Assembly: GCA_964346945.1 (NCBI GenBank)
Contig: CAYFXL010000002.1
Span: 1-58,136 of the forward strand
Origin: an uncultured Syntrophobacterales bacterium
Lineage (GTDB): Bacteria > Desulfobacterota > BSN033 > WVXP01 > G020346125
DNA: 58,136 nucleotides
Direction: 5' to 3'
Part shown: one piece after another, positions 1 to 58,136 of the stretch
How the letters are laid out: the number at the start of each line of letters is the position of its first letter
Position numbering within the stretch: the stretch's first letter is position 1
The notes under the pieces: generated by a model
Seen by the model: the letters and a program-made list of their open reading frames with translations, nothing else
Database searches by the model: none
What the model was told of the DNA's origin: nothing
Translations under genes and position numbers: made by a program

Positions 1-182
1 AAGCTCCAGTTTGAATAGGAACCGGTTGTTGGCCGGGTTCCCCGGAGCGAAGATGAAAGAATTTTAGCTGACCATTCTTAGTGAAGCGAACCTTAAAGTG
101 GTCAAAAATTCTTTCCGGTGGGCGATAGGGAATGTGACTAAAACAGCTCGAAGGACTGAAATGAAGGGACAACGGCTTTTTC

Positions 183-236
183 CAGAAACCCAATAAACCG
201 AATAAACCCAGTAGACCAAACAAACCAGATAAACAT
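183..236 (+). repeat. Six tandem degenerate 9-nt A/C-rich units (cagaaaccc aataaaccg aataaaccc agtagacca aacaaacca gataaacat; consensus ARTAAACCN)
   Basis: Read directly. Lies in an ORF-free stretch (1-528). The in-frame reading (KPN KPN KPS RPN KPD) has a stop a few codons upstream and no start, so it is not coding as it stands. Confidence 0.5.
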
Positions 237-528
237 TCCTAACTCAACGATCTCAGCGATCCAAACCATCCAAGCCAAACAAGCGGGAGAACCCTATGAA
301 ACTCAGTAAACTTCGGGAACCGCCCCTTCCTGGGGCGAGCACTACATCCAGTACCAGACCTTCACAGAGAGGCCTTTCCCACGGTTATGTGATCTTCATG
401 AGTCCCCATAGAAGCCTTTTGGGATCTCGCTTATTCTGAGAAATGACGCAATCCGTGAAGGATGAAAGGTGATGCTAAAATCGCAAATAAATCCGTCCCC
501 TTGCAGTCCTGATTGATCTGCCTTAAGC

Positions 529-1392
529 TCAACGCGTCATTCCCTCTGTCACGGCTAGCTGCTTAGGTGGTTTTTTCCCCTCGACGTTCATGCTAATGAC
601 CGAATTGCCAATCTCATCTAAATTCCCGGTTGATGCGTTCATGTTCTCAATAATTGCCTCCGCAGCGGGATCATTTGACGTGTATTCAATCGGATAAGAT
701 GTTTCGTCGATTACCTTGACCTCCCGAAAACCGGCCTCTCTGATCGCACCTAAATACTCGTCTTTCAATATCGCCCCTGAAATGCATTCGATATAGCCCT
801 CGGTCGAATTTTTTATGAAATCGGGAAGCTCTTGCATCAAGACAATATCCGATACCATCAGCCTTCCACCGGGTTTGAGTACCCTAAAGGCCTCCTTAAA
901 AACCTTTTTCTTGTCCGGTGAGAGGTTGATGACACAGTTTGAGATGACGACGTCAACGGAATTATCGGCTGCTGGTATATTTTCGATCTCTCCAAGCCTG
1001 AATTCTACATTTGCATAATTGCCCTTTTTTGCATTTTCCCGTGCCTTATCGATCATCTCCGGCGTCATATCCACGCCGATGACCTTTCCCCCCTTCCCCA
1101 CCTTGGTCGCTGCAAGAAAACAATCCAAGCCAGCGCCCGAGCCAAGATCAAGAACTGCTTCGCCCTCCTTCAGCGAAGCAAGGGCGACGGGGTTACCACA
1201 GCCGAGACCTAAGTTTGACCCTTCAGGAACCGCATTGAGTTCTTTCTTGCTGTAACCCATCTTCTCGCTATTGTTTTGAGTCACATCAGGACTTCCACAA
1301 CAAGAACTCTGCGGTCCGCAGCAAGAGCTCTCCCTTTTGGCTATCTTAGCGTAGCCTTCCCGTACCAGCTTCTTTATTTCCCCGTTTTCCAT
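529..1392 (-). CDS. arsM: Arsenite S-adenosylmethionine methyltransferase (ArsM/AS3MT family)
   Basis: ORF 529..1500 trimmed to ATG 1392, with GGAGGGG 6 nt upstream. N-terminal cysteine pairs SSCCGPQSSCCG and SAM motif VLDLGSGAGLD are present. Conserved Cys occur in GLGCGNP, ISNCVINL and YIECISGA. Confidence 0.85.
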   Translation of the reverse strand: MENGEIKKLVREGYAKIAKRESSCCGPQSSCCGSPDVTQNNSEKMGYSKKELNAVPEGSNLGLGCGNPVALASLKEGEAVLDLGSGAGLDCFLAATKVGKGGKVIGVDMTPEMIDKARENAKKGNYANVEFRLGEIENIPAADNSVDVVISNCVINLSPDKKKVFKEAFRVLKPGGRLMVSDIVLMQELPDFIKNSTEGYIECISGAILKDEYLGAIREAGFREVKVIDETSYPIEYTSNDPAAEAIIENMNASTGNLDEIGNSVISMNVEGKKPPKQLAVTEGMTR

Positions 1393-1409
1393 TTTGATCC
1401 CCTCCAATT

Positions 1410-1697
1410 TTATATTGCCAGTATCTCTTTCATCAGTGGTCCAAGCCTTCCCTTGACCATGTCTGAAAGATCGTCCACTCTCATCAAGGAAATACAGCAT
1501 ACCTCACCGTCCTTTTCCCAGCTTATAACGGCAAACTTATCACCAGGGAGAATTCTTGCCGTATCTCTGATGCTTTTCGGGAGCACCATCTGTCCCCTCT
1601 CATCTATGCTGATGACCGAATCAACTTTGCAGGAGCATATACCGGCATCCATCGGCATGCAACGCGATTCATTTCCATATCCTTCTCCCATTTTCAT
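1410..1697 (-). CDS. AbrB/SpoVT-family DNA-binding protein, cysteine-rich (C-x7-C-x-C near the N-terminus, VCC near the C-terminus)
   Basis: Looped-hinge motif SIDERGQMVLPKSIRDTARILPGDKF. The stop lies 17 nt before the arsM start. The ORF-track start 1733 is TTG only about 14 nt from the predicted TSS, so ATG 1697 or 1691 is more plausible. Confidence 0.7.
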   Translation of the reverse strand: MKMGEGYGNESRCMPMDAGICSCKVDSVISIDERGQMVLPKSIRDTARILPGDKFAVISWEKDGEVCCISLMRVDDLSDMVKGRLGPLMKEILAI

Positions 1698-1753
1698 CAC
1701 CCTATTCTTTTTCAGAGGTATTGGATTAGTCAAATAAATCAGAATCTTCTGAA

Positions 1754-1782
1754 ATTATAACCATTCCGATACGGTTTGTCAA
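1754..1782 (-). promoter_or_regulatory. Consensus sigma70-type promoter for the abrB-like/arsM operon
   Basis: Minus strand reads TTGACA (1782-1777), a 17-nt spacer, then TATAAT (1759-1754). It sits in an AT-rich intergenic region directly upstream of ORF 1410..1733. Confidence 0.6.
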
Positions 1783-2067
1783 GTAGATTTTAATTGGAGT
1801 TTCCGGAGTCACGTGCTAAAATTTTTTTTCCATAAAATCAAATACTTATAAAAATATTTGCATTAAAACCCAGGCAATTCCAGAATTTTAGAGATTTCTT
1901 CCTTCATTGTGCTGAAAGCGCAGAATAATCTTAGGGATGATAGGGGATATGAGAAGTTACCACCGGTTGGAATGAGAGGTAATCGAACATTTCCCACAAG
2001 TAATAAAGATCCCAAGGCGGGGCACAAATAAGGAGGAACGGACCCGCGGAAGAAGAGAGGCTTCTTT

Positions 2068-2340
2068 TTACCTTCCCGTCAGATCTTCAACATCTTTCGT
2101 GCCCTCTTCCAGTTCTTTCCCTTGCTCTCCGTCATCTCTCAACAGGAGGGCCTGTAATTCTCCCACATGGGTCTTCTCTTCCTTGGCTATCTCAAGCAGA
2201 ACCTTCCTGATATTTTCGTTTTTGGTCATTGCTGCCATGTGCTCATAGAGCTTTATCGCATCCAATTCGGCAATGATTCCGGCTCTGAGTATTTCCTTAT
2301 CTCAATCCTCTTTTGTTGCTTTTCCAAGATTGACGGGCAT
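2068..2340 (-). pseudogene. Small ferritin-like/rubrerythrin-like four-helix protein interrupted by an in-frame TGA (2304-2302)
   Basis: ATG at 2340 gives MPVNLGKATKED-TGA-DKEILRAGIIAELDAIKLYEHMAAMTKNENIRKVLLEIAKEEKTHVGELQALL. The E..DAI..YE and EEK.H motifs are typical of di-iron ferritin-like proteins. The ORF-track start 2265 is a TTG without an SD and would delete the first metal-binding Glu. Confidence 0.5.
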
Positions 2341-2411
2341 TTGCGAGAGGGTATACTGTACCCCCTGCTAAGTAGATAGGGAGTAAACGTGAGTGGAAGA
2401 ACTTTGCTCGC

Positions 2412-2786
2412 TCATGTGACCACCAAGGGGAGATCTTTTATCACTCGAAAATAGACCACATATTTTACGAGATCGCCGGTTCCCGGGTACACCACCTCAT
2501 CTGCCCGCTTTCGAATCTCATCGAGCAGTGGCCCTTCCGTTTCCTCGCGCACTTTTTCAAGGTAGAGGCGAAATCCCTCAAAACCCGTCGCGTTGAATGC
2601 GTACACTGCATAAGGATTTTCCTGGAGGTTGGCATGCGTGAGCCGTTCGGTCATTCCGAATGCCAGTGTGTTGTCATCCATAACATGGGGTCGTGAGTAT
2701 ACGGCGATGTTTACCTCACCCTTTTTCCCGGCCGTGGCCAAAAATCCCTTTCCCTTTTTCGTTTCAAAGTATTCTTTCCAGTTCAT
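2412..2786 (-). CDS. Pyridoxamine 5'-phosphate oxidase-like (FMN-binding split-barrel) family protein
   Basis: 124-aa protein whose N-terminus (GKGFLATAGKKGEVNIAVYSRPHVMDDNTLAFG) fits the PNPOx-like small split-barrel pattern. Recognition is by eye only. Confidence 0.5.
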   Translation of the reverse strand: MNWKEYFETKKGKGFLATAGKKGEVNIAVYSRPHVMDDNTLAFGMTERLTHANLQENPYAVYAFNATGFEGFRLYLEKVREETEGPLLDEIRKRADEVVYPGTGDLVKYVVYFRVIKDLPLVVT

Positions 2787-2970
2787 CCTTCATCTCCTCC
2801 AAAACCCACAAAAATCACCGGGGACATGAAAAGAGTAATTTAAATAGCGAAAAAAGTAAAGAACGGTCTTTCAGAAATACGAGGGCCCTTTTTTCAACGC
2901 CCGAGAGCGCATCCAAAACGCTTCTGCTCGTCAGGAGCTATCCTCGCCCATCGAGCAGGGGTCAGAGGCA

Positions 2971-4137
2971 TCAATGATCCTCATGAAATCTTAGATAGTA
3001 TACTGGTATGATGCTTCCCATAAGCAACGAACCGACCAGCATGATTCCCAGTGGAAAGGAGCCTCCTTCTGCCATAATCCCAATTCCGGCAGGGATAGCT
3101 CCTGCTCCTAAGAGAAAGGCTACGGGGACAGTGAGGGAGACTGCAACGTTCCTGACTTGCGGAGGGCCAATTTTAGAGAGAGCAGCGAAACCTGGTGGGA
3201 AAAAGCAGCCTGCCAGAACGGGTTGCAGAAACAAAACGGGGATGATCCACCCCCCCCGGCCGACCCCTAAGAGCACGGTTGCCACTCCAGTGGCCAGAAA
3301 TACACCTCCCAAGGCCCGTCTCGGGCCCAGTCGATCAGTTGTCCATCCCGCCAGAAAAACAACACCCAACCCTGCGATCCGGGATAGACCGATAAGAGTG
3401 TTAGCCCACCCCCGCTCTAGTCCACGCTCGGCAACCAAGTACAGAGGAAGCATGGTATAAACTCCGATGGTTCCCCCAATCCCCATACTGAAAAGTGCCA
3501 TCATGATCCAGAAAGAAGGACATGTCAGGAGAACTCGGAGGGTTTGTGTACTGGGAATCTCCCCAGAAAATGCCCCACCCCTTCCGAAGCGTGCGAAGGT
3601 TCCACCGACAAAGAACGCAGCTCCCCCCAAAAGCGCCAGGACTTCCCGCCAGGAAAACCATACCATAAGTGCCTCCGCCAGTAGTGGGGCTGCGATAAAG
3701 CCTAGATTGGGAGCTAGTTCGTGGACCGCTAGCGCCTTCCCCCAGTCCCTTGAGTTCACGATTGCTGTGAGGGTGACGATGCCTGATGAGAGATAAAGGC
3801 CTGCTGATAATCCCAGCAGGATCAGTCCCAATCGGATCGACCAGAGGGTATGGCTGAGAGAAACAGCGATCAGTGACCCACCTACGGCCATGGAGGAAAG
3901 GATAATCGTCCTTCTGTGGGTGAAACGGGATGAATAGAACCCAGAACTCAAAAGCCCTAAACAATAGCCCAGGGAAATGAAGAGAAAAAAGGAACCTGCC
4001 TCGCTGTGACCGACATTAAGATCTCTCTCAATTGCAGGCATCAAAGGAGCAAGAGCCACCCTTGCAAGGAAATTGAGAAAGAAGATCGCGGTCAGATAGA
4101 GGAGGGATGGCAAATGAGACCGAAAAGGAGGCACCAC
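2971..4137 (-). CDS. MFS transporter (12 TM)
   Basis: 388 aa and uniformly hydrophobic, with a loop motif after TM2 (SSRFTHRRTIIL) and a second-half repeat (GWTTDRLGPRRAL). Confidence 0.75.
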   Translation of the reverse strand: MVPPFRSHLPSLLYLTAIFFLNFLARVALAPLMPAIERDLNVGHSEAGSFFLFISLGYCLGLLSSGFYSSRFTHRRTIILSSMAVGGSLIAVSLSHTLWSIRLGLILLGLSAGLYLSSGIVTLTAIVNSRDWGKALAVHELAPNLGFIAAPLLAEALMVWFSWREVLALLGGAAFFVGGTFARFGRGGAFSGEIPSTQTLRVLLTCPSFWIMMALFSMGIGGTIGVYTMLPLYLVAERGLERGWANTLIGLSRIAGLGVVFLAGWTTDRLGPRRALGGVFLATGVATVLLGVGRGGWIIPVLFLQPVLAGCFFPPGFAALSKIGPPQVRNVAVSLTVPVAFLLGAGAIPAGIGIMAEGGSFPLGIMLVGSLLMGSIIPVYYLRFHEDH

Positions 4138-4811
4138 CTTATCCTATTGTTTGGAACTATCTGTGTCTTTATAGGCCTTTACGTGTTTACTGAGAAGCAA
4201 TCAATCCTAACATTTTTCGTTTGTATACTCCAATCATGCGGAATATTACTCGACAAGGCATCTCAAAAAGGCAGGCTTCCACCGACAAAAAAGCCAGAAC
4301 ATCTACCCCCGTGATGAGACTGAGGTTCTTTTACTCCTTTTACCGATTGGAAAGCCTCTTCCCTATGATCAGCTCCTTCGCATTGCAGCGGGCAGGTTGC
4401 CGAGGATCTCACTCATACTATGATCCTGGGTAGCGCTGGCAATCTTTCAGGAGCAGAAGTACGAAGCCCAGACCAATAGTGAGGAAAATGGGGTTGGCAA
4501 AGGCCCTACCCTTCTCTTGCAACGATTAGTTCCCCTTGTTTTCTTGCTAGCCTCGTGAATCTCCCATCTCTCGCGACATATTTCAGGTCCAAGAGAGTCT
4601 ATCCCGTTGTCTTTGCCAAATATTTTCATATTAATAGCAAAAAATTGTCTAGATTTGATGGGAATTATCAGTTACGAATATACCTTTATGTAATAATTTC
4701 AATCAAATAGAAATATGAAAACCATTGGCATAGAATATGCTAATTATCAAGATAAATTCGCATCTGACCGAGCAGAAAACGTCATACACTCCAAACAATT
4801 GGAGGCGACAC

Positions 4812-5012
4812 ATGGTAAAACTTACGAAGAAAGAGCTTTTCGACGTTATCCAGAGGTTTACACCGGATCAGTCCGAAACAAGCGGGCGTGGAAGGGAACA
4901 TTTTGAAAAAGCGATGTTAAATTCTATTCATTTGAAGTGTTTTTCTAAAGAGGAAAAGGCGAAGAACATAAGAATTATGAAAGCGGTCTTGGACAAGGTC
5001 TTTCCTTGCTGA
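4812..5012 (+). CDS. Small hypothetical protein (66 aa) in an AT-rich islet
   Basis: ATG 4812 is preceded by GGAGG (4801-4805). No recognisable domain. Confidence 0.35.
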   Translation: MVKLTKKELFDVIQRFTPDQSETSGRGREHFEKAMLNSIHLKCFSKEEKAKNIRIMKAVLDKVFPC

Positions 5013-5280
5013 TACCCCCTATTTCTCTAGACGCTCCCCTTCAGCTTTCCCTACCGTTACCTCCCCTCCAATTATGGCGACAACCCGTTAACAATACCAC
5101 AAAATCTCTTTCGTTAGATCTCGATATTCTAAAGGGTTTTCAGACAGATATGGACTAAAATGAAGGAAATTTCTCAACGTTGGTGTTTCAAGGGAGAAGT
5201 TGCTATTCAAAGGAGATCACGTCCTCATCATTTCCAGTGGCAATGGATCATGGTGGGCACCCAAAAGGCCACTGTTGCTT

Positions 5281-6363
5281 TTACAACCATCTCTTTCTCT
5301 TGAAATACAATGCCATGAAACCCACGATAACGACCATAACCACCAAGATGCCAAAATAACCCCAGTGCCATTCAAGTTCAGGCATGTATTTGAAATTCAT
5401 CCCATAAATCCCGGCAATAAAGGTAAGGGGTATGAATATGGTCGCTATGATCGTTAACACTTTCATCACTTCATTCATTCTGTTGCTCACGCTTGAAAGA
5501 TAGATGTCAAGCATCCCGGAAACCATGTCCCGGTAAGTCTCTATCGTGTCGATGACCTGGATAGTGTGATCGTAAACGTCTCTCAGATATATTCCCGTAT
5601 GCTCCTTAATCAGGGGTGATTCCCCCCTTTCCAAACCATTGATAACTTCTCTGAGAGGCCACACTGACTTCCGGAGGAAAACCAGATTCGTTTTTAATTT
5701 GTGAATTACCTCTAAGGTCGCTGGTGTCGGATTTTTGACTAACTCCTCCTCCAGAGACTCTATTTCTTCTCCCAGTCTTTCCAAGATGACGAAATAGTTG
5801 TCAACGATCGCGTCGATCAAGGCGTATGCGAGATAATCGGCCCCTGCCTTTCTGATGCGACCCTTGGAATTCCTTATTCGCTCTCTGATTGGATTGAAAA
5901 TATCTCCTTCCATTTCTTGAAAAGAGATGACGTAATTGGAACCGAGAAGCAAACTTACCTGTTCACTCACTATCTCTTCTTCGCTTCCACCCTGATAGAG
6001 CATCTTTAAAACGATAAATATGTACTCCCCGAGATCCTCCGCTTTGGGACGTTGTCCTGTGTGCAGAATGTCCTCCAATACGAGAGGATGTATGCCAAAA
6101 TGGACGCCGATCTTTTCTATGGTCTGTACCTCTTGGAGTCCGTCTATGTTTACCCATGTTACCGTTGGTTTCTCTTTAAAGGGGAAACATTCTTCAACCT
6201 TCTTGGCTTCTTTTTCCTGGAGTTCCTTTTCGTCATAATCGATAATGGTGATCTTCACTTTTTCTGTCTTTCTCTCTCCGATATGCATAAGGGTTCCTGG
6301 TGGGAGCCCAACTTTTTCGTGGGGCCCGGCTTTTTTCACCATTTTCTTCCCAAACATAACCAT
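5281..6363 (-). CDS. corA: CorA-family Mg2+/Co2+ transporter
   Basis: C-terminal two TM helices carry the signature YGMNF (IAGIYGMNFKYMPEL). Length of 360 aa is typical. Confidence 0.9.
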   Translation of the reverse strand: MVMFGKKMVKKAGPHEKVGLPPGTLMHIGERKTEKVKITIIDYDEKELQEKEAKKVEECFPFKEKPTVTWVNIDGLQEVQTIEKIGVHFGIHPLVLEDILHTGQRPKAEDLGEYIFIVLKMLYQGGSEEEIVSEQVSLLLGSNYVISFQEMEGDIFNPIRERIRNSKGRIRKAGADYLAYALIDAIVDNYFVILERLGEEIESLEEELVKNPTPATLEVIHKLKTNLVFLRKSVWPLREVINGLERGESPLIKEHTGIYLRDVYDHTIQVIDTIETYRDMVSGMLDIYLSSVSNRMNEVMKVLTIIATIFIPLTFIAGIYGMNFKYMPELEWHWGYFGILVVMVVIVGFMALYFKRKRWL

Positions 6364-6594
6364 GACAAATCACCTCCCCAACTAATCGACAAAAACCGCT
6401 CCCATGTTTTCGCCACGTGCAATCACTTTTTGATGCTCATAACACTAATGACACGGGTAAAAGGAGTCCAATTCGGAATGAGAATCTTTATGTCCTCGGC
6501 CTGAACGGCGGTGTGTCGAAGATCGGCTACAGTTACGATCCACGTTGCATTTAGCACTCCCCAGGGATATTCCAATGAATTTGTAGGTATCTCT

Positions 6595-7690
6595 CTATCC
6601 CTTTGATTCGGTCATTGTGGACGCTGGTGTCACCGATTCCCGAATTTCAGCTCTCGCCTTTGGGAACCCATCGGGGTCATTCTTCTTGATAAACTTCAAG
6701 AGTTTTTCCCTGAGCTCACAGCGCAGATTCCAGGCAGTCGGAGCGTCCGCGGCGCTCATCAGCGCACGCAATTCCACCGTCCGTTCCGTGACATTGGTCA
6801 AATGGAGAACGTAAGCTTTGCCATCCCATAGGTCTGTGCTTTTCAAAACCCAGTGGAGTTCTTCTCGAATAGCTTGAACCGGCACCGTATCATCCACATA
6901 GATAAACACGGTCCACAATAAGTCGGCGGTTACCCGCGTCCAGTTTTGAAAGGGCTTTTCAATGAAGTAGGTTATCGGCAAAACCAAACGTCTCAAGTCC
7001 CAAATCTGGACAACAACTCAGGTGAACGTTATCTCCTCAATTCACCCCATTCATTCTCCACGATTACGACATCTTCAACGCGGATTGAGTAACGGCGATC
7101 TGGATGCCGGACAGTAAAGTGGCGATCGTGCGCTGAGCAGCCAGGCCGAAGACAATCCCGATAATTCCCGCAGAAGCCAAGATGCTTGTATTTAGTTGGC
7201 GAACTTTGTCGAAGGTCATAAGCATTACCGCTAACGCCAGTATGGTAACAACAACGATGACCATTTTCTTGAAGATTTGAAGTTGAGTTTTAATCTTCCT
7301 GGCTTGGAGGTTGTCCCTTACGGCAATTTTGCAGCGGCTGAGAATGAGGTCATCGAGGGCGAACGTGAGACGCACAACTAACCATGCCACGGGGGCAATA
7401 AGACATAGGCTGAGAAGGTGCTCCACGAAATCAATTACTGTAGGCGGTAACTTAAGCAGTGGAAGCACGAGACTGACCCCCAGGAGGATAATAATAAACC
7501 GCATGGACTGGCTACAGTGTTCGACTAAGGAGGAATCGAAAACGGTTTTCGTGCGTTTGCTCATTCGATTGATCGTATGAAAAATCGTATAATGTCCGAC
7601 TAAAGCGGTGACTATCATTCCTCCCAAAATCCCAAATGCTCGCGCCAGCGCTTCCCAGCTTTGTAAAAATTCTCTCATGATATTCTCCAA
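6595..7690 (-). pseudogene. MscS-family mechanosensitive channel, disrupted
   Basis: The TM part (ORF 7064..7690) ends at ...GIQIAVTQ. The beta-domain continues in a second frame (SIRVEDVVIVENEWGE, approx 7088-7041). It then continues in a third frame as IEEITFT-TGA(7020-7018)-VVVQIWDLRRLVLPITYFIEKPFQNWTR into ORF 6595..6996. That is two frame changes plus one in-frame stop within about 90 bp. Confidence 0.75.
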
Positions 7691-7958
7691 ATTATCAGCC
7701 TGGGGGATTCGGTGTCCATGGAAAGGTTAACATAAATGCTATTCTTAGAAACGATCCTCTCCTCCATCTAAAGTCCTCCCTTTAGAAGCGCAAGAAGACC
7801 CAAACTCGAGGTTCAATTCTGGAAAGGATATCCTGTGCGCCTCGAAGGTCAATCTCTGCCCAAGAGTATCACTCGTCGAGGACGGCCAAGCAAGGCATGA
7901 AAGACTGAGGGTCTGTCCTATTCCATCAGGTGAGAAGCGATCCAAGGCCTGTAAAAGA

Positions 7959-8225
7959 CTATTCCTTTTTCTCCTCTTTCTTGATATCTATTCCCACCTT
8001 TTGGAGGGCCTTGGCTGTCTCTTCGCGGACCTTGCTCATCTTTTCCGAGGTCTCTTTCTTCATCTTCTCCATTTTTGTCCCGAGATCTTTGATCTGGGCA
8101 TTGAGATCCGCCTGGCCGCCCGTGCGACTGAAGGCAACAATGGACAGGATGAGAGCAATGATTGAGATTATCAAGGCAAGCGTTGCCCTGAAACCTCCCC
8201 TAATAACTTTTGTCTCAGCACTCAT
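7959..8225 (-). CDS. Small membrane protein: one N-terminal TM helix plus a charged coiled-coil tail (paralog of 14464..14766)
   Basis: ATG 8225 with GGGGGGTAAG upstream; the ORF-track start 8240 is TTG. Shares IIALILSIVAFSRTGG with IIALLISILAYRRTGG of the other copy. Confidence 0.6.
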   Translation of the reverse strand: MSAETKVIRGGFRATLALIISIIALILSIVAFSRTGGQADLNAQIKDLGTKMEKMKKETSEKMSKVREETAKALQKVGIDIKKEEKKE

Positions 8226-8322
8226 ATTCTTACCCCCCAAAATGAAAAATAATGACTCATCTTCTGTAAAACGTCCTCAACTCAGCAAGAGGTGCCCTCT
8301 AGAACTGGGTCGTATGCCTTGT

Positions 8323-8514
8323 CTATCCTTTGTGCCTGGGTCTCCTCAACAACCAGCCCGCAATAACTCCCATAATAAAGGTGCCCAGGAGCAGGAGAGA
8401 TCTGGACATGGAAATTGTCCAGACAAGGAAGCGTGTCTCCACGACCTGGGTGTTCTGAATAACAAAGAGAAGAATAAGAGCTGCCAGAACCACAAAGATA
8501 ACGGTCTTACCCAT
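8323..8514 (-). CDS. LapA-domain (DUF1049-like) small inner-membrane protein
   Basis: Two TM helices with the typical FVIQNTQVVETRFLVW pattern. ATG 8514 lies 9 nt after AAAGGAG; the ORF-track GTG 8523 abuts the SD. Confidence 0.6.
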   Translation of the reverse strand: MGKTVIFVVLAALILLFVIQNTQVVETRFLVWTISMSRSLLLLGTFIMGVIAGWLLRRPRHKG

Positions 8515-8574
8515 GCGGTACACCTCCTTTCATTCGCCTGAAATTCAGGCTGATGCTTGCTCCGCTTGGAAGCC

Positions 8575-9234
8575 TCAGATGAGGCCCTGAAGGTTTTCCA
8601 ATTTCCCGTAACAGATCAGACGGTCACCGACTTGGATCTTGGTTTGAGCCTTGGGAACGGGGATCACACCTTCATCCCTTTCAACGGAGAGAATCATGAG
8701 GTCTTTCTCCTTAAAACCCGATTTGCTCAAGGTTAGCCCTGCGAACTTTGATCTCCTTCCAACGAGTATTGAGGCGATACCGTATCCGTCGGATTGCTGC
8801 AGGAGTTCTTCTACGCGAACCTTTTCGAAGTGCAACTTTTCCCTGAGAGTCTCGCGAATCTTACTCGTCAACTTCTTCGCGAATTTCTGGTGAGAGGCAA
8901 CCCGATACAGGATAAACAAGGAGGCTGCAATAATAGCCAGATTGAGGGAAGGCCGAAAGGTACCCGCCTGCCTAAGGGAGAGGACAAACGTGGCGATGAC
9001 CGATACGATACCGGCATTTCCCAGGATCATGAGGTAGGTGACGATCTTCCTCCTCCTGGGATGATTCACTACCAACTCTGCCTCCCTGGTCGTGAATCCC
9101 GTTCCGGAAAAGGCGGACAATGCTTGAAATCTGGCCCTCGACCTTTCCATACCCGTCATCTCCAGTGCGATCGCTCCGATCCGGACGATTAGATAGGAAA
9201 TGGAGATAAATACGATCAAGAGAACTACACTCAT
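8575..9234 (-). CDS. Membrane protein with a pore-loop-like SAFSGTGF motif fused to a TrkA-C (RCK_C) domain
   Basis: N-terminal TM, then re-entrant-like FQALSAFSGTGFTT, then TM helices. The C-terminus reads GLTLSKSGFKEKDLMILSVERDEGVIPVPKAQTKIQVGDRLICYG, typical of RCK_C. Confidence 0.6.
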   Translation of the reverse strand: MSVVLLIVFISISYLIVRIGAIALEMTGMERSRARFQALSAFSGTGFTTREAELVVNHPRRRKIVTYLMILGNAGIVSVIATFVLSLRQAGTFRPSLNLAIIAASLFILYRVASHQKFAKKLTSKIRETLREKLHFEKVRVEELLQQSDGYGIASILVGRRSKFAGLTLSKSGFKEKDLMILSVERDEGVIPVPKAQTKIQVGDRLICYGKLENLQGLI

Positions 9235-9311
9235 CTAACCCTCCCTTATCTCTCCTTGAACTCTGAGTGTACCTAAATCTTTCAAAAGAACAAGAGTCAA
9301 TCGCGTATTCG

Positions 9312-10820
9312 CTATTGAGTGGAGTTTTTCCCCAGTTTTATGCGCTTGACGAATGAACGTGGAAGATGAACAACTGAAACTGGAAAGGTAACCATGTGGC
9401 GGAGTCCACCAACGGTGGAGAGATTTCGCATGTTCCTCCTTACCTGAGTAATGAGTTCATGGATGACAATTTCCTCCTCGACCTCACCACTCTCTTTTAC
9501 CCTCGTTAATCGGTGAATGCAGTATAAACCGATCAAAAATGCGAAGAGAAAGAAAAAATCCCAATGTTGGAAGTTAAGTGTGTCAAAAGCCAGGTCCCTT
9601 CCCGGACTTGTCCATTTAAACACCAGGGAAAGTTGACGCTCTGCGAAGAAATCGACAAACTTGCCGCCTAACACAGGTGCAATCCCAGCTGCCAGTGAAT
9701 TAACGAGATTATTAGCGGCCAAATATGCGGTCGCCTGACCCTTCGGTGCCAGCTTGAGCCCAATGTTTCCCGAAGCCAGAGTTACCCCCGCTGTTGAGAT
9801 CCCCATGAGGATGTGTATAACGACCAATAACGGGATAGTCAATATGTGCTTCTCTGGCATGGTTGTAAAGGCAAAAGCGATTATACATCCCATAAAGAGA
9901 GGCCCACTGACCCCCAGCACTGATTTATTGCTAAAACGGTCCGAGAAATTTCCCCAAAGTCGCAAAAATACGAGATTCATTATCTGACTGAGGACGGTAA
10001 AGGCAATGATGACCGACAGGTCAAGTTGCAACCTCTTGAGCATATAGACGGTAAAAAAGGGAGCGGCAAGATTGACCGCAAAATTCCAGGAACCTAAGAA
10101 CATGATAAGTTGTTTGAAATTTGAGTCCTTAAATGGTTGTAAAAACAAGGTAAAAAGATTTTTCTTTTCCTCTATGGGTCCTATGCGAGGCTCTGGTATG
10201 GTTGATATGAAGTAAACGCCAATCATACCCGCAATAAATCCCGCGGCAAATAGGATTGAATACCCGTATAACTCGAAATTGGGGAACTGTTTTTTCCAGT
10301 AATCAATATAAAAGGCGGAAGCCAGGCTGAGGGCGATACTCAACCCCATTGATAGGCTCATTCTCCTTGAAAAGAAGGCCCCCAATCGATCCTGCGGAAC
10401 GAGATCCCGCATCCAGGAGTTCCAACTGCAGTTTGATACTGCAGAGAAAGCCGAGTTGAGCATTATTGCGACAATAAGAAAGTTCAGGCTCGCTTCTTTT
10501 GGAAATAAAAAGGGGATCAAGGCTATGAACAACCAAAGAACTCTACCACCAGTGGACGTAGAAAAACTGATCGTCCTTCTGTTCCTCATTTTTTCAACTA
10601 GATAGACTGATGGAATCTGAAGCAGCTGAGCCAGGGGAGGAATAGCAGCCAAGAGCCCAATCACTAAGTTGGAGGCCCCGAGCTTCAACGCGAAGGCGAC
10701 GAGGAAGGGGCCTCCTGTTAAGGTGGCCATAGACGTACTAGCCATTCCGTCCCTTATGACCGCTCTGAGACCGGACTGAACCTCCTCCTCGGTCAGCGTG
10801 TCTTTGGCAGCGAACTGCAT
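9312..10820 (-). CDS. MFS transporter (about 500 aa; paralog of 23019..24542)
   Basis: Multi-TM profile with WGNFSDRFSNKSVL loop motif. The N-terminal half aligns by eye with the second MFS. Confidence 0.75.
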   Translation of the reverse strand: MQFAAKDTLTEEEVQSGLRAVIRDGMASTSMATLTGGPFLVAFALKLGASNLVIGLLAAIPPLAQLLQIPSVYLVEKMRNRRTISFSTSTGGRVLWLFIALIPFLFPKEASLNFLIVAIMLNSAFSAVSNCSWNSWMRDLVPQDRLGAFFSRRMSLSMGLSIALSLASAFYIDYWKKQFPNFELYGYSILFAAGFIAGMIGVYFISTIPEPRIGPIEEKKNLFTLFLQPFKDSNFKQLIMFLGSWNFAVNLAAPFFTVYMLKRLQLDLSVIIAFTVLSQIMNLVFLRLWGNFSDRFSNKSVLGVSGPLFMGCIIAFAFTTMPEKHILTIPLLVVIHILMGISTAGVTLASGNIGLKLAPKGQATAYLAANNLVNSLAAGIAPVLGGKFVDFFAERQLSLVFKWTSPGRDLAFDTLNFQHWDFFFLFAFLIGLYCIHRLTRVKESGEVEEEIVIHELITQVRRNMRNLSTVGGLRHMVTFPVSVVHLPRSFVKRIKLGKNSTQ

Positions 10821-11005
10821 TTCGGACCCTCGCTAAGCAAACTCAATCTTTTCCGTAACGTGGTTGCGTCCTGGATTTGCCGGGTAAGCAGACCAATCGT
10901 TGCAGGCCAGGAAATTTTTTCACCGATTGCAGCTCGAGTCTAAATTCCTTGGTCTCAATACCTCGACAACGTGGCTGCGGAAAGAATGCCTCCAATGGAT
11001 ATTGA

Positions 11006-11965
11006 CTATTCGCCTTTTGCGAGCCTTTGGGCCCGGGCGATTTGTTGTCCGAGCTGGATCCTTTCCTCAATAGGTAATTCCTCTACCTTCTCTGTATCGA
11101 CACCACTCAATCTTGGAAGAAGTCCGCTTCCATTGGCAATCTGGATGCTCAAGCCGGGCCTCGCGTTGAATTCCAGGACCATAGGCCCCTTTTGCCGATC
11201 GATTACCACGTCGACGCCCATGTAGCCGAGACCCGTCATCTCGTAGGAAAGAACCGCAATCTCCAGGATTTTATTCCAATGGGGGATTTTGATCCCTTCG
11301 ATCGGATTATTCGTATCGGGGTGACGGCTGACGACCCGATCATGGTGAACTCCCAGAAGGGTAACCCCCTCGCTGAGGTCCACTCCAACACCTATGGCCC
11401 CCTGGTGAAGGTTCGCCTTGCCGTCCGATTCTCTCGTAGGAAGCCTGACCATCGACATCACGGGAATTCCTTTATATACGATAACCCGGACATCCGGCAC
11501 ACCCTTATGAGCTATGTTTTCAAAGACAGGGGCCACCTCAACCCTGTACTCAATGAGGGCTTTATCGTCCTGTCCTCCAAGGGAGTAAAGCCCGGAGAGA
11601 ATTCCCGAAATATAATGCATCAAGTCCTCGGACGAGATTGTCTCACCGCTTGCCTTCTCAAACTGGTCTTTGCAGTGCCCCACAATGACGATTATACCTT
11701 CACCTCCGCTGCCCATGGATGGTTTCACCACGAACTGATCGTGAGTTGACACATTTTCGAGGACCTTGCGAATCTCATGGTGATATCGAATTATCCCGTA
11801 GAGTTCGGGAACCTTAATCCCTTTTTGGATGGCTAGTTGTTTTGAAAGTAATTTGTCATCTACGAGGGGATAGTACTTCCTCGGGTTGACCAAGAGCGTA
11901 AAGTCTGCATTTCTCCGGTTTATCCCCAATATTCCCCGTTTTTTCAGAGGATCAAACCACATCAT
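11006..11965 (-). CDS. Alpha-L-glutamate ligase-related (RimK-like) ATP-grasp protein
   Basis: ATP-grasp motifs FVVKPSMGSGGEGI, a central lid region and MVLEFNARPGL. The 4-nt start/stop overlap with the upstream 7TM gene suggests coupling. Confidence 0.8.
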   Translation of the reverse strand: MMWFDPLKKRGILGINRRNADFTLLVNPRKYYPLVDDKLLSKQLAIQKGIKVPELYGIIRYHHEIRKVLENVSTHDQFVVKPSMGSGGEGIIVIVGHCKDQFEKASGETISSEDLMHYISGILSGLYSLGGQDDKALIEYRVEVAPVFENIAHKGVPDVRVIVYKGIPVMSMVRLPTRESDGKANLHQGAIGVGVDLSEGVTLLGVHHDRVVSRHPDTNNPIEGIKIPHWNKILEIAVLSYEMTGLGYMGVDVVIDRQKGPMVLEFNARPGLSIQIANGSGLLPRLSGVDTEKVEELPIEERIQLGQQIARAQRLAKGE

Positions 11966-13608
11966 TTCTTTTCCGAAGAAATATCGGGAGAGCTTGGCGG
12001 GATGAGTTGTTCCCTCTTGTCCCCTTCAATGAAGCTGTGGAATCGGAAGCACTCCATTAGCCGATAGCCCGTATAGCGGCCCATGAGAATCTGTATCCCA
12101 ATTAATGCAAAAAGAATCTCGGGGAACGTGAAAAAGAAATCCTGGATCGAAACCCAAGACATCATCAAATAGCCACAGGTGGATACGAGGAGCGTACCCA
12201 GAGAAACCTTCAGAGCCTCCCTCGCCCCCCTTTCCATGAGAATGATGGAGAGCCTCTCGATGGTCATGGTCATGATGACCATGGGGAAGAGAGCCACGGC
12301 CAGGACCCGGTATATTCCCGCGTGGTGGCCAATGACGGAACCAACTGCCAAAATGATAACCAGAACCGTTACGACGACCGACAGTCTTGGTACCAGCAGA
12401 AGTTTCAGCCGGTCCATGAACCACCTTGATACCAGCCCAAGGGCAATGACTGCGGAGAATAGCACAAGTCCCCAACCCAGTTTCGTATTTCTAAAGGCCA
12501 ACGCGATGAGCACGGGCATGAACGTCCCGAAGGTATTGACTCCAATGATATTTCTGAAGAATGAGACGATCACGGCTCCTAGAGGAATCATGAGGATCAC
12601 TCGAAAGACCTGCTGAACCTCCACTGGGAGGGAGAAGAGCGACCATTCATGCACTATTGAACCCACTTTTGTGGCCGTGTCATAAAAGAAGCTAAAGGCC
12701 CACTGGTCCTCTTGTTTGACAGCAAAGCTGTACTCCAACCCTTTTACTCCCGAAGAAGTCATAAAAGGTCTATCGCCCCTGTAGAGGATCAGTGCAGTTT
12801 CGGGCAATTGCACGAACAACTGGTTTTCGATATCCACGGGGACCCATTTCCCCCCGAGAAAAACCTCGGCCCAACTGTGGACCATATTCTGCTTGCTCTC
12901 GTCGCCAAGGATTATCCCATGGACAGTCCGGGCTGGAACCCCTGCCACCCTCGAAAGGTAAATGAAAAGCTTCTTCTTCTCGACGATGGTTGCTTTTTTC
13001 GTCTTGATTGGTCCGGTTAAACTGGTGTCCTGGGAGAAGAGCACTGTCGCTACATCTTTTGAGAGGAAGTTATAGATAGTCCTTATTTTTTCAAGATTGT
13101 TTTCCTCTTTCCCGAACAACCCTTTGAGAAATTCTTCAATCTCAACATTGAAAGACTCCATTTCGGGTCTTGTGAAGAGATATTTCCCCACATTCGGAGG
13201 ATATTTTCGCTCCAACCCAATGATGGTTAACCTGTTTATTCTCGGCCTCGTCTGAACTGTCGCCCTGTAAAATACCCCGGAATCCCCTTTGAGTCGTATC
13301 CCCTTCCATTGAACAAAGGTGTTAAGGTCTTCCTTTCCTATGAAGAAATCGAGGGTCCTCGAGACGAAGTTCTCCTCTAGGACAATCTGCCCCATATCAT
13401 CGCTGGGCAGATAATGGCGGACCATAGCGTCTCGCCCGATACCCTGGAAGAGGATCTTCACCTCGATGGTCCAGAGGTTCTCGACGGCCTTGGATAGGAT
13501 GGGATACCTCAGGAACAAGACCTTATAAATAAATGGTCCGATGAACAAGACGATGAAAAAAGACGCGATAAGGAGAATGTTCTTTTTCCTTTTAATGGGG
13601 TCTTGCAT
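11962..13608 (-). CDS. Transglutaminase-like extracytoplasmic domain fused to a C-terminal 7TM module
   Basis: N-terminal TM, soluble region (...VAGVPARTVHGIILGDESKQNMVHSWAEVFLGGKWVPVD, transglutaminase-core-like). Seven predicted TM helices follow in the last 230 aa or so. Confidence 0.7.
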   Translation of the reverse strand: MQDPIKRKKNILLIASFFIVLFIGPFIYKVLFLRYPILSKAVENLWTIEVKILFQGIGRDAMVRHYLPSDDMGQIVLEENFVSRTLDFFIGKEDLNTFVQWKGIRLKGDSGVFYRATVQTRPRINRLTIIGLERKYPPNVGKYLFTRPEMESFNVEIEEFLKGLFGKEENNLEKIRTIYNFLSKDVATVLFSQDTSLTGPIKTKKATIVEKKKLFIYLSRVAGVPARTVHGIILGDESKQNMVHSWAEVFLGGKWVPVDIENQLFVQLPETALILYRGDRPFMTSSGVKGLEYSFAVKQEDQWAFSFFYDTATKVGSIVHEWSLFSLPVEVQQVFRVILMIPLGAVIVSFFRNIIGVNTFGTFMPVLIALAFRNTKLGWGLVLFSAVIALGLVSRWFMDRLKLLLVPRLSVVVTVLVIILAVGSVIGHHAGIYRVLAVALFPMVIMTMTIERLSIILMERGAREALKVSLGTLLVSTCGYLMMSWVSIQDFFFTFPEILFALIGIQILMGRYTGYRLMECFRFHSFIEGDKREQLIPPSSPDISSEKK

Positions 13609-13651
13609 TTCACCATTCCTAAATCAAGGAAGAGAAATGAATATTTTTCCT

Positions 13652-14167
13652 CTACGGTCGTCGGCAACTTGATCCCGCAACGAATTTCTTGCTCACATCC
13701 ACGATAAAATCCCCTTCCAGGGCCGTTCGTCCGAGAATCATCCTGTAGTTCCTCCCCCTTCGATCCGTCAAATTGACCCGAATCCGCTTCTTAATCCCCC
13801 CCAGGCAAATCTCCAGCTCGATCTCTGGCCTCATTTTCGTTGCCGACATTAATCCTCTAATTCGCGCTTCTCTCAAAACGTCGGCCTCAATTATTTGGTA
13901 TCTCCCTTTACGATCCATCGTCTTGAAACGGATTCGAGACCCCTTCGCCTTCCCCTTCTTGGTATACTCAACGTCCATCGCATGGATCGAAGAATTCTTC
14001 GCCCCCGTATCAATCTTTGCCGTCAAAACGAATTCATACTCGGAAAGATAAACCCTTTCTAGCCATCCAACAACTGTCTTCTCACCAGCGATGGCATCTT
14101 TCCTTTCAACGGGACTCATCAGAATCGCAAGAATGAGAATCACCATCCAAGAAAGATTTCTCGACAT
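13652..14167 (-). CDS. Secreted retropepsin-like aspartic protease (ATP-dependent zinc protease / RimB-like family)
   Basis: Signal-like N-terminus, AKIDTGAKNSSIH (D-T-G-A aspartic motif) and C-terminal MILGRTALEGDFIVDV. Confidence 0.7.
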   Translation of the reverse strand: MSRNLSWMVILILAILMSPVERKDAIAGEKTVVGWLERVYLSEYEFVLTAKIDTGAKNSSIHAMDVEYTKKGKAKGSRIRFKTMDRKGRYQIIEADVLREARIRGLMSATKMRPEIELEICLGGIKKRIRVNLTDRRGRNYRMILGRTALEGDFIVDVSKKFVAGSSCRRP

Positions 14168-14463
14168 GGTCGATCCCTCCCTAATCCCGCTTCAGAAGCC
14201 CATTAATTGAGGACGTTATCGCTCAATGCCCCATATGTCAAGTTCTTAGAGGACCATCAAACCGCACCAGAAAAGGCCCATCCCCATGGAGAATTAACAG
14301 GAAGTTAATGTCCTGTCGCAAAACCTAGCTGAACCTGAAACCGCGCACTGGACAGCAGACTTAACGCCCCATGGTCAAGCGCCGGCAACATCATGACTTC
14401 CTTTGCTCGGCTCTCTTTGAACTGCTTGCTTTACTGCAGGCTATCTCCGGTACATCTGAAAAA

Positions 14464-14766
14464 TCAGATGGTGGGTTTTTCCTCGGGAGGTTTCCTTTCA
14501 GGGGTTTTTCCCCTTGGCCTTCCCCTTAGCCCCTTTTCCAATCGATCGATGGCATCGGCCGTCTTATCCTTCACGGATTCTGTGACGGAAGTCAGTTTTT
14601 CAACCTGTTCCCTCAAGCTATCTCCCGTGCGGTCCTTGAGGGATTCCATGGTTGATGAAAGGGAATCGACCGTCTTCCTCAATTCCTGTGCCCCCCCGGT
14701 TCTCCGATAAGCCAGGATGGAAATGAGCAGGGCGATGATTGCAATAATTAAGGTTATGACCAACAT
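14464..14766 (-). CDS. Small membrane protein: N-terminal TM plus coiled-coil/LEA-like tail; sigma54-dependent
   Basis: ATG 14766 with AGGGGGT 8 nt upstream. A perfect -24/-12 promoter lies about 70 nt upstream. Paralog of 7959..8225. Confidence 0.7.
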   Translation of the reverse strand: MLVITLIIAIIALLISILAYRRTGGAQELRKTVDSLSSTMESLKDRTGDSLREQVEKLTSVTESVKDKTADAIDRLEKGLRGRPRGKTPERKPPEEKPTI

Positions 14767-14834
14767 AGTTGTTTACCCCCTTTCGGTGATGGGTTTCATT
14801 TCCTACCACACGAGGTAGCCTTCGATGCAATAAC

Positions 14835-14849
14835 GCAACAAGCGTGCCA
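14835..14849 (-). promoter_or_regulatory. Sigma54 (-24/-12) promoter, leftward
   Basis: Minus strand reads TGGCAC-gcttg-TTGCG, which is gcaacaagcgtgcca on the plus strand. All 10 core positions match TGGCAC-N5-TTGC. Confidence 0.8.
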
Positions 14850-14902
14850 TCTTATTAACATATTGAATTTATTTAATATTTTTATTTCAAGGGATCATTT
14901 CA

Positions 14903-15048
14903 GGAACTCTCGGTTCCGAAAATTACGTCCGCCCATCCCATCTGCGCGGTGAAACAAAGGCGGAGGTCATTCCATTCCTTGCAAAGAGGGGAAACGGAAA
15001 AATGGAATTTAGAGTTCCGGTTGCTGACATATCGGAACTGGGAGTTCT
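14903..15048. promoter_or_regulatory. Upstream activator sites: three GGAAC-N5-GTTCC dyads (14903-14917 perfect; 15004-15018; 15034-15048)
   Basis: Sequences are ggaactctcggttcc, ggaatttagagttcc and ggaactgggagttct. Start-to-start spacing is 101 and 30 bp. Confidence 0.7.
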
Positions 15049-15299
15049 CATTGGCTAGGACGTTTTCAGAATAGGATGTCACCGGCTGCGTCTTTCTTGG
15101 AAACGTCTCAGCTCTTGAAGGTTCACGGTTTTCGGGGTATCTGACCTGCGTCTAGAACACGTAATCCACTTTTTTGATCGGCAGTAGATCAACCATATGG
15201 AAATCGGTATAATTACGGATAATTGATTTCGTTTATAAACGGACAGCAATTAGCCACGGTTTTGGAGGGTTCGATAAGGAAGAACATGGGGGGCCACAA

Positions 15300-16706
15300 G
15301 TGAAATCTATTCTTATTGCATCCCAGAACAATACGTCAAACAAAGTCCTTCAGGAAACCTTTGCTCCGGAGTATACGGTTGATACGGTATCCAGTAAGGC
15401 ATCATGCCTCGATAAGTTCATGCAGAGACGGTATGATTACACCTTTATCGACGTTGAACTGCTTCGTGAGGAAAGCAACGTACAAGGTCATTATGACTAT
15501 AAGACCGCCCTGCAGCCGTTTCGGGAAGCGTTTCCGACTGCCCAAATCATCGTTATGTCCTCTCAGGAGATGATAAGAGAAGCCGTCATGGCAGTAAAGG
15601 TAGGTGCCAGTAACTATCTTACCTACCCCATCGATAAAGAGGAGGCAAGATACATCGTCCAGAGCCTCTATGAATCCGTCAGGATGGAGTCGGAGCTGGA
15701 CTTTCTGCGGGACAGTTTTTGGGAGGCGGATTCTCTTGAGGTTGTCGAAACAAACAGCCCGTTGATGAGAGAAGTATTCGAAAAAGTCCGAGCAGTAGCG
15801 CCAACGAAAAGTACCGTCTTGCTCACCGGCGAAACCGGGACCGGAAAAGGAGTTGTGGCTAAGCTGATTCATCGTCATAGCCGCAGAAATGAAAAGCAAT
15901 TTATCAGTATCCATTGCGGAGCGATCCCCGATACGCTTCTTGAAAGCGAACTCTTTGGGCATGAAAAGGGGGCTTTTACCGGCGCTCTGCGGAGGAAGCT
16001 GGGGAAGTTTGAGCTCGCTCATGGGGGAACGATTTTCCTCGACGAAATCGGGACCGTCACTCCATCTGCCCAGATTAAGCTCTTGGGAGTATTGCAGGAT
16101 AAGAGTTTTCAACGGGTCGGCGGAGAGGCTACTATCGAAGTCGATGTAAGAATCATTACGGCAACAAATACAGATCTGAAGAAATTGACCGATGAAGGGT
16201 TTTTCAGAAGTGATCTGTACTATCGGTTGAGCGTATTTCCCATCGAAATTCCTCCATTAAGGGAGAGAAAAGAGGATATTCCGGTTATCTCAAGACATAT
16301 CCTGAAGAGACTAAACACATTTCATTCAAAAAAAATCGAAGACATTCATCCCCAGGTTCTGGAAGCTTTTTATCGGTATTCGTGGCAAGGCAACATACGA
16401 GAGCTGGAAAACCTCATAGACCGTGCATACATCCTGGAACCCTCCTCCATGCTCACCCCTGAGAGCTTTCCAAGCGAACTATTCACCCCCGGAGATACCC
16501 GGGCACAGCTCCCTCTCGATAAGGCCCTTACCATAGCGGAGGTACGGCGTCGTGGTATCGAAACCATTGAAAAAAAATACTTAAACGAACTCTTGACCTC
16601 ACACAAAGGGAGAATTTCAAGGACCGCGCAGGCTGCTGGGATAAGTGTCCGACAATTGCACAAGCTGATGACCAAATATGGAATACAGAAAGAACAGTTC
16701 AAGTAA
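15300..16706 (+). CDS. Sigma54-dependent transcriptional activator (degenerate receiver domain, AAA+ domain, Fis-type HTH)
   Basis: Walker A GETGTGKG, GAFTGA loop (GHEKGAFTGA), Walker B IFLDEIG and C-terminal HTH ISRTAQAAGISVRQLHKLMTKYGI. GTG start 15300 lies after a G-rich SD. Confidence 0.9.
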   Translation: MKSILIASQNNTSNKVLQETFAPEYTVDTVSSKASCLDKFMQRRYDYTFIDVELLREESNVQGHYDYKTALQPFREAFPTAQIIVMSSQEMIREAVMAVKVGASNYLTYPIDKEEARYIVQSLYESVRMESELDFLRDSFWEADSLEVVETNSPLMREVFEKVRAVAPTKSTVLLTGETGTGKGVVAKLIHRHSRRNEKQFISIHCGAIPDTLLESELFGHEKGAFTGALRRKLGKFELAHGGTIFLDEIGTVTPSAQIKLLGVLQDKSFQRVGGEATIEVDVRIITATNTDLKKLTDEGFFRSDLYYRLSVFPIEIPPLRERKEDIPVISRHILKRLNTFHSKKIEDIHPQVLEAFYRYSWQGNIRELENLIDRAYILEPSSMLTPESFPSELFTPGDTRAQLPLDKALTIAEVRRRGIETIEKKYLNELLTSHKGRISRTAQAAGISVRQLHKLMTKYGIQKEQFK

Positions 16707-16728
16707 CCCCAACCAAAATACATGGACC

Positions 16729-16874
16729 GGAATTTCGAGTTCCGATAATCCGGCTGTAAGAACCAAAAGTTCCTGTTTTCAGTTTCCCTTTTATTTCAAC
16801 TCCTTAAAGCATTTCAAAAAGCCTAACTCAAGGCAGGCGGAGCGTCGTTTCCCAGGACCGGAACTGTTAGTTCC
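16729..16874. promoter_or_regulatory. Upstream activator sites: three GGAAC-N5-GTTCC dyads (16729-16743; 16759-16773; 16860-16874 perfect)
   Basis: Sequences are ggaatttcgagttcc, agaaccaaaagttcc and ggaactgttagttcc. Spacing is 30 and 101 bp, the mirror image of the left set. Confidence 0.7.
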
Positions 16875-16921
16875 GATATATTGTCATCCATGATTCGCCC
16901 ATAATCCATAAAAGCTTGAAA

Positions 16922-16934
16922 TATCAATAGGTTA
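16922..16934 (+). promoter_or_regulatory. IHF-like bending site between the proximal dyad and the -24 element
   Basis: TATCAATAGGTTA fits WATCAANNNNTTR. The context is AT-rich. Confidence 0.3.
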
Positions 16935-16940
16935 TAACAC

Positions 16941-16955
16941 TGGCACGGCTTTTGC
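16941..16955 (+). promoter_or_regulatory. Sigma54 (-24/-12) promoter, rightward
   Basis: TGGCAC-ggctt-TTGCT lies about 55 nt upstream of GTG 17010, which has AGAGGAGG 6 nt upstream. Confidence 0.8.
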
Positions 16956-17009
16956 TGACGGTACTGCTAGGGTTCATACATACTGAGAAAAGTCAAGAGG
17001 AGGTAAGAG

Positions 17010-17378
17010 GTGAACTGGAGATTTTGGGAAAGGAAAATCGGTGCGGGAGAACCATCAGGGGCAAAAATGAAAAAGCTGCCGAGACCAAAGAATATCCCGG
17101 AGCCAGTGGGAAGGCATCTGGTTGTGAAGCTGGGAAAGAATCCCGATTGGGTCTGGAACCTTAAGGGCGCGGTGCGGCCTCGGGCGGAGGGGAAAAGTTG
17201 TTACGACGTTCGAATTTTCGATATGGCTGAGGCAGCTCGAAAGAGTGTGACCGTTAGGGACTACACGTCTCTTGATGAGCACCCGGAATTGGTCCTGTAC
17301 GAGGGATGGTTTGATAAGAAGACATTAAGGGTAGAAATCGAGAATAAACAGTCCTCACCGAAGCCGGCAACTGCCTAG
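17010..17378 (+). CDS. Hypothetical protein (122 aa), first gene of the sigma54 operon
   Basis: GTG start with a strong SD. No domain recognised. Alternative ATG at 17067. Confidence 0.5.
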   Translation: MNWRFWERKIGAGEPSGAKMKKLPRPKNIPEPVGRHLVVKLGKNPDWVWNLKGAVRPRAEGKSCYDVRIFDMAEAARKSVTVRDYTSLDEHPELVLYEGWFDKKTLRVEIENKQSSPKPATA

Positions 17379-17524
17379 TGCGGAAGGTCCAGCGGGATGC
17401 TTTTTCCGCAACTCGTCTTCCAAGCAGCGAGGGAGTTGAAAAGGAAAGTGACCTGAGCCTGATCATGGGTGGAACAACGACATTAGTTCAAGGTCCATTG
17501 CCATTCGTGTGGAGTTACTGGCAA

Positions 17525-17854
17525 ATGAAGCGGTATATTGAGCAGATCCCTATCAGAGGGATTATAATTCCGGTAGACTGGGATCAGGCAGGTAATGTTA
17601 TTAAGGCCGCCATTCTCACCGGTGACGAAGGGGAATATTTGATCGAGGAAAACACAGAGTCCCAGCAATTATTCTATTTGTTGCGCCGGGAAGTGGAGGT
17701 AAGAGGCGTGGTGAGGGAAGAAGCTGGTAGTAAAATAATCAGCGTAGAGAATTTCCGGGAGACCAAATCAGACCGGGGATGGACGGTTTCAGAGTCCATG
17801 AACATAAAACGCAAAGGAGGAAATAAGAATGGAGGAAGTTCCAGCCTGTCCTGA
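17525..17854 (+). CDS. Hypothetical small protein (about 110 aa) overlapping the kamA start
   Basis: ORF 17378..17854 trimmed to ATG 17525 (MKRYIEQIPIRGIIIPVDWDQAGNVIKAAILTGDEGEYLIEEN...). Its 3' end overlaps kamA by 26 nt. No domain recognised. Confidence 0.45.
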   Translation: MKRYIEQIPIRGIIIPVDWDQAGNVIKAAILTGDEGEYLIEENTESQQLFYLLRREVEVRGVVREEAGSKIISVENFRETKSDRGWTVSESMNIKRKGGNKNGGSSSLS

Positions 17855-19019
17855 CGATCACCCTTCCAAGGCAGGGGGTCTTCGGGTATTTTTTGATCAA
17901 GAAACACCCGAAGCAATCCGCCCATGGAATGGTGTGTCCCCCGAACAATGGAACGACTGGAAATGGCAACTTTTCCATCGGATATTCACCTTTGATAAAT
18001 TAAAAACCGCAATTCACCTGACAAAGAGCGAAGAAGAAGCGATTCGCCTGTGCTGGCACAAATTCCCCATGGCTATCACGCCGTACTTCACATCCCTTCT
18101 CGATCCATTCAATCCGAGATGCCCAATCCGATTGCAGTGTATCCCTCGAAAGAAGGAATTGGTTGTTGGGAAGAACGACATGATAGACCCGTGTGGCGAA
18201 GACCAAGATGCTGTGGTTCCCAACCTTGTCCATCGCTATCCAGATCGAGTACTTTTACTCGCCACCACGAAGTGCGCCGTCTACTGCCGATATTGCACTC
18301 GCAGGAGATTGGTAGGAAGGCGGGAGGTTGACATTACGCAAGAAAATCTGGATGCCATCTGGACCTACCTCCGAAAAAACAAGAAAATCCGAGACGTGCT
18401 GATTTCAGGCGGGGATCCATTCCTCCTGGAGGATACCCGTCTGGAATCGATTCTCAGACAGCTTCGAGCTATTCGCCATATCGAGATCGTAAGGATCGGG
18501 ACCCGTGTTCCCGTCACATTACCCATGAGGGTGACTGAAAGTTTCGCCAGCATGCTTCGTCAATATCACCCCCTTTTCGTTAACATCCACTTTACTCATC
18601 CCAAGGAGATCACGCCCGAAGTTCGAGAGGCTTGCAGTATCCTGGCGGATGCGGGAATACCCCTGGGAAGCCAGACCGTCCTTCTTCGAGGAATCAACGA
18701 CCAACCGTCCACCATCAAACAATTAGTCCACGAACTGCTGAAGATCAGGGTTCGTCCTTACTATCTCTATCAATGCGATCCTGCCATGGGCATCGATCAC
18801 TTCAAGACTCCTATATCGAGGGGAATCGAAATTATTCAATCCCTTCGAGGGTTCACGACAGGACACGCCGTCCCGACTTACGTGATCGATGCACCGGGAG
18901 GAGGCGGGAAGATCCCAGTAGGGCCGGACTATGTTCTAGGCTACCAAAACGGAGTTATGACGTTGAGGAATTACGCTGGCGAAATATACCACTATCGTGA
19001 AGCCAGAAAAGGGGCTTGA
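17829..19019 (+). CDS. kamA: Lysine 2,3-aminomutase (radical SAM/PLP, KamA/AblA family)
   Basis: CAVYCRYCTRR cluster motif, LISGGDP and PLP-Lys motif APGGGGKIP. Asp is retained in YQCDPAMG and VIDAPGG, the positions that bind the lysine epsilon-amine. SD AAAGGAGGAAA lies upstream. Confidence 0.85.
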   Translation: MEEVPACPDDHPSKAGGLRVFFDQETPEAIRPWNGVSPEQWNDWKWQLFHRIFTFDKLKTAIHLTKSEEEAIRLCWHKFPMAITPYFTSLLDPFNPRCPIRLQCIPRKKELVVGKNDMIDPCGEDQDAVVPNLVHRYPDRVLLLATTKCAVYCRYCTRRRLVGRREVDITQENLDAIWTYLRKNKKIRDVLISGGDPFLLEDTRLESILRQLRAIRHIEIVRIGTRVPVTLPMRVTESFASMLRQYHPLFVNIHFTHPKEITPEVREACSILADAGIPLGSQTVLLRGINDQPSTIKQLVHELLKIRVRPYYLYQCDPAMGIDHFKTPISRGIEIIQSLRGFTTGHAVPTYVIDAPGGGGKIPVGPDYVLGYQNGVMTLRNYAGEIYHYREARKGA

Positions 19020-19038
19020 AGCCCAGGAGGAGTATCAG

Positions 19039-20001
19039 TTGTCCGAAGCCGTGGACTTAGGCATTGCATGGGAGTGGGAATTCGATGCCGATTTCGTTTT
19101 CAGACTAGACAGAGCCTGTCAACAGGTCGGATTAAGTAGCTATATCGTGCACCCGAACAATCTCTTTGAAACGTGGGAGAGCGTTCAAAAGGGTTCCCTA
19201 TCCTTCCGAACTTTCTTGGATCGGGGTTCAGATAATGTGGAGACTATTCGGGCCCTAGTACGGCACCTCAAGGATATGGGGAAACCGCTCATCAATGACC
19301 CCGATCTTTTGCTGCGGGCAAACGATAAGGCCGTCATGCACTTAGAACTTCTAACCAGGGGAGTAGATGTTCCCTATACGATCATTGTTGGTCCCCAAGA
19401 GGGGGATCACATCCAGGATGTCCCTGAGCTCCAGCACATCGGGACCCCCTTCATCATCAAGCCGGCCAACGGCGGAGGAGGCCGGGGCGTTATCCTTGGC
19501 GCCCAGGATAAAGTCGACGTGGTGAAAGCCCGAAAAATCCTGTGGGGCGACACGATGCTGCTTCAGGAAGAGATCCAGCCCGCCCAACTTCCCCTTGGGA
19601 TGGCTTGGTTTCGCACCTTCATGGTGGACCAAAACGTTCATCTGTGCTGGTGGAATAAGGATACTCATGTCTACCGACCGGTGTTACCCATTGAGGAGGT
19701 CGAATTCGGTTTAGACATGCTGAGAAACATCACCAGAAAGATCGGAGAGGTTTGCCGACTGACGCTTTTTTCCACCGAAATCGCCCAATCCAGTGGCGGG
19801 CGATTTGTGGCCGTTGATTATGTCAATGACCAGCCCGACTTCAGGCCCCGCTCAAAGGCGCCCGACGGGGTCCCTGATCCTGTTTTGAATAATATTGTGA
19901 TGGATATTGTTCGCTGGGTCAAAGAATATGTCCAAGCAGATGAGAGCCGGGGTTCACCTGTCATTCCTCAGACGAAAGGGGAGATCGAGAGGAACGGATG
20001 A
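19039..20001 (+). CDS. ATP-grasp amide ligase (RimK/GshB-like)
   Basis: DKAVMHLELLTRGVDVP, FIIKPANGGGGRGV and LLQEEI motifs. Start is either TTG 19039 (AGGAGG 8 nt upstream) or GTG 18997, which overlaps the kamA end by 23 nt. Confidence 0.7.
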   Translation: MSEAVDLGIAWEWEFDADFVFRLDRACQQVGLSSYIVHPNNLFETWESVQKGSLSFRTFLDRGSDNVETIRALVRHLKDMGKPLINDPDLLLRANDKAVMHLELLTRGVDVPYTIIVGPQEGDHIQDVPELQHIGTPFIIKPANGGGGRGVILGAQDKVDVVKARKILWGDTMLLQEEIQPAQLPLGMAWFRTFMVDQNVHLCWWNKDTHVYRPVLPIEEVEFGLDMLRNITRKIGEVCRLTLFSTEIAQSSGGRFVAVDYVNDQPDFRPRSKAPDGVPDPVLNNIVMDIVRWVKEYVQADESRGSPVIPQTKGEIERNG

Positions 20002-20061
20002 CTCGTGAGAACGGTATATCAGGCTTGCATTCATCCATTACGAAGCACAGGAGAGATGAAG

Positions 20062-21126
20062 ATGAGAATTGGCATCGCCTATGATCTAAAACACGACTTT
20101 TCCATCGATGGGGGACATCCTGACGATTGGCTCGAAGAGTACGACTCTGAAGGCACTATCCAGGCCGTTCAAGATGCAATTGAGGCGCTGGGTCACGAAG
20201 TTTTCCGCCTTGGGGGGGGACGAACCTTCTTGGAACGGATTAGCACCACTCCGGTCGACATGGTCTTTAACCTTGCCGAGGGATGGAAAGGGAGAAACAG
20301 AGAAGCTCACATTCCGGCCTTCCTTGAGATGTTGGAGATTCCCTTCACCCACTCTGACCCATTGACCCTCGCCGTGACCCTTGACAAGGGGATGGCCAAG
20401 AGAATTGTCATCAGCGAGGGAATTCCAACCCCGGCTTTCAAGCTGATGAAGAGTCAAATGGAAGCGGAGAATATAGGCCTTTCATTCCCTCTCTTTGTTA
20501 AGCCGGCCTACGAGGGATCGAGCAAAGGGATCAGCTCCCACTCACGGGTCAACGATGAAGGGGCATTAAAACGTGAGATTGGCCGTCTCTTGGATAACTA
20601 TGGGACACCAGTCCTGGTTGAAACCTTTCTCCCTGGAAGGGAATTCACCGTGGGTATCTTCGGGAATGGTTCACCCTATGTGCTCGGGATCATGGAAGTA
20701 GCCCCTTCCGAAGGCTCGGTTGAGAACTTCATCTATTCTGTTACGGCGAAGCGAGACAGTGATCAGAGAGTCCGATACAGATGTCCCCCAGATCTTTCTG
20801 CCTCGCTGTTACAACGGATCGAGGAGGTTGCACTCGGCTCATACAGGGTTCTCGGATGTAGAGACGTTGCCCGAATCGATATTCGTCTTGGCGACGATGG
20901 CACCCCCTATTTTCTCGAGGCAAATCCCTTACCTGGACTCGCCCCGGGATACAGCGACCTGGTGATCATTGCAGAGTTTATGGGATGGTCCTATGGGCAA
21001 CTCATTGAGACTATTCTGTGCCACGCTTTTGGGCGGTACGGCATCGATGAAAAAGCATACAGTGACATTTCCCTCGTGATGAGGCAAACCGCCCGAACGC
21101 GACCGGCGGCCTCCCACCCTAGCTAG
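20062..21126 (+). CDS. D-alanine--D-alanine ligase-family ATP-grasp ligase (paralog 1)
   Basis: MRIGIAYDLK..EYDSEGTIQAVQDAIEALGHEV, LFVKPAYEGSSKGIS, VLVETFLPGREFTVG and YFLEANPLPGL. ATG 20062 lies 8 nt after GGAG. Confidence 0.75.
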   Translation: MRIGIAYDLKHDFSIDGGHPDDWLEEYDSEGTIQAVQDAIEALGHEVFRLGGGRTFLERISTTPVDMVFNLAEGWKGRNREAHIPAFLEMLEIPFTHSDPLTLAVTLDKGMAKRIVISEGIPTPAFKLMKSQMEAENIGLSFPLFVKPAYEGSSKGISSHSRVNDEGALKREIGRLLDNYGTPVLVETFLPGREFTVGIFGNGSPYVLGIMEVAPSEGSVENFIYSVTAKRDSDQRVRYRCPPDLSASLLQRIEEVALGSYRVLGCRDVARIDIRLGDDGTPYFLEANPLPGLAPGYSDLVIIAEFMGWSYGQLIETILCHAFGRYGIDEKAYSDISLVMRQTARTRPAASHPS

Positions 21127-21183
21127 TTCAATCAACTCAAAAAGCATGATGGGGATTGGATTTTCCCGGTAAAGGGGGATTTC

Positions 21184-22203
21184 TTGGAAAAGTCGCCCGT
21201 TGCAATTGTCTACAATGAGCCCGTCAGCCCGGAGGACTCCTATTCCGAAGCCTCCCGCGATATTCTCGATCAAGTTGAGGCTGTCGAGGGAAGTCTCACC
21301 ACGCTAGGGGTTCCCTCGATCCGTATTCCCTTCACCCGGGATTTGCCATCTTTTGTGGATAAAATCTCGGGTGCGGGGATCCAATATGCCTTCAACCTCT
21401 GTGAATCAGTAGACGAGAATCCCCGGTTGGTTGGATACCCAGCTGCCGTCATGGATATTCTCGGCGTTTCATACACGGGATCTTCCTCGCTGGCACTGGC
21501 GATAACCACGGATAAACTGTATACGAAGTGGCTTTTGAGGGCTCAAGGGGTTCTCACACCCAAATTCGAGACCTACGATAATAGGTTACTCCCCAAACTG
21601 AAAGGCCTCAGGTTTCCGGTTATCATAAAACCTCGGTTCGAGGATGCCTCCATCGGGATCGACCAGGAGTCTGTTGTGAGTGACGAGAAGAAGTTGAGGG
21701 AAACGCTTCCGGAATTCCACGATCGTTTTGGCCCTCTCATCCTAGAAGAGTACATCTCAGGCAGGGAGTTCAATGTGTCGCTCTTTGGGTACCCATCATC
21801 CCATGTGATGCCCATCGCCGAGATATCCTTTGATGGTTTTCCCGGGGAACTCTATCCCATCGTGGGATACAGGGCGAAGTGGGATAGAGAATCATTTGAG
21901 TATCATCACATGCCTCGACTGTTTCCAAAGGATCTTCCGGAGATTCTGGAAAGGAGGATCCGTCGCGCAGCCATGGATTGTTTCCAGCACTTCATGCTGA
22001 GAGATTACGCCCGTGTTGACTTTAGGGTAAACCATTCCGGAGTTGCCTATGTCCTGGAGATCAACGCCAACCCCTGCATCAGCCCCGACGCGGGATTTCC
22101 GGCAGCTCTGGCAGAAGCTGGAATTGACTATGACGGGTTCGTGCGTCAAATGCTCGATTTTGTTCAAAAGAGAAGGGGGGAGACTCATTCTCCAGAGCAT
22201 TGA
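21184..22203 (+). CDS. D-alanine--D-alanine ligase-family ATP-grasp ligase (paralog 2)
   Basis: VAIVYNEP..., VIIKPRFEDASIGID, LILEEYISGREFNVS and YVLEINANPCISP. TTG start follows AAGGGGGA. Confidence 0.75.
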   Translation: MEKSPVAIVYNEPVSPEDSYSEASRDILDQVEAVEGSLTTLGVPSIRIPFTRDLPSFVDKISGAGIQYAFNLCESVDENPRLVGYPAAVMDILGVSYTGSSSLALAITTDKLYTKWLLRAQGVLTPKFETYDNRLLPKLKGLRFPVIIKPRFEDASIGIDQESVVSDEKKLRETLPEFHDRFGPLILEEYISGREFNVSLFGYPSSHVMPIAEISFDGFPGELYPIVGYRAKWDRESFEYHHMPRLFPKDLPEILERRIRRAAMDCFQHFMLRDYARVDFRVNHSGVAYVLEINANPCISPDAGFPAALAEAGIDYDGFVRQMLDFVQKRRGETHSPEH

Positions 22204-22263
22204 AGGGGTTCCAAAACCCTGGCTATAGACCAACATGAACGAACATGGAGCCATGAGAGATAC

Positions 22264-22842
22264 ATGAAAAGAACTGCGAAGCTCGAAACTCTGAAGAAGC
22301 TGAGCTTCATCGAGAAAAGGAAAATTCGAAGGCCTTTCACCCTGAGGGGAAGAGAGGGAGAGTCGGAGATTCGCTTTAGGACACTCAAACGTGCGGATAG
22401 GGAAAAAATCCGAGAGGTTCTGGAGGATGTTAAATCCTTTACCCCTGAAGAGATTTCGGTCGCACTTTCCCTGCTGGATGAGACTTTAGGTGGTAGTACT
22501 GCCTATCGTTTTCTGGTTGCAACCGACGAACGTGACACGGCCCTCGGTTACATCTGTTATGGCCAGGCTCCCATGACCTCTAGCACCTGGGATATCTACT
22601 GGATCGCAGTCTCCAGGAGATTTCAGAAAAGACATATCGGCAATATGCTCCTTCGAGGGGCTGAAGACGAGATTTGTGCTGAAGGAGGAAGGCTGATCAT
22701 CATTGAAACGTCAACTAAACCATCTTACCGTTCTACCAGGAGATTTTATGAGAAGATGGGATATCGCGTGAGCGCGAGGATTGCGAAATTCTATTCCGAG
22801 AGAGATGACAAGCTCGTCTACAGCAAGTATTTTTCGTCCTGA
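22264..22842 (+). CDS. GNAT-family N-acyltransferase
   Basis: Acyl-CoA binding segment IAVSRRFQKRHIGNMLL and C-terminal FYEKMGY. Confidence 0.75.
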   Translation: MKRTAKLETLKKLSFIEKRKIRRPFTLRGREGESEIRFRTLKRADREKIREVLEDVKSFTPEEISVALSLLDETLGGSTAYRFLVATDERDTALGYICYGQAPMTSSTWDIYWIAVSRRFQKRHIGNMLLRGAEDEICAEGGRLIIIETSTKPSYRSTRRFYEKMGYRVSARIAKFYSERDDKLVYSKYFSS

Positions 22843-23018
22843 GGGAAGGCACGTGGACCGTTCAGATCATCCCTCCCGTGATAATTTCGTACTCCATTAT
22901 GAGTCCAATGGAAAGACCGAAAAATCCTTCCATGAAGTTCTCAAAGAACGACCTTCGTTGAAGGAGTTTTAGACGCTCATGGTACTAGGCCATAGCCCTT
23001 TGTAATTCTGAGGTGTGC

Positions 23019-24542
23019 ATGCCAACTGAGACTTTCCGCCCCATAAGGGAAATCAAAAGCCCGACTCTGTCTCTTCTATCCTTGCAGCGCCAAGGGGCCC
23101 GAGCTGACACCTCGGAGGTCAGAGATTACGGTATGCACACTAGCAAAGATCAAAAGATTTTACGCCTTAAGTTGAAAAAGGGCCTTCGGGACGCGACGCT
23201 TGATGGATCATCCTATTCGGTCATGACTTCCCTGACAAACGGGGTGTTCCTTACGGGGTTTGCTCTGGCACTGGGTGCCAGTCATTTCGAGATTGGGGTC
23301 ATTGCCTCCTTACCTCTGCTGGCCCCCATGGTTCAGTTACCCGTCTCCCCCTTTCTTGCCCGAAAGCGCCTTAAGAGCATCTGCCTCTGGACATCCTTTT
23401 TGGGGCGGTCGGCATGGGGAGCCATTGCTCTGCTCCCCTTAATTGCAGCGTCCTCCCTTTCGCATTCGGCTGTCTGGATCTTAATCCTCGGTCTGGCCGT
23501 CTATCACTGTTCTGCTTCTATCGCTAGTATATCCTGGATTTCCTGGATGACTGAACTTGTCCCGGAAAAGATTCGAGGACGGTATTTTGGAAACAGAAAC
23601 GTGGCCATCGGAGCCGTTGGAATGATTGCAACCCTTGGAGCGGGATTTCTGATTAAACGGTATGATGTATGGTTCAAGCCCGAGGACTTGACTGGCTTCA
23701 CGTTTTTATTTCTGGCCGCCCTCATGTTTGGATATACGAGCATGCTCTTCCTGAGGAAGGTTCCGTTCTCCTCAGGTTTCGACGAGAAAACACACCGGTC
23801 TTTTGCTCAATCTCTCTCAACGGTTTTGAGGGACAAGAGATTTCTCATTTTCATTCTTTTCAGCTCTTGTTGGGGTTTTGGGGTAAATCTGGCATCGCCC
23901 TTCTTCACGGTCTTTATGTTTCAAGATCTTTATCTCGGATATGAGACCATTGCCCTTTATACGGGATTGACCCTGATGGCCAATTTACTGGGGATGTGGT
24001 TTTGGGGAAGGGCTTCAGATCGGTATGGAAATAAACCGGTCATGCAGTCAATGGGGCTTTTGGCGGCCATCTTTCCATTTCTCTGGGTCCTCGCCACGCC
24101 AAACACTGTCAGGTACATGGGCCCTTTTAACCATTTATTGGGCGGTTTTTGTTGGGCCGGAATCAACCTCACCTCTGTTAATCTGCTTCTGAAACTAGCA
24201 AGAAAGGGGGAACAGGCTGTCTATTTTGGCGCACACGCATTTGCTTGCAGCCTCTTTATTGCACTCGGACCCCTGGTAGGAGGCATACTTTCGGAGCATT
24301 TCTCTCATCTGAACCTCAGGCTGGGAGCGCTGCATATCTATCACCTCCATTTTGTCTTCATTTTTTCGACGTTCCTCCGGTATGGCTCTCTCATGCTACT
24401 TCGATGGGTCCCCGAACCAAAAGGGGTTCCTGTTTTTAGTATGATAAAGGCCCTCAGCAATATAAAGAGATTGAGCACGATGATGGGGTTGCAGCCCTTG
24501 ATCCATCCGGCTTTGATCCAGTCAGTGAAATTAAGAAAATGA
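23019..24542 (+). CDS. MFS transporter (paralog of 9312..10820)
   Basis: Multi-TM profile with WGRASDRYGNKPVM. ATG 23019 has GAGGT 5 nt upstream. Alignment with the paralog favours the alternative ATG 23133. Confidence 0.75.
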   Translation: MPTETFRPIREIKSPTLSLLSLQRQGARADTSEVRDYGMHTSKDQKILRLKLKKGLRDATLDGSSYSVMTSLTNGVFLTGFALALGASHFEIGVIASLPLLAPMVQLPVSPFLARKRLKSICLWTSFLGRSAWGAIALLPLIAASSLSHSAVWILILGLAVYHCSASIASISWISWMTELVPEKIRGRYFGNRNVAIGAVGMIATLGAGFLIKRYDVWFKPEDLTGFTFLFLAALMFGYTSMLFLRKVPFSSGFDEKTHRSFAQSLSTVLRDKRFLIFILFSSCWGFGVNLASPFFTVFMFQDLYLGYETIALYTGLTLMANLLGMWFWGRASDRYGNKPVMQSMGLLAAIFPFLWVLATPNTVRYMGPFNHLLGGFCWAGINLTSVNLLLKLARKGEQAVYFGAHAFACSLFIALGPLVGGILSEHFSHLNLRLGALHIYHLHFVFIFSTFLRYGSLMLLRWVPEPKGVPVFSMIKALSNIKRLSTMMGLQPLIHPALIQSVKLRK

Positions 24543-24749
24543 ACAGAGTTCCCTAGTGAGAAACGGTGCACCAAAGCCAATAAAAGGAGCATCTTGATCA
24601 GAATTCCAGAGTAAGGCAGCAGATTTTCGGATGTTTGCTCGAACTGGTTCCCATCAACGGAAATCGAAATTACGTCCGAATGGTTGTGCTGTCCTTCAGA
24701 AGTTCAAGGGGTATCATGGTCCAAAGAGATGATAAAGAAGGAGATCCGC

Positions 24750-26171
24750 ATGAAGACCAACCATTGCAAGGCCCTTCAGACAATCCACCGCGAAATAGAT
24801 ATGATGTTCCCGGATCACTTGGAAAAGTGTCGCGAATTTCTCCGCCAAAAGAGCGTTTCCGCCACGGGTGAGGGACTCCTGGGAACCGCTGAGCTGATAA
24901 GGGAGCGTCTCGAAGGAATAGGAGCCGAGGTTTGGTTCTATGGTCAAGATAAGAGCCCGATTATTCTTGGTCAGTATGGGGGAGACCATTCGAGAACGCT
25001 CTTGATCTACGGGATGTACGACGTTCAACCGGCTGAAGAGCAAGGGTGGATTTCCCCACCCTTTGAAGCCAAAATTGTCAACCTTCCACGCTTTGGGGAT
25101 TGCGTCATCGCCCGGGGAGCGGTCAATTCCAAGGGGGCCTTGGCAGGCGTTATGAATGTCCTCGCGACTATGGCCCATTCGGATCTCCTCCCGGTTAACC
25201 TGATTTTCGTCATCGAGGGAGAGGAGGAGATAGGAAGCCCAAACCTTCCTCCTTGTATTGCTCAACACGCGAATTTGCTTCGATCAGCTGACGGGGTGGT
25301 GGATTTCGATTTCTCGGAGGACACGCGGGGAAAGGTCAGCATGCATCTCGGGTTGAAGGGTATCGTCTACATGGATCTAACCCTACAGGGTGGCAAGAAA
25401 AGTGGTTCCCAATTCGAAGAGTTACACAGTTCGGTCAGCGCGTGGATCCGATCTCCTGTTTGGCGCATGGTTCACGCCCTGGCCTCCTTGGTGGAACGTT
25501 CCGAGAGGATAAAAGTCGAGGGGTTCTATGAGAACGTGGCGAAACTTTCCCGAAAGGATCTTGCACTCTTGCGGAAGCTGGAAAAAGTCTTTGACCCGGA
25601 AGCCTTTCTCAAAGAAATGAAAAGCCTCTCTTTCAAGACCAATCGGCGGGGCATCCAGTTGTTAAAGACAGGCCTTTATCAACCGGTAATTAACATTAAT
25701 GGGATTCACGCCGGATATACCGGGCCGGGAACAAAAACGGTGCTCCCCAGGACAGCCACGGCGAAGATCGATATCCGCTTTGGCCCGAATATGGAAGGCG
25801 ACGAGGTAGTGGATAAAATCCAGAGGCACTTCAAGCAGTTGGGTTACGATGACCTTCAAATTCGCATGAGGGATAATTACCCCTGGTCAAAGACAGATCC
25901 GGACGATCCCTTGGTCAAAACGATGCTCTCGGCCTACCGTGCCCACAGAATAGAGCCCCAGGTGTGGCCCCTGGCCACATGGGCGGCTCCTTATTTCGCC
26001 TTCAGTCGGCCGCTGGAGCTCCCCGTCGTGGCCGGAGGATTAGGACATGGTGGCCACGCTCACGCCCGCAATGAGTACTTTGTGGTCGAGGGACTGAAGC
26101 GATTTGAGAAATTTGTGGCAACTTTTTTGTACAAGTTTGCTAGTCAACGAAAGAACCCTCACACGGCTTGA
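24750..26171 (+). CDS. M20-family metallopeptidase/deacylase homolog (Dug1/CNDP-like) with an atypical metal site
   Basis: LLIYGMYDVQPAEEQGWISPPF, ARGAVNSKGA, VIEGEEEIGS and GGHAHARNEY. ATG 24750 follows AAGGAG. The expected His (GHYD) is Met and the expected Asp (DDKG) is Asn. Confidence 0.7.
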   Translation: MKTNHCKALQTIHREIDMMFPDHLEKCREFLRQKSVSATGEGLLGTAELIRERLEGIGAEVWFYGQDKSPIILGQYGGDHSRTLLIYGMYDVQPAEEQGWISPPFEAKIVNLPRFGDCVIARGAVNSKGALAGVMNVLATMAHSDLLPVNLIFVIEGEEEIGSPNLPPCIAQHANLLRSADGVVDFDFSEDTRGKVSMHLGLKGIVYMDLTLQGGKKSGSQFEELHSSVSAWIRSPVWRMVHALASLVERSERIKVEGFYENVAKLSRKDLALLRKLEKVFDPEAFLKEMKSLSFKTNRRGIQLLKTGLYQPVININGIHAGYTGPGTKTVLPRTATAKIDIRFGPNMEGDEVVDKIQRHFKQLGYDDLQIRMRDNYPWSKTDPDDPLVKTMLSAYRAHRIEPQVWPLATWAAPYFAFSRPLELPVVAGGLGHGGHAHARNEYFVVEGLKRFEKFVATFLYKFASQRKNPHTA

Positions 26172-26282
26172 GGGTTGCCAGAGCACTTTGGGAGCACATT
26201 ATCATTTGAAGAAACGAGGGAATTACTGATAGTTGTTCTCCACAATTAACGAAACCGGAATATTACTTGGAGGGACATTTAT

Positions 26283-26741
26283 ATGCAATTGGAGGATAAA
26301 GCAATCCGTCAAGAGAGGCTCTACAGGATGCTTTTAACCAAGCGAGCAGAATTGGCGACTCGAATTAGGGAAGAGCTTGGAGAAAAGATAGCTGAGGATT
26401 TGGAATCCCTCCTGGGTCCAGCCTCAGACCTGGGAGATCTCAGCAGCCTTCACCTTGAACGAGATGTCAAATTTGAACTGCTCACTATGTATACCGAAAA
26501 TATGAAGGATATCGATGAGGCTCTGGATCGAGTCGACGAGGGGACCTACGGGATCTGCACGGAATGCGGTGAAAGGATTGGAGAGAAGCGCCTCCAGGCG
26601 ATGCCTTTTGCCATCTGTTGCCTGGAGTGCCAGCGGGAGAAAGAGAAGTTGAAAGAGACAGGTCGGGGCGAGGTCTGGATGGAAACACAACCCCAAATTG
26701 ACCAGGACCAATCCGATTGGGATGAATCTGGAATAGAATGA
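26283..26741 (+). CDS. DksA/TraR-family C4 zinc-finger protein
   Basis: N-terminal coiled coil, then CTECGERIGEKRLQAMPFAICCLEC (CxxC-x17-CxxC). Confidence 0.8.
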   Translation: MQLEDKAIRQERLYRMLLTKRAELATRIREELGEKIAEDLESLLGPASDLGDLSSLHLERDVKFELLTMYTENMKDIDEALDRVDEGTYGICTECGERIGEKRLQAMPFAICCLECQREKEKLKETGRGEVWMETQPQIDQDQSDWDESGIE

Positions 26742-27205
26742 TTTAACAACTGGGGAATAAAGGTGTTCTTCCTGGGCCGGGCTATAGTTATTTCTCGGTT
26801 ATGGCCCCGCTTTCTTTTAGTCCAGAGTAAATGGGAAAGACGGAGCTCCTGAGATCGTTTGATTCCCGCGATTAAGAGCATATCTCCTGAATCCCCCACC
26901 ACAAGATCTTCGAGGCCGTTACTTTGTGCGGAGTAGAATTTCAGGTGTTATACCATCAGCGTCTCTGAACCGAATAGGGGACGAGCGTCCCAGCTCTTCA
27001 ATTTTCGACTATACCCACAGGGGACATGGTGGCCAAAGGAGCTCTCTATCGTTGTGGAGTAGTTCGCAGAATACTAAAGCTTCGCCCATCTTCTCTACAG
27101 TCCAACGGACTATCAGCCTAAACAAAATAATTCCAGAAAGCTTTCGAATTATTCGATGGTAATCTTCTCACATAAGACGAGAACATATTTCCCGTTTGAG
27201 ACGGT

Positions 27206-27234
27206 TTGACAATTCAAGCCATATCAGATATTTT
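27206..27234 (+). promoter_or_regulatory. Possible sigma70-type promoter of the glgE operon
   Basis: TTGACA (27206-27211), a 17-nt spacer, then TATTTT (27229-27234), about 60 nt upstream of the glgE ATG. Confidence 0.35.
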
Positions 27235-27292
27235 TAACGTTTGATATTAAGGCCTTACCTGATTTCGCTGCTGGCCAGATGAAAGGTGAATT

Positions 27293-29287
27293 ATGATAAG
27301 CATTGGGAACGGAAGAAATCGGGTCATCATTGAGGGTGTTGAACCCGAGATCGACGGTGGACGATTTCCCATAAAACGAACGCTCGGCGAACAGGTCGTC
27401 GTTGAAGCCGATATTTTTACCGATGGCCATGACGCCATCTCCTGTGTAGTTCTCTATCGGAAAAACAGCGAATCTCAATGGAGCGAGCACCCCATGGATT
27501 TCCTTGCCAACGATCGTTGGCAAGGTGAGTTTGCCGTGACGGAACTGGGGCAATATCGTTACACCCTCCAGGCCTGGATCGACCATTTCAAATCGTGGCG
27601 CCAGGGTCTCCTGAAGAAACTGGATGCAGGGCAAGATGTTTCTGTCGATCTCCTGACGGGGGCCGACCTCATCGAAGAGGCGACCCAGCGAGCCGTTGGA
27701 TCTGACGCGAAAAAACTGAAAGAACGGGCACTCTCATTGCGCTCAGCGGAGGAGGGATCCGGCAGGATTCAGGTTGCTACCGCCGGGGAACTATCCGAGT
27801 TAATGGCGAAATATCCGGACAAGGAACTAACTACCATGTATGATCGAGAACTCGTCGTGGTGGTGGACCGACCGAAGGCCCGCTTCAGCGCCTGGTATGA
27901 GATTTTTCCCCGATCATGCGCGCCCGGGGCGGGACGCCATGGCACCTTCCAAGACTGTGAAGCTCGTTTTTCGTATATCGCGGCTATGGGTTTTGACGTA
28001 CTCTACTTCCCGCCCATTCACCCCATCGGTCAGACGCACCGAAGGGGTAAGAATAACACCTCTACCGTTGGCCCGGATGATCCTGGAAGCCCCTGGGCTA
28101 TCGGCTCGGCGGATGGAGGACATAAGGATGTACACCCCCAACTCGGTAACCTGAAGGACTTTCGCCGGCTCGTGACCAAGGCCAAGGAGCATGGGCTAGA
28201 GATTGCCATAGACCTTGCCTTTCAGTGCACACCCGATCACCCATACGTGAAGGAACACCCGGAGTGGTTTCGCTGGCGTCCCGACAGGACCGTACAGTAT
28301 GCGGAAAATCCGCCCAAGAAGTATGAGGATATTTACCCCCTCAATTTCGAGACGGAAAAGTGGCAGGAACTCTGGGCCGAGCTCAAAGAGGTGGTGCTTT
28401 TCTGGATCGATCAGGGGGTGAGTATCTTTCGGGTGGATAACCCTCACACGAAGCCGTTCAACTTTTGGGAGTGGCTCATCGGCGGGATTAAAAAGGACTA
28501 TCCAGAGGTAATCTTCCTGGCTGAGGCTTTCACTCGACCGAAGGTGATGTATCAACTGGCAAAGCTGGGCTTCACGCAATCGTATACTTACTTCGCGTGG
28601 CGAAACACCAAAGGGGAACTCACCCAGTATTTCACGGAACTGATGCAGACTAACGTGCGAGAGTACTTCCGCCCTAGCCTCTGGCCGAACACTCCCGACA
28701 TTCTGACGGAATACCTCCAAATGGGCGGACGTTCGGCATTCATGGCACGGCTCGTCCTGGCGGCAACCCTGGGAGCCAATTACGGGATCTATGGACCAGC
28801 CTTCGAGCTCTGTGACAGGCGGCCCAAGGAATTCGGAAGCGAGGAATATTTGGATTCCGAAAAGTATGAGATCAAGAACTGGGACATTACAAAACCGGAT
28901 AGCCTGAGGGACTTTATTGCCCGAGTGAACCGTATCCGGCGAGAGAACCCCGCTCTTCACGGAGACTGGAGCCTGTGTTTCCACTCTATAGACAATGACC
29001 AGCTCATCTGTTACAGCAAACGGACGGAAGATTGTTCGAATGTTATAGTGGTCGTGGTAAACCTAGACCCTCACCACACACAGGCGGGATGGGTTGAACT
29101 TGGTCTATCTGATCTGGGGATTAATCATGAGATGCCCTACCAACTACATGATCTTTTGAGCGAAGCGCGCTACTTATGGCACGGCCACCGGAACTACGTG
29201 GAACTCAATCCCCAGATAGTCCCGGCTCAGATTTTCCGGGTGCGGCACAAAATCCGTACGGAAAGGGATTTCGATTACTTCATGTAG
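27293..29287 (+). CDS. glgE: Alpha-1,4-glucan:maltose-1-phosphate maltosyltransferase
   Basis: Characteristic N-terminus RVIIEGVEPEIDGGRFPIKR. GH13 core with FRVDNPHTKP and IFLAEAFTRP. Confidence 0.9.
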   Translation: MISIGNGRNRVIIEGVEPEIDGGRFPIKRTLGEQVVVEADIFTDGHDAISCVVLYRKNSESQWSEHPMDFLANDRWQGEFAVTELGQYRYTLQAWIDHFKSWRQGLLKKLDAGQDVSVDLLTGADLIEEATQRAVGSDAKKLKERALSLRSAEEGSGRIQVATAGELSELMAKYPDKELTTMYDRELVVVVDRPKARFSAWYEIFPRSCAPGAGRHGTFQDCEARFSYIAAMGFDVLYFPPIHPIGQTHRRGKNNTSTVGPDDPGSPWAIGSADGGHKDVHPQLGNLKDFRRLVTKAKEHGLEIAIDLAFQCTPDHPYVKEHPEWFRWRPDRTVQYAENPPKKYEDIYPLNFETEKWQELWAELKEVVLFWIDQGVSIFRVDNPHTKPFNFWEWLIGGIKKDYPEVIFLAEAFTRPKVMYQLAKLGFTQSYTYFAWRNTKGELTQYFTELMQTNVREYFRPSLWPNTPDILTEYLQMGGRSAFMARLVLAATLGANYGIYGPAFELCDRRPKEFGSEEYLDSEKYEIKNWDITKPDSLRDFIARVNRIRRENPALHGDWSLCFHSIDNDQLICYSKRTEDCSNVIVVVVNLDPHHTQAGWVELGLSDLGINHEMPYQLHDLLSEARYLWHGHRNYVELNPQIVPAQIFRVRHKIRTERDFDYFM

Positions 29288-29299
29288 AGGACAGCTACG

Positions 29300-32200
29300 A
29301 TGGCATATCGAAATAGGGATAACTTCCGATTACGTGATGACCCCCTTTGGTACAAAGATGCAATCATCTATGAACTTCACGTCCGCGCATTTGCTGACAG
29401 CGATGGAGACGGCGTGGGGGACTTCAAAGGGCTTATTGAGAGGCTCGACTACCTTCAAGATCTCGGCGTCACAGCCATCTGGCTTCTCCCGTTTTGTGCA
29501 TCGCCTTTGAAGGACGATGGTTATGACATTTCAGATTACGCCGACATTCATCCCGCTTACGGGAGCCTTCGTGATTTCAAGGTCTTCCTGCGTGAATCCC
29601 ATCGTCGGGGCCTTCGGGTAATCACGGAGCTGGTTCTCAATCACACCTCCGACCAGCATCCCTGGTTCCAGCGGGCCCGACGATCCAAGTCAGGGAGCCG
29701 GTGGCGTAATTTCTACGTGTGGAGTGATACTTGGGATCGGTATAAGGAGGTACGGATTATATTCAAGGACTTCGAGTCATCCAACTGGTCCTGGGATCCC
29801 GTGGCTAATGCCTACTACTGGCATCGCTTCTACTCACACCAACCCGACTTGAATTATGACAGCCCTTCTGTCAGGCGGGCCGTCCTCCAAGCTATGGACT
29901 TTTGGTTGGAGCTGGGTGTAGACGGGCTCCGTTTGGATGCCGTGCCATACCTTTACGAACGGGAGGGGACAAACTGCGAGAACCTAGCAGAGACCCATGC
30001 CTTCTTGAAGGAGGTGCGCCGCCACATAGACGAGAGATTCAAAAACCGTATAGTACTGGCCGAAGCCAACCAGTGGCCCGAGGACGCTGCAGCCTACTTT
30101 GGCAATGGGGAAGAATGCCATATGGCCTTCCACTTTCCCATCATGCCCCGAATGTTCATAGCCATCCGTACGGAAGATCGTTTTCCCATCATCGATATAC
30201 TTGAGCAAACACCCGTGATTCCTGAGACGTGTCACTGGGCACTTTTCCTGCGCAATCACGACGAGCTGACCCTGGAGATGGTTACGGACGAGGAGCGAGA
30301 CTATATGTACAGAGTTTATGCCCACGACCCACAGGCGCGGATCAACCTGGGAATCCGGCGCCGCCTCGCCCCCCTTTTGGGCAATCACCGCAGAAAGATT
30401 GAACTCATGAAGAGCCTCCTTTTTTCCCTTCCGGGGACACCCGTGCTCTACTATGGGGATGAAATTGGGATGGGGGACAATATCTACCTGGGTGACCGTA
30501 ATGGTGTCCGTACCCCTATGCAATGGAGTGGCGACCGAAATGCGGGTTTTTCTCAAGCCAATCCCCAACGCCTCTATCTCCCAATCATTCTCGACCCCGA
30601 ATATCATTACGAAGCCTTCAATGTAGAGGCTCAGCAAAACAATCCCAGTTCCCTCCTCTGGTGGACGAAACGTCTCATTGCCCTGAGGAAACGCTTTAGG
30701 GCCTTTGGACGCGGAACTCTCGAGTTCCTCCATCCTGAGAACCGAAAGGTCTTGGCCTTTATCCGTCGATACGAAGACGAATGCATTCTTGTTATTGCTA
30801 ATCTCTCCCGCTTTGTTCAGTGCGCGGAACTTGATCTCTCGCCACTAAAGGGAATGGTGCCCGTTGAGCTCTTCGGAGGGACACGGTTCCCCCCGATCGG
30901 AGAGTTACCCTACTTCATAACCCTCGGCCCCCATACCTTTTACTGGTTCTCCATTGAGCCGCAAACAACCATTCAAGAAATCTATGAGGCCATATCTGCA
31001 GCGAATCAACTACCCCTTCTCACTGTGGCTGAAACATGGTGGGAGATCCTCCATGGTGATGCCAGGGTCGATCTAGAAAAAATGTTGCCAGATTTCCTGA
31101 AAATGCGTCGTTGGTTTAGGGGAAAGGCTCGCAGAATCCGGTCGGCACGGATCCTGGAGAGTCTTCCGATCGCAAACACCTCTTCAAGAGCAGATATTAC
31201 ATTGGTGCAAGTCGATTATGTGGAGGGGGATCCGGAGATTTACCTCCTCCCCATCACCTTCGCAACTGGGGAGCATGCCGATCATATCCTCAAAGACAAC
31301 CTGAACTCAGTCATCGCTCGAATTCAGCTGAGAGAAAAGGATGAACAGGGGATCCTCTACGACGCATTGGTGGAAAAGGACTTCTGCGATGAGTTGCTGC
31401 AAGCCATTGCCCGCGGCCGCCATCTGAAAGGAACGAAAGGAGAATTGGTGGCCAAACCCACAAAGGCATTCCGCTCAATCCTCAAATTCACCGATTTACC
31501 CCCGGAACCCTCGATCCTGAAGGCCGAACAGAGCAATACCTCCGTGGTCTTCAAGGACCGATTCATTCTGAAACTCTTTCGGTCCGTGGAGGGGGGGATC
31601 AACCCTGACCTGGAAATCGGCCTCTTTTTGACAGAAAAGAGCTTTCCCCATATTCCCGCGGTTGCGGGTGCTCTTGAGTACCGCCAGGGGCGGAGCGCAC
31701 CAATGACGCTGGGGATCCTCCATGGCTTCATTTTCAACCAGGGAGATGCATGGGAATATACCCAGGACATTCTGGCCCACTATTTCGAGCTTGTTCTCGC
31801 CCGCCGGGCCAATTTGCATGAAGTCTCCCTCCCCCAAGAACATCTACTCGACTTGGTGGAGCGGGATTTCGATCCTACAGCTTCGGAGATGATCGGCGCC
31901 TATTTGGAGTCGGCACGGATCCTCGGCCAGCGTACCGCTGAACTCCACCTTGCCCTCGCCTCTTTGGCATACGATCGTGAATTCGCTCCTGAAGCATTCT
32001 CTACTCTCTACCAGCGTTCCCTTTACCAGTCTATGCGCACCCTGACCAAGCAGGTCTTTGAACTCTTGCGCCGAGGTTTGAAGGATCTCCCGGTGCCCTT
32101 GCGCGGAGAGGCCCAAGAAATCCTTCAGCACGAGAGCGAGGTTATAGGGCATTTTCAATCGATTCTCAACCGAAAGATCTCGGCCATGCGGATCCGCTGC

Positions 32201-32662
32201 CACGGTGATTACCATCTAGGACAAGTGCTATATACCGGCAAGGACTTTGTAATTTTCGACTTCGAGGGAGAGCCGGCCCGCCCCCTCTCCGAACGTCGAC
32301 TCAAACGATCTCCATTGAGGGATGTCGCGGGTATATTGCGCTCCTTTCACTATGCTGCTTATGCAGCGCTCTTCAGTCAACAGGCCAGTGGTTTCGTTCG
32401 GGAAGGAGATCGCCCCTTCGTCGAAAGGTGGGGGGATTTCTGGTACCGCTGGGTGTGTGTTGCCTTCCTGAAGGCATATCTGCCAATATCATTGGAGGCA
32501 TCAATCGTTCCTCGAGGGAGGGACGAACTCCAGGCGCTGTTGAACGTCTTCCTCCTGGAAAAAGCTATCTACGAATTGGGTTACGAACTCAACAACCGCC
32601 CAAATTGGCTGAAGATCCCCCTTCTGGGCATTAAGGAACAGCTCGGAACCCAGGAGAATTGA
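29300..32662 (+). CDS. treS: Trehalose synthase fused to maltokinase (TreS-Pep2/Mak)
   Basis: N-terminal GH13 TreS (DPLWYKDAIIYELHVRAFADSDGDGVGDFKG, GLRLDAVPYL, FLRNHDELTLE). The C-terminal kinase carries HGDYHLGQVLYTGKDFVIFDFEGEP. Length of 1120 aa is typical of the fusion. Confidence 0.9.
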   Translation: MAYRNRDNFRLRDDPLWYKDAIIYELHVRAFADSDGDGVGDFKGLIERLDYLQDLGVTAIWLLPFCASPLKDDGYDISDYADIHPAYGSLRDFKVFLRESHRRGLRVITELVLNHTSDQHPWFQRARRSKSGSRWRNFYVWSDTWDRYKEVRIIFKDFESSNWSWDPVANAYYWHRFYSHQPDLNYDSPSVRRAVLQAMDFWLELGVDGLRLDAVPYLYEREGTNCENLAETHAFLKEVRRHIDERFKNRIVLAEANQWPEDAAAYFGNGEECHMAFHFPIMPRMFIAIRTEDRFPIIDILEQTPVIPETCHWALFLRNHDELTLEMVTDEERDYMYRVYAHDPQARINLGIRRRLAPLLGNHRRKIELMKSLLFSLPGTPVLYYGDEIGMGDNIYLGDRNGVRTPMQWSGDRNAGFSQANPQRLYLPIILDPEYHYEAFNVEAQQNNPSSLLWWTKRLIALRKRFRAFGRGTLEFLHPENRKVLAFIRRYEDECILVIANLSRFVQCAELDLSPLKGMVPVELFGGTRFPPIGELPYFITLGPHTFYWFSIEPQTTIQEIYEAISAANQLPLLTVAETWWEILHGDARVDLEKMLPDFLKMRRWFRGKARRIRSARILESLPIANTSSRADITLVQVDYVEGDPEIYLLPITFATGEHADHILKDNLNSVIARIQLREKDEQGILYDALVEKDFCDELLQAIARGRHLKGTKGELVAKPTKAFRSILKFTDLPPEPSILKAEQSNTSVVFKDRFILKLFRSVEGGINPDLEIGLFLTEKSFPHIPAVAGALEYRQGRSAPMTLGILHGFIFNQGDAWEYTQDILAHYFELVLARRANLHEVSLPQEHLLDLVERDFDPTASEMIGAYLESARILGQRTAELHLALASLAYDREFAPEAFSTLYQRSLYQSMRTLTKQVFELLRRGLKDLPVPLRGEAQEILQHESEVIGHFQSILNRKISAMRIRCHGDYHLGQVLYTGKDFVIFDFEGEPARPLSERRLKRSPLRDVAGILRSFHYAAYAALFSQQASGFVREGDRPFVERWGDFWYRWVCVAFLKAYLPISLEASIVPRGRDELQALLNVFLLEKAIYELGYELNNRPNWLKIPLLGIKEQLGTQEN

Positions 32663-32669
32663 GGCTTGA

Positions 32670-34646
32670 ATGACGGGGACGAGGTACGATAAGGAAACCC
32701 AACCATCCAGGGGGAAAGGTCAGGGGGACCCGCCCCTCTGCGATATCGGCCTCCTGAAGGATGATGACATATACCTCTTTAAGGAGGGAACCCATCTTCG
32801 CCTGTATGAGAAGCTGGGAGCCCATCCCCTGACCCCAGAGGGGGAAGATGGGACCTATTTTGCCGTCTGGGCCCCGGATGCCAGAGGGGTGTTCGTCATG
32901 GGAGACTTCAATGGATGGAAGAAGATAACCCATCCTCTGAGCCCCAAGGAGAATTCGGGTATCTGGGAAGGTTTCATCCCGGGTATCTGCAAAGGCGCCC
33001 GCTACAAGTATTACATCGTATCCCGGTACAACGGCTATCGGGTGGACAAGACCGATCCCTTTTCCTTTCGCTATGAAGTATCTCCCCAGACAGCTTCGGT
33101 TGTCTGGGATTTAGATTACTCATGGGGTGACGGGGAATGGATGGCGAACCGGGGTATCCACAACGCCCCTGATGCCCCCCTGTCGATCTATGAAGTTCAT
33201 CTCGGATCTTGGATGAGGGTGCCGGAAGAAGCGAACCGGTTTTTGAGCTATCGGGAGGTTGCCCCCAAACTTGCTGAGTACGGAAGAGAGATGGGGTTCA
33301 CGCATGTGGAATTTCTGCCAATCATGGAGCACCCATTCTACGGCTCCTGGGGGTATGAGTGTCTCGGGTACTTCGCTCCAACCAGCCGGTATGGAGAACC
33401 CCAGGATTTCATGTATCTCGTCGACTGCCTCCACCAGCACGGGATCGGGGTAATTCTGGACTGGGTACCTTCGCACTTCCCAAATGATGAACACGGGCTC
33501 GGGTTCTTCGATGGAACGCACCTCTTCGAACACGCCGATCCGCGCAAGGGGATTCACCCGGATTGGAACAGCTTCATCTTCAACTACGGTCGTAACGAGG
33601 TCCGGAGCTTCCTTTTGAGCAGTGCCCTCCTTTGGCTGGACGAGTACCACGTGGACGGGCTCCGTATGGACGCTGTTGCCTCGATGCTCTATCTGGATTA
33701 CTCGCGCAAGGAGGGTGAGTGGATTCCCAACGAGTATGGAGGCAGGGAGAACCTGGAGGCCATATCCTTCCTCCGCCGCTTCAACCAAGAAGTCTATAAA
33801 AGCCATCCAAATGTCCAAACCATCGCCGAGGAATCGACCGCCTGGCCCATGGTCTCTCGTCCAACTTACGTGGGGGGGTTGGGCTTCGGCATGAAGTGGG
33901 ACATGGGATGGATGAGCGACATGCTGGAATATATGTCCAAGGACCCTCTCTTCAGGAAGTATTATCACAATCAGTTGACCTTTCGGCTTCTGTATGCCTT
34001 CCAGGAGAACTTCGTGCTCTCCCTTTCCCACGATGAAGTGGTGTACGGCAAAAGATCGCTCTTGGGGAGAATGCCCGGCGACGATTGGCAGAAGTTCGCA
34101 AACCTGAGACTTCTTTTCGGCTACATGTATGCCCAACCCGGGAAGAAGCTCCTCTTCATGGGTGATGAATTCGGCCAGTGGCGCGAGTGGAACCACGAGG
34201 AGAGTCTCGACTGGCACCTCCTCGCCTCTCCACTTCACAAAGGACTCAAGCGTTGGGTGGAGGACTTGAATCGACTCTATCGGGCCGAATCAGCACTCTA
34301 TGAGCTGGACTTCGACTCTGCCGGATTCGAGTGGATCGACTGCAACGACTCTCAGCACAGTGTCCTCAGCCTGATCCGCAAGGGTCGTTCTTCGGACGAC
34401 ACGCTGATCATCGTCTCTAACTTCACCCCGGTTCCCCGGCTTAACTACCGAGTAGGTGCTCCGCGTGGGGGATATTGGAAGGAGATCTTGAATAGTGATT
34501 CAAAGGAATATGGAGGGAGCGGTCACGGCAATCTGGGCGGCGTTGAGGCCTCTCCAATCTCTTTCCACGGCCGACCCCACTCGCTGAATCTCGTCCTGCC
34601 ACCCCTGGGCGCAGTGTTCCTCAAGCGCGAGGAGGGACAGGCTTGA
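32670..34646 (+). CDS. glgB: 1,4-alpha-glucan branching enzyme
   Basis: [42 protein letters not shown] and [10 protein letters not shown]. Confidence 0.9.
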
Positions 34647-36517
34647 ACCCGGAGGTCAGCTTAGGGGCCATATACCTGGGGGAAGGTCGATGTCAGTTCC
34701 GCGTCTGGGCACCGTTACTTCAAAAGGTAGTGGTGCACATCGTCTCTCCACGCGAACGCATCTTACCCCTGACGACGGAAGCGTTCGGGTATCATTCTGC
34801 GGTCACCGAGGGCGTAAACCCCGGTGACCGATATCTCTACTGCTTCGATGGCCAGAAGGAACGCCCGGATCCGGCTTCCCGATTCCAGCCGGAAGGCGTC
34901 CACGGTCCTTCGGAGGTAGTCGATCCCCAATTCCGCTGGGGGGATGACTCCTGGTTCGGCCTGCCCCTGCGGGAGTACGTCATTTACGAACTCCACGTTG
35001 GAACCTTTACCCCCGAAGGAACCTTTGAGGCTATCATTCCTCATTTGGATAATCTCAAAGAGCTTGGCATCACAGCCGTTGAGCTTATGCCCGTGGCCCA
35101 GTTTCCGGGGAATCGGAATTGGGGATATGACGGGGTTTATCCCTTCGCCGTGCAGGATTCCTACGGGGGTCCTGAAGGTTTGAAGCGCCTAGTGAACGCA
35201 TGCCACCGAAGTGGTTTAGCCGTCATATTGGATGTGGTATATAACCACCTGGGGCCAGAGGGCAACTACCTGTGGGACTTCGCCCCGTATTTCACCGACC
35301 GATACAAGACCCTTTGGGGTTCTGCGATCAACTTCGATGGCCCTCACAGTGATGGCGTTCGCCGCTTTTTCATCGAGAACGCCCTGTACTGGGTGACGGA
35401 ATTTCGTCTTGATGCACTGCGAATCGACGCGGTCCATGCCATCCTGGATTTTTCCGCCCATCCTTTTCTCGAGGAGTTGGCGTCGGCCGTCCACGATCAG
35501 GCGGAGCGGCTCAAGCGGCAGATTTACCTCATCGCTGAGAGCGCCCTCAATGATACGCGGGTTATCCATTCACGGGAACTGGGGGGATTTGCCGTCGACG
35601 CCCAGTGGAATGACGATTTCCATCATGCCCTCCATACGCTGTTGACCGGCGAGCAAACGGGGTATTACCAGGACTTTGGCCAACTTCGGGATCTGGCCAA
35701 AGCGTTTCGTGAGGGGTTCGTCTACTCGGGCGAATATTCCTCGTATCGCCAGCGTCGGCACGGAAACTCCTCCCGCGATATCCAGGCCCACCGTTTTGTG
35801 GTCTTTGCGCAGAACCACGACCAGGTGGGAAACCGGATGCGGGGAGAACGTTTGAGCGAACTGGTCTGCCTGGAAAGGACAAAACTCGCAGCAGGGGTCG
35901 TGCTTCTGTCGCCCTTCATTCCCCTCCTCTTCATGGGCGAGGAATACGGGGAGACCGCGCCTTTTCCATACTTTGTCAGTCACTCAGACCCGACCCTCGT
36001 TGAAGCGGTGCGGCGGGGGCGTCGAGAGGAATTTGCTGCCTTCGGATGGGCCGAAGAACCTCCTGATCCCCAAGATGAGGAGACATTCCTGCGGGCCAAG
36101 CTCAACCACAGCCTTCGCCATGAAGGGCAACACCGGATTTTAGCTGAGTTTCACAAGGAGGTCATTCAACTCAGGAAAAAGACTCCAGCCCTAGGCCGCC
36201 TGAGCAAGGACGATATGGAAGTCCTGGATTATGAGCGTGAGAAGGCTCTGGTTATAAGGCGTTGGAACGGTAATAGTGAGGCAGTCGCGATTTTGCACTT
36301 CAATGAGTCGCCGCTAACCATAGGTATTTCTTTAACCAAAGGACGGTGGGCGAAACGGTTGGATGCCGCGGATGAGCGATGGCAGGGCCCGGGGAGCCGG
36401 GTGCCCGCTGAAATCATTTCGGACGGAGAAAAAGTTCTCAGCTTTTCCCCGTACGCATTTGTCCTTTTTGTCAAAGAAGAAGGGATGGGAACGGATGGAA
36501 TGGAACGTCCCCATTGA
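34643..36517 (+). CDS. treZ: Malto-oligosyltrehalose trehalohydrolase
   Basis: FRVWAP..., [39 protein letters not shown] and [14 protein letters not shown] start overlaps the glgB stop (TTGA) after GAGGAGGGA. Confidence 0.85.
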
Positions 36518-36570
36518 CGGGTTCTTCAAATTGAATCGAGAACCGTCGCCATTTATTCGAAGAGAATAGT

Positions 36571-39375
36571 ATGCGGATCCCTGCAGCATCGTATAGAGTT
36601 CAGTTCAATCCCTCTTTTGGCTTTCGGGAAGCCAAGAGAATCGTCCCCTACTTGGCTGAGCTCGGAATAAGTGACCTTTACGCTTCTCCCATTTTCAAGG
36701 CGCGAAGGGGAAGTCTTCACGGCTACGATGTAGTTGATCCAAATCAACTCAACCCCCAATTGGGAAATAGGTCGCACTTTGGACAACTCATGATGGCATT
36801 GAAAACCCGCGGAATGGGATGGCTCCAGGATATTGTCCCAAACCACACGGCCTTCGACCATGAAAATCAGATGCTCGTGGACGTCCTGGAAAACGGTCAG
36901 AGTTCACAGTATTTTCACTTTTTCGATATCGAATGGGATCATCCCTACGAAAGCATCAAAAGAAGGGTTCTCGCACCTTTTCTGGGACGGTTTTACGGTG
37001 AATCCCTGGAGGAGGGGGAGATCAAACTGAGATATGTCAAAAATGGGTTTGTCCTCGTTTACTACAATCGCATGTTGCCTTTACGATTAGAGTCCTATGT
37101 TCATCTGTTGACCTATCGGTTGCATATACTCAAAAAGAAGCTTGGAGCGGATCACCCTGATTACATCAAACTTCTCGGCATGCTCTATATCCTGAAAACC
37201 CTTCCTTCAACTGAGGAAATGAACGACAGATATGATCAGATACGGTTTATTAAGACAACATTATGGGAGCTGTATCAAAAAAATGAGGATATAAGGAAAT
37301 TCATCAGGGAGAATATAAAGATTTTCAATGGCAAACGGGGAAATCCCGAGAGTTTTAATCTCCTCAATGACCTGCTTTCAGAACAGTTATTCAGACTATC
37401 CTTCTGGAAAGTCGCAACAGAAGAGATCAATTACCGACGGTTTTTCAACATCAATGAATTCCTCTCCGTGAGAATAGAAGACGAAGATGTTTTCAATCAT
37501 ATGCATTCCTTGACATTCAAACTCATTGAAGAGGGGAAGATAACAGGACTAAGAATAGACCATATTGATGGGCTCTACGATCCAACAAACTACCTTAAGA
37601 GAATCAGACAGAAAGCAGGAGAACTATACGTCCTGGTCGAGAAAATCCTCGATCTTGAGGAGGAACTTCCATCTCTCTGGCCGGTGCAGGGGACAACCGG
37701 TTATGAGTTTCTTAATTATGTCAACGGTCTTTTCTGTAAAAGGGAACATGAGAAGGAATTTAACAGGATCTACACACATTTTACGACGCTGAACACCCCT
37801 TATGAGGAATTGGTATGTGAGAAAAAAAGATTGATTCTGGGAAAACATATGGCCGGCGATGTGGATAATCTCGCCCACTTCATGAAGGCAATCTCCAGTA
37901 GAGACAGGCACGGAAGCGACATAACCATTTATGGCCTCAAGAGAGCTTTGGTCGAAGTGATGGCCCAGTTCCCGGTTTATCGAACCTATCTCGGTAATGA
38001 GATCTCCAGGCAAACTGATCGCTCGTATATTGAGGAGGCTGTAGACAGGGCGAAAGGGAGCAGCCCAGGCTTATTGAATGAGCTCCAGTTCATAGAGAGA
38101 TTCCTTCTCCTGGATTTCGGGGATTATCTCTTGGAGGAAGAGAAAGATCAGTGGACTCAATTCGTTATGAGGTTCCAGCAATTCACGGGACCCCTCATGG
38201 CAAAAGGCTTTGAGGATACAACCCTCTATGTTTACAACAGGCTGCTTTCCCTGAACGAGGTTGGAGGATCTCCGAACAAATTCGGTATTTCCACGGGGGA
38301 GTTCCACCATTTCCTTGAAAAGAGGGCCAAGCTCTGGCCACATTCGTTCAACGCAACCTCCACTCACGATACGAAGAGAGGTGAGGATGCGAGGGCAAGG
38401 ATAAACGTCCTCTCCGAAATACCGAGGGAATGGGAAAGAATGATCAAGACATGGAGTAAGGCAAACAGGAAAAAGAAGAGAAAGGTCCTTGGTAGACGCG
38501 TTCCGGATAGGAATGACGAATATTTCTTATACCAGACGCTGCTAGGCGCATTCCCGTTCCGTGAAGATAATACCTACGGGATATTCCAGGAGAGAATGAA
38601 AGCGTATATCATAAAGGCCGTCCGAGAAGCCAAAGTGCATACCGCTTGGCTCAAGCCGGATACGGATTACGAGAATGCCTTCATTTCCTTTCTCGAGGAA
38701 ATTCTCAGCCTCAAGGAGGAAAATACATTCCTAAAGGAGTTCTTGCCCTTCCATAGAAAGGTGTGCCACTACGGAATATTCAATTCCCTTTCCCAGATAC
38801 TGGTAAAGATCACCGCCCCGGGCGTGCCGGACTTTTATCAGGGAACGGAACTCTGGGATCTGACTCTGGTGGACCCCGATAATCGACGCCCGGTTGATTT
38901 TGAAAGAAGAAAGGCAATGCTCCGGGAAATCCGAAAAAAGGAGAACAACAATGTCTTGAACCTGATCGAGGAGATGCTCCGTGCGAGGGAAGACGGGAGG
39001 ATTAAGCTCTTTCTCATATATAGAGCGCTTAAGACGAGAAATGAACATATTGAAGTTTTTCGAGACGGAGCGTATATTCCCTTGGAAGTAGCCGGGAAGC
39101 TCAAGGACCACATTTTCGCTTTTGCGAGAAAAAACGGAAGGAAATGGGCCGTGAGTGTCGCACCACGATTCTTAACAACTGTAGTGAGGGAAGGTGATTA
39201 TCCCTTCGGCGAAAAGATATGGCACGATACACATATCCCCTGCCCCGGCGGAGTCTCTCACGAATGGAAAAATGTGATTACACGCCAGCAGGTGAACAGC
39301 GTGGGCAAGCTTATGATAGGAGAGGTTCTTAGACACTTCCCCGTTGCATTGCTTATGAGAGAGGAAACGAGATGA
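36571..39375 (+). CDS. treY: Malto-oligosyltrehalose synthase
   Basis: YRVQFNPSFGFREAKRIVPYLAELGISDLYASPIFKAR.GS.HGYDVVD, DIVPNH, GLRIDHIDGL and TSTHDTKRGED. Confidence 0.9.
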   Translation: MRIPAASYRVQFNPSFGFREAKRIVPYLAELGISDLYASPIFKARRGSLHGYDVVDPNQLNPQLGNRSHFGQLMMALKTRGMGWLQDIVPNHTAFDHENQMLVDVLENGQSSQYFHFFDIEWDHPYESIKRRVLAPFLGRFYGESLEEGEIKLRYVKNGFVLVYYNRMLPLRLESYVHLLTYRLHILKKKLGADHPDYIKLLGMLYILKTLPSTEEMNDRYDQIRFIKTTLWELYQKNEDIRKFIRENIKIFNGKRGNPESFNLLNDLLSEQLFRLSFWKVATEEINYRRFFNINEFLSVRIEDEDVFNHMHSLTFKLIEEGKITGLRIDHIDGLYDPTNYLKRIRQKAGELYVLVEKILDLEEELPSLWPVQGTTGYEFLNYVNGLFCKREHEKEFNRIYTHFTTLNTPYEELVCEKKRLILGKHMAGDVDNLAHFMKAISSRDRHGSDITIYGLKRALVEVMAQFPVYRTYLGNEISRQTDRSYIEEAVDRAKGSSPGLLNELQFIERFLLLDFGDYLLEEEKDQWTQFVMRFQQFTGPLMAKGFEDTTLYVYNRLLSLNEVGGSPNKFGISTGEFHHFLEKRAKLWPHSFNATSTHDTKRGEDARARINVLSEIPREWERMIKTWSKANRKKKRKVLGRRVPDRNDEYFLYQTLLGAFPFREDNTYGIFQERMKAYIIKAVREAKVHTAWLKPDTDYENAFISFLEEILSLKEENTFLKEFLPFHRKVCHYGIFNSLSQILVKITAPGVPDFYQGTELWDLTLVDPDNRRPVDFERRKAMLREIRKKENNNVLNLIEEMLRAREDGRIKLFLIYRALKTRNEHIEVFRDGAYIPLEVAGKLKDHIFAFARKNGRKWAVSVAPRFLTTVVREGDYPFGEKIWHDTHIPCPGGVSHEWKNVITRQQVNSVGKLMIGEVLRHFPVALLMREETR

Positions 39376-40868
39376 AAAGACGAGCAAGCGGCATTCTTCT
39401 CCACCTGACTTCCCTACCCTCCCTTTTTGGCGTTGGAGATTTGGGGCCAGGGGCTTTCCGGTTTGTGGATTTTCTCTGTGAGGCCAAGCAGAGCCTCTGG
39501 CAGATCCTTCCCCTGAACCCGACCGATCCGGAGCATTTCAGTTCCCCCTATCACAGTGCATCCGCTTTCGCATGTAACCCACTGCTCATAAGCCCTGAGC
39601 TTTTGATCCGGGATGGCTTACTCAACAAGGCAGATATAGAATCTCCTCCTGATTTTCCAGCGGACCGGGTCGATTATCGGGCCGTGGGTGCTTATAAGGC
39701 AGAGCTTTTAAAAAAGGCTTATGAGCGTTTCAGAAGAAAAAGGACTCCGTATGAATATGAACGATTCCGTGCCGAGAACTCACCCTGGCTCGAGGACTTT
39801 TCGCTCTTTATGACCCTCAAATCCCATTTCGGCGGGAGGGTATGGAGCGAATGGCCTCAGGACATACGGGACAGACAACCAGAGGCGCTGCAATCTGCCA
39901 ACAAGGTACTCCACGAGAAAGCCGAAAGGGAAAGGTTCCTTCAGTATATTTTTTCCAATCAGTGGAGTAACCTTAAAAATTACTGTAATGCGAAAGGTAT
40001 TCAAATCATAGGAGATCTTCCGATTTACGTGGAGCATGACAGTGCAGACGTATGGACGAATCCCGAACTTTTTAAACTGGACGACGAAAAAAGGCCTTAT
40101 GCTATCGCGGGTGTTCCCCCCGATTACTTCAGCGAGACCGGACAGCTCTGGGGCAATCCCGTTTACCGATGGGACGTGTTGAAGGAGCAGGGGTTCGCGT
40201 GGTGGGTTCAACGAATTGAGCGGAACCTAAAACTCTGTGATATCGTGAGAATCGACCATTTTCGTGGCCTTGTGGCCTATTGGGAGGTCCCGGCCACGGA
40301 GCATACAGCTATTAATGGAGGGTGGATTGAAGCCCCTGCTAAGGATTTGCTCAATCACCTCATGAGGAAATTCCCCTTTTTACCAATTGTTGCCGAGGAT
40401 CTCGGTGTCATTACCCCGGACGTGAGGGAAACCATGCAGCAGTTCGAGATTCCCGGCATGAAAGTGCTCCTCTTTGCCTTTGGTGAGGATCTTCCCACGA
40501 ATCCCTATGTACCCCATAATCTGCCTAAGAACTGTGTGGCATATACCGGAACCCACGACAACAATACGATAAGGGGATGGTTTGAAGGGGAGGAAGCACC
40601 CGAAGATAAAAAAAGGCTCCTCCATTACCTTGGTAGGGATGTGCCGGGAGAGGAGCTCCACTGGGAATTGATTAGGCTTCTCATGATGTCAGTCGCAAAC
40701 ACGGTTATCTTCCCCATGCAGGATATTCTCGGGCTCGGAGAGGAGGCGAGAATGAATCGGCCGGCAACCTTGGAGGGCAATTGGCAATGGCGGCTCTCAC
40801 CGGATCTCCTGACACCCGATCTGGCCAGCAGGCTCCTCGAAATGACGGAAATGTACGGGAGATCGTAA
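39372..40868 (+). CDS. malQ: 4-alpha-glucanotransferase (amylomaltase, GH77)
   Basis: RASGILLHLTSLPS..GVGDLG, VRIDHFRGL, IVAEDLGVITPDV and YTGTHDNNT. The start overlaps the treY stop (ATGA). Confidence 0.9.
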   Translation: MKRRASGILLHLTSLPSLFGVGDLGPGAFRFVDFLCEAKQSLWQILPLNPTDPEHFSSPYHSASAFACNPLLISPELLIRDGLLNKADIESPPDFPADRVDYRAVGAYKAELLKKAYERFRRKRTPYEYERFRAENSPWLEDFSLFMTLKSHFGGRVWSEWPQDIRDRQPEALQSANKVLHEKAERERFLQYIFSNQWSNLKNYCNAKGIQIIGDLPIYVEHDSADVWTNPELFKLDDEKRPYAIAGVPPDYFSETGQLWGNPVYRWDVLKEQGFAWWVQRIERNLKLCDIVRIDHFRGLVAYWEVPATEHTAINGGWIEAPAKDLLNHLMRKFPFLPIVAEDLGVITPDVRETMQQFEIPGMKVLLFAFGEDLPTNPYVPHNLPKNCVAYTGTHDNNTIRGWFEGEEAPEDKKRLLHYLGRDVPGEELHWELIRLLMMSVANTVIFPMQDILGLGEEARMNRPATLEGNWQWRLSPDLLTPDLASRLLEMTEMYGRS

Positions 40869-41052
40869 TGGAGTCCCTTTCAGATTCTCGACTCCTGGAG
40901 CACGGCAGCACGGGTGTATCGGCCTGGTAGCTTTGAGGAGCAGCTGAAAGCGAACCGAAGGCCATGATGCCCTGCGAGGACATCGCCAAAAAGGAATTCA
41001 CTCCGGTCTGGTTTCGAGAGGAGAAAAGATTGCGGCTCTCCACAAGAGGTAT

Positions 41053-42504
41053 CTATTCTTGTAACTTTCGTTCCTCAACTTCAATGGTGACCTGAACAGG
41101 AAGAGGTTTATCACTGAAAAACCGGACGTCCGGGGGGAGCACCAGTTTTGGGGTAAGCGTGGACGTGGTGGTGATACCTTGAAGATTGATAGGCTCTGTC
41201 AAGATCTGAACACGCTTTTTCCCTTTGGGTGGAGCCATGACCTGAATCGACTTGGGGTTAACCACAATTTGCCGAAGGGCAAGTCCAGGGGGGAGATTTC
41301 CAGAAGTAGCGACTTTGATAGAAACATCAAGAAGAACCATTTTGTGGGTTATGAGCTCAATCTTGCTCGGTTCAATCCCAACAACCGAGAGATTTGAGGG
41401 GTGACGAACCTGATCCGGTTTGAGGATGAGTTCTTGCTTTCCCTCTACGACTTTTGACATATCCAACACTATCTTCAAGGTTTGCGGGTTCAAAAGATCA
41501 AATGCCTGTCCCGAGCCCATTAACGTGACCGTTGCCTCCTTTGATTTAGGTTCTTCGATGAACCAATCAGGTGGGAGATTCCGGTACTCAATAGGGGCGA
41601 CAAACCCTCTTCTGATACTTTCGGCCTGATATGCAAAGGCTAACCACAGTCCGCAGGCAAAAAGAACCGCTATAACCCTCTCCCAAGGATTTTTTCCCCA
41701 CCTATGGAGCCAGGGTTTTTTCCTCACCCTTGGTCCCCTTTCTTGATAAAAATTTTGGAGCATCGTTTTGAGCTGATCGCTGTTATCCAACTTTCTGAGC
41801 CGCCCTTCTCTGGCCACGCTAATCGTCCCATGCTCTTCTGATACCACGATAACCAGGGCATCTGAACGCTCCGTCAATCCCAAGGCCGCAGTGTGACGCA
41901 ACCCGAGATTGCCGATCTTTCTCGTACTCAATGAGAGGGGTAAATGGCAAGCAAATTTGATGATCTGGCCATCCGAAATGATCACCGCACCATCATGCCC
42001 TGTGGAATGGTGATCAAAGAGGCTCTCTAACAGGGGCTCGCTTATCTTGCCCTCCAAGGGGATTCCTCCCTTGAGGTGTCGGTCCAGATAGTCCGTTCCC
42101 TTCAGAACGATCAATGCCCCGAATCGCTTCAGGGCCAAATTTGCTGTTGTCTGGGTCAGAATATCGATCTCTTTGGGTGAAGACACGGTGGGCCAGCTTT
42201 TTCCCATGCCCCCCCACCTTGCTAGCCGCTCAAAAAACAGTCGAAGGTCTTCCTGAAATATTATGATCAGGGCGATGAGGAGGACGGCAAAGAATCCTTG
42301 GAAGACAAAGACGGTAAGATAGAGATCAAAGATACGGGCAAGGATATATACTAACCCAAAAATGCTAATTCCAATGAGGACAAAACGCGATGCGGTGCTT
42401 CTGAACCAAATCAATACGGCGTAAGTCAGGATTGAAATTATCGCAATGTCAAAGAAATCTGCGACTCTAAAATTCCGGGCTACATCTATGAGGTAATTTA
42501 CCAT
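41053..42504 (-). CDS. cdaA: Diadenylate cyclase (CdaA-type, 3 N-terminal TM helices) fused to a TM helix and YbbR (CdaR-like) repeats
   Basis: DAC motifs HDGAVII, GLRHTAALG (RHR is RHT here) and VVSEEHGTISV. After residue 280 or so comes a TM helix. YbbR-like repeats follow (VNPKSIQVMAPPKGKKRVQILTEPINLQGIT...VQVTIEVEE). Confidence 0.8.
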   Translation of the reverse strand: MVNYLIDVARNFRVADFFDIAIISILTYAVLIWFRSTASRFVLIGISIFGLVYILARIFDLYLTVFVFQGFFAVLLIALIIIFQEDLRLFFERLARWGGMGKSWPTVSSPKEIDILTQTTANLALKRFGALIVLKGTDYLDRHLKGGIPLEGKISEPLLESLFDHHSTGHDGAVIISDGQIIKFACHLPLSLSTRKIGNLGLRHTAALGLTERSDALVIVVSEEHGTISVAREGRLRKLDNSDQLKTMLQNFYQERGPRVRKKPWLHRWGKNPWERVIAVLFACGLWLAFAYQAESIRRGFVAPIEYRNLPPDWFIEEPKSKEATVTLMGSGQAFDLLNPQTLKIVLDMSKVVEGKQELILKPDQVRHPSNLSVVGIEPSKIELITHKMVLLDVSIKVATSGNLPPGLALRQIVVNPKSIQVMAPPKGKKRVQILTEPINLQGITTTSTLTPKLVLPPDVRFFSDKPLPVQVTIEVEERKLQE

Positions 42505-43023
42505 CAGTGTAAGTCTGGCCTCATGACGTCTTGGATGGTCACGATAGGAATCTCTTTTCCGATGCTAAGTGGACCAGGGTATTCTTCGATGACCGATAAA
42601 GCATGTTCTTATGGCTCCCCGTAATGAAAATTCCCCCTTATTCTCGTCCTGGGATCTAAAGCGGTGTTCCCCGAATTATCCATGGAAGGGAACTCTATTC
42701 TGTTCAAAATACAGAATAGCTTCATATAAGGAGATATCTACCATAAGCTTCTGGAAGTTTCCAGATCCCCTCAGTTGAGATTTGATACCATGATGTAATT
42801 AGACTCACTAGCTCAAAGAACGATGAAGGTACCGTTAGGCTAAGCGGCAAAGGAGGTGGCAGTGAGGGTCCATTTATGGGGTATATGCGGGTTGGAACTT
42901 CGCACTGAACGGTATACCATCATAGATATCTCGGCCGTATCAGAATTAACGGGAGGACGAAAGAGATAAAGAAGACCGTTCCGCCGGTTTCCGCGAACCA
43001 ATCCTCCGCGTATGCTCTCCATT

Positions 43024-44289
43024 TCAATTGAGGTCCAGCGTCGATATTCCCGCAGATTTCTCGTCCCACACCTTGATGAGGTAGGCCTTGTGGTCCTCAA
43101 AGCTCTGCGCCTGCTCCTCAACCAGGGCCTCGGCTTCTTCCGATGACATCTCCCAACTCTGCCGCACGAAGGATGCCACACGGGCATAGTACAGCGGTGT
43201 CATCAGGTCGATCAAATTGCCGCGATTGGCACTCCAGGTGTGGAAAGTGGCTGCCAGCTCGTAGAGGATCTTCACCCATACCTCGGTGTGCAAGTGGAAC
43301 TTTCGCGACCGTAAGTGTGCGACTTTCCGAACCTCCTCGAAGCATTCCTCGCAGAAGATCTCCTTCCAGAGGGAGGAGAATTGACGGAACCCTACCCTGA
43401 ACTGTTGGATCATCCCCTCTAAATTCACATCTACAGGCTCGGGTTCAAGGTGGTTTTCATGTCCGAATATTTCTACGGGCGTGCTTTTTCGGATTCCCTT
43501 CCAATAGCCCTCATAAATCTCCATAAGGGAGAAGATGGTCCAGATCACCTGACGGAACATGGGACCCAGGTGCTGTCCAGGATCCTTGGCATCATGGATC
43601 TTGACCCCCAGGTTGGACTGGCAAATCTTAAAGCCCTGGGTAATTGCGTTGGTAGTCATCCAGATGTCGATTCCGAATCGGGCTACGTCGGTCTCCCAGA
43701 CATCCTGCTCGGCATAGAACCTGGCAACATCCCGGGAAAAGGCGAAGTCTCCTCCGATGGGCTGTCGAATTCGCCTGCCATATAGGGCTCTGGTAAGATT
43801 GTACACGATGTTGTTCGTGATGGTTCCATCGTACTTGTGCCGGAGGTAAATGGGAGCCACGAACTGGTATCCCCTTTCCAAGATGGGATCGATGAGGTGT
43901 TGGATCCAATCTGAAGTAATGCTCCTGAGGTCCGAATCCACTACAGCACATGCTCGAACCCTTAACCGATCCGCCGCCTCGAAGACGGATCTCAGGGCAG
44001 TTCCCTTCCCAGCTGGACCTCTATAGATGGTGACGAGCTTCTCTTGCCAGGGTTTGATCTGAAACTCCTTGGCGACTTCTCGGGTATCATCTGTGGATCC
44101 CCCATCGGCGATGAGAATAACGGATTTTCGGTCACGATAATGCTCTGCGAGCCCGTGGCTGACCATTTGTATCACATGATTGATGGTCCCTTCGCTACAG
44201 TAGCAGGGTATTCCAACCATGATATCCGCGGACTCTATCTCCTCGATGCGCTTGAATGCATATGGCCGCAGCGCTGTGTTATAGTGCAT
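43024..44289 (-). CDS. GT-A fold glycosyltransferase (GT2-like), specificity unknown
   Basis: IMVGIPCY...ILIADGGSTDDT, GKGTALR and the acidic motif AVVDSDL. ATG follows GGGAGGA. Confidence 0.65.
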   Translation of the reverse strand: MHYNTALRPYAFKRIEEIESADIMVGIPCYCSEGTINHVIQMVSHGLAEHYRDRKSVILIADGGSTDDTREVAKEFQIKPWQEKLVTIYRGPAGKGTALRSVFEAADRLRVRACAVVDSDLRSITSDWIQHLIDPILERGYQFVAPIYLRHKYDGTITNNIVYNLTRALYGRRIRQPIGGDFAFSRDVARFYAEQDVWETDVARFGIDIWMTTNAITQGFKICQSNLGVKIHDAKDPGQHLGPMFRQVIWTIFSLMEIYEGYWKGIRKSTPVEIFGHENHLEPEPVDVNLEGMIQQFRVGFRQFSSLWKEIFCEECFEEVRKVAHLRSRKFHLHTEVWVKILYELAATFHTWSANRGNLIDLMTPLYYARVASFVRQSWEMSSEEAEALVEEQAQSFEDHKAYLIKVWDEKSAGISTLDLN

Positions 44290-44581
44290 GTTTTATCCTC
44301 CCTGCAATTCCACCGTTCGCCTTCCATCTCGCTTCTATCCGCCCTGATAACCAGGTATCCTTTTTCCATTGATAGATTTCTTCAACTCATTCTCTCAGGT
44401 TGCCGAATTTCTCGCCGCCATTCTGAGGAAGAACACCAATCTAAGTATATCAAAATCCATGCCATTCAGTACTGTTGATCGTGCACCACGAGAATCGGTC
44501 CGCCCCGTTTTGTCAAAGGGTGCAATCCCCAGCGATAGGAAAAGAATTCCCAACGATTAGGCTGTGGATGCCTTCTGTAGC

Positions 44582-45757
44582 TCAGTCCAGATTATATCCC
44601 CACTCCCTCACGGCATCTTTCAGTCCCGTGTTCGGAAGTTCGATCATGAAAATTTCCCATTCCTCCTGAAATCGAAGATATCTCCCGGGCACGTCCTCCG
44701 GATCATCGAATACCGAGCCGAATTCCCGTAACACGACGCCCAATCCCTTGAGGTCGAGGCGAAGGAAGTGGTCGAGGGCGAACAGCAAAAGGGTCAATAG
44801 GCCTTTCAGCCTGAGGTCGCCTTTCAGGAAATAGCCGGGGTACGGATCGAGATTTATCTCCGGATATCCTTTAACCTTTGCCCTTTCATAGAGAAAACGC
44901 TGTATATCCCCTCTCAGTTCCCCCAAAAGGAAGGCCTCTCCCCTTTCAGGATGCAAGTGCTGAATATTCTGATCCTTATCGAAAAGCACATGGAGACCGA
45001 AGATCTCGGCATTGATCTGGTAATCCATGTCCTCCCCCCTGGGGATGAACGGATCAAAGGGCACCTTTTGAAAGAGGATTCTATGGATGGCTAAGTTACC
45101 CCCGAGGATAATGGGGGAGCGGATCAATCTGGATTTTGAATCGATGATCTGTTGGAAGACCTGGTTCATCAGGGAGGTCTTGTTCCAGAAAAATTTCCAC
45201 CATGGGTTGGTCTCCTTCAGGAGGATCGATCCGTCGGGTTCGATATAGAAACCGGCCTTTCCGCTCACTTGAATTCCGTCATAGTCTCGTCCCAGGAATT
45301 CCTCCGCAAAGGAGAGAAATCGGGCATCCCTGATGACCTCATCATTGTCCATAAAGAGAATTGCATCGACTCCCAAAAGCTGTGCCACTATGAGCCCGCT
45401 GTTGCGAATTTTTGGATAATCGCAGAGGTCCAGATGGGGGAACAAATTCTCAAAACGGTTCGCCTGGATGTACCGACCGAAATCCACAAGATTTTTTCGA
45501 GTAAAGATAACGGTGGGGATAGTCCCTATGGCGGCCCTCATCACCTGCCTCACCTTTTCATCGGTATGGGAAAGCACTGTCCAGAAATCCCCCTCCTTAA
45601 TATCGAGGCAGAATGGGAGGACTAGCACGAAATTCCGATCTTCCAGGATATCTAGGCTTTCAATCCCCCGTTGAAGGAGTTGGATACCCTGAAGTTCAGA
45701 GACGTTAGTATCCCCTTTGATGTGGAGATAGGTAGGGATGATAATGGCTTTTCTCAT
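44582..45757 (-). CDS. GT-A fold glycosyltransferase, specificity unknown
   Basis: AIIIPTY... and the DxD-like FMDNDE. ATG 45757; the ORF-track start 45781 is GTG. Confidence 0.55.
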   Translation of the reverse strand: MRKAIIIPTYLHIKGDTNVSELQGIQLLQRGIESLDILEDRNFVLVLPFCLDIKEGDFWTVLSHTDEKVRQVMRAAIGTIPTVIFTRKNLVDFGRYIQANRFENLFPHLDLCDYPKIRNSGLIVAQLLGVDAILFMDNDEVIRDARFLSFAEEFLGRDYDGIQVSGKAGFYIEPDGSILLKETNPWWKFFWNKTSLMNQVFQQIIDSKSRLIRSPIILGGNLAIHRILFQKVPFDPFIPRGEDMDYQINAEIFGLHVLFDKDQNIQHLHPERGEAFLLGELRGDIQRFLYERAKVKGYPEINLDPYPGYFLKGDLRLKGLLTLLLFALDHFLRLDLKGLGVVLREFGSVFDDPEDVPGRYLRFQEEWEIFMIELPNTGLKDAVREWGYNLD

Positions 45758-45898
45758 TCTATCCCTATCCCCTCGATCCACCCTGAAATATAGGCCCGTA
45801 GAGTTGCTTCGGAGGACATAATCTGTCGACCCAGGGTTATGCCCTCCCCCTCTTTTTCTCTTTCCATTCGGTGGGAGGGTTTGGGTATTCCTTTTCGA

Positions 45899-47434
45899 TC
45901 AGTAGATTCGTTCGGTCTTATCGATAAGCCGCCCTCTCAAGTCGTCGAACGTGTTTCCCATAGTATCCCTGATTTTGTTTACCGGCGGTATAAATTCTTC
46001 ATCCCCGGGGATAAAGGCTTCTCTTATTTTCCGCAATGTCCTCTTGAAAAAAGTCTCCTCCGCAAAGAGATTAGCGGCATGTTCTTTCATTGTTCCGTAA
46101 ACAACTCTTCTTAATTCCTTATGCTTCACACCTCCTGTTATCAGCCTATTATCATGGGATTGCATCCACCTTTCTATACTGCATCTCTGGAATTCCTTAA
46201 ACATTTTCGTGAATTCTGCGGAAGAGCTCCACGTTTCCCTGATCTGTTTGCCCAAAAGCTGGAAGGTTGCGGAGATGATGTCCGTTGACATTTTCTCTAC
46301 TCCTTTGAGAACCTCTCTCGGTGGCTTGCCTTCGGCCAGTGCTTGGTCCATGTTTATGCCGAGGTCAACTTGCAGAAAGCGTTCCTCAGGGAGCATTGTT
46401 TCACCTTTTTCATCTTTTCCAAACAGCTGCAAGAGGGTTGTTGTCTCAACCCCGTATTTTTTTGCTATTTTGAGGGACCAAAATAAGTTTCTTTCAATCC
46501 CTATTTCCCCGGAGAGGGGATAGATTACGGGTTTTTTTAGTGAAACCAAGCCCTTATACACAAGCATATTTATCAGGGGTACACCCAGGGAGGCATTCAC
46601 CCTGCCGCCGAGCTTTCTCCTTTCCCCTTCCATGTGGTATCGTTTGAAAGCCGCCTTACTAAATAAAATGGGCGAGCCCTTGTAAACGAGCGGGGAGCCG
46701 AGGAGAAACGGGTCCCTATAGTTTACCTCCTTATTCTCTGCATCCATGTAGACCAAAACAGTACCTTCTTTTGATACCCTGACCTCTGTAGGATCTGACG
46801 ATGCGAGAGAGCTTATGGCCATGTTTATCCCTTTGCCGAGAATTGGCCTGCCCTTTTCCCTCTTGCTTATCTTCAAATGGTCTCTGAGATATTCATACCC
46901 TAACTTACTTATCTCGTTATCAAAATGGAGATAGCATATCTGGGGGATATCAGCCTTTCCTAACATATTGGCAAGCACGTCTTTCACGGTGTAGAGTAGG
47001 CCTCTATTGGTCCGTGCAATATCTAGATCTGACTGGTCGCTCACGATGATCTTCTTGACGCGGAAGTGTTCGGAATCAATTCCAAGAAATAGTTCCTTCA
47101 GAATATTGGCCATGGCCAGTTGGATTACCGTTGAACGAAGCGCCTCTGGATCCTCATTTCTGTCAAGTATTATGATTACAAGCTGTTTGTCCTGAGGTGG
47201 ATAGTTCCTTTCTTCTAGGTATTGTTTCGCATACTCTAGGGAAGGGATATCCACTTTGTAATTGAAAAGATTTTCTTTGGTATATTCCAGAATATCCATA
47301 TCCCATGAACCGTGAAGAAATAGGTTAACTCGTTCGCCACCAGTTGGACGAAAAGAGCTTTTACCCCAGGAGGTGTCTTCCCTGAGGTCTTCAGTAATGT
47401 TGTCACGTGAAGCAGGTTTTCCCTTGTAATCCAA
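45899..47434 (-). CDS. Glycosyl-3-phosphoglycerate synthase-like retaining GT-A enzyme (GpgS/MpgS-like) with terminal extensions
   Basis: GKGINMAISSL, VYMDAENKEV and YPLSGEIGIERNLFWSLKIAKKYGVETTTLLQL resemble the GKG..M, DxD-position and PL.GE...YGVE motifs of GT81/GT55 enzymes. Divergently paired with an MPGP-family phosphatase. The TTG start is uncertain. Confidence 0.45.
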   Translation of the reverse strand: MDYKGKPASRDNITEDLREDTSWGKSSFRPTGGERVNLFLHGSWDMDILEYTKENLFNYKVDIPSLEYAKQYLEERNYPPQDKQLVIIILDRNEDPEALRSTVIQLAMANILKELFLGIDSEHFRVKKIIVSDQSDLDIARTNRGLLYTVKDVLANMLGKADIPQICYLHFDNEISKLGYEYLRDHLKISKREKGRPILGKGINMAISSLASSDPTEVRVSKEGTVLVYMDAENKEVNYRDPFLLGSPLVYKGSPILFSKAAFKRYHMEGERRKLGGRVNASLGVPLINMLVYKGLVSLKKPVIYPLSGEIGIERNLFWSLKIAKKYGVETTTLLQLFGKDEKGETMLPEERFLQVDLGINMDQALAEGKPPREVLKGVEKMSTDIISATFQLLGKQIRETWSSSAEFTKMFKEFQRCSIERWMQSHDNRLITGGVKHKELRRVVYGTMKEHAANLFAEETFFKRTLRKIREAFIPGDEEFIPPVNKIRDTMGNTFDDLRGRLIDKTERIY

Positions 47435-47514
47435 GCCACTCCACGTTACGATTCAGAGTATAGACTGTAAGTCCCGAGTGAGTCAAGACGAATACCCAGG
47501 GGGGGAAGGCTCTG

Positions 47515-48342
47515 ATGGTATCTCAACCGGTAATCTTCACCGATCTCGATGGCACCCTTCTGGACCATGACACCTATTCCTTCACGGCGGCCCTGCCTGC
47601 ACTAGAGCTTGTGAAGCTGAAGCGGATACCCCTGGTGTTTTGTTCCAGCAAAACCCGGGCAGAAATCGGATGCTTGAGGGAAAGGCTCGGAAATCTCCAC
47701 CCCTTTATCTCGGAAAATGGCGGAGGTATCTTTGTCCCCGTTTCATACTTTTCTGAGGACGATATACGAGCCGCATGGCCGAAGGCGGAAATAATCGGTG
47801 GATATTGGGTCTTTGTCCTAGGAACCCCATATCAGGTTTTGCGGGGAGTGCTAAAAAAGCTTAGAAGCAATGGTTTTGAAATCAAAGGGTTCGGGGATAT
47901 GAGTGGCCTAGAGGTAGCAGAGATCACCGGGTTGGATAGAAAGGAGGCGGAGTTGGCCAAGAGGCGCGAATTTGATGAGCCCTTTATTTTCCAAGGAGAT
48001 GAGGGAAAACTCGCGAGACTTCTGGCTTCAATACAGGAGAAAGGTCTTCTCCATGCCCAAGCAAGGGTTCACCACTTAATGGGCGATCATGATAAGGGCA
48101 AGGCTGTCGAGGTGCTCACAAGGCTTTACCAAAGGAAGTTACCTGAGATTGTCACCATTGCCTTGGGTGACAGCCCTGCGGACTTCCCCATGTTAGAACG
48201 GGTCGATTATCCCATTATTGTGAGAAATTACAGGGGAGAGCATGATCGAAGGATAGTGTTACCAAATCTCATAAGGGCTGACGGTATTGGCCCTGAAGGA
48301 TGGAACAAAGCCGTGCTCGAGTTCATCCGAAAGGGGTTTTGA
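47515..48342 (+). CDS. HAD-IIB phosphatase of the mannosyl-/glucosyl-3-phosphoglycerate phosphatase (MPGP/YedP) family
   Basis: VIFTDLDGTLLDHDTYSF...IPLVFCSSKTRAEI...ISENGGGIF...LGDSPADFPML closely follows the YedP/MpgP pattern. Confidence 0.8.
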   Translation: MVSQPVIFTDLDGTLLDHDTYSFTAALPALELVKLKRIPLVFCSSKTRAEIGCLRERLGNLHPFISENGGGIFVPVSYFSEDDIRAAWPKAEIIGGYWVFVLGTPYQVLRGVLKKLRSNGFEIKGFGDMSGLEVAEITGLDRKEAELAKRREFDEPFIFQGDEGKLARLLASIQEKGLLHAQARVHHLMGDHDKGKAVEVLTRLYQRKLPEIVTIALGDSPADFPMLERVDYPIIVRNYRGEHDRRIVLPNLIRADGIGPEGWNKAVLEFIRKGF

Positions 48343-48709
48343 AGCCTCCCAAAGTTTCATATTGGCCAGAGAGCCTTCTTCTTGAAAATCAAAGCTAGAC
48401 TTATCGGCCCCGATGTTCTTGTTCGACAGCCATTTTGATTGTCACATTGTCAGGATTTTCAGATCGGAAAAGTATTGAGAAATCGTTTGACGTTTTTAGA
48501 TTCAACTAACTGAAATTCAATGTTTTATCATCCATTAAATTCTGACAAAAGACGATGAACCGTCTCCCCATTGTAACGCACTTTTGAGTTCACGATATTG
48601 TGGACAGCCTGTTTCTCCCCGTGGTCCCATATCAACCTATACCCCTCATGTGGAGTTCAAGGTCAAAGAGAAACCATGACCAGGGGTTCAAATAGATCGG
48701 CCAAGGGAG

Positions 48710-50431
48710 TTAGATCTCGTGCCTCTCTAGGTAGGCATTTTTTAAATACTGGAACATCATCCGCTGGGCATTGAAATAAGATCCGTTTAGGGCAATGGCC
48801 GAGCGCATGACTTCGGCATACTCGCGAGGGTGCTGGTAGAACATCGGGAGGATCACTGATTCCAATTTGTTGTAGAGGGAGGCGATCTCTGCCGAGGGAT
48901 TGCTCTCGGCTTCCCAACTCTCACCTATCGACCACCCCGTCACCCCCTCCACATGACCCTCAATCCACCATCCGTCCAATACACTCAGGCTCGGCACCCC
49001 ATTGAGGGCTGCCTTCATTCCGCTGGTTCCAGAGGCCTCGTGGGGCTTCTGCGGTGTATTGAGCCAGAGATCCACGCCTGCGCAGATAGATTTCGCTAAT
49101 GCCATGTCATACTCTTCCAGGTACAAAATGCGGATAGCATCCTTTAAGCCATCAATTGTTTCAAATATGCGTCGAATCACGGTCTTGCCGCTTTCATCCC
49201 TAGGATGTGCCTTCCCCCCATAGATGATCTGGATGCGGCCGACCTGGTGCGCAATCTTCCTCAGGCGATCCAGATCGGAAAAGAGCAGGCCTGCCCGTTT
49301 ATACGCGGTGGCCCGTCGACCAAAGCCGAGAGTCATAGCCGATGGGTCCAGGTATACGCCGGTTCGCCGTTCCACCTCCCTGAGGAGTTCTTTTTTGGCC
49401 TCAGCGTGTGCGTCGATGATTTCGTCAAGGGGGATGCTTATGGCATACCGCAAGTAGAGATTATCGAATCGCCATTCTGCTATGTGACGGTCGTAGAGGC
49501 GCTGGAAAGGTAATGAGGTCCACGTGATGGCATGAACGCCATTGGTGATGGAGTTGATCGGATAATTGGGAAACATGCCCTGAGAGATCTCCTCGTGACG
49601 ATGGGAAACCCCATTGACATAACGCGAAAAGAAGAGGGCCAGGTAGGTCATGTTCAGGGTGGTATCCAAACAGCACTGAGCCGATCTCAAGAACTTCGTC
49701 TGTTCTTCACCAAGCATGCGCCGCACTAAGTCGAAGGAAAATTGGTCATGACCTGCCGGTACCGGGGTGTGGGTTGTGAACACGCACTTATTACGCACTG
49801 CATCGATGTCCCCCTCCGTTACATTACACAGGCTACCGTTTCTCGTCTGTTCTTCCAACAGGGCCAGGGCAAGGAGGGCGGAATGCCCCTCGTTCATATG
49901 GTAGGCTTTCACATTTCTATGACCCAGGGCCTCGAGCATAGCTACACCGCCCAAGCCCAACACGATTTCTTGGCATAGGCGGTATTGTTCATCCCCACCA
50001 TAGAGGGAGTCCGTTAGGGTTTGATGCCGGGGACTGTTTTCGGGCAAAGCTGTATCAAGAAAATACACGGGCACGGCATGCCCCGACACACCGGTGATGA
50101 GCTGGCGCCATGCGCGGACGTGCACCTCACATTCTTCAATGGTCACCGATATGCGAGGCTGCAAGGGTTCCAGTAACTCCTCAGGATTCCAGTCGTAAGG
50201 ACTCTCGGACTGGTTTCCCTGAGTATCCAGATGCTGGAGAAAATACCCTTTGCGATGCAACAGCGTCACGCCAACCATCGGAATGGCCAAATCTGCGGCA
50301 GCTCGCAATGTGTCTCCTGCAAGAACTCCAAGGCCCCCGCTGTATGTAGGCATGGCTGGCGCGAGGCCAACCTCCATGGAAAAATAGGCAACGGTGAAAG
50401 GATCAGTAGAGTTCGTAGAAGTCGTTACCAT
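48710..50431 (-). CDS. glgP: Alpha-glucan phosphorylase (GT35, short maltodextrin-phosphorylase type)
   Basis: VAYFSMEVGL...YSGGLGVLAGD at the N-terminus and EASGTSGMKAALNG for the PLP lysine. ATG 50431 lies 8 nt after GGAGGAGG. The ORF-track start 50518 lies upstream of the SD. Confidence 0.85.
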   Translation of the reverse strand: MVTTSTNSTDPFTVAYFSMEVGLAPAMPTYSGGLGVLAGDTLRAAADLAIPMVGVTLLHRKGYFLQHLDTQGNQSESPYDWNPEELLEPLQPRISVTIEECEVHVRAWRQLITGVSGHAVPVYFLDTALPENSPRHQTLTDSLYGGDEQYRLCQEIVLGLGGVAMLEALGHRNVKAYHMNEGHSALLALALLEEQTRNGSLCNVTEGDIDAVRNKCVFTTHTPVPAGHDQFSFDLVRRMLGEEQTKFLRSAQCCLDTTLNMTYLALFFSRYVNGVSHRHEEISQGMFPNYPINSITNGVHAITWTSLPFQRLYDRHIAEWRFDNLYLRYAISIPLDEIIDAHAEAKKELLREVERRTGVYLDPSAMTLGFGRRATAYKRAGLLFSDLDRLRKIAHQVGRIQIIYGGKAHPRDESGKTVIRRIFETIDGLKDAIRILYLEEYDMALAKSICAGVDLWLNTPQKPHEASGTSGMKAALNGVPSLSVLDGWWIEGHVEGVTGWSIGESWEAESNPSAEIASLYNKLESVILPMFYQHPREYAEVMRSAIALNGSYFNAQRMMFQYLKNAYLERHEI

Positions 50432-50702
50432 CACACATACCTCCTCCGAATTCCCGTGTTCAGCTGACGTTTTTGGACTAACCTGACGATCGAAAAGATC
50501 CCTCTCCAGCCATATCAATAATGGATTTCATAATCCAGGCTGGCAATATATCAAGTATCACGTTCAACCCTTACTGGTGCTGGCTGGCTATTACAGGCGG
50601 AATCTCCTTGAAGTTGACAAAGAAGATGCTAAATGAAGGCAAGAATATGGCCTCGGATCGATGATTTTCAATGATTACTACGAGAGTTACCGCACAAATG
50701 CA

Positions 50703-51245
50703 CTAGGCGGTTGCCGGCCCACCCAAGATAGAGAATAACAATGCGAGGATCAATCCTTGAACGATAGCACCTATCAAGACAACCCCTGAGGCGCGAAAGG
50801 TGCTCTCAAAATCTAGGGCTTGCTTGACGGCAATCACCATTGCAATCAGCATCCAAATCGTGGCGGCGAAAAAAACCAGGCCTGTCAACCCTGGTATCAC
50901 CCCTAATACCCTGATCAGGCCTGGGGAACTAGCAAAGCCGATCGTTCGCAACAATTCGCCAAGATCTGCCTTGGTCCGAGCCTCCGAGAGTAATTTCGTG
51001 CCAATGAAATAGGTGAGATAGGCCCAGACAAACCAACTAATAAGGGCGAATATTGTTCCCAGGAGAATACTCGGTATCACACCGGCGAATCCTCCCCTCG
51101 TAATTGTTCCGAGTCCAGCTGCTACACTGGAGAGAACAACGACCCCCATAGCCTGCCGCATGGCCTCGGTGTCGGCCTCTACCTCTTCGTAGAGGCTGGC
51201 GTCTAGCTTGGCAGCGCGAATCATCCGATCCTTCAGACTACTCAT
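50703..51245 (-). CDS. Yip1-domain membrane protein
   Basis: N-terminus LDASLYEEVEADTEAMRQA followed by 5 TM helices. Confidence 0.6.
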   Translation of the reverse strand: MSSLKDRMIRAAKLDASLYEEVEADTEAMRQAMGVVVLSSVAAGLGTITRGGFAGVIPSILLGTIFALISWFVWAYLTYFIGTKLLSEARTKADLGELLRTIGFASSPGLIRVLGVIPGLTGLVFFAATIWMLIAMVIAVKQALDFESTFRASGVVLIGAIVQGLILALLFSILGGPATA

Positions 51246-51566
51246 GATTCCCTCCCTATGCGTTCTTTAGTTTGCGGTCAGCGTTATCTCAGGAGCACCC
51301 CAATATGCTCCCATATATCTCCTCTCACCCAGGTTTTCAGCCCATTAAAACAAATCCACGGTTGAAGTCAAGCGAATTGTAATGTCTCAAATAACATATG
51401 AAATCCACTTGGTACTCGCAAGTCGAGATGGAACGGATGATTATTTTTTCCCGACAGGAATCCATGTAAGTAGCTTGATTTCCAATAGGTTTCCTTGGTA
51501 AACTGAGCGGTGGTCACTTGGAGCCTTTTGTCTTTTTACCAAGGCACAGGAAAAAGGAGTTAAAAG

Positions 51567-52277
51567 ATGGAGTTTACGCTCATTGTGCTGGTTTTCGGTA
51601 TCCTTTTAGGTGTTGGCGGTGCAGTTGGGATACGGAGACTCTTCAAGAAGAAGAATTCTAAAGCCCCTGTGCAGGAACACCAAATCTATTCCTTCATCGA
51701 AAATATGAAATCCGTCGGTGAACTGGTGGTTTTCAAAGCGTTTACGAAGGAGATTGTAACAGCAGCCAAGCATTGGTTCGGCGACGTGGGCAAGAGATAT
51801 CTTACCTGGCTGGTGTCCAATAAGAAGATGGCCATCGTTTTTGAATTTGAACTGAATTTCTGGTATGACCTCAAGAGCCCGGATTTTACCGTTATAGATG
51901 CTGGAGACCGCACTTTTAGCATAAAGATGCCACAGTGCCTGTACGATATCAGTATAAGGCGCATAAGCCTCTATGACCAACAGAAAGCAAGGCTCTTGCC
52001 CTGGCTTTTGCCGGGGCTTGTCAGCGAGTTTTTCGGAACGAGTTTCAACGAAGACGAACACAATAGGTTAATGGACGAGGCATTGAAGCAGGCGTCAGTG
52101 ATGGCTGATCGGCTCATTAACCGATTGAGCTCAGAGATCGAAAAGTCCGCTCGCCAAAACATGGAAACGTTAGCAAAGAGCTTCGGAGCGAAATCTGTTC
52201 TGTTAGATTTCAGCAAGTCTCAGATGGTAGAAAGGAGTGTAACCGACGTCTCTCCACGGCAGATGGCCGAGGCGTAG
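51567..52277 (+). CDS. DUF4230-like membrane-anchored protein
   Basis: N-terminal TM, then the IENMKSVGELVVFKAFTKEIV pattern. By eye only. Confidence 0.45.
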   Translation: MEFTLIVLVFGILLGVGGAVGIRRLFKKKNSKAPVQEHQIYSFIENMKSVGELVVFKAFTKEIVTAAKHWFGDVGKRYLTWLVSNKKMAIVFEFELNFWYDLKSPDFTVIDAGDRTFSIKMPQCLYDISIRRISLYDQQKARLLPWLLPGLVSEFFGTSFNEDEHNRLMDEALKQASVMADRLINRLSSEIEKSARQNMETLAKSFGAKSVLLDFSKSQMVERSVTDVSPRQMAEA

Positions 52278-52489
52278 CTTCTCAGTTTGGGGTGAATGCA
52301 AAGATCGAGTATTCTCAATTGTTATTTCGAAAAGAACGAACCTCGCCGATTATATCATAATAGACCCAATAGACCTATCTCGATGCCCTACCCTTCCGCA
52401 CGGTTTGTTCGGTCTCTCAGGACGGTGGATGTTCCGATTTGCAAGGCGGTTACCGTGAGGCATTACCCCACAAAACTTTACGTGGTTGC

Positions 52490-53644
52490 TTATAGTTTGG
52501 AGCAGATATGTCTCCAGATCTCTTCGGGCATCTGCTCTCTGCTGATCCGCTGGAGCTCATTGGAGACGGAAAGGATATCGGGCAATTTGATGGCGGATTG
52601 TCCTTGCTGCCGAAGTTCGTTAATCCTATCCGTGAACTCCTTTTGGATTTTGTTGAGGATTGCAGGGGAGTTCTCCTCCCAGACGGATAGGTACCTCATA
52701 AGGAAATGAGCTGCCAGGCCCGCGGCAACCCCTTGGAGAACAGTCGATTGCCAGAGATACGTGTCTTTCCGAGGATAGTAATATACCCAGGTAGGGACGT
52801 TTCCGAGAATGAGCTCAGCCAGGTCCTGGGCCGGCATTGTAAGAAAATCCTCCTGAGCCTTTCTCTTTTGCTGATCCCTGACCTGTTCGTTCCGAACGGG
52901 TTCTGCGTGGTCAAGCATCGTAGGTGGAATCGGGAATAGAATGTGAAACCGAGTCATATAACCCTCTAATTTCTGCCAGGCCTGCTCCGCTGCCTTCCGC
53001 CGCAAGAATGTCAAAAGATTACACTCGACAAGTTCGTGCATAGATTCCTCCTGAGAGCATGCCGCCTCATGGGCAGCCTCCATCTGCATCAAGTCATGGA
53101 GAGAAAGAACATCTTCGGAGGTAAGCCCTGTCTCAAATTCGCGATGATATCGAATAATATCTTCAAAGAGTATTTCCTGCGCCCTGTTGCGATCTTCGAT
53201 GAAGTGGCGGTGTTTCATCTCTTCTAGTGACATCCGGCTTTCTCCATAAGAAGATAGGTCCCGTGTCCTCTGAAGTTTCTCGCGGACCTTCTCCAGGCTG
53301 GACTCTAGTTCCTCATCTATGGAAACGAACTCCTCTGATGCGGCCTTGTCCGGGTCGAGGAGTTTTCCGATGTGATGGCCGAAAAAAGAGAGAGGCCCTT
53401 TCCTGCTCTCTTTTGGCCTGTCCGTTGGCCTCTGGTCAACCCCCATAGGGGCTGCCCCTGCGGAAGAAGGCTTCCCCTTCTCAGAGGAGGATGTAACATA
53501 AATGTGGGGATGGTTATCTATAAGGGTAATTCTCTGTTGAAAGGCGTGCTTTCGCTCCTCTTGCTCCATTTTCTTTTCCCCCCGGTAATACGAAAGAGTC
53601 CTTTTCTCTGTTGAATTTTTGTCATTCCTTACAGTTCTTTCCAT
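52490..53644 (-). CDS. Hypothetical protein (no recognisable domain)
   Basis: Long ORF that is charged and helical, with one hydrophobic segment near the C-terminus. Alternative ATG 53569 has a G-rich SD. Confidence 0.5.
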   Translation of the reverse strand: MERTVRNDKNSTEKRTLSYYRGEKKMEQEERKHAFQQRITLIDNHPHIYVTSSSEKGKPSSAGAAPMGVDQRPTDRPKESRKGPLSFFGHHIGKLLDPDKAASEEFVSIDEELESSLEKVREKLQRTRDLSSYGESRMSLEEMKHRHFIEDRNRAQEILFEDIIRYHREFETGLTSEDVLSLHDLMQMEAAHEAACSQEESMHELVECNLLTFLRRKAAEQAWQKLEGYMTRFHILFPIPPTMLDHAEPVRNEQVRDQQKRKAQEDFLTMPAQDLAELILGNVPTWVYYYPRKDTYLWQSTVLQGVAAGLAAHFLMRYLSVWEENSPAILNKIQKEFTDRINELRQQGQSAIKLPDILSVSNELQRISREQMPEEIWRHICSKL

Positions 53645-53657
53645 CTGATGGTTTGCT

Positions 53658-54434
53658 TCACAAATAGGGTTGAGCCCACCCTAGACTATCCTCAGTTTTT
53701 CCCGAAGGCTTGTATTCACATCCAATCCAGCCGGTATATCCAGCTTCGTCAATGAAGCGAAAGAGATTCGAAAAATGTATTTCGCCAGTTCCGGGTTCGT
53801 GTCTCCCTGGATTGTCCGCGAGTTGCATATGGCCAATAATTCCGAGGTTTTCCCGAATGGTATGGGTAAGATCGCCCTCCATAATTTGCATGTGGTAGAT
53901 GTCGTACTGGTACTGCACGTTTGAATGATTTACTTCCTCGATCAATCGGATCACTTCCGCGGTTCTATTCAGGTAAAATCCGGGCACATCCCGTGTATTC
54001 AGCGCCTCAACGAGGAGGCGGATGTTCTCCCCCGACAAGGCATCAGCGGCAAACCTCAGGTTTTCCACCAAGGTCGGGCGAACTTTACTCTCGGGAATAC
54101 CTGCTGGAATTAATCCTGCCAGGCAATTTACACGAGGACACGCAAGTGCCTTCGCGTACTGAACGGCCAAACCAACACCATCCTGAAATTCACCAACGCG
54201 ATCGGGAAGTGCCGCTATTCCACGCTCCCCCGCTTCCCAATTCCCGGCCGGCATGTTGAAGAGGACTTGCTGAAGGTCATATCGATCCAACTGCTCACCC
54301 AATCGGTCAACCTCCCAGGAATAGGGGAAGAGATACTCGACGGCCTTGAATCCGGCCTTGGCCGCTCCTCCAAACCGTTCAAGAAAATCAACTTCAGTAA
54401 ACAGCATGCTGAGATTTGCGCTCAATTTAGGCAT
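53658..54434 (-). CDS. hyi: Hydroxypyruvate isomerase-family TIM-barrel protein (Hyi/OtnI-like)
   Basis: MPKLSANLSMLFTEVDFLERFGGAAKAGFKAVEYLFPY is the typical N-terminus. Length is 258 aa. Confidence 0.8.
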   Translation of the reverse strand: MPKLSANLSMLFTEVDFLERFGGAAKAGFKAVEYLFPYSWEVDRLGEQLDRYDLQQVLFNMPAGNWEAGERGIAALPDRVGEFQDGVGLAVQYAKALACPRVNCLAGLIPAGIPESKVRPTLVENLRFAADALSGENIRLLVEALNTRDVPGFYLNRTAEVIRLIEEVNHSNVQYQYDIYHMQIMEGDLTHTIRENLGIIGHMQLADNPGRHEPGTGEIHFSNLFRFIDEAGYTGWIGCEYKPSGKTEDSLGWAQPYL

Positions 54435-54926
54435 ATGATTACCCTCCTTCCTGGCGTTGACTGATATTCATTATGGCTTGTTCGAAGTACCCTTCGCATA
54501 GAGAATTATCCATGATTTCGGATAAAATTTCCATCTCAATGGGGAAAAACGTGTTGTCCCGTGTTCTCTTCAGTTAGGTCCAAGGGAAGCGTTTCCTCGT
54601 CATCCGGGGGAGTTTGTCCAGTCTTAAAAAAGGTTTGACTTTCATGCCGGTTGTGGTAAAAGGGAATAGATACGAGAATAAATCCCTATTACGATTTCAA
54701 GAAGTGCATACATCCATGTTCCCAGAGTGCGTCCTGAATGAGAGTTTCCAAAAGGTGCCGATACGCGGCCTCCGAGGCGTGCTTATCTCCTCGGAGGCGC
54801 ATGATTCTTTCACCTGTAATGGAAAGGGGGTGAATCTTTCCAAGAGGAATTGATAGCACATTGGTTTCAGTCTGAAGGCAAAAAAATAAGCATCGATTAT
54901 CGTTATCGATAAGGAGGGCAAAAGTC

Positions 54927-56264
54927 ATGGAAGAGAAGGATAGAAATCTTTCGCGCAGGCAATTCATCAAGACCACAGGTGCCGGGCTGGCAGGGGCGGC
55001 GCTTCTGACGAGCCCTTTTAAGAGCAAGGCTGCTGCCGCGGTTCAGCCGCCGGAGCTCCCCATAGAGAAGGATGCGGTCCTCAATGTCCTCAGATGGAGC
55101 CCCTTTGTCAAGTCTGACGGGGAGTACTGGGAGCAAAACTCACGGAAATGGGAGAAGGTCACCGGGGGCAAAGTTATTACCGAATATCTGTCCTGGGAGG
55201 ATGTGAGGCCCAAGGCCGCCATGGAGGCGGCGGTCGGGGCTGGCCACGATCTCATCTCGGGGTGGCACGACGACCCTCACATTTACCCGGAGAAGCTCCT
55301 CGATGTGTCAGATGTATGTGAATACCTCGGGAAGAAGTACGGAGGCTGGGAGGACGTATGCTTTAAATACGCGATGAAGGACGGGAGATGGATCGCCGTT
55401 CCCATGGGCGGACCCGGTCAGGAAATCGTGTACAGAAAGAGTTGGGTCAATGAGGCGGGCTACGACACGTTTCCCACAAAGGTCGAGGACTTCATCAAAG
55501 TCTGCAAGAAGCTCAAAAGCATGGGCCATCCCGTGGGGTTTGCAATGGGGCATGCTGTGGGGGACGGGAATAACTGGATCCACACCTGGCTGTGGGCTTA
55601 TGGTGGCAAAACAGCAAACAAGGATGGTTCCGTCGCCATCAAGAGCGCTGAGACCCGCAATGCCCTCGAGGGCATGAAGGAACTGTACGATGGCGCTATG
55701 ACTGCGGGCGTGGCATCCTGGCTCGATCCCCACAATAACAAGGCCTATCTCGCGAACCAGATCTCAGTAACCAACAACGGGATCAGCATCTACTACGCGG
55801 CCAAGGGAAAGCCGGAATGGGCAGATATTGCGAAGGATACCTACCATGCTACCCTACCTGTCGGGCCCGCGGGCAAGCCGACCGAGCTACACCTGTTCAA
55901 CCAAGTCTTCATCTTCAAGCACACGCCCTTCCCCAACGCCGCCAAGCATTACATAATGTTCATGCTCGAGGAAGAGCAGTGTGCCCCATGGACCAACGCC
56001 ATGCGGGGGTACGTGACCCCAGGTCTCAAAGCCTATCGAGATCTCCCCGTCTGGACCGAAGATCCCAAGCATACCCCGTACCGTGAATGCATCAGGAACA
56101 TGTTGTGGAACGGCTATGAGGGGCCGATCGGTCCGGCATCGGCAGCCGTCATGGCGGAGTACGTCGTGGTAGACCTCTTCGCCAACGTCTGTGCGAGGGG
56201 CGTGTCCATTGACAGGGCCATCGATCAAGCGGAAAGGACCATTGCGAGGTACTACAAGAAGTAA
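54927..56264 (+). CDS. ABC transporter substrate-binding protein (carbohydrate type) with a Tat signal
   Basis: SRRQFIKTTGAGLAGAALL twin-arginine leader. Family-1 SBP size of 445 aa. Strong SD AAGGAGGG. Confidence 0.8.
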   Translation: MEEKDRNLSRRQFIKTTGAGLAGAALLTSPFKSKAAAAVQPPELPIEKDAVLNVLRWSPFVKSDGEYWEQNSRKWEKVTGGKVITEYLSWEDVRPKAAMEAAVGAGHDLISGWHDDPHIYPEKLLDVSDVCEYLGKKYGGWEDVCFKYAMKDGRWIAVPMGGPGQEIVYRKSWVNEAGYDTFPTKVEDFIKVCKKLKSMGHPVGFAMGHAVGDGNNWIHTWLWAYGGKTANKDGSVAIKSAETRNALEGMKELYDGAMTAGVASWLDPHNNKAYLANQISVTNNGISIYYAAKGKPEWADIAKDTYHATLPVGPAGKPTELHLFNQVFIFKHTPFPNAAKHYIMFMLEEEQCAPWTNAMRGYVTPGLKAYRDLPVWTEDPKHTPYRECIRNMLWNGYEGPIGPASAAVMAEYVVVDLFANVCARGVSIDRAIDQAERTIARYYKK

Positions 56265-56365
56265 CGACGCCTTCTCAAGGGGCGTTTCCGGGGGTGCCCG
56301 TCTTCAACGCGGGAGGGGGCCCCCGGTGCCCCTCCGTTATGGGAAATCAATCCGGAGGAAAACCA

Positions 56366-57295
56366 GTGGACGCCGTTGCCACTGTTGAACAAGAGATCAG
56401 GCCGAGTTTACGAAAACGCCTCTCCGCATCGCTTGAAAATCCGACGTTCCTCGGGTTTCTCTTCGTCGCCCCGGCCGAGCTGCTCCTCTTGATCTTCTTG
56501 GCTTACCCGCTGTTGCTGGGTCTCTGGCTCGGCCTCACCGACACAATTGTTGGTCGAGAGGGACACTATATCGGCCTTCAAAATTACATCAGCCTCCTTC
56601 ATGATTCGAGCTTCTGGCTGACTGTATTCAACACCTTTCTCTACACCGTCGTGGCCGTTTTCTTTAAACTCGTGCTGGGAGTGGGCCTGGCCGTTGTCCT
56701 CAACCGTGATTTCAAGGGCAAGGGACTCATTCGAGCCATTGTCCTCCTGCCCTGGATAATCCCGACGGCCCTCAGCGCCATCTGTTTCTGGTGGCTCTAC
56801 GACTCCACCTTCAGCGGCATTTCATGGACCCTGATGAAAGTGGGTTTCATTGACCACAGGATTAATTTTCTGGGGGATGCCTGGAACGCGAGGTGGTCCC
56901 TCATCGTCGCCAATATCTGGAGAGGGGTCCCCTTCTTCACCATCGGCTTGCTGGCCGGACTCCAGACCATCAACCCCGACCTCTACGAGGCCGCGGAGAT
57001 CGACGGCGCGGGGTCATGGGCCCGATTCCGTAAAATCACCCTGCCCTTGCTGATGCCGCTGCTCACGGTGGTGACCGTCTTCTCGACCATCTGGACCTTT
57101 GCGGATTTCCAGCTGGTCTGGGTGATCACCAGGGGTGGACCTGGGGGGGCCACCCACATATTCGGCACCCTCTCCTTCCAGAGGGCCATGTCCGGGGGGC
57201 ATTTTGGAGAAGGGGCGGCAATCTCGAACTTTATGCTGCCGATACTGGTTGCCTGCGTGTTTATTGCCTTCATCTTCCTGAGGAAAGAGGACTGA
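56366..57295 (+). CDS. ABC sugar transporter permease (MalF/UgpA-like)
   Basis: EAA-loop region EAAEIDGAGSWARFRKITLPLL. GTG 56366 lies 7 nt after GGAGG. The ORF-track start 56294 lacks an SD. Confidence 0.8.
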   Translation: MDAVATVEQEIRPSLRKRLSASLENPTFLGFLFVAPAELLLLIFLAYPLLLGLWLGLTDTIVGREGHYIGLQNYISLLHDSSFWLTVFNTFLYTVVAVFFKLVLGVGLAVVLNRDFKGKGLIRAIVLLPWIIPTALSAICFWWLYDSTFSGISWTLMKVGFIDHRINFLGDAWNARWSLIVANIWRGVPFFTIGLLAGLQTINPDLYEAAEIDGAGSWARFRKITLPLLMPLLTVVTVFSTIWTFADFQLVWVITRGGPGGATHIFGTLSFQRAMSGGHFGEGAAISNFMLPILVACVFIAFIFLRKED

Positions 57296-57298
57296 GGG

Positions 57299-58132
57299 AT
57301 GGAACGCTTCGGCTCAAAACTCGTAAGATTCTACATCCCTACGGCGCTCTATTTGGTTTTCCTCCTCTTTCCCTTCTACTGGATGGCCAACACCGTCTTC
57401 AAATCGGACATAGAACTCTATGATCTCGCGCTCAACCCCCTCTACATCCACCGGCCGACGTTCGACAATGTGGCGCACCTGTTCACCAAGACCATTTTCC
57501 TCAGGTGGATGTGGAACACCTTCTTCGTGGCAATCCTTGCTACCCTTATCTCCCTGGCGGCCAGCCTCCTAGCTGCCTATGCCATCCAGAGGCTTCGGTT
57601 CAAGACCTCCGGCCCGACGGGTGTGGCCATATTCCTGGGCTATCTCGTCCCGCAAACCATCCTGTTCATCCCTCTAGCCCATATTATATTTAAGTTGAGA
57701 TTATGGGACTCCCTCTGGTCGCTGATACTCACCTACCCCACGTTTCTCATTCCGTTCTGCACGTGGCTCCTGATGGGATATTTTAAGTCCATCCCCAAGG
57801 AGATGGAGGAATGTGCCATGATCGATGGCACGAGCAGAATCAATATCTTCAGGAAGATCATTCTCCCCCTGTGCCTTCCTGGAATCCTTTCAGCGGGGAT
57901 CTTTTGTTTTACCCTCTCGTGGAACGAATTCATCTACGCCCTAGCCTTCATCTCCGCAACCACGAGCAAGACCGTCCCGATTGGGCTCGTCACGGAACTG
58001 GTCAGGGGAGACGTGTACCACTGGGGTCCATTAATGGCAGGGGCACTCTGTGCCTCGGTGCCGGTCGCCTTGGTTTATTCTTTCTTTGTTGAACACTATG
58101 TGGCAGGCATGACTGGGGCATTGAAGGAGTAA
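57299..58132 (+). CDS. ABC sugar transporter permease (MalG/UgpE-like)
   Basis: ECAMIDGTSRINIFRKIILPL EAA-loop and 6 TM helices. The window ends before any ATPase gene. Confidence 0.8.
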   Translation: MERFGSKLVRFYIPTALYLVFLLFPFYWMANTVFKSDIELYDLALNPLYIHRPTFDNVAHLFTKTIFLRWMWNTFFVAILATLISLAASLLAAYAIQRLRFKTSGPTGVAIFLGYLVPQTILFIPLAHIIFKLRLWDSLWSLILTYPTFLIPFCTWLLMGYFKSIPKEMEECAMIDGTSRINIFRKIILPLCLPGILSAGIFCFTLSWNEFIYALAFISATTSKTVPIGLVTELVRGDVYHWGPLMAGALCASVPVALVYSFFVEHYVAGMTGALKE

Positions 58133-58136
58133 GGAC

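Follow-up and report, generated by a model that had tools for sequence, protein, structure and literature searches.

Conserved three-dyad sigma-54 promoter modules with IHF-like sites, linked to an NtrC-class activator gene and a putative stress regulon in relatives of sediment sulfate reducers

The window analysed here, i.e., the whole stretch of 58,136 nucleotides from contig CAYFXL010000002.1 of an uncultured Syntrophobacterales bacterium, contains at positions 15300–16706 (+ strand) a gene for a sigma-54 enhancer-binding protein of 468 amino acids, in which Pfam searches and the translation revealed a degenerate receiver, an AAA+ domain with GAFTGA and an HTH_8 domain. In particular, Sigma54_activat (PF00158) was matched over the full model length (5.7e-68), together with AAA_lid_14, and the sequence GHEKGAFTGA is present in the translation. 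HTH_8 (PF02954) was found at residues 420–460 (7.7e-6, 26 bits with respect to a cut-off of 22), and the receiver fold was recognized by Response_reg (PF00072) with 33 bits, the cut-off being 30.2. The closest relatives in the PDB were NtrC1, FleQ and ZraR. Judged from its sequence, this product is an NtrC-class sigma-54 activator, and the domains found bear out an earlier note on this DNA, which had placed a GAFTGA-containing activator between two promoters.

With regard to the receiver, Q-N stands in place of the acidic DD pair in the window protein, this position being variable among orthologues, and the conserved Lys has given way to Tyr in 26 of the 27 aligned members of the family and to Ser in the remaining one (L021), a Lys-to-Tyr change also borne out by a HMMER alignment to Aquifex NtrC1. 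The Thr/Ser position varies as well, the sole residue kept among the 27 being the Asp equivalent to NtrC Asp54. The residue set of a phosphorylated two-component receiver is thus incomplete, the acidic pair and the Lys being lost and the Thr/Ser variable. We also scanned the 93 proteins of at least 180 amino acids whose genes lie no more than 3.5 kb from that of the activator, in the window and in 27 orthologous loci: no histidine kinase appeared among the 25 families shown, each of which was matched by at least two of these proteins, and no kinase was found among the annotated open reading frames of the window. With the acidic pair and the Lys gone from the receiver and no kinase gene linked to the activator, its control is probably independent of phosphorylation. 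The label 'orphan' given to it previously understates the case, the receiver itself being degenerate.

Two perfect matches to TGGCAC-N5-TTGC, the only ones in the whole window, flank the activator gene and face outward. The right -24/-12 promoter (TGGCACGGCTTTTGC, TGGCAC-GGCTT-TTGC) lies at 16941–16955 (+ strand) and ends 55 nt before the GTG at 17010, and the left one (TGGCACGCTTGTTGC, TGGCAC-GCTTG-TTGC) lies at 14835–14849 (− strand) and ends 69 nt before the ATG at 14766. Both carry GG at -24 and GC at -12 in this context, and when one mismatch was allowed, six matches were observed in the window compared to 2.6 expected. The element forming the left promoter was also present, at the equivalent place, in the relatives L040, L091 and L142. 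Next to the right promoter, a perfect match to the IHF consensus WATCAA-N4-TTR (TATCAATAGGTTA) is found at 16922–16934 (+ strand), and the left arm carries a site with one mismatch (ATTCAATATGTTA) at 14856–14868 (− strand). These predicted sites, which lie between the dyads described below and the promoters, hold the same position in both arms, 6 nt from the -24 element. The divergent promoter pair with its distances, as well as the right IHF-like site, had been described in the earlier note and were recovered in full. A second IHF-like element (TTTCAACTCCTTA, one mismatch) lies at 16794–16806 (+ strand) between the right distal dyad pair and the right proximal dyad, and no good counterpart to it was found in the left arm when this was checked against the IHF consensus.

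Upstream of each promoter, three copies of the dyad GGAAC-N5-GTTCC (unstranded) were located. On the left, the proximal dyad D3 (GGAACTCTCGGTTCC, 14903–14917) is perfect and starts at -68 from TGGCAC, and the distal dyads D2 (15004–15018, -169) and D1 (15034–15048, -199) have one mismatch each. On the right, D1 (16729–16743, -212), which starts 23 bp past the activator stop codon, and D2 (16759–16773, -182) also have one mismatch each, and the proximal D3 (GGAACTGTTAGTTCC, 16860–16874, -81) is perfect. Ten dyads with at most one mismatch were found in the window compared to 2.8 expected, a number reached in none of 100 shuffles, and six of the ten fall inside the intergenic DNA on either side of the activator gene (two regions, about 840 bp, where about 0.04 are expected). 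All six dyads reported before are present at the coordinates given and far above chance, and their start-to-start spacings are 101 then 30 bp on the left and 30 then 101 bp on the right, as described. As a small correction to the picture of two mirror-image enhancers, the distance from the promoter is 11–13 bp, around one helical turn, greater for the right module than for the left module and the family norm. The likeness noted between the flanks of the two distal pairs is real, left and right aligning over about 65 bp.

In order to establish how widely this layout is conserved, as the earlier note had proposed to check, the module was approached from two sides: from 27 orthologous activator loci (59–71% identity), and from a metagenome scan whose query was built from proximal dyad, IHF core and promoter alone, with 20 gap lengths allowed, and which yielded at least 119 contigs. 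About 20 of the 27 loci had sigma-54 promoters with upstream dyads at the three offsets seen in the window, so that, with the motif-found contigs, the check was passed; about 7 loci had no clear module, some of them being short contigs, and in L001 the module was recognisable but degenerate. The family module comprises dyads starting at about -202, -172 and -70 from TGGCAY and an IHF consensus at -19 to -7, and the promoter consensus over 115 aligned modules reads TGGCACg...aTTGCt. Despite the 20 gap lengths, 140 of the 144 scan matches were confined to four of them (match length 82–85 nt), the right arm of the window being an outlier with 95 nt, and the norm for the proximal dyad is -68 to -71. 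The distal dyads, which were absent from the query, peaked at -202 ± 3 (70 hits) and -172 ± 2 (55 hits), with only 16 of 265 dyad hits lying beyond the three peaks. All three dyads were complete in 108 of 152 modules, in contrast to none of 760 controls with shuffled distal DNA; the D1–D2 spacing was 30–31 bp in 105 of 109 cases, and that of D2–D3 mostly 102–103 bp. In 22 of the 27 activator-linked modules, the IHF consensus was matched at -19 with no more than one mismatch; the corresponding figure of 127 of 136 in the enlarged set is inflated, because the IHF core belonged to the scan pattern. A second IHF-like site was observed at -137 ± 1 in 48 of 136 modules.

As for linkage, an activator hit of 58% identity or higher was obtained for at least 45 of the 119 contigs found by motif, and the family-specific N-terminal domain was present in 40; most of the module-bearing contigs in which no activator gene is visible are short. 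In the three closest relatives (76–80% identity), the activator gene likewise lies between two complete modules in divergent orientation. Among orthologues, D1 typically starts 26–27 bp past the activator stop codon, which suggests that gene and dyad have been inherited as one unit. Furthermore, related contigs can bear several modules (up to four in L016 and L027), and altogether the layout was found at more than 150 promoters of relatives of sediment sulfate reducers.

The right arm begins with u122 (17010–17378, + strand), a protein of 122 amino acids from an unnamed family, which had no match in Pfam or NCBIfam and is encoded behind 24 modules. It is followed by u158 (17378–17854, + strand), a small OB-fold protein, also of an unnamed family, which is the commonest regulon member (63 modules) and for which 14 homologues carried neither a name nor a Pfam domain. 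From the alignment, the real start of u158 is probably Met50, at 17525; the core of its AlphaFold2 model (pLDDT 80–88) matches OB folds. The rest of the arm (17829–26741, + strand) encodes a KamA/AblA-like aminomutase, a RimK-like ATP-grasp protein, two Ddl-like ATP-grasp ligases, a GNAT protein, an MFS transporter, an M20 dipeptidase-like protein and a DksA-like protein, and the best terminator-like hairpin on the + strand lies at 26779–26807. About 30 modules are followed by the series kamA, Ddl, Ddl, GNAT (then M20). The AblA/AblB pathway for N-epsilon-acetyl-beta-lysine was considered for this cluster and rejected: the aminomutase scored 497.9 bits against TIGR03820, slightly below the cut-off of 525.4, and the GNAT protein matched RimI-like models only, below their cut-offs, and no AblB model. 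Since three ATP-grasp ligases and an M20 dipeptidase-like protein are encoded together, a different, peptide-like product is indicated, and the KamA/ATP-grasp/GNAT/M20 cluster may make an undescribed solute; its position behind the modules flags it as a candidate for stress induction.

On the left, the first gene (14464–14766, − strand) encodes a protein of 100 amino acids that combines a transmembrane helix at its N-terminus with a coiled coil and gives a weak match to DUF948 (Pfam, 3e-4, under the curated cut-off), homologues of which (79–82% identity) are the first gene behind a module in L091, L119, L126 and L142. Further along the − strand, Pfam and NCBIfam searches identified an RloA-like retropepsin (13652–14167), an RloB-like inactive transglutaminase with seven transmembrane helices (11962–13608), an RloC-like ATP-grasp protein (11006–11965), an MFS transporter (9312–10820) and a TrkA_C protein (8575–9234). 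Domain types and gene order are those of rloABC, although only the RloC-like protein passes its model (TIGR02291, 431.7 bits with respect to 314.2), the RloA-like (78 bits, cut-offs 210–280) and RloB-like (324 bits, cut-off 900) proteins being far below the NCBIfam cut-offs. The rloABC, MFS transporter and TrkA_C genes may share a transcript with the first gene. In L119, a module is followed by the first-gene homologue, a LapA-like gene, rloA and rloB, and such an arrangement of rloA/rloB behind the first-gene homologue was seen on one or two contigs only. Control of the rlo genes from the left promoter is less certain than that of the first gene, because a gap of 297 bp separates the latter from rloA and the rlo genes are absent in the close relative L142. 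On this comparative evidence, the rlo genes are a lineage-specific regulon member and not part of the core.

We consider it quite likely that the module works as an activator-bound enhancer with IHF and sigma-54, the activator co-controlling both arms of a stress regulon. Conservation, linkage, layout and recurring targets all speak for what the earlier note had proposed, namely that one activator would bind the dyads and co-control both arms. Activator dimers would bind the dyad cGGAAC-N5-GTTCCg via the C-terminal HTH_8 domain, and three such dimers would provide the six subunits of the active AAA+ ring. Bending of the upstream DNA would then carry the distal pair to the proximal dimer, IHF bound next to the promoter would bend the DNA so as to deliver the ring to the closed sigma-54 holoenzyme complex, and ATP hydrolysis together with the GAFTGA loop would open this complex. 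Since the activator gene lies between two outward-facing modules, one protein would co-activate two arms, with the DUF948-like membrane protein and probably then rloABC, the MFS transporter and the TrkA_C protein as predicted leftward targets, and the two unnamed small proteins followed by KamA, the ATP-grasp ligases, GNAT, MFS, M20 and DksA-like proteins as predicted rightward targets.

It is co-location that suggests the link between the activator and the dyads, so that the dyads might be bound by a regulator encoded elsewhere, with the adjacent activator acting through other, unrecognised sites. This would fit the many module-bearing contigs that show no activator gene in the available DNA, and binding by the activator is itself read from sequence; we nevertheless regard it as very unlikely, because sigma-54 promoters depend on an activator and the upstream dyads, about -90 and -200 from the start, occupy the usual activator positions. 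Moreover, the activator gene was the sole regulator consistently linked to modules, whether we searched from the activator or from the motif, D1 adjoins its stop codon in many orthologues, and a position-by-position consensus of the aligned modules showed no other conserved upstream element. That the dyads are instead RNA or DNA hairpins (terminators of the activator gene or a mobile repeat), and the likeness of the two intergenic regions an inverted duplication without regulatory meaning, appears extremely unlikely. A terminator scan did mark 16859–16875 and 16746–16726 as weak stem-loops, and the alignment of the two distal regions would also be accommodated. However, the stems are just 5 bp long, the mismatched copies are uncompensated (GGAAT...GTTCC, AGAAC...GTTCC), which argues that sequence and not pairing has been kept, and dyads also precede promoters with no gene end nearby. 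Their positions track the -24 element, not stop codons or element boundaries, and are fixed with respect to the promoter at the more than 150 promoters although the intervening DNA has diverged. A search of the module region against Rfam gave no match.

The genes recurring behind modules comprise u122, u158, the KamA/ATP-grasp/GNAT/M20 cluster, GroES-GroEL (17 modules), Hsp20 (10 modules), DksA-like (12 modules), mechanosensitive-channel-like and DUF948-like genes. Across relatives, the regulon would thus join chaperones, putative compatible-solute synthesis and membrane/turgor proteins, a role in osmotic or general stress being the most likely. That the same architecture serves a proteotoxic or heat-shock response instead, with the KamA and rlo operons as lineage-specific additions, is possible but somewhat unlikely. 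Such a response would agree with the GroES-GroEL, Hsp20 and DksA-like counts and with the restriction of module-preceded rlo genes to the closest relatives; on the other hand, the commonest enzyme targets are the KamA/ATP-grasp/GNAT/M20 clusters, genes for GT4/HAD proteins, MscS-type channels, CorA and c-di-AMP cyclase recur beside the activator, and genes of the trehalose/alpha-glucan, TrkA_C, CdaA and rlo types abound in the window around its module. The two responses are not exclusive, since a general stress response would cover both, and the regulon mixes heat-shock-type and osmotic-type genes. Returning to the osmotic or general stress role, a more far-reaching proposal, which we put forward tentatively and hold to be rather unlikely, would make the family the master switch of sigma-54-dependent general stress and osmoadaptation in these sediment sulfate-reducer relatives: a non-phosphorylatable pseudo-receiver activator that forms its active hexamer only where three dyads and two IHF bends provide a rigid scaffold and is tuned by means other than a kinase. 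Candidates for such tuning would be u122 and u158, which are its most frequent targets and lie closest to it and might feed back on it as PspA does on PspF, or a turgor-related signal such as c-di-AMP, the cyclase gene recurring near the activator.

Dozens of sigma-54 activators are encoded by the sulfate reducers and syntrophs of marine and estuarine sediments; to our knowledge, most of these have no known target, and stress and osmotic regulation in these organisms is poorly understood. For one activator family, a candidate binding motif, promoter architecture and regulon thereby become readable directly from metagenomes. Our literature search found no paper on this activator family, dyad motif or regulon; the type of mechanism (activator, upstream sites, IHF, sigma-54) is textbook, with OrpR and NorR, both studied by experiment, as near precedents, and the regulon is undescribed. 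NtrC, which acts at glnAp2, has the same domain order as the window activator (receiver, AAA+, Fis-type HTH) and binds dyads, as is proposed for the latter; the half-sites of the NtrC dyads are one helical turn apart, with a strong site pair about three turns apart far upstream of glnAp2. Its canonical receiver is phosphorylated by NtrB, in contrast to the window family, which lacks the acidic pair, the Lys and a linked kinase; furthermore, glnAp2 uses no IHF, and the NtrC motif and regulon differ from those of the window family. The psp system is a sigma-54 stress regulon, as the window modules are proposed to serve, in which the gene of the activator, PspF, is divergent from its target, with upstream sites, IHF and no phosphorylation control. 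PspF has no N-terminal regulatory domain and is restrained by PspA, a kind of partner for which u122 and u158 would be the candidates here.

In Desulfovibrio vulgaris Hildenborough, the gene of the activator OrpR separates two sigma-54 operons that run in opposite directions and are co-activated by OrpR; a palindromic activator site and a functional IHF site belong to each of them (PMC8359166). The likeness to the window extends to the placement of the activator gene and to the palindromic and IHF-type sites of each arm, and the OrpR host is a sulfate reducer of the same broad group as the MAGs carrying the orthologous loci. OrpR differs in its redox-sensing PAS domain, which carries an Fe-S cluster and stands in place of a degenerate receiver, in having one 17-bp palindrome (GGGCGYRTTTTGCGCCC) per operon instead of three GGAAC-N5-GTTCC dyads, and in a regulon limited to the two orp operons, whereas contigs of the window family carry several modules upstream of varied stress genes. 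The orp operons were reportedly studied by Fievet et al. in 2011 and 2014, as cited in the OrpR paper.

At norVW of E. coli, three dyads have been read as three NorR dimers templating one hexamer, with IHF between enhancer and promoter, and the enhancer DNA was proposed as an assembly ligand (PMC2831303). The activator gene divergent from its target and the three dyads with an IHF-type site are shared with the window; NorR differs in its NO-sensing GAF domain and in its three contiguous GT-N7-AC sites within about 66 bp, compared to a two-plus-one split here, with about 87 bp in between and often an IHF-like site within it. Three dyads are present and conserved in 108 of 152 modules, albeit in this split form, and each dyad may be required. 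A fixed geometry of three dyads with one or two IHF-like sites, found at more than 150 independent promoters, offers a test case for the templating of AAA+ rings.

Finally, the rloABC operon of Pseudomonas aeruginosa has been linked to hypo-osmotic stress tolerance (PMC12239564), and that paper, as consulted, contains no mention of sigma-54 control of the operon. The left arm shares with it, in the same order, the retropepsin-like peptidase, the inactive transglutaminase fused to seven transmembrane helices and the ATP-grasp protein, and the module upstream of this arm suggests a possible regulatory context for rlo-like genes outside Pseudomonas.

The promoters, dyads, spacings and IHF-like site that an earlier note had described on either side of the sigma-54 activator gene (15300-16706, +) were each found in place when positions 14600-17200 were read, and the observation is real. 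Two -24/-12 promoters were read from the sequence, TGGCAC-GGCTT-TTGC at 16941-16955 (+) and TGGCAC-GCTTG-TTGC at 14849-14835 (-), and these are the only perfect TGGCAC-N5-TTGC sites in the window. Perfect GGAAC-N5-GTTCC dyads are located at 14903 and 16860, and copies with one mismatch at 15004, 15034, 16729 and 16759. Successive dyad starts are 101 and 30 bp apart on the left side, and on the right side the order is reversed (30 bp, then 101 bp). When up to one mismatch was allowed, 10 dyads were present in the window compared to 2.8 expected, a number reached by no shuffle; six of the 10 sit in the approximately 840 bp of intergenic DNA flanking the activator gene, where about 0.04 are expected. 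Furthermore, a perfect IHF-like site (WATCAA-N4-TTR) was identified at 16922-16934 on the right side, and a copy with one mismatch was found at the equivalent position on the left (14868-14856), 6 nt from the -24 element.

Conservation of the dyads and of their spacing in orthologous loci, a check named beforehand, was confirmed both from the activator side and from the motif side. By scanning one genome per species, we found 27 loci encoding activator orthologues (59-71% identity), all of them from MAGs titled Desulfobacterales, Desulfarculaceae, Desulfatiglandales, Syntrophobacteria and similar groups. About 20 of the 27 harbor TGGCAY-N5-TTGC promoters with upstream dyads starting at -202/-203, -172/-173 and -70 ± 2 (counted from the T of TGGCAY), and several (L016, L027) carry three or four such modules, each consisting of two distal dyads (D1 and D2), a proximal dyad (D3), IHF-like sites and the promoter. 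Once the modules of the activator-linked loci were aligned on their promoters, aTATCAAtagGTTA at -19 proved almost invariant, and a second ATTTCAA-N4-TTR element was present at about -137 in many of them.

From the motif side, metagenomes were scanned with a pattern comprising only the D3 core, the IHF core and the promoter, in which the stretch separating the D3 core from the IHF core could take any of 20 lengths. At least 119 contigs matched and, among the matches listed, 140 of the 144 were confined to four adjacent gap lengths. The distal dyads, which were absent from the query, clustered at -202 ± 3 (70) and -172 ± 2 (55) in the 136 listed modules with sufficient upstream DNA, and just 16 of 265 dyads among the matches listed fell off the three peaks. 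Complete D1-D2-D3 triplets, with at most two mismatches per dyad, were present in 108 of 152 listed modules and in none of 760 in which the distal DNA had been shuffled. Likewise among the matches listed, D1 and D2 were 30-31 bp apart in 105 of 109 modules, and D2 and D3 were mostly separated by 102-103 bp. The activator itself (≥58% identity) was encoded on at least 45 of the 119 motif-found contigs and its distinctive N-terminal domain on 40, again among the matches listed. The closest relatives among these matches (L040, L091 and L142; 76-80% identity) are likewise arranged divergently, their activator gene being flanked by two complete modules, one to either side. Insofar as comparing sequences can show it, these results support the proposal that one activator would co-control the genes leftward of 14766 (left arm) and those rightward of 17010 (right arm).

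Within the window, the dyad offsets are -199, -169 and -68 for the left arm and -212, -182 and -81 for the right arm, which indicates that the entire right enhancer block is displaced by about one helical turn. In particular, the right arm has 11-13 bp extra between D3 and the IHF site (16875-16921) compared to the left arm and to L040, L091 and L142, and this also sets it apart from 140 of the 144 modules among the matches listed.

Variants of the module were also observed. The best orthologue of the genome collection (L001, 71% identity) shows the full architecture at 7425-7655, including both IHF sites, with dyads so degenerate (just the outer CGGAA...CCG is retained) that the module was overlooked by the one-mismatch search. 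In three other loci, on the minus strand (L005, ~620-760; L007, ~430-570; L012, ~520-660), a single dyad, AGAAC-TATTT-GTTCT, replaces the three-dyad layout and lies ~120 bp upstream of TGGCACAAyTGTTGC, a promoter divergent from the activator gene.

In the activator, a receiver-like domain is combined with a GAFTGA-containing AAA+ domain for sigma-54 interaction and with a Fis-type HTH. Alignment with Escherichia coli NtrC and Aquifex NtrC1 revealed that the acidic pair is lost in all orthologues, that the conserved receiver Lys is replaced by Tyr in nearly all of them (motif LTYP) and that the Thr/Ser position is not conserved; the one key receiver residue retained is the counterpart of NtrC Asp54. 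Of 93 proteins whose genes neighbour the activator gene in the 27 loci, none belonged to a recurrent kinase family. Therefore, "pseudo-receiver activator" is a better description than "orphan response regulator"; "orphan" alone says too little about a protein whose receiver is itself degenerate.

Our comparison establishes which elements are present, that their geometry is fixed, that they are linked to the activator gene and which genes accompany them; what follows on mechanism is modelled on NtrC-class activators. An activator dimer would bind each dyad through its HTH, and three dimers would supply one hexamer. The IHF site adjacent to the promoter would bend the DNA, letting the ring reach the closed complex, which ATP hydrolysis would then open. 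More tentatively, the second IHF-like site, or intrinsic bending of the DNA there, would fold the upstream region so that the distal pair meets the dimer at D3. The additional 11-13 bp of the right arm fit a face-of-helix requirement.

Both the topology and the triplet have precedents. In Desulfovibrio vulgaris, the OrpR gene is flanked by a divergent pair of sigma-54 operons, both of which carry a palindrome and an IHF site (PMC8359166), which is the same topology as that of the window. For NorR, three dyads have been interpreted as binding three dimers that form a hexamer, with enhancer DNA as the assembly ligand (PMC2831303), a precedent for reading the modules described here in the same way. 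The present system differs from both in its motif, in the grouping of its sites (two plus one, separated by an IHF-like site), in the pseudo-receiver, and in how broad the regulon is and what it contains. No published description of the activator or the motif was found in the sigma-54 literature on osmotic stress, acetyl-beta-lysine or Hsp20/GroEL in Deltaproteobacteria, and neither the D. vulgaris sigma-54 regulome paper nor a 2025 cross-phylum survey of sigma-54 regulons describes them. The system belongs to a well-understood type and not to a novel one; what makes it useful is a stress regulon that is both widespread and cleanly defined, an enhancer geometry of unusual rigidity and a set of several targets that await characterisation.

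The right arm begins with two unnamed small proteins, u122 (122 aa; 17010-17378, +) and u158 (17378-17854, +). The former has a conserved N-terminal W-x-F-W-K/E-K/R motif. Homologues of u158 begin at Met50 of the window protein, at 17525, which is probably its true start. With regard to structure, the core of the AlphaFold2 model of u158 (residues 55-130, pLDDT 80-88) adopts a generic OB fold, from which no functional assignment follows, and the protein had no Pfam or NCBIfam match. Further downstream on the same strand are genes for a KamA/AblA-like aminomutase (17829-19019), a RimK-like ATP-grasp protein (18997-20001), two Ddl-like ATP-grasp ligases (20005-21126 and 21184-22203), a GNAT acetyltransferase (22264-22842), an MFS transporter (23013-24542), an M20 dipeptidase-like protein (24684-26171) and a DksA-like protein (26283-26741), after which the best plus-strand terminator-like hairpin is located (26779-26807). 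No Rfam RNA family was detected in 8000-27500. The classical AblA/AblB pathway to N-epsilon-acetyl-beta-lysine was considered for this arm and rejected because the GNAT protein is not AblB-like. That the product is an acetylated peptide with a beta-amino acid in it may reasonably be guessed, no more.

The left arm, on the minus strand, starts with a membrane-anchored coiled-coil protein of 100 aa with a weak DUF948 match (14464-14766), followed by an RloA-like retropepsin (13652-14167), an RloB-like inactive transglutaminase with seven transmembrane helices (11962-13608), an RloC-like ATP-grasp protein (11006-11965), an MFS transporter (9312-10820) and a TrkA_C protein (8575-9234). A homologue of the first gene also heads the genes behind a module in L091, L119, L126 and L142, and is followed by true rloA and rloB in L119, probably in L126 and not in L142. 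Between the first gene and rloA, the window has a 297-bp gap without a convincing ORF (14168-14463); in these four loci, that position is occupied by a gene for a 116-aa LapA-like protein with two transmembrane helices, which, judging by this comparison, appears to have been lost from the left arm. An apparent occurrence of RloA behind eight modules was rejected as an artefact, since it arose from the merging of one ORF in L119, where the protein of 116 aa is a LapA-like membrane protein in its own right.

The genes downstream of 158 modules among the matches listed were clustered and annotated. The commonest family was u158 (~97 aa, no Pfam domain), which is found behind 63 modules and is often repeated in tandem, and no other family adjoins the activator gene as constantly; the u122 family lies behind 24 modules, usually immediately before or after u158. 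The KamA/Ddl-like ligase/GNAT/M20 cluster follows about 30 modules, GroEL 17 (usually with GroES ahead), DksA-like proteins 12 and Hsp20 10. Rarer members include a mechanosensitive-channel transmembrane-helix protein, a pair formed by an MFS transporter and a peptidoglycan-binding protein, a GT4 glycosyltransferase with a HAD phosphatase, GH130 enzymes, a large MscS-type channel and CorA. Since right-arm families recur behind modules and rlo genes follow few of them, the right arm is part of the conserved core of the regulon and the rlo genes are a lineage-specific addition. In Pseudomonas aeruginosa, rloABC has been tied to hypo-osmotic stress tolerance (PMC12239564). Taken as a whole, the annotations point to a role in the osmotic or general stress response; the gene content fits osmotic and proteotoxic stress alike and does not separate them.

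A third, weakly module-like arrangement in the window, at 4519-4740, comprises TGGCATAGAATATGC at 4726 (+) and dyad-like sequences at -207 and -65, and precedes a possible 66-aa ORF (ATG at 4813). Its -12 element is off consensus, its dyads have one or two mismatches and do not sit at the expected offsets, and position -19 lacks an IHF site; it is therefore probably not a member and was rejected as a firm one. In addition, TGGCACAGCTTTTGG at 45373-45387 (-) matches the sigma-54 promoter pattern with one mismatch and falls within a mechanically called ORF (44582-45781, -) that has no Pfam match; it may be a chance match, or the start of the ORF may be miscalled.

Directly downstream of the right arm, an alpha-glucan/trehalose metabolism cluster (27293-40868) encodes GlgE, a TreS-maltokinase fusion, a GlgB-like protein, MalQ and two further alpha-amylase-family proteins, which, from their domains, are possibly TreZ-like and TreY-like. 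Motif scans of the window revealed no dyad or sigma-54 module ahead of this cluster; in L004, the genes downstream of the activator include one for a homologue of the TreS-maltokinase fusion. The gene at 41053-42504 (-) encodes a YbbR domain fused to a c-di-AMP cyclase, the latter consisting of a DAC domain and a CdaA N-terminal domain. In two of the orthologous loci, too, DAC and YbbR proteins are encoded no more than 3.5 kb from the activator; c-di-AMP is known to act as a signal in osmoregulation. Finally, a CorA-type transporter is encoded at 5281-6363 (-), and corA genes are located just downstream of the activator or of its module in L009, L011 and L014.

Follow-up and report, generated by a model that had tools for sequence, protein, structure and literature searches.

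A conserved KamA–Ddl–Ddl–GNAT gene core in uncultured bacteria, and a tentative route to an acetylated beta-lysine peptide

The yodT–kamA operon of Bacillus subtilis holds KamA, a GNAT (YodP), and an M20-type gene (YodQ), and in another setting altogether, carnosine synthase, an ATP-grasp enzyme, makes a peptide containing a beta-amino acid. AblA and AblB make N-epsilon-acetyl-beta-lysine (PMC1224877), and a GNAT/ligase enzyme, whose operon also has a peptidase gene, makes the N-acetylated dipeptide NAGGN, an osmolyte (PMC8070244). Here, we describe a kamA operon that shares something with each of these systems, and we ask a single question of it: what might a KamA do in the company of ATP-grasp ligases? 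Our preferred answer, which we hold tentatively and would put a little short of an even chance, is that a stress-induced operon under a sigma-54 activator makes a small non-ribosomal, ATP-grasp-built, N-acetylated beta-lysine oligopeptide, its chemistry being read from the enzyme families.

Like AblA/AblB, the locus has a lysine-type KamA clustered with a GNAT, a stress or osmotic setting, and a building block, a beta-amino acid, that is metabolically inert (PMC1224877, PMC3543383). It departs from that pair in having a GNAT unlike AblB, in placing two to three ATP-grasp ligase genes after kamA and ahead of the GNAT gene, and in adding an M20 peptidase and sigma-54 activator control. The likeness to the NAGGN system (the Ngg/AsnO/peptidase operon of Sinorhizobium and Pseudomonas) lies in a putative non-ribosomal N-acetylated small peptide, GNAT and peptide-ligase chemistry, a peptidase gene, and the osmotic regulation of the NAGGN operon (PMC8070244); our locus, however, has no AsnO amidotransferase, its ligases are separate Ddl-type proteins, and its beta-amino acid would come from a radical SAM enzyme. 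The carnosine system is eukaryotic, and there is no family-level homology between its ligases and those here, so that the resemblance is functional only: an M20A dipeptidase (carnosinase/CNDP) hydrolyses a beta-amino-acid peptide, and the M20 protein here matches CNDP1 and CNDP2. The B. subtilis operon is without ATP-grasp ligases and has CoA-transferase and aminotransferase genes, which our locus lacks. We found no characterised pathway of this composition in the searchable literature (open-access papers and bioRxiv), and the original prediction, made from the sequence alone, had recognised none either.

The operon lies in a 58,136-nucleotide stretch of DNA from an uncultured Syntrophobacterales bacterium (the window, unremarkable in GC content). 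Nine co-oriented ORFs fill positions 17010–26171 of the + strand, and the gene set that had been described from the sequence is borne out by Pfam and NCBIfam domain calls: after two small proteins (ORF1 and ORF2) come KamA (LAM_C and Radical_SAM), a weak RimK/ATPgrasp_ST ligase (AG1), two Dala_Dala_lig_C ligases (Ddl-types 1 and 2), a GNAT, an MFS_1 transporter, and a Peptidase_M20 plus M20_dimer protein. A GAGGAGG ribosome-binding site precedes the GTG of ORF1 at 17010. The early junctions overlap (ORF1/ORF2 by 1 nt, ORF2/KamA by 26, KamA/AG1 by 23), and the later ones are gaps of 3 nt before Ddl-type 1 (about 60 if that gene starts at 20062), then 57, 60, 170, and 141 nt. A scan for terminator-like sites gave no convincing one inside the operon; the best on the + strand (26779–26807), and the first good hairpin, comes after a DksA/TraR-type zinc-finger gene (26283–26807, + strand, zf-dskA_traR domain, conserved downstream in the relative L009), which is possibly a tenth gene of the transcript.

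A perfect sigma-54 (-24/-12) promoter, TGGCACGGCTTTTGC, stands at 16941–16955 on the + strand, one of two pattern matches in the window (0.08 expected), and equivalent sites lie upstream of the cluster in L010, L012, and L017. Just ahead of it, 15300–16706 (+ strand) encodes a sigma-54 enhancer-binding protein with receiver, AAA+, and Fis-type HTH domains (Pfam Response_reg, Sigma54_activat at 228 bits, and HTH_8). Sigma-54 control, as originally proposed, is plausible. Orthologues of this protein (72–87% identity) precede the cluster in L006, L009, and L010—in the last, with groES–groEL between activator gene and cluster—and a related one adjoins an ORF1-like gene and Rlo locus in L100. A motif search found two palindromic candidate activator sites, CCGGAATTTCGAGTTCCG (16727–16744) and CCGGAACTGTTAGTTCCG (16858–16875), in the unstranded interval 16727–16876; the motif has seven matches in the window (0.72 expected), all upstream of the two sigma-54 promoters, and it recurs upstream of the cluster in L009, L010, and L017.

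The other promoter (14835–14849) begins a divergent operon on the - strand (9312–14849), whose Pfam-assigned genes encode a DUF948-like protein, an RloA-like retropepsin (Zn_protease), an RloB-like transglutaminase-7TM protein (7TM_transglut and Transglut_core), an RloC-like ATP-grasp protein (ATPgrasp_ST, 301 bits), and a second MFS transporter (MFS_1). The original prediction had overlooked that the candidate activator sites also serve this operon, with copies on its side at 14901–15020, and the enhancer-binding protein is probably the activator of both. The divergent operon thus carries the RloA/RloB/RloC triad of the RloABC/RimABK systems and has activator sites in common with the kamA operon, but the latter has none of the RloABC proteins. 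The Rlo system is genetically linked to osmotic-stress tolerance in P. aeruginosa (PMC11957051), and systems of this type are associated with osmotic and envelope stress in Pseudomonas.

KamA (17829–19019, + strand) is a lysine 2,3-aminomutase-type radical SAM/PLP enzyme by its sequence, and as such, it would produce beta-lysine. The AblA model is the best in NCBIfam (497.9 bits against a cut-off of 525.4), ahead of those for glutamate aminomutase (433), arginine aminomutase (394), and EpmB (230). Aligned to the Clostridium subterminale enzyme (PDB 2A5H, 448 bits), it keeps Asp293 (QCD) and Asp330 (IDAPGGGGK), the two residues for the epsilon-amine, along with the PLP lysine, Lys337, and the cluster motif CAVYCRYC (CxxxCxxC); the lysine-type assignment first made by eye therefore stands. 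KamAs of related cassettes also match AblA best (478–531 bits) and keep both Asp residues.

The GNAT (22264–22842, + strand; Pfam Acetyltransf_1/7/10) is where the analogy with AblB, drawn in the original prediction, fails: its best NCBIfam match is RimI (45.9 bits, under cut-off), its best PDB match is 2R7H (113 bits), and a profile search of NCBIfam gave no match to AblB-type models. One could still suppose that the operon does nothing more than make N-epsilon-acetyl-beta-lysine, KamA plus GNAT being the known two-gene pathway (PMC1224877) and KamA scoring near the AblA cut-off, with the ligases busy elsewhere (e.g., in cell-wall dipeptide synthesis). We consider this very unlikely given such a GNAT, given that kamA and the GNAT gene flank the ligase genes and overlap with them in at least four lineages, and given that both Ddl-type proteins lack the D-Ala–D-Ala specificity residues and score under all Ddl cut-offs.

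Those two proteins (Ddl-type 1, 20005–21126, 119.6 bits to Dala_Dala_lig_C, with a public gene call beginning at 20062; Ddl-type 2, 21184–22203, 80.4 bits; both + strand) share the Ddl/Van fold and, numbered against DdlB as the verified reference, all of the catalytic ATP/Mg and transition-state residues (K97, K144, E180, K215, R255, D257, E270, and N272). They nonetheless fall below every Ddl/Van cut-off (172 and 125 against 243 for the Ddl model) and lack the D-Ala specificity residues, positions 281/282 also being changed. Ddl-type 1 keeps Glu15 and Ser150 and has Arg for Tyr216, identically in all lineages; Ddl-type 2 has, in all lineages, Ala for Glu15, Ala or Gly for Ser150, and Trp for Tyr216. 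The two types are orthologous across phyla, each with its own fixed changes, and they always occur as a pair, fused in some bacteria.

The arrangement of nine genes is not a chance one, because at least 10 independent contigs, metagenomic or from MAGs, carry the window's gene order at 60–90% protein identity. What is conserved more widely is smaller: a neighbourhood survey replaces the predicted unit of an ATP-grasp trio with dedicated MFS and M20 by a cross-phylum core of KamA, Ddl-type 1, Ddl-type 2, and a GNAT of ~160–190 aa. In Chloroflexota (L097) and in at least two further contexts (L098/L099 and L104), the core genes overlap in a compact cassette that ends with a GNAT 42–50% identical to the window's, and in a second Thermodesulfobacteriota lineage, every long-enough contig (about 30) has Ddl-type 1, a sigma-54 two-component system, KamA, and Ddl-type 2. 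Since kamA is translationally coupled or adjacent to Ddl-type ligase genes in several lineages, KamA and the ligases appear to be functionally linked. The core thus reaches across bacterial phyla, beyond the uncultured sulfate-reducer relative represented by the window, and all of the carriers found are uncultured.

AG1 (18997–20001, + strand, with a start uncertain from 18997 to ~19040) occurs in kamA clusters of the window's clade only. It is a putative amidoligase, distantly RimK/LysX-like, with weak ATPgrasp_ST/RimK matches, and the best folds for its AF2 model (pLDDT 90.6) are LysX, ArgX, RimK, and Ddl at TM 0.6–0.75 and at most 20% identity. K139, D258, and N261 are invariant in its family, homologues at 40–49% identity are standalone genes in Nitrospinae and Bacteroidota, and its similarity to the window's RloC-like ligase is only marginal (E 4e-4).

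How, then, might these enzymes work together? L-lysine would first become (3S)-beta-lysine through KamA; the steps after that we infer from family chemistry and gene context, and no substrate beyond lysine is readable from the sequences. Each Ddl-type ligase would form one amide bond via an acyl-phosphate. Ddl-type 1 probably activates a free amino acid, because its Glu/Ser, which position a free amino group beside the activated carboxylate, are retained, and Ddl-type 2, having lost them, probably activates a carboxylate with no free neighbouring ammonium (e.g., an N-blocked or beta-amino substrate). The GNAT would acetylate a remaining amine and remove its charge, and in the window's clade, AG1 could extend the chain by one more residue, most plausibly acidic. 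Several ligases served by one dedicated monomer-supplying enzyme might instead build an oligo- or poly-beta-lysine or a cyanophycin-like reserve of nitrogen and charge, capped by the GNAT and mobilised by peptidases. RimK-type enzymes can polymerise (PMC11957051), a Peptidase_S51 gene (cyanophycinase/dipeptidase E family) lies near the Chloroflexota cassette, and a Peptidase_S58 gene (DmpA/beta-aminopeptidase family) follows a myxobacterial Ddl–Ddl fusion. We nevertheless find such a polymer quite unlikely, because the differences between the Ddl types at their specificity positions suggest two distinct steps rather than iteration, nothing resembles the architecture of cyanophycin synthetase, and the M20A relatives are dipeptidases and carboxypeptidases.

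That M20A-family metallopeptidase (24684–26171, + strand, dipeptidase/carboxypeptidase type) has as its best PDB matches the carboxypeptidase Sso-CP2 (4MMO, 202 bits), then DUG1, CNDP2, and carnosinase (CNDP1). It is conserved in L006, L009, L011, L012, and L020 and, where contigs extend far enough, is specific to the window's clade; for an oligopeptide product, it would hydrolyse the peptide in turnover or take off an acetyl group or terminal residue. The MFS transporter (23013–24542, + strand; MFS_1, 110 bits), 30% identical to its paralogue in the divergent operon (E 5e-56), is in the cluster only in the closest relatives (L009 and L017) and absent from L006, L007, L011, L012, and L020; it is accessory and dispensable. 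In the closest relatives, it would carry the product across the membrane.

Streptothricin and viomycin are among the antibiotics that contain beta-lysine, and a GNAT confers resistance to streptothricin by acetylating the amine of its beta-lysine. It might be argued, then, that the product is an exported bioactive metabolite (an antibiotic, signal, or metal-binding peptide), with ligases like the L-amino-acid ligases of small-peptide antibiotic pathways—one of which, BL00235, is among the PDB matches of Ddl-type 1—a GNAT for self-protection or pro-drug formation, an M20 that activates or detoxifies, and an MFS that exports; the cassettes of L097 and L098 also have MFS genes nearby. We think this unlikely. 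Most versions of the cluster have no MFS; in several phyla, the cassette is surrounded by housekeeping genes and not placed in variable islands, and the window's GC content does not stand out; the tailoring and resistance genes that typify antibiotic clusters are absent; and its activator control is common with an envelope-stress system.

ORF1 (17010–17378, + strand, ~115 aa) and ORF2 (17378–17854, + strand, with a conserved domain of ~70 aa and probably an internal true start) are, judged by their conservation, real proteins and not filler. ORF1 belongs to an unannotated family of 285 representative clusters (E<=1e-3, aligned from residue 1) with no Pfam or PDB match in profile and sequence searches, and its AF2 model (core pLDDT ~90) matches no PDB fold. 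Its distribution is patchy: L009, L010, L017, weakly the Chloroflexota cassette, and beside the Rlo locus of L100. ORF2, with no Pfam match, is specific to the window's clade; its domain is directly upstream of kamA in L006–L011 and L017, L012 has a degenerate copy that scores low, and there are extra paralogues in L006, L010, and L017, two with a hydrophobic signal-peptide-like N-terminus.

Two conserved small proteins at the head of the operon invite the thought that beta-lysine, with or without other residues, is ligated onto a protein (ORF1, ORF2, a ribosomal or translation factor, or an envelope protein), acetylated there, and trimmed by the M20 enzyme, by analogy with RimK/RimI, LysX/LysW, and EpmA/EpmB. 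The best AG1 folds are enzymes acting on protein C-termini, the GNAT is RimI-like, ORF1-family genes neighbour Rlo (RimB/RimK-like) genes in L100, and the kamA operon is co-regulated with the rlo-like one. Such tagging nonetheless seems improbable to us: many cassettes do without ORF1 and ORF2 (L098, L104, and lineage B; ORF1 is lacking in L006 too), the C-termini of these proteins are neither conserved nor acidic, unlike that of LysW, characterised Ddl-type enzymes join small molecules, and KamA requires a free amino acid.

An acetylated beta-lysine oligopeptide, made alongside the co-regulated Rlo-like envelope system, would most likely either serve in the cytoplasm as a protectant or compatible solute or be a stress metabolite directed to the envelope. 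The di- to tetrapeptide or osmolyte of the original prediction is likewise a putative product. It counts against our reading that it gives the conserved ORF1 and ORF2 no role, that the GNAT is unlike AblB, and that an exported or envelope product would suit the MFS of some clusters, and a co-regulated Rlo system that includes a secreted protease, as well as a cytoplasmic solute would. On the flanks of the locus are trehalose-synthesis and c-di-AMP genes, the neighbours being TreS-Mak, GlgE, GlgB, MalQ, CdaA, CorA, and a TrkA_C protein, together with two more alpha-amylase-family enzymes assigned as TreY and TreZ from domain make-up, length, and position; this neighbourhood lends circumstantial support to a role in stress.

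Nine open reading frames run one behind the other along the forward strand (17010-26171), as the original prediction had them, joined by three overlaps (1, 26 and 23 nt) and otherwise by short gaps, the widest being 170 nt 5' of the gene for a major facilitator protein (MFS) and 141 nt 5' of the M20 gene. The sigma-54 promoter said to precede them is there as well: a perfect -24/-12 element, TGGCACGGCTTTTGC, at 16941-16955 (+), from a pattern that matches the window twice where 0.08 matches are expected. A GAGGAGG ribosome-binding site stands 5' of the GTG of ORF1 at 17010, and directly upstream of the promoter lies the gene (15300-16706, +) for what we call the activator, a sigma-54 enhancer-binding protein that combines a receiver, an AAA+ and a Fis-type HTH domain. 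Where does the transcript end? We found no convincing terminator within the kamA operon; the first good forward-strand hairpin with a T-run (26779-26807) comes 3' of a DksA/TraR-type gene that is also kept downstream of the cluster in the closest relative, and so this gene may be a tenth cistron of the kamA transcript. A scan of 8000-28000 against Rfam (E<=0.1) returned zero RNA families, and thus the larger intergenic gaps seem to be without riboswitches.

Which of these genes belong together, and which were merely added? Close homologues of AG1, the first of the three ATP-grasp ligases (65-90% identity), all lie within the same cluster, on metagenomic contigs and in Thermodesulfobacteriota/Syntrophobacterales genomes. 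In this clade the conserved set is the activator (if the upstream sequence is available), ORF2, KamA, AG1, the two Ddl-like ligases (Ddl-type 1 and Ddl-type 2) and the GNAT, with M20 present in every contig that reaches far enough, and with ORF1 in the clusters of three other contigs (L009, L010 and L017). Relatives of Ddl-type 1 at 52-56% identity point to a second lineage, whose locus is simpler and reads Ddl-type 1, PAS histidine kinase, sigma-54 activator, receiver protein, KamA (about 60% identity, above the AblA cut-off) and Ddl-type 2, an arrangement found in every contig long enough to reveal the order (about 30 of 80). These contigs have synteny with tatC and rlmI in common, and so they represent one lineage rather than many. 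Relatives of the GNAT at 42-50% identity lead to something more compact, namely overlapping KamA-Ddl-Ddl-GNAT cassettes in a Chloroflexota genome (L097) and in two further contexts (L098/L099 and L104). All carriers of the cassette that we found are uncultured organisms.

That is, the evolutionary unit, as gene order and homology present it, is KamA plus two distinct Ddl-type ligases, usually plus a GNAT; AG1, ORF2 and M20 look like additions in the window's clade, and MFS and ORF1 occur in only part of it. The original prediction had taken the ATP-grasp trio and the MFS as the defining unit, and this view has to be given up, since AG1 is an addition of the clade, the MFS is confined there to L009 and L017, and the core is KamA-Ddl-Ddl-GNAT. 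The survey for kamA beside the ligase trio, which that prediction had proposed, came out in two halves: the two Ddl-types recur with kamA across phyla, and AG1 is solitary outside the clade.

KamA itself (17829-19019, +) finds its best model in AblA, the lysine 2,3-aminomutase: it scores 497.9 bits against the equivalog TIGR03820, the top of all KamA subfamily models and slightly under the cut-off of 525.4. Its scores against glutamate 2,3-aminomutase (TIGR04368, 432.6 bits, cut-off 650), arginine 2,3-aminomutase (394.1 bits, cut-off 600) and EpmB (TIGR03821, 230.1 bits, cut-off 369.3) all fall short, and with that the question of whether it might group with EpmB or the glutamate enzymes is answered in favor of AblA. 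The radical SAM cluster motif CAVYCRYC (CxxxCxxC) and IDAPGGGGK are both present. In a phmmer alignment with the Clostridium subterminale enzyme 2A5H (448 bits over 358 residues), the lysine of PGGGGK matches the PLP-binding Lys337, and Asp293 and Asp330, which bind the epsilon-ammonium of the substrate, are both Asp in the window, so the residue assignment first made by eye was correct. In glutamate 2,3-aminomutase, Lys and Asn stand in place of these two residues. The cassette KamAs of L013 (from the second lineage), L097 and L098 also have Asp at both positions; the L013 protein passes the AblA cut-off at 531.4 bits, and AblA is the best model for the KamAs of the compact cassettes (478-490 bits). 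By its scores and residues, then, the window's KamA is an aminomutase of the lysine type, and beta-lysine would be the dedicated building block of the pathway.

What would the ligases do with it? Both Ddl-like proteins pass the Pfam threshold for Dala_Dala_lig_C, and at 172 and 125 bits versus 243 for PRK01372 they stay under the cut-off, with all remaining Ddl/Van models even further out of reach. Aligned with E. coli DdlB (sequence verified against 1IOV/2DLN), both conserve the residues for ATP/Mg and the transition state (K97, K144, E180, K215, R255, D257, E270 and N272), whereas the substrate triad Glu15-Ser150-Tyr216 reads E, S, R in Ddl-type 1 (Tyr216 to Arg) and A, A/G, W in Ddl-type 2, and the Ser281/Leu282 positions are altered. 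In other words, they resemble Ddl in catalytic residues and differ from it in substrate triad and curated scores. The ligases of the L097, L098/L099 and L104 cassettes sort cleanly into the same two orthologous groups (E, S, R and A, A/G, W), and the two types form an obligate pair across phyla. Each Ddl-type enzyme would form one amide bond, with Ddl-type 1 probably activating a free amino acid and Ddl-type 2 probably a carboxylate without a free neighboring ammonium. Two such ligases might also be read as the makers of an oligomer or polymer, an outcome that we regard as distinctly improbable; that they make a small beta-lysine amide is the reading we favor, and we think it probable by a modest measure. 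Ddl-Ddl fusion proteins also occur in myxobacteria, among them a 633-aa protein of an Anaeromyxobacteraceae contig (L016, 1-3334); the next gene there encodes a Peptidase_S58 member (DmpA/beta-aminopeptidase family), and the portion of the contig seen has no kamA.

AG1 is harder to place. It scores 52.4 bits against the RimK family TIGR00768 (cut-off 143.4), and its Pfam matches to RimK and ATPgrasp_ST are below gathering. Its AlphaFold model (pLDDT 90.6) has an ATP-grasp amidoligase fold, for which the best Foldseek matches are 3VPD, 3VPC and 5ZCT (TM 0.60-0.75, E ~1e-13), and which is as near to Ddl structures as to LysX/ArgX and RimK, at identities of <=20%. The RimK likeness brings to mind the tagging of proteins as a purpose for the operon, a reading that we consider unlikely. 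Under the small-amide reading, AG1 would join a further residue on in the window's clade, and all three ligases are, as far as residues and fold can tell, catalytically intact ATP-dependent carboxylate-amine ligases. In Nitrospinae and Bacteroidota, AG1 has homologues (40-49% identity) that occur as solitary genes, and among the neighbors of these distant homologues we found none that inform on function; one Nitrospinae gene (L001, 10001-12016) has a convergent arginase-family gene beside it, its other neighbors being uninformative.

In an NCBIfam scan (E<=0.01), the GNAT meets only RimI, generic GNAT and AAC(6') models, every one under its cut-off, and no AblB-type model. The AblA/AblB operon has an AblB-type acetyltransferase adjoining kamA, whereas here the GNAT is not of that type and three ligase genes lie in between; that the locus makes plain acetyl-beta-lysine with ligases that are unrelated to it thus seems to us very improbable. 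The nearest solved relative is 2R7H (113 bits), deposited as a "putative D-alanine N-acetyltransferase" and presumably from Desulfovibrio (Oleidesulfovibrio alaskensis) G20. The GNAT is best described from these matches as a putative acetyl-CoA-type transferase, RimI-like at best, which in the pathway of a small beta-lysine amide would neutralize an amine. M20 passes the Pfam cut-offs (Peptidase_M20, 64.1 bits; M20_dimer, 44.4 bits), and its best PDB matches are the Sulfolobus carboxypeptidase 4MMO (202 bits), DUG1, CNDP2 and carnosinase; it is predicted to be an M20A dipeptidase/carboxypeptidase-type hydrolase and would recycle the product. The MFS is 30% identical to a second MFS, that of a divergent operon. 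A transporter invites the thought of an exported bioactive peptide, which the patchy presence of the MFS in the clade does little to encourage and which we rate as unlikely. A small beta-lysine amide that is also a stress protectant is plausible, falling just short of probable.

The closest functional precedents of such a pathway, by analogy, would be AblA/AblB (PMC1224877) and NAGGN, an N-acetylated dipeptide osmolyte whose operon includes a peptidase gene (PMC8070244).

The second MFS belongs to an operon on the reverse strand (9312-14849) whose other products are a DUF948-like protein, a secreted, retropepsin-like protease (Zn_protease, 96 bits; its N-terminus is hydrophobic), a transglutaminase-7TM protein (7TM_transglut, 273 bits, plus Transglut_core) and a full-length ATPgrasp_ST ligase (301 bits), and it is driven by a second sigma-54 promoter at 14835-14849 (-). 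A secreted retropepsin-like protease, an inactive-transglutaminase 7TM protein and an ATP-grasp protein in one operon are what defines RloABC, and Pseudomonas aeruginosa without the Rlo proteases is sensitive to hypo-osmotic conditions and defective in cell shape, defects that rloB or rloC mutations suppress (PMC11957051). All three members are matched here, and we take the divergent operon to be, on domain evidence, an RloA/RloB/RloC triad. Upstream of both promoters stands the palindrome GGAAYT-N3-5-RGTTCC, twice ahead of the kamA promoter, and a stricter 18-nt pattern, CCGGAAYTNNNRGTTCCG, with <=2 mismatches gave 7 matches against 0.72 expected, all at the two sigma-54 promoters (14901-15020 for the divergent one, 16727-16876 for that of kamA). 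In L009, L010 and L017, the cluster is likewise headed by this motif and a sigma-54 promoter. The two operons thus appear to bear a common sigma-54 activator signature. A perfect palindrome of this kind, GGAACTCTCGAGTTCC, also lies at 30713-30728 within the TreS-Mak coding region; it is probably there by chance, as no sigma-54 promoter is near. In one relative (L006), a 7TM_transglut gene sits 3' of the M20 gene.

Downstream of the kamA operon comes an alpha-glucan/trehalose block (27293-40868, +) with GlgE, a TreS-maltokinase fusion, GlgB, two alpha-amylase-family enzymes and MalQ; by domains, size and position, a 624-aa CBM_48 protein can be read as TreZ-like and a 934-aa protein as TreY-like. 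GlgE is also downstream of the cluster in L009 and L020. Beyond the block, near the locus, lies a CdaA-type diadenylate cyclase with a YbbR domain (41053-42504, -), whose product, c-di-AMP, regulates potassium and osmolyte homeostasis, and just beyond the rlo-like operon are a CorA Mg2+ transporter and a small TrkA_C membrane protein (5281-6363 and 8575-9234, both -). Such surroundings would fit osmotic or envelope stress, and the argument is circumstantial.

How much of this is new? KamA-based solute pathways with beta-lysine and small-peptide pathways with ATP-grasp enzymes were known already; the combination of genes in the cassette is what appears to be new. The original prediction recognized no pathway of such composition, and in the open-access literature and bioRxiv we likewise found no paper on a KamA + Ddl-type + GNAT cluster. 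Public annotations seen for its proteins are "hypothetical," "ATP-grasp domain-containing protein," "D-alanine-D-alanine ligase" or "RimI-like." We therefore put forward, tentatively and with more doubt than for the protectant role, that KamA-Ddl-Ddl-GNAT is an unrecognized multi-phylum cassette for beta-lysine peptides of a new class, built by ATP-grasp enzymes and capped with acetyl, and that a Thermodesulfobacteriota clade has added to this cassette a third ligase, an M20 hydrolase, two small proteins and wiring to the sigma-54 activator of the Rlo system. To our knowledge, N-epsilon-acetyl-beta-lysine is the sole beta-lysine-based stress solute described. If the proposal is true, a ligase-extended solute would widen microbial stress chemistry by a new family of beta-amino-acid peptides and a new cytoplasmic metabolite tied to osmotic and envelope homeostasis, explain what the many genes labeled "D-alanine-D-alanine ligase" in anaerobes do, and supply two new ATP-grasp specificities of possible use in enzymatic beta-peptide synthesis. 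The common activator sites offer an approach to the Rlo system, which is still unexplained, and place it in the same regulon as a defined biosynthetic pathway. The weight of the finding rests on the cross-phylum four-gene core and on these sites, the product being hypothetical, and the core is small enough for direct heterologous expression.

There remain the two small proteins. The ORF1 family (~115 residues; 285 representative clusters at E<=1e-3) has alignments that begin at residue 1 and so speak for the GTG start. Profile searches gave no Pfam or PDB sequence match for ORF1 (17010-17378), and a fold search of the PDB with its well-predicted core gave none either. Many members end in -AA, which recalls C-terminal degradation tags. 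A weak member (3284-3619) stands ahead of kamA in the Chloroflexota cassette L097, and another (L100, 2650-3021) lies between a GT2 glycosyltransferase gene and RloA/RloB-like genes, beside the gene for a related sigma-54 activator. The ORF2 domain (~70 residues) turned up in no clade but the window's, where it has additional paralogues in L006 (7967-8404), L010 (5929-6312 and 4887-5114) and L017 (962-1252 and 6951-7322); those at L006 7967-8404 and L010 5929-6312 have hydrophobic, signal-peptide-like N-termini, which suggests a domain that is active on either side of the membrane. We also considered ORF1 and ORF2 as LysW-like carriers and rejected the idea, their C-termini being neither acidic nor conserved.

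A few neighbors in other loci deserve mention. The L097 cassette is flanked (213-2275 and 7504-9243) by a Peptidase_S51 gene, a gene for a 437-aa protein with no Pfam match that by eye resembles an adenylate-forming enzyme, and one for a 579-aa Hist_deacetyl protein; this deacetylase gene is directly 3' of the GNAT gene and is possibly the counterpart of M20. In L010, groES-groEL (2815-4753) separates the activator gene from the kamA cluster; that it falls under the same sigma-54 promoter is unsupported, the pattern scan placing the promoter only downstream of groEL. In L006, the corresponding interval holds a gene for a Lys/Glu-rich, hydrophilin-like protein of 89 aa (6032-6301) and a TENA/THI-4 gene.
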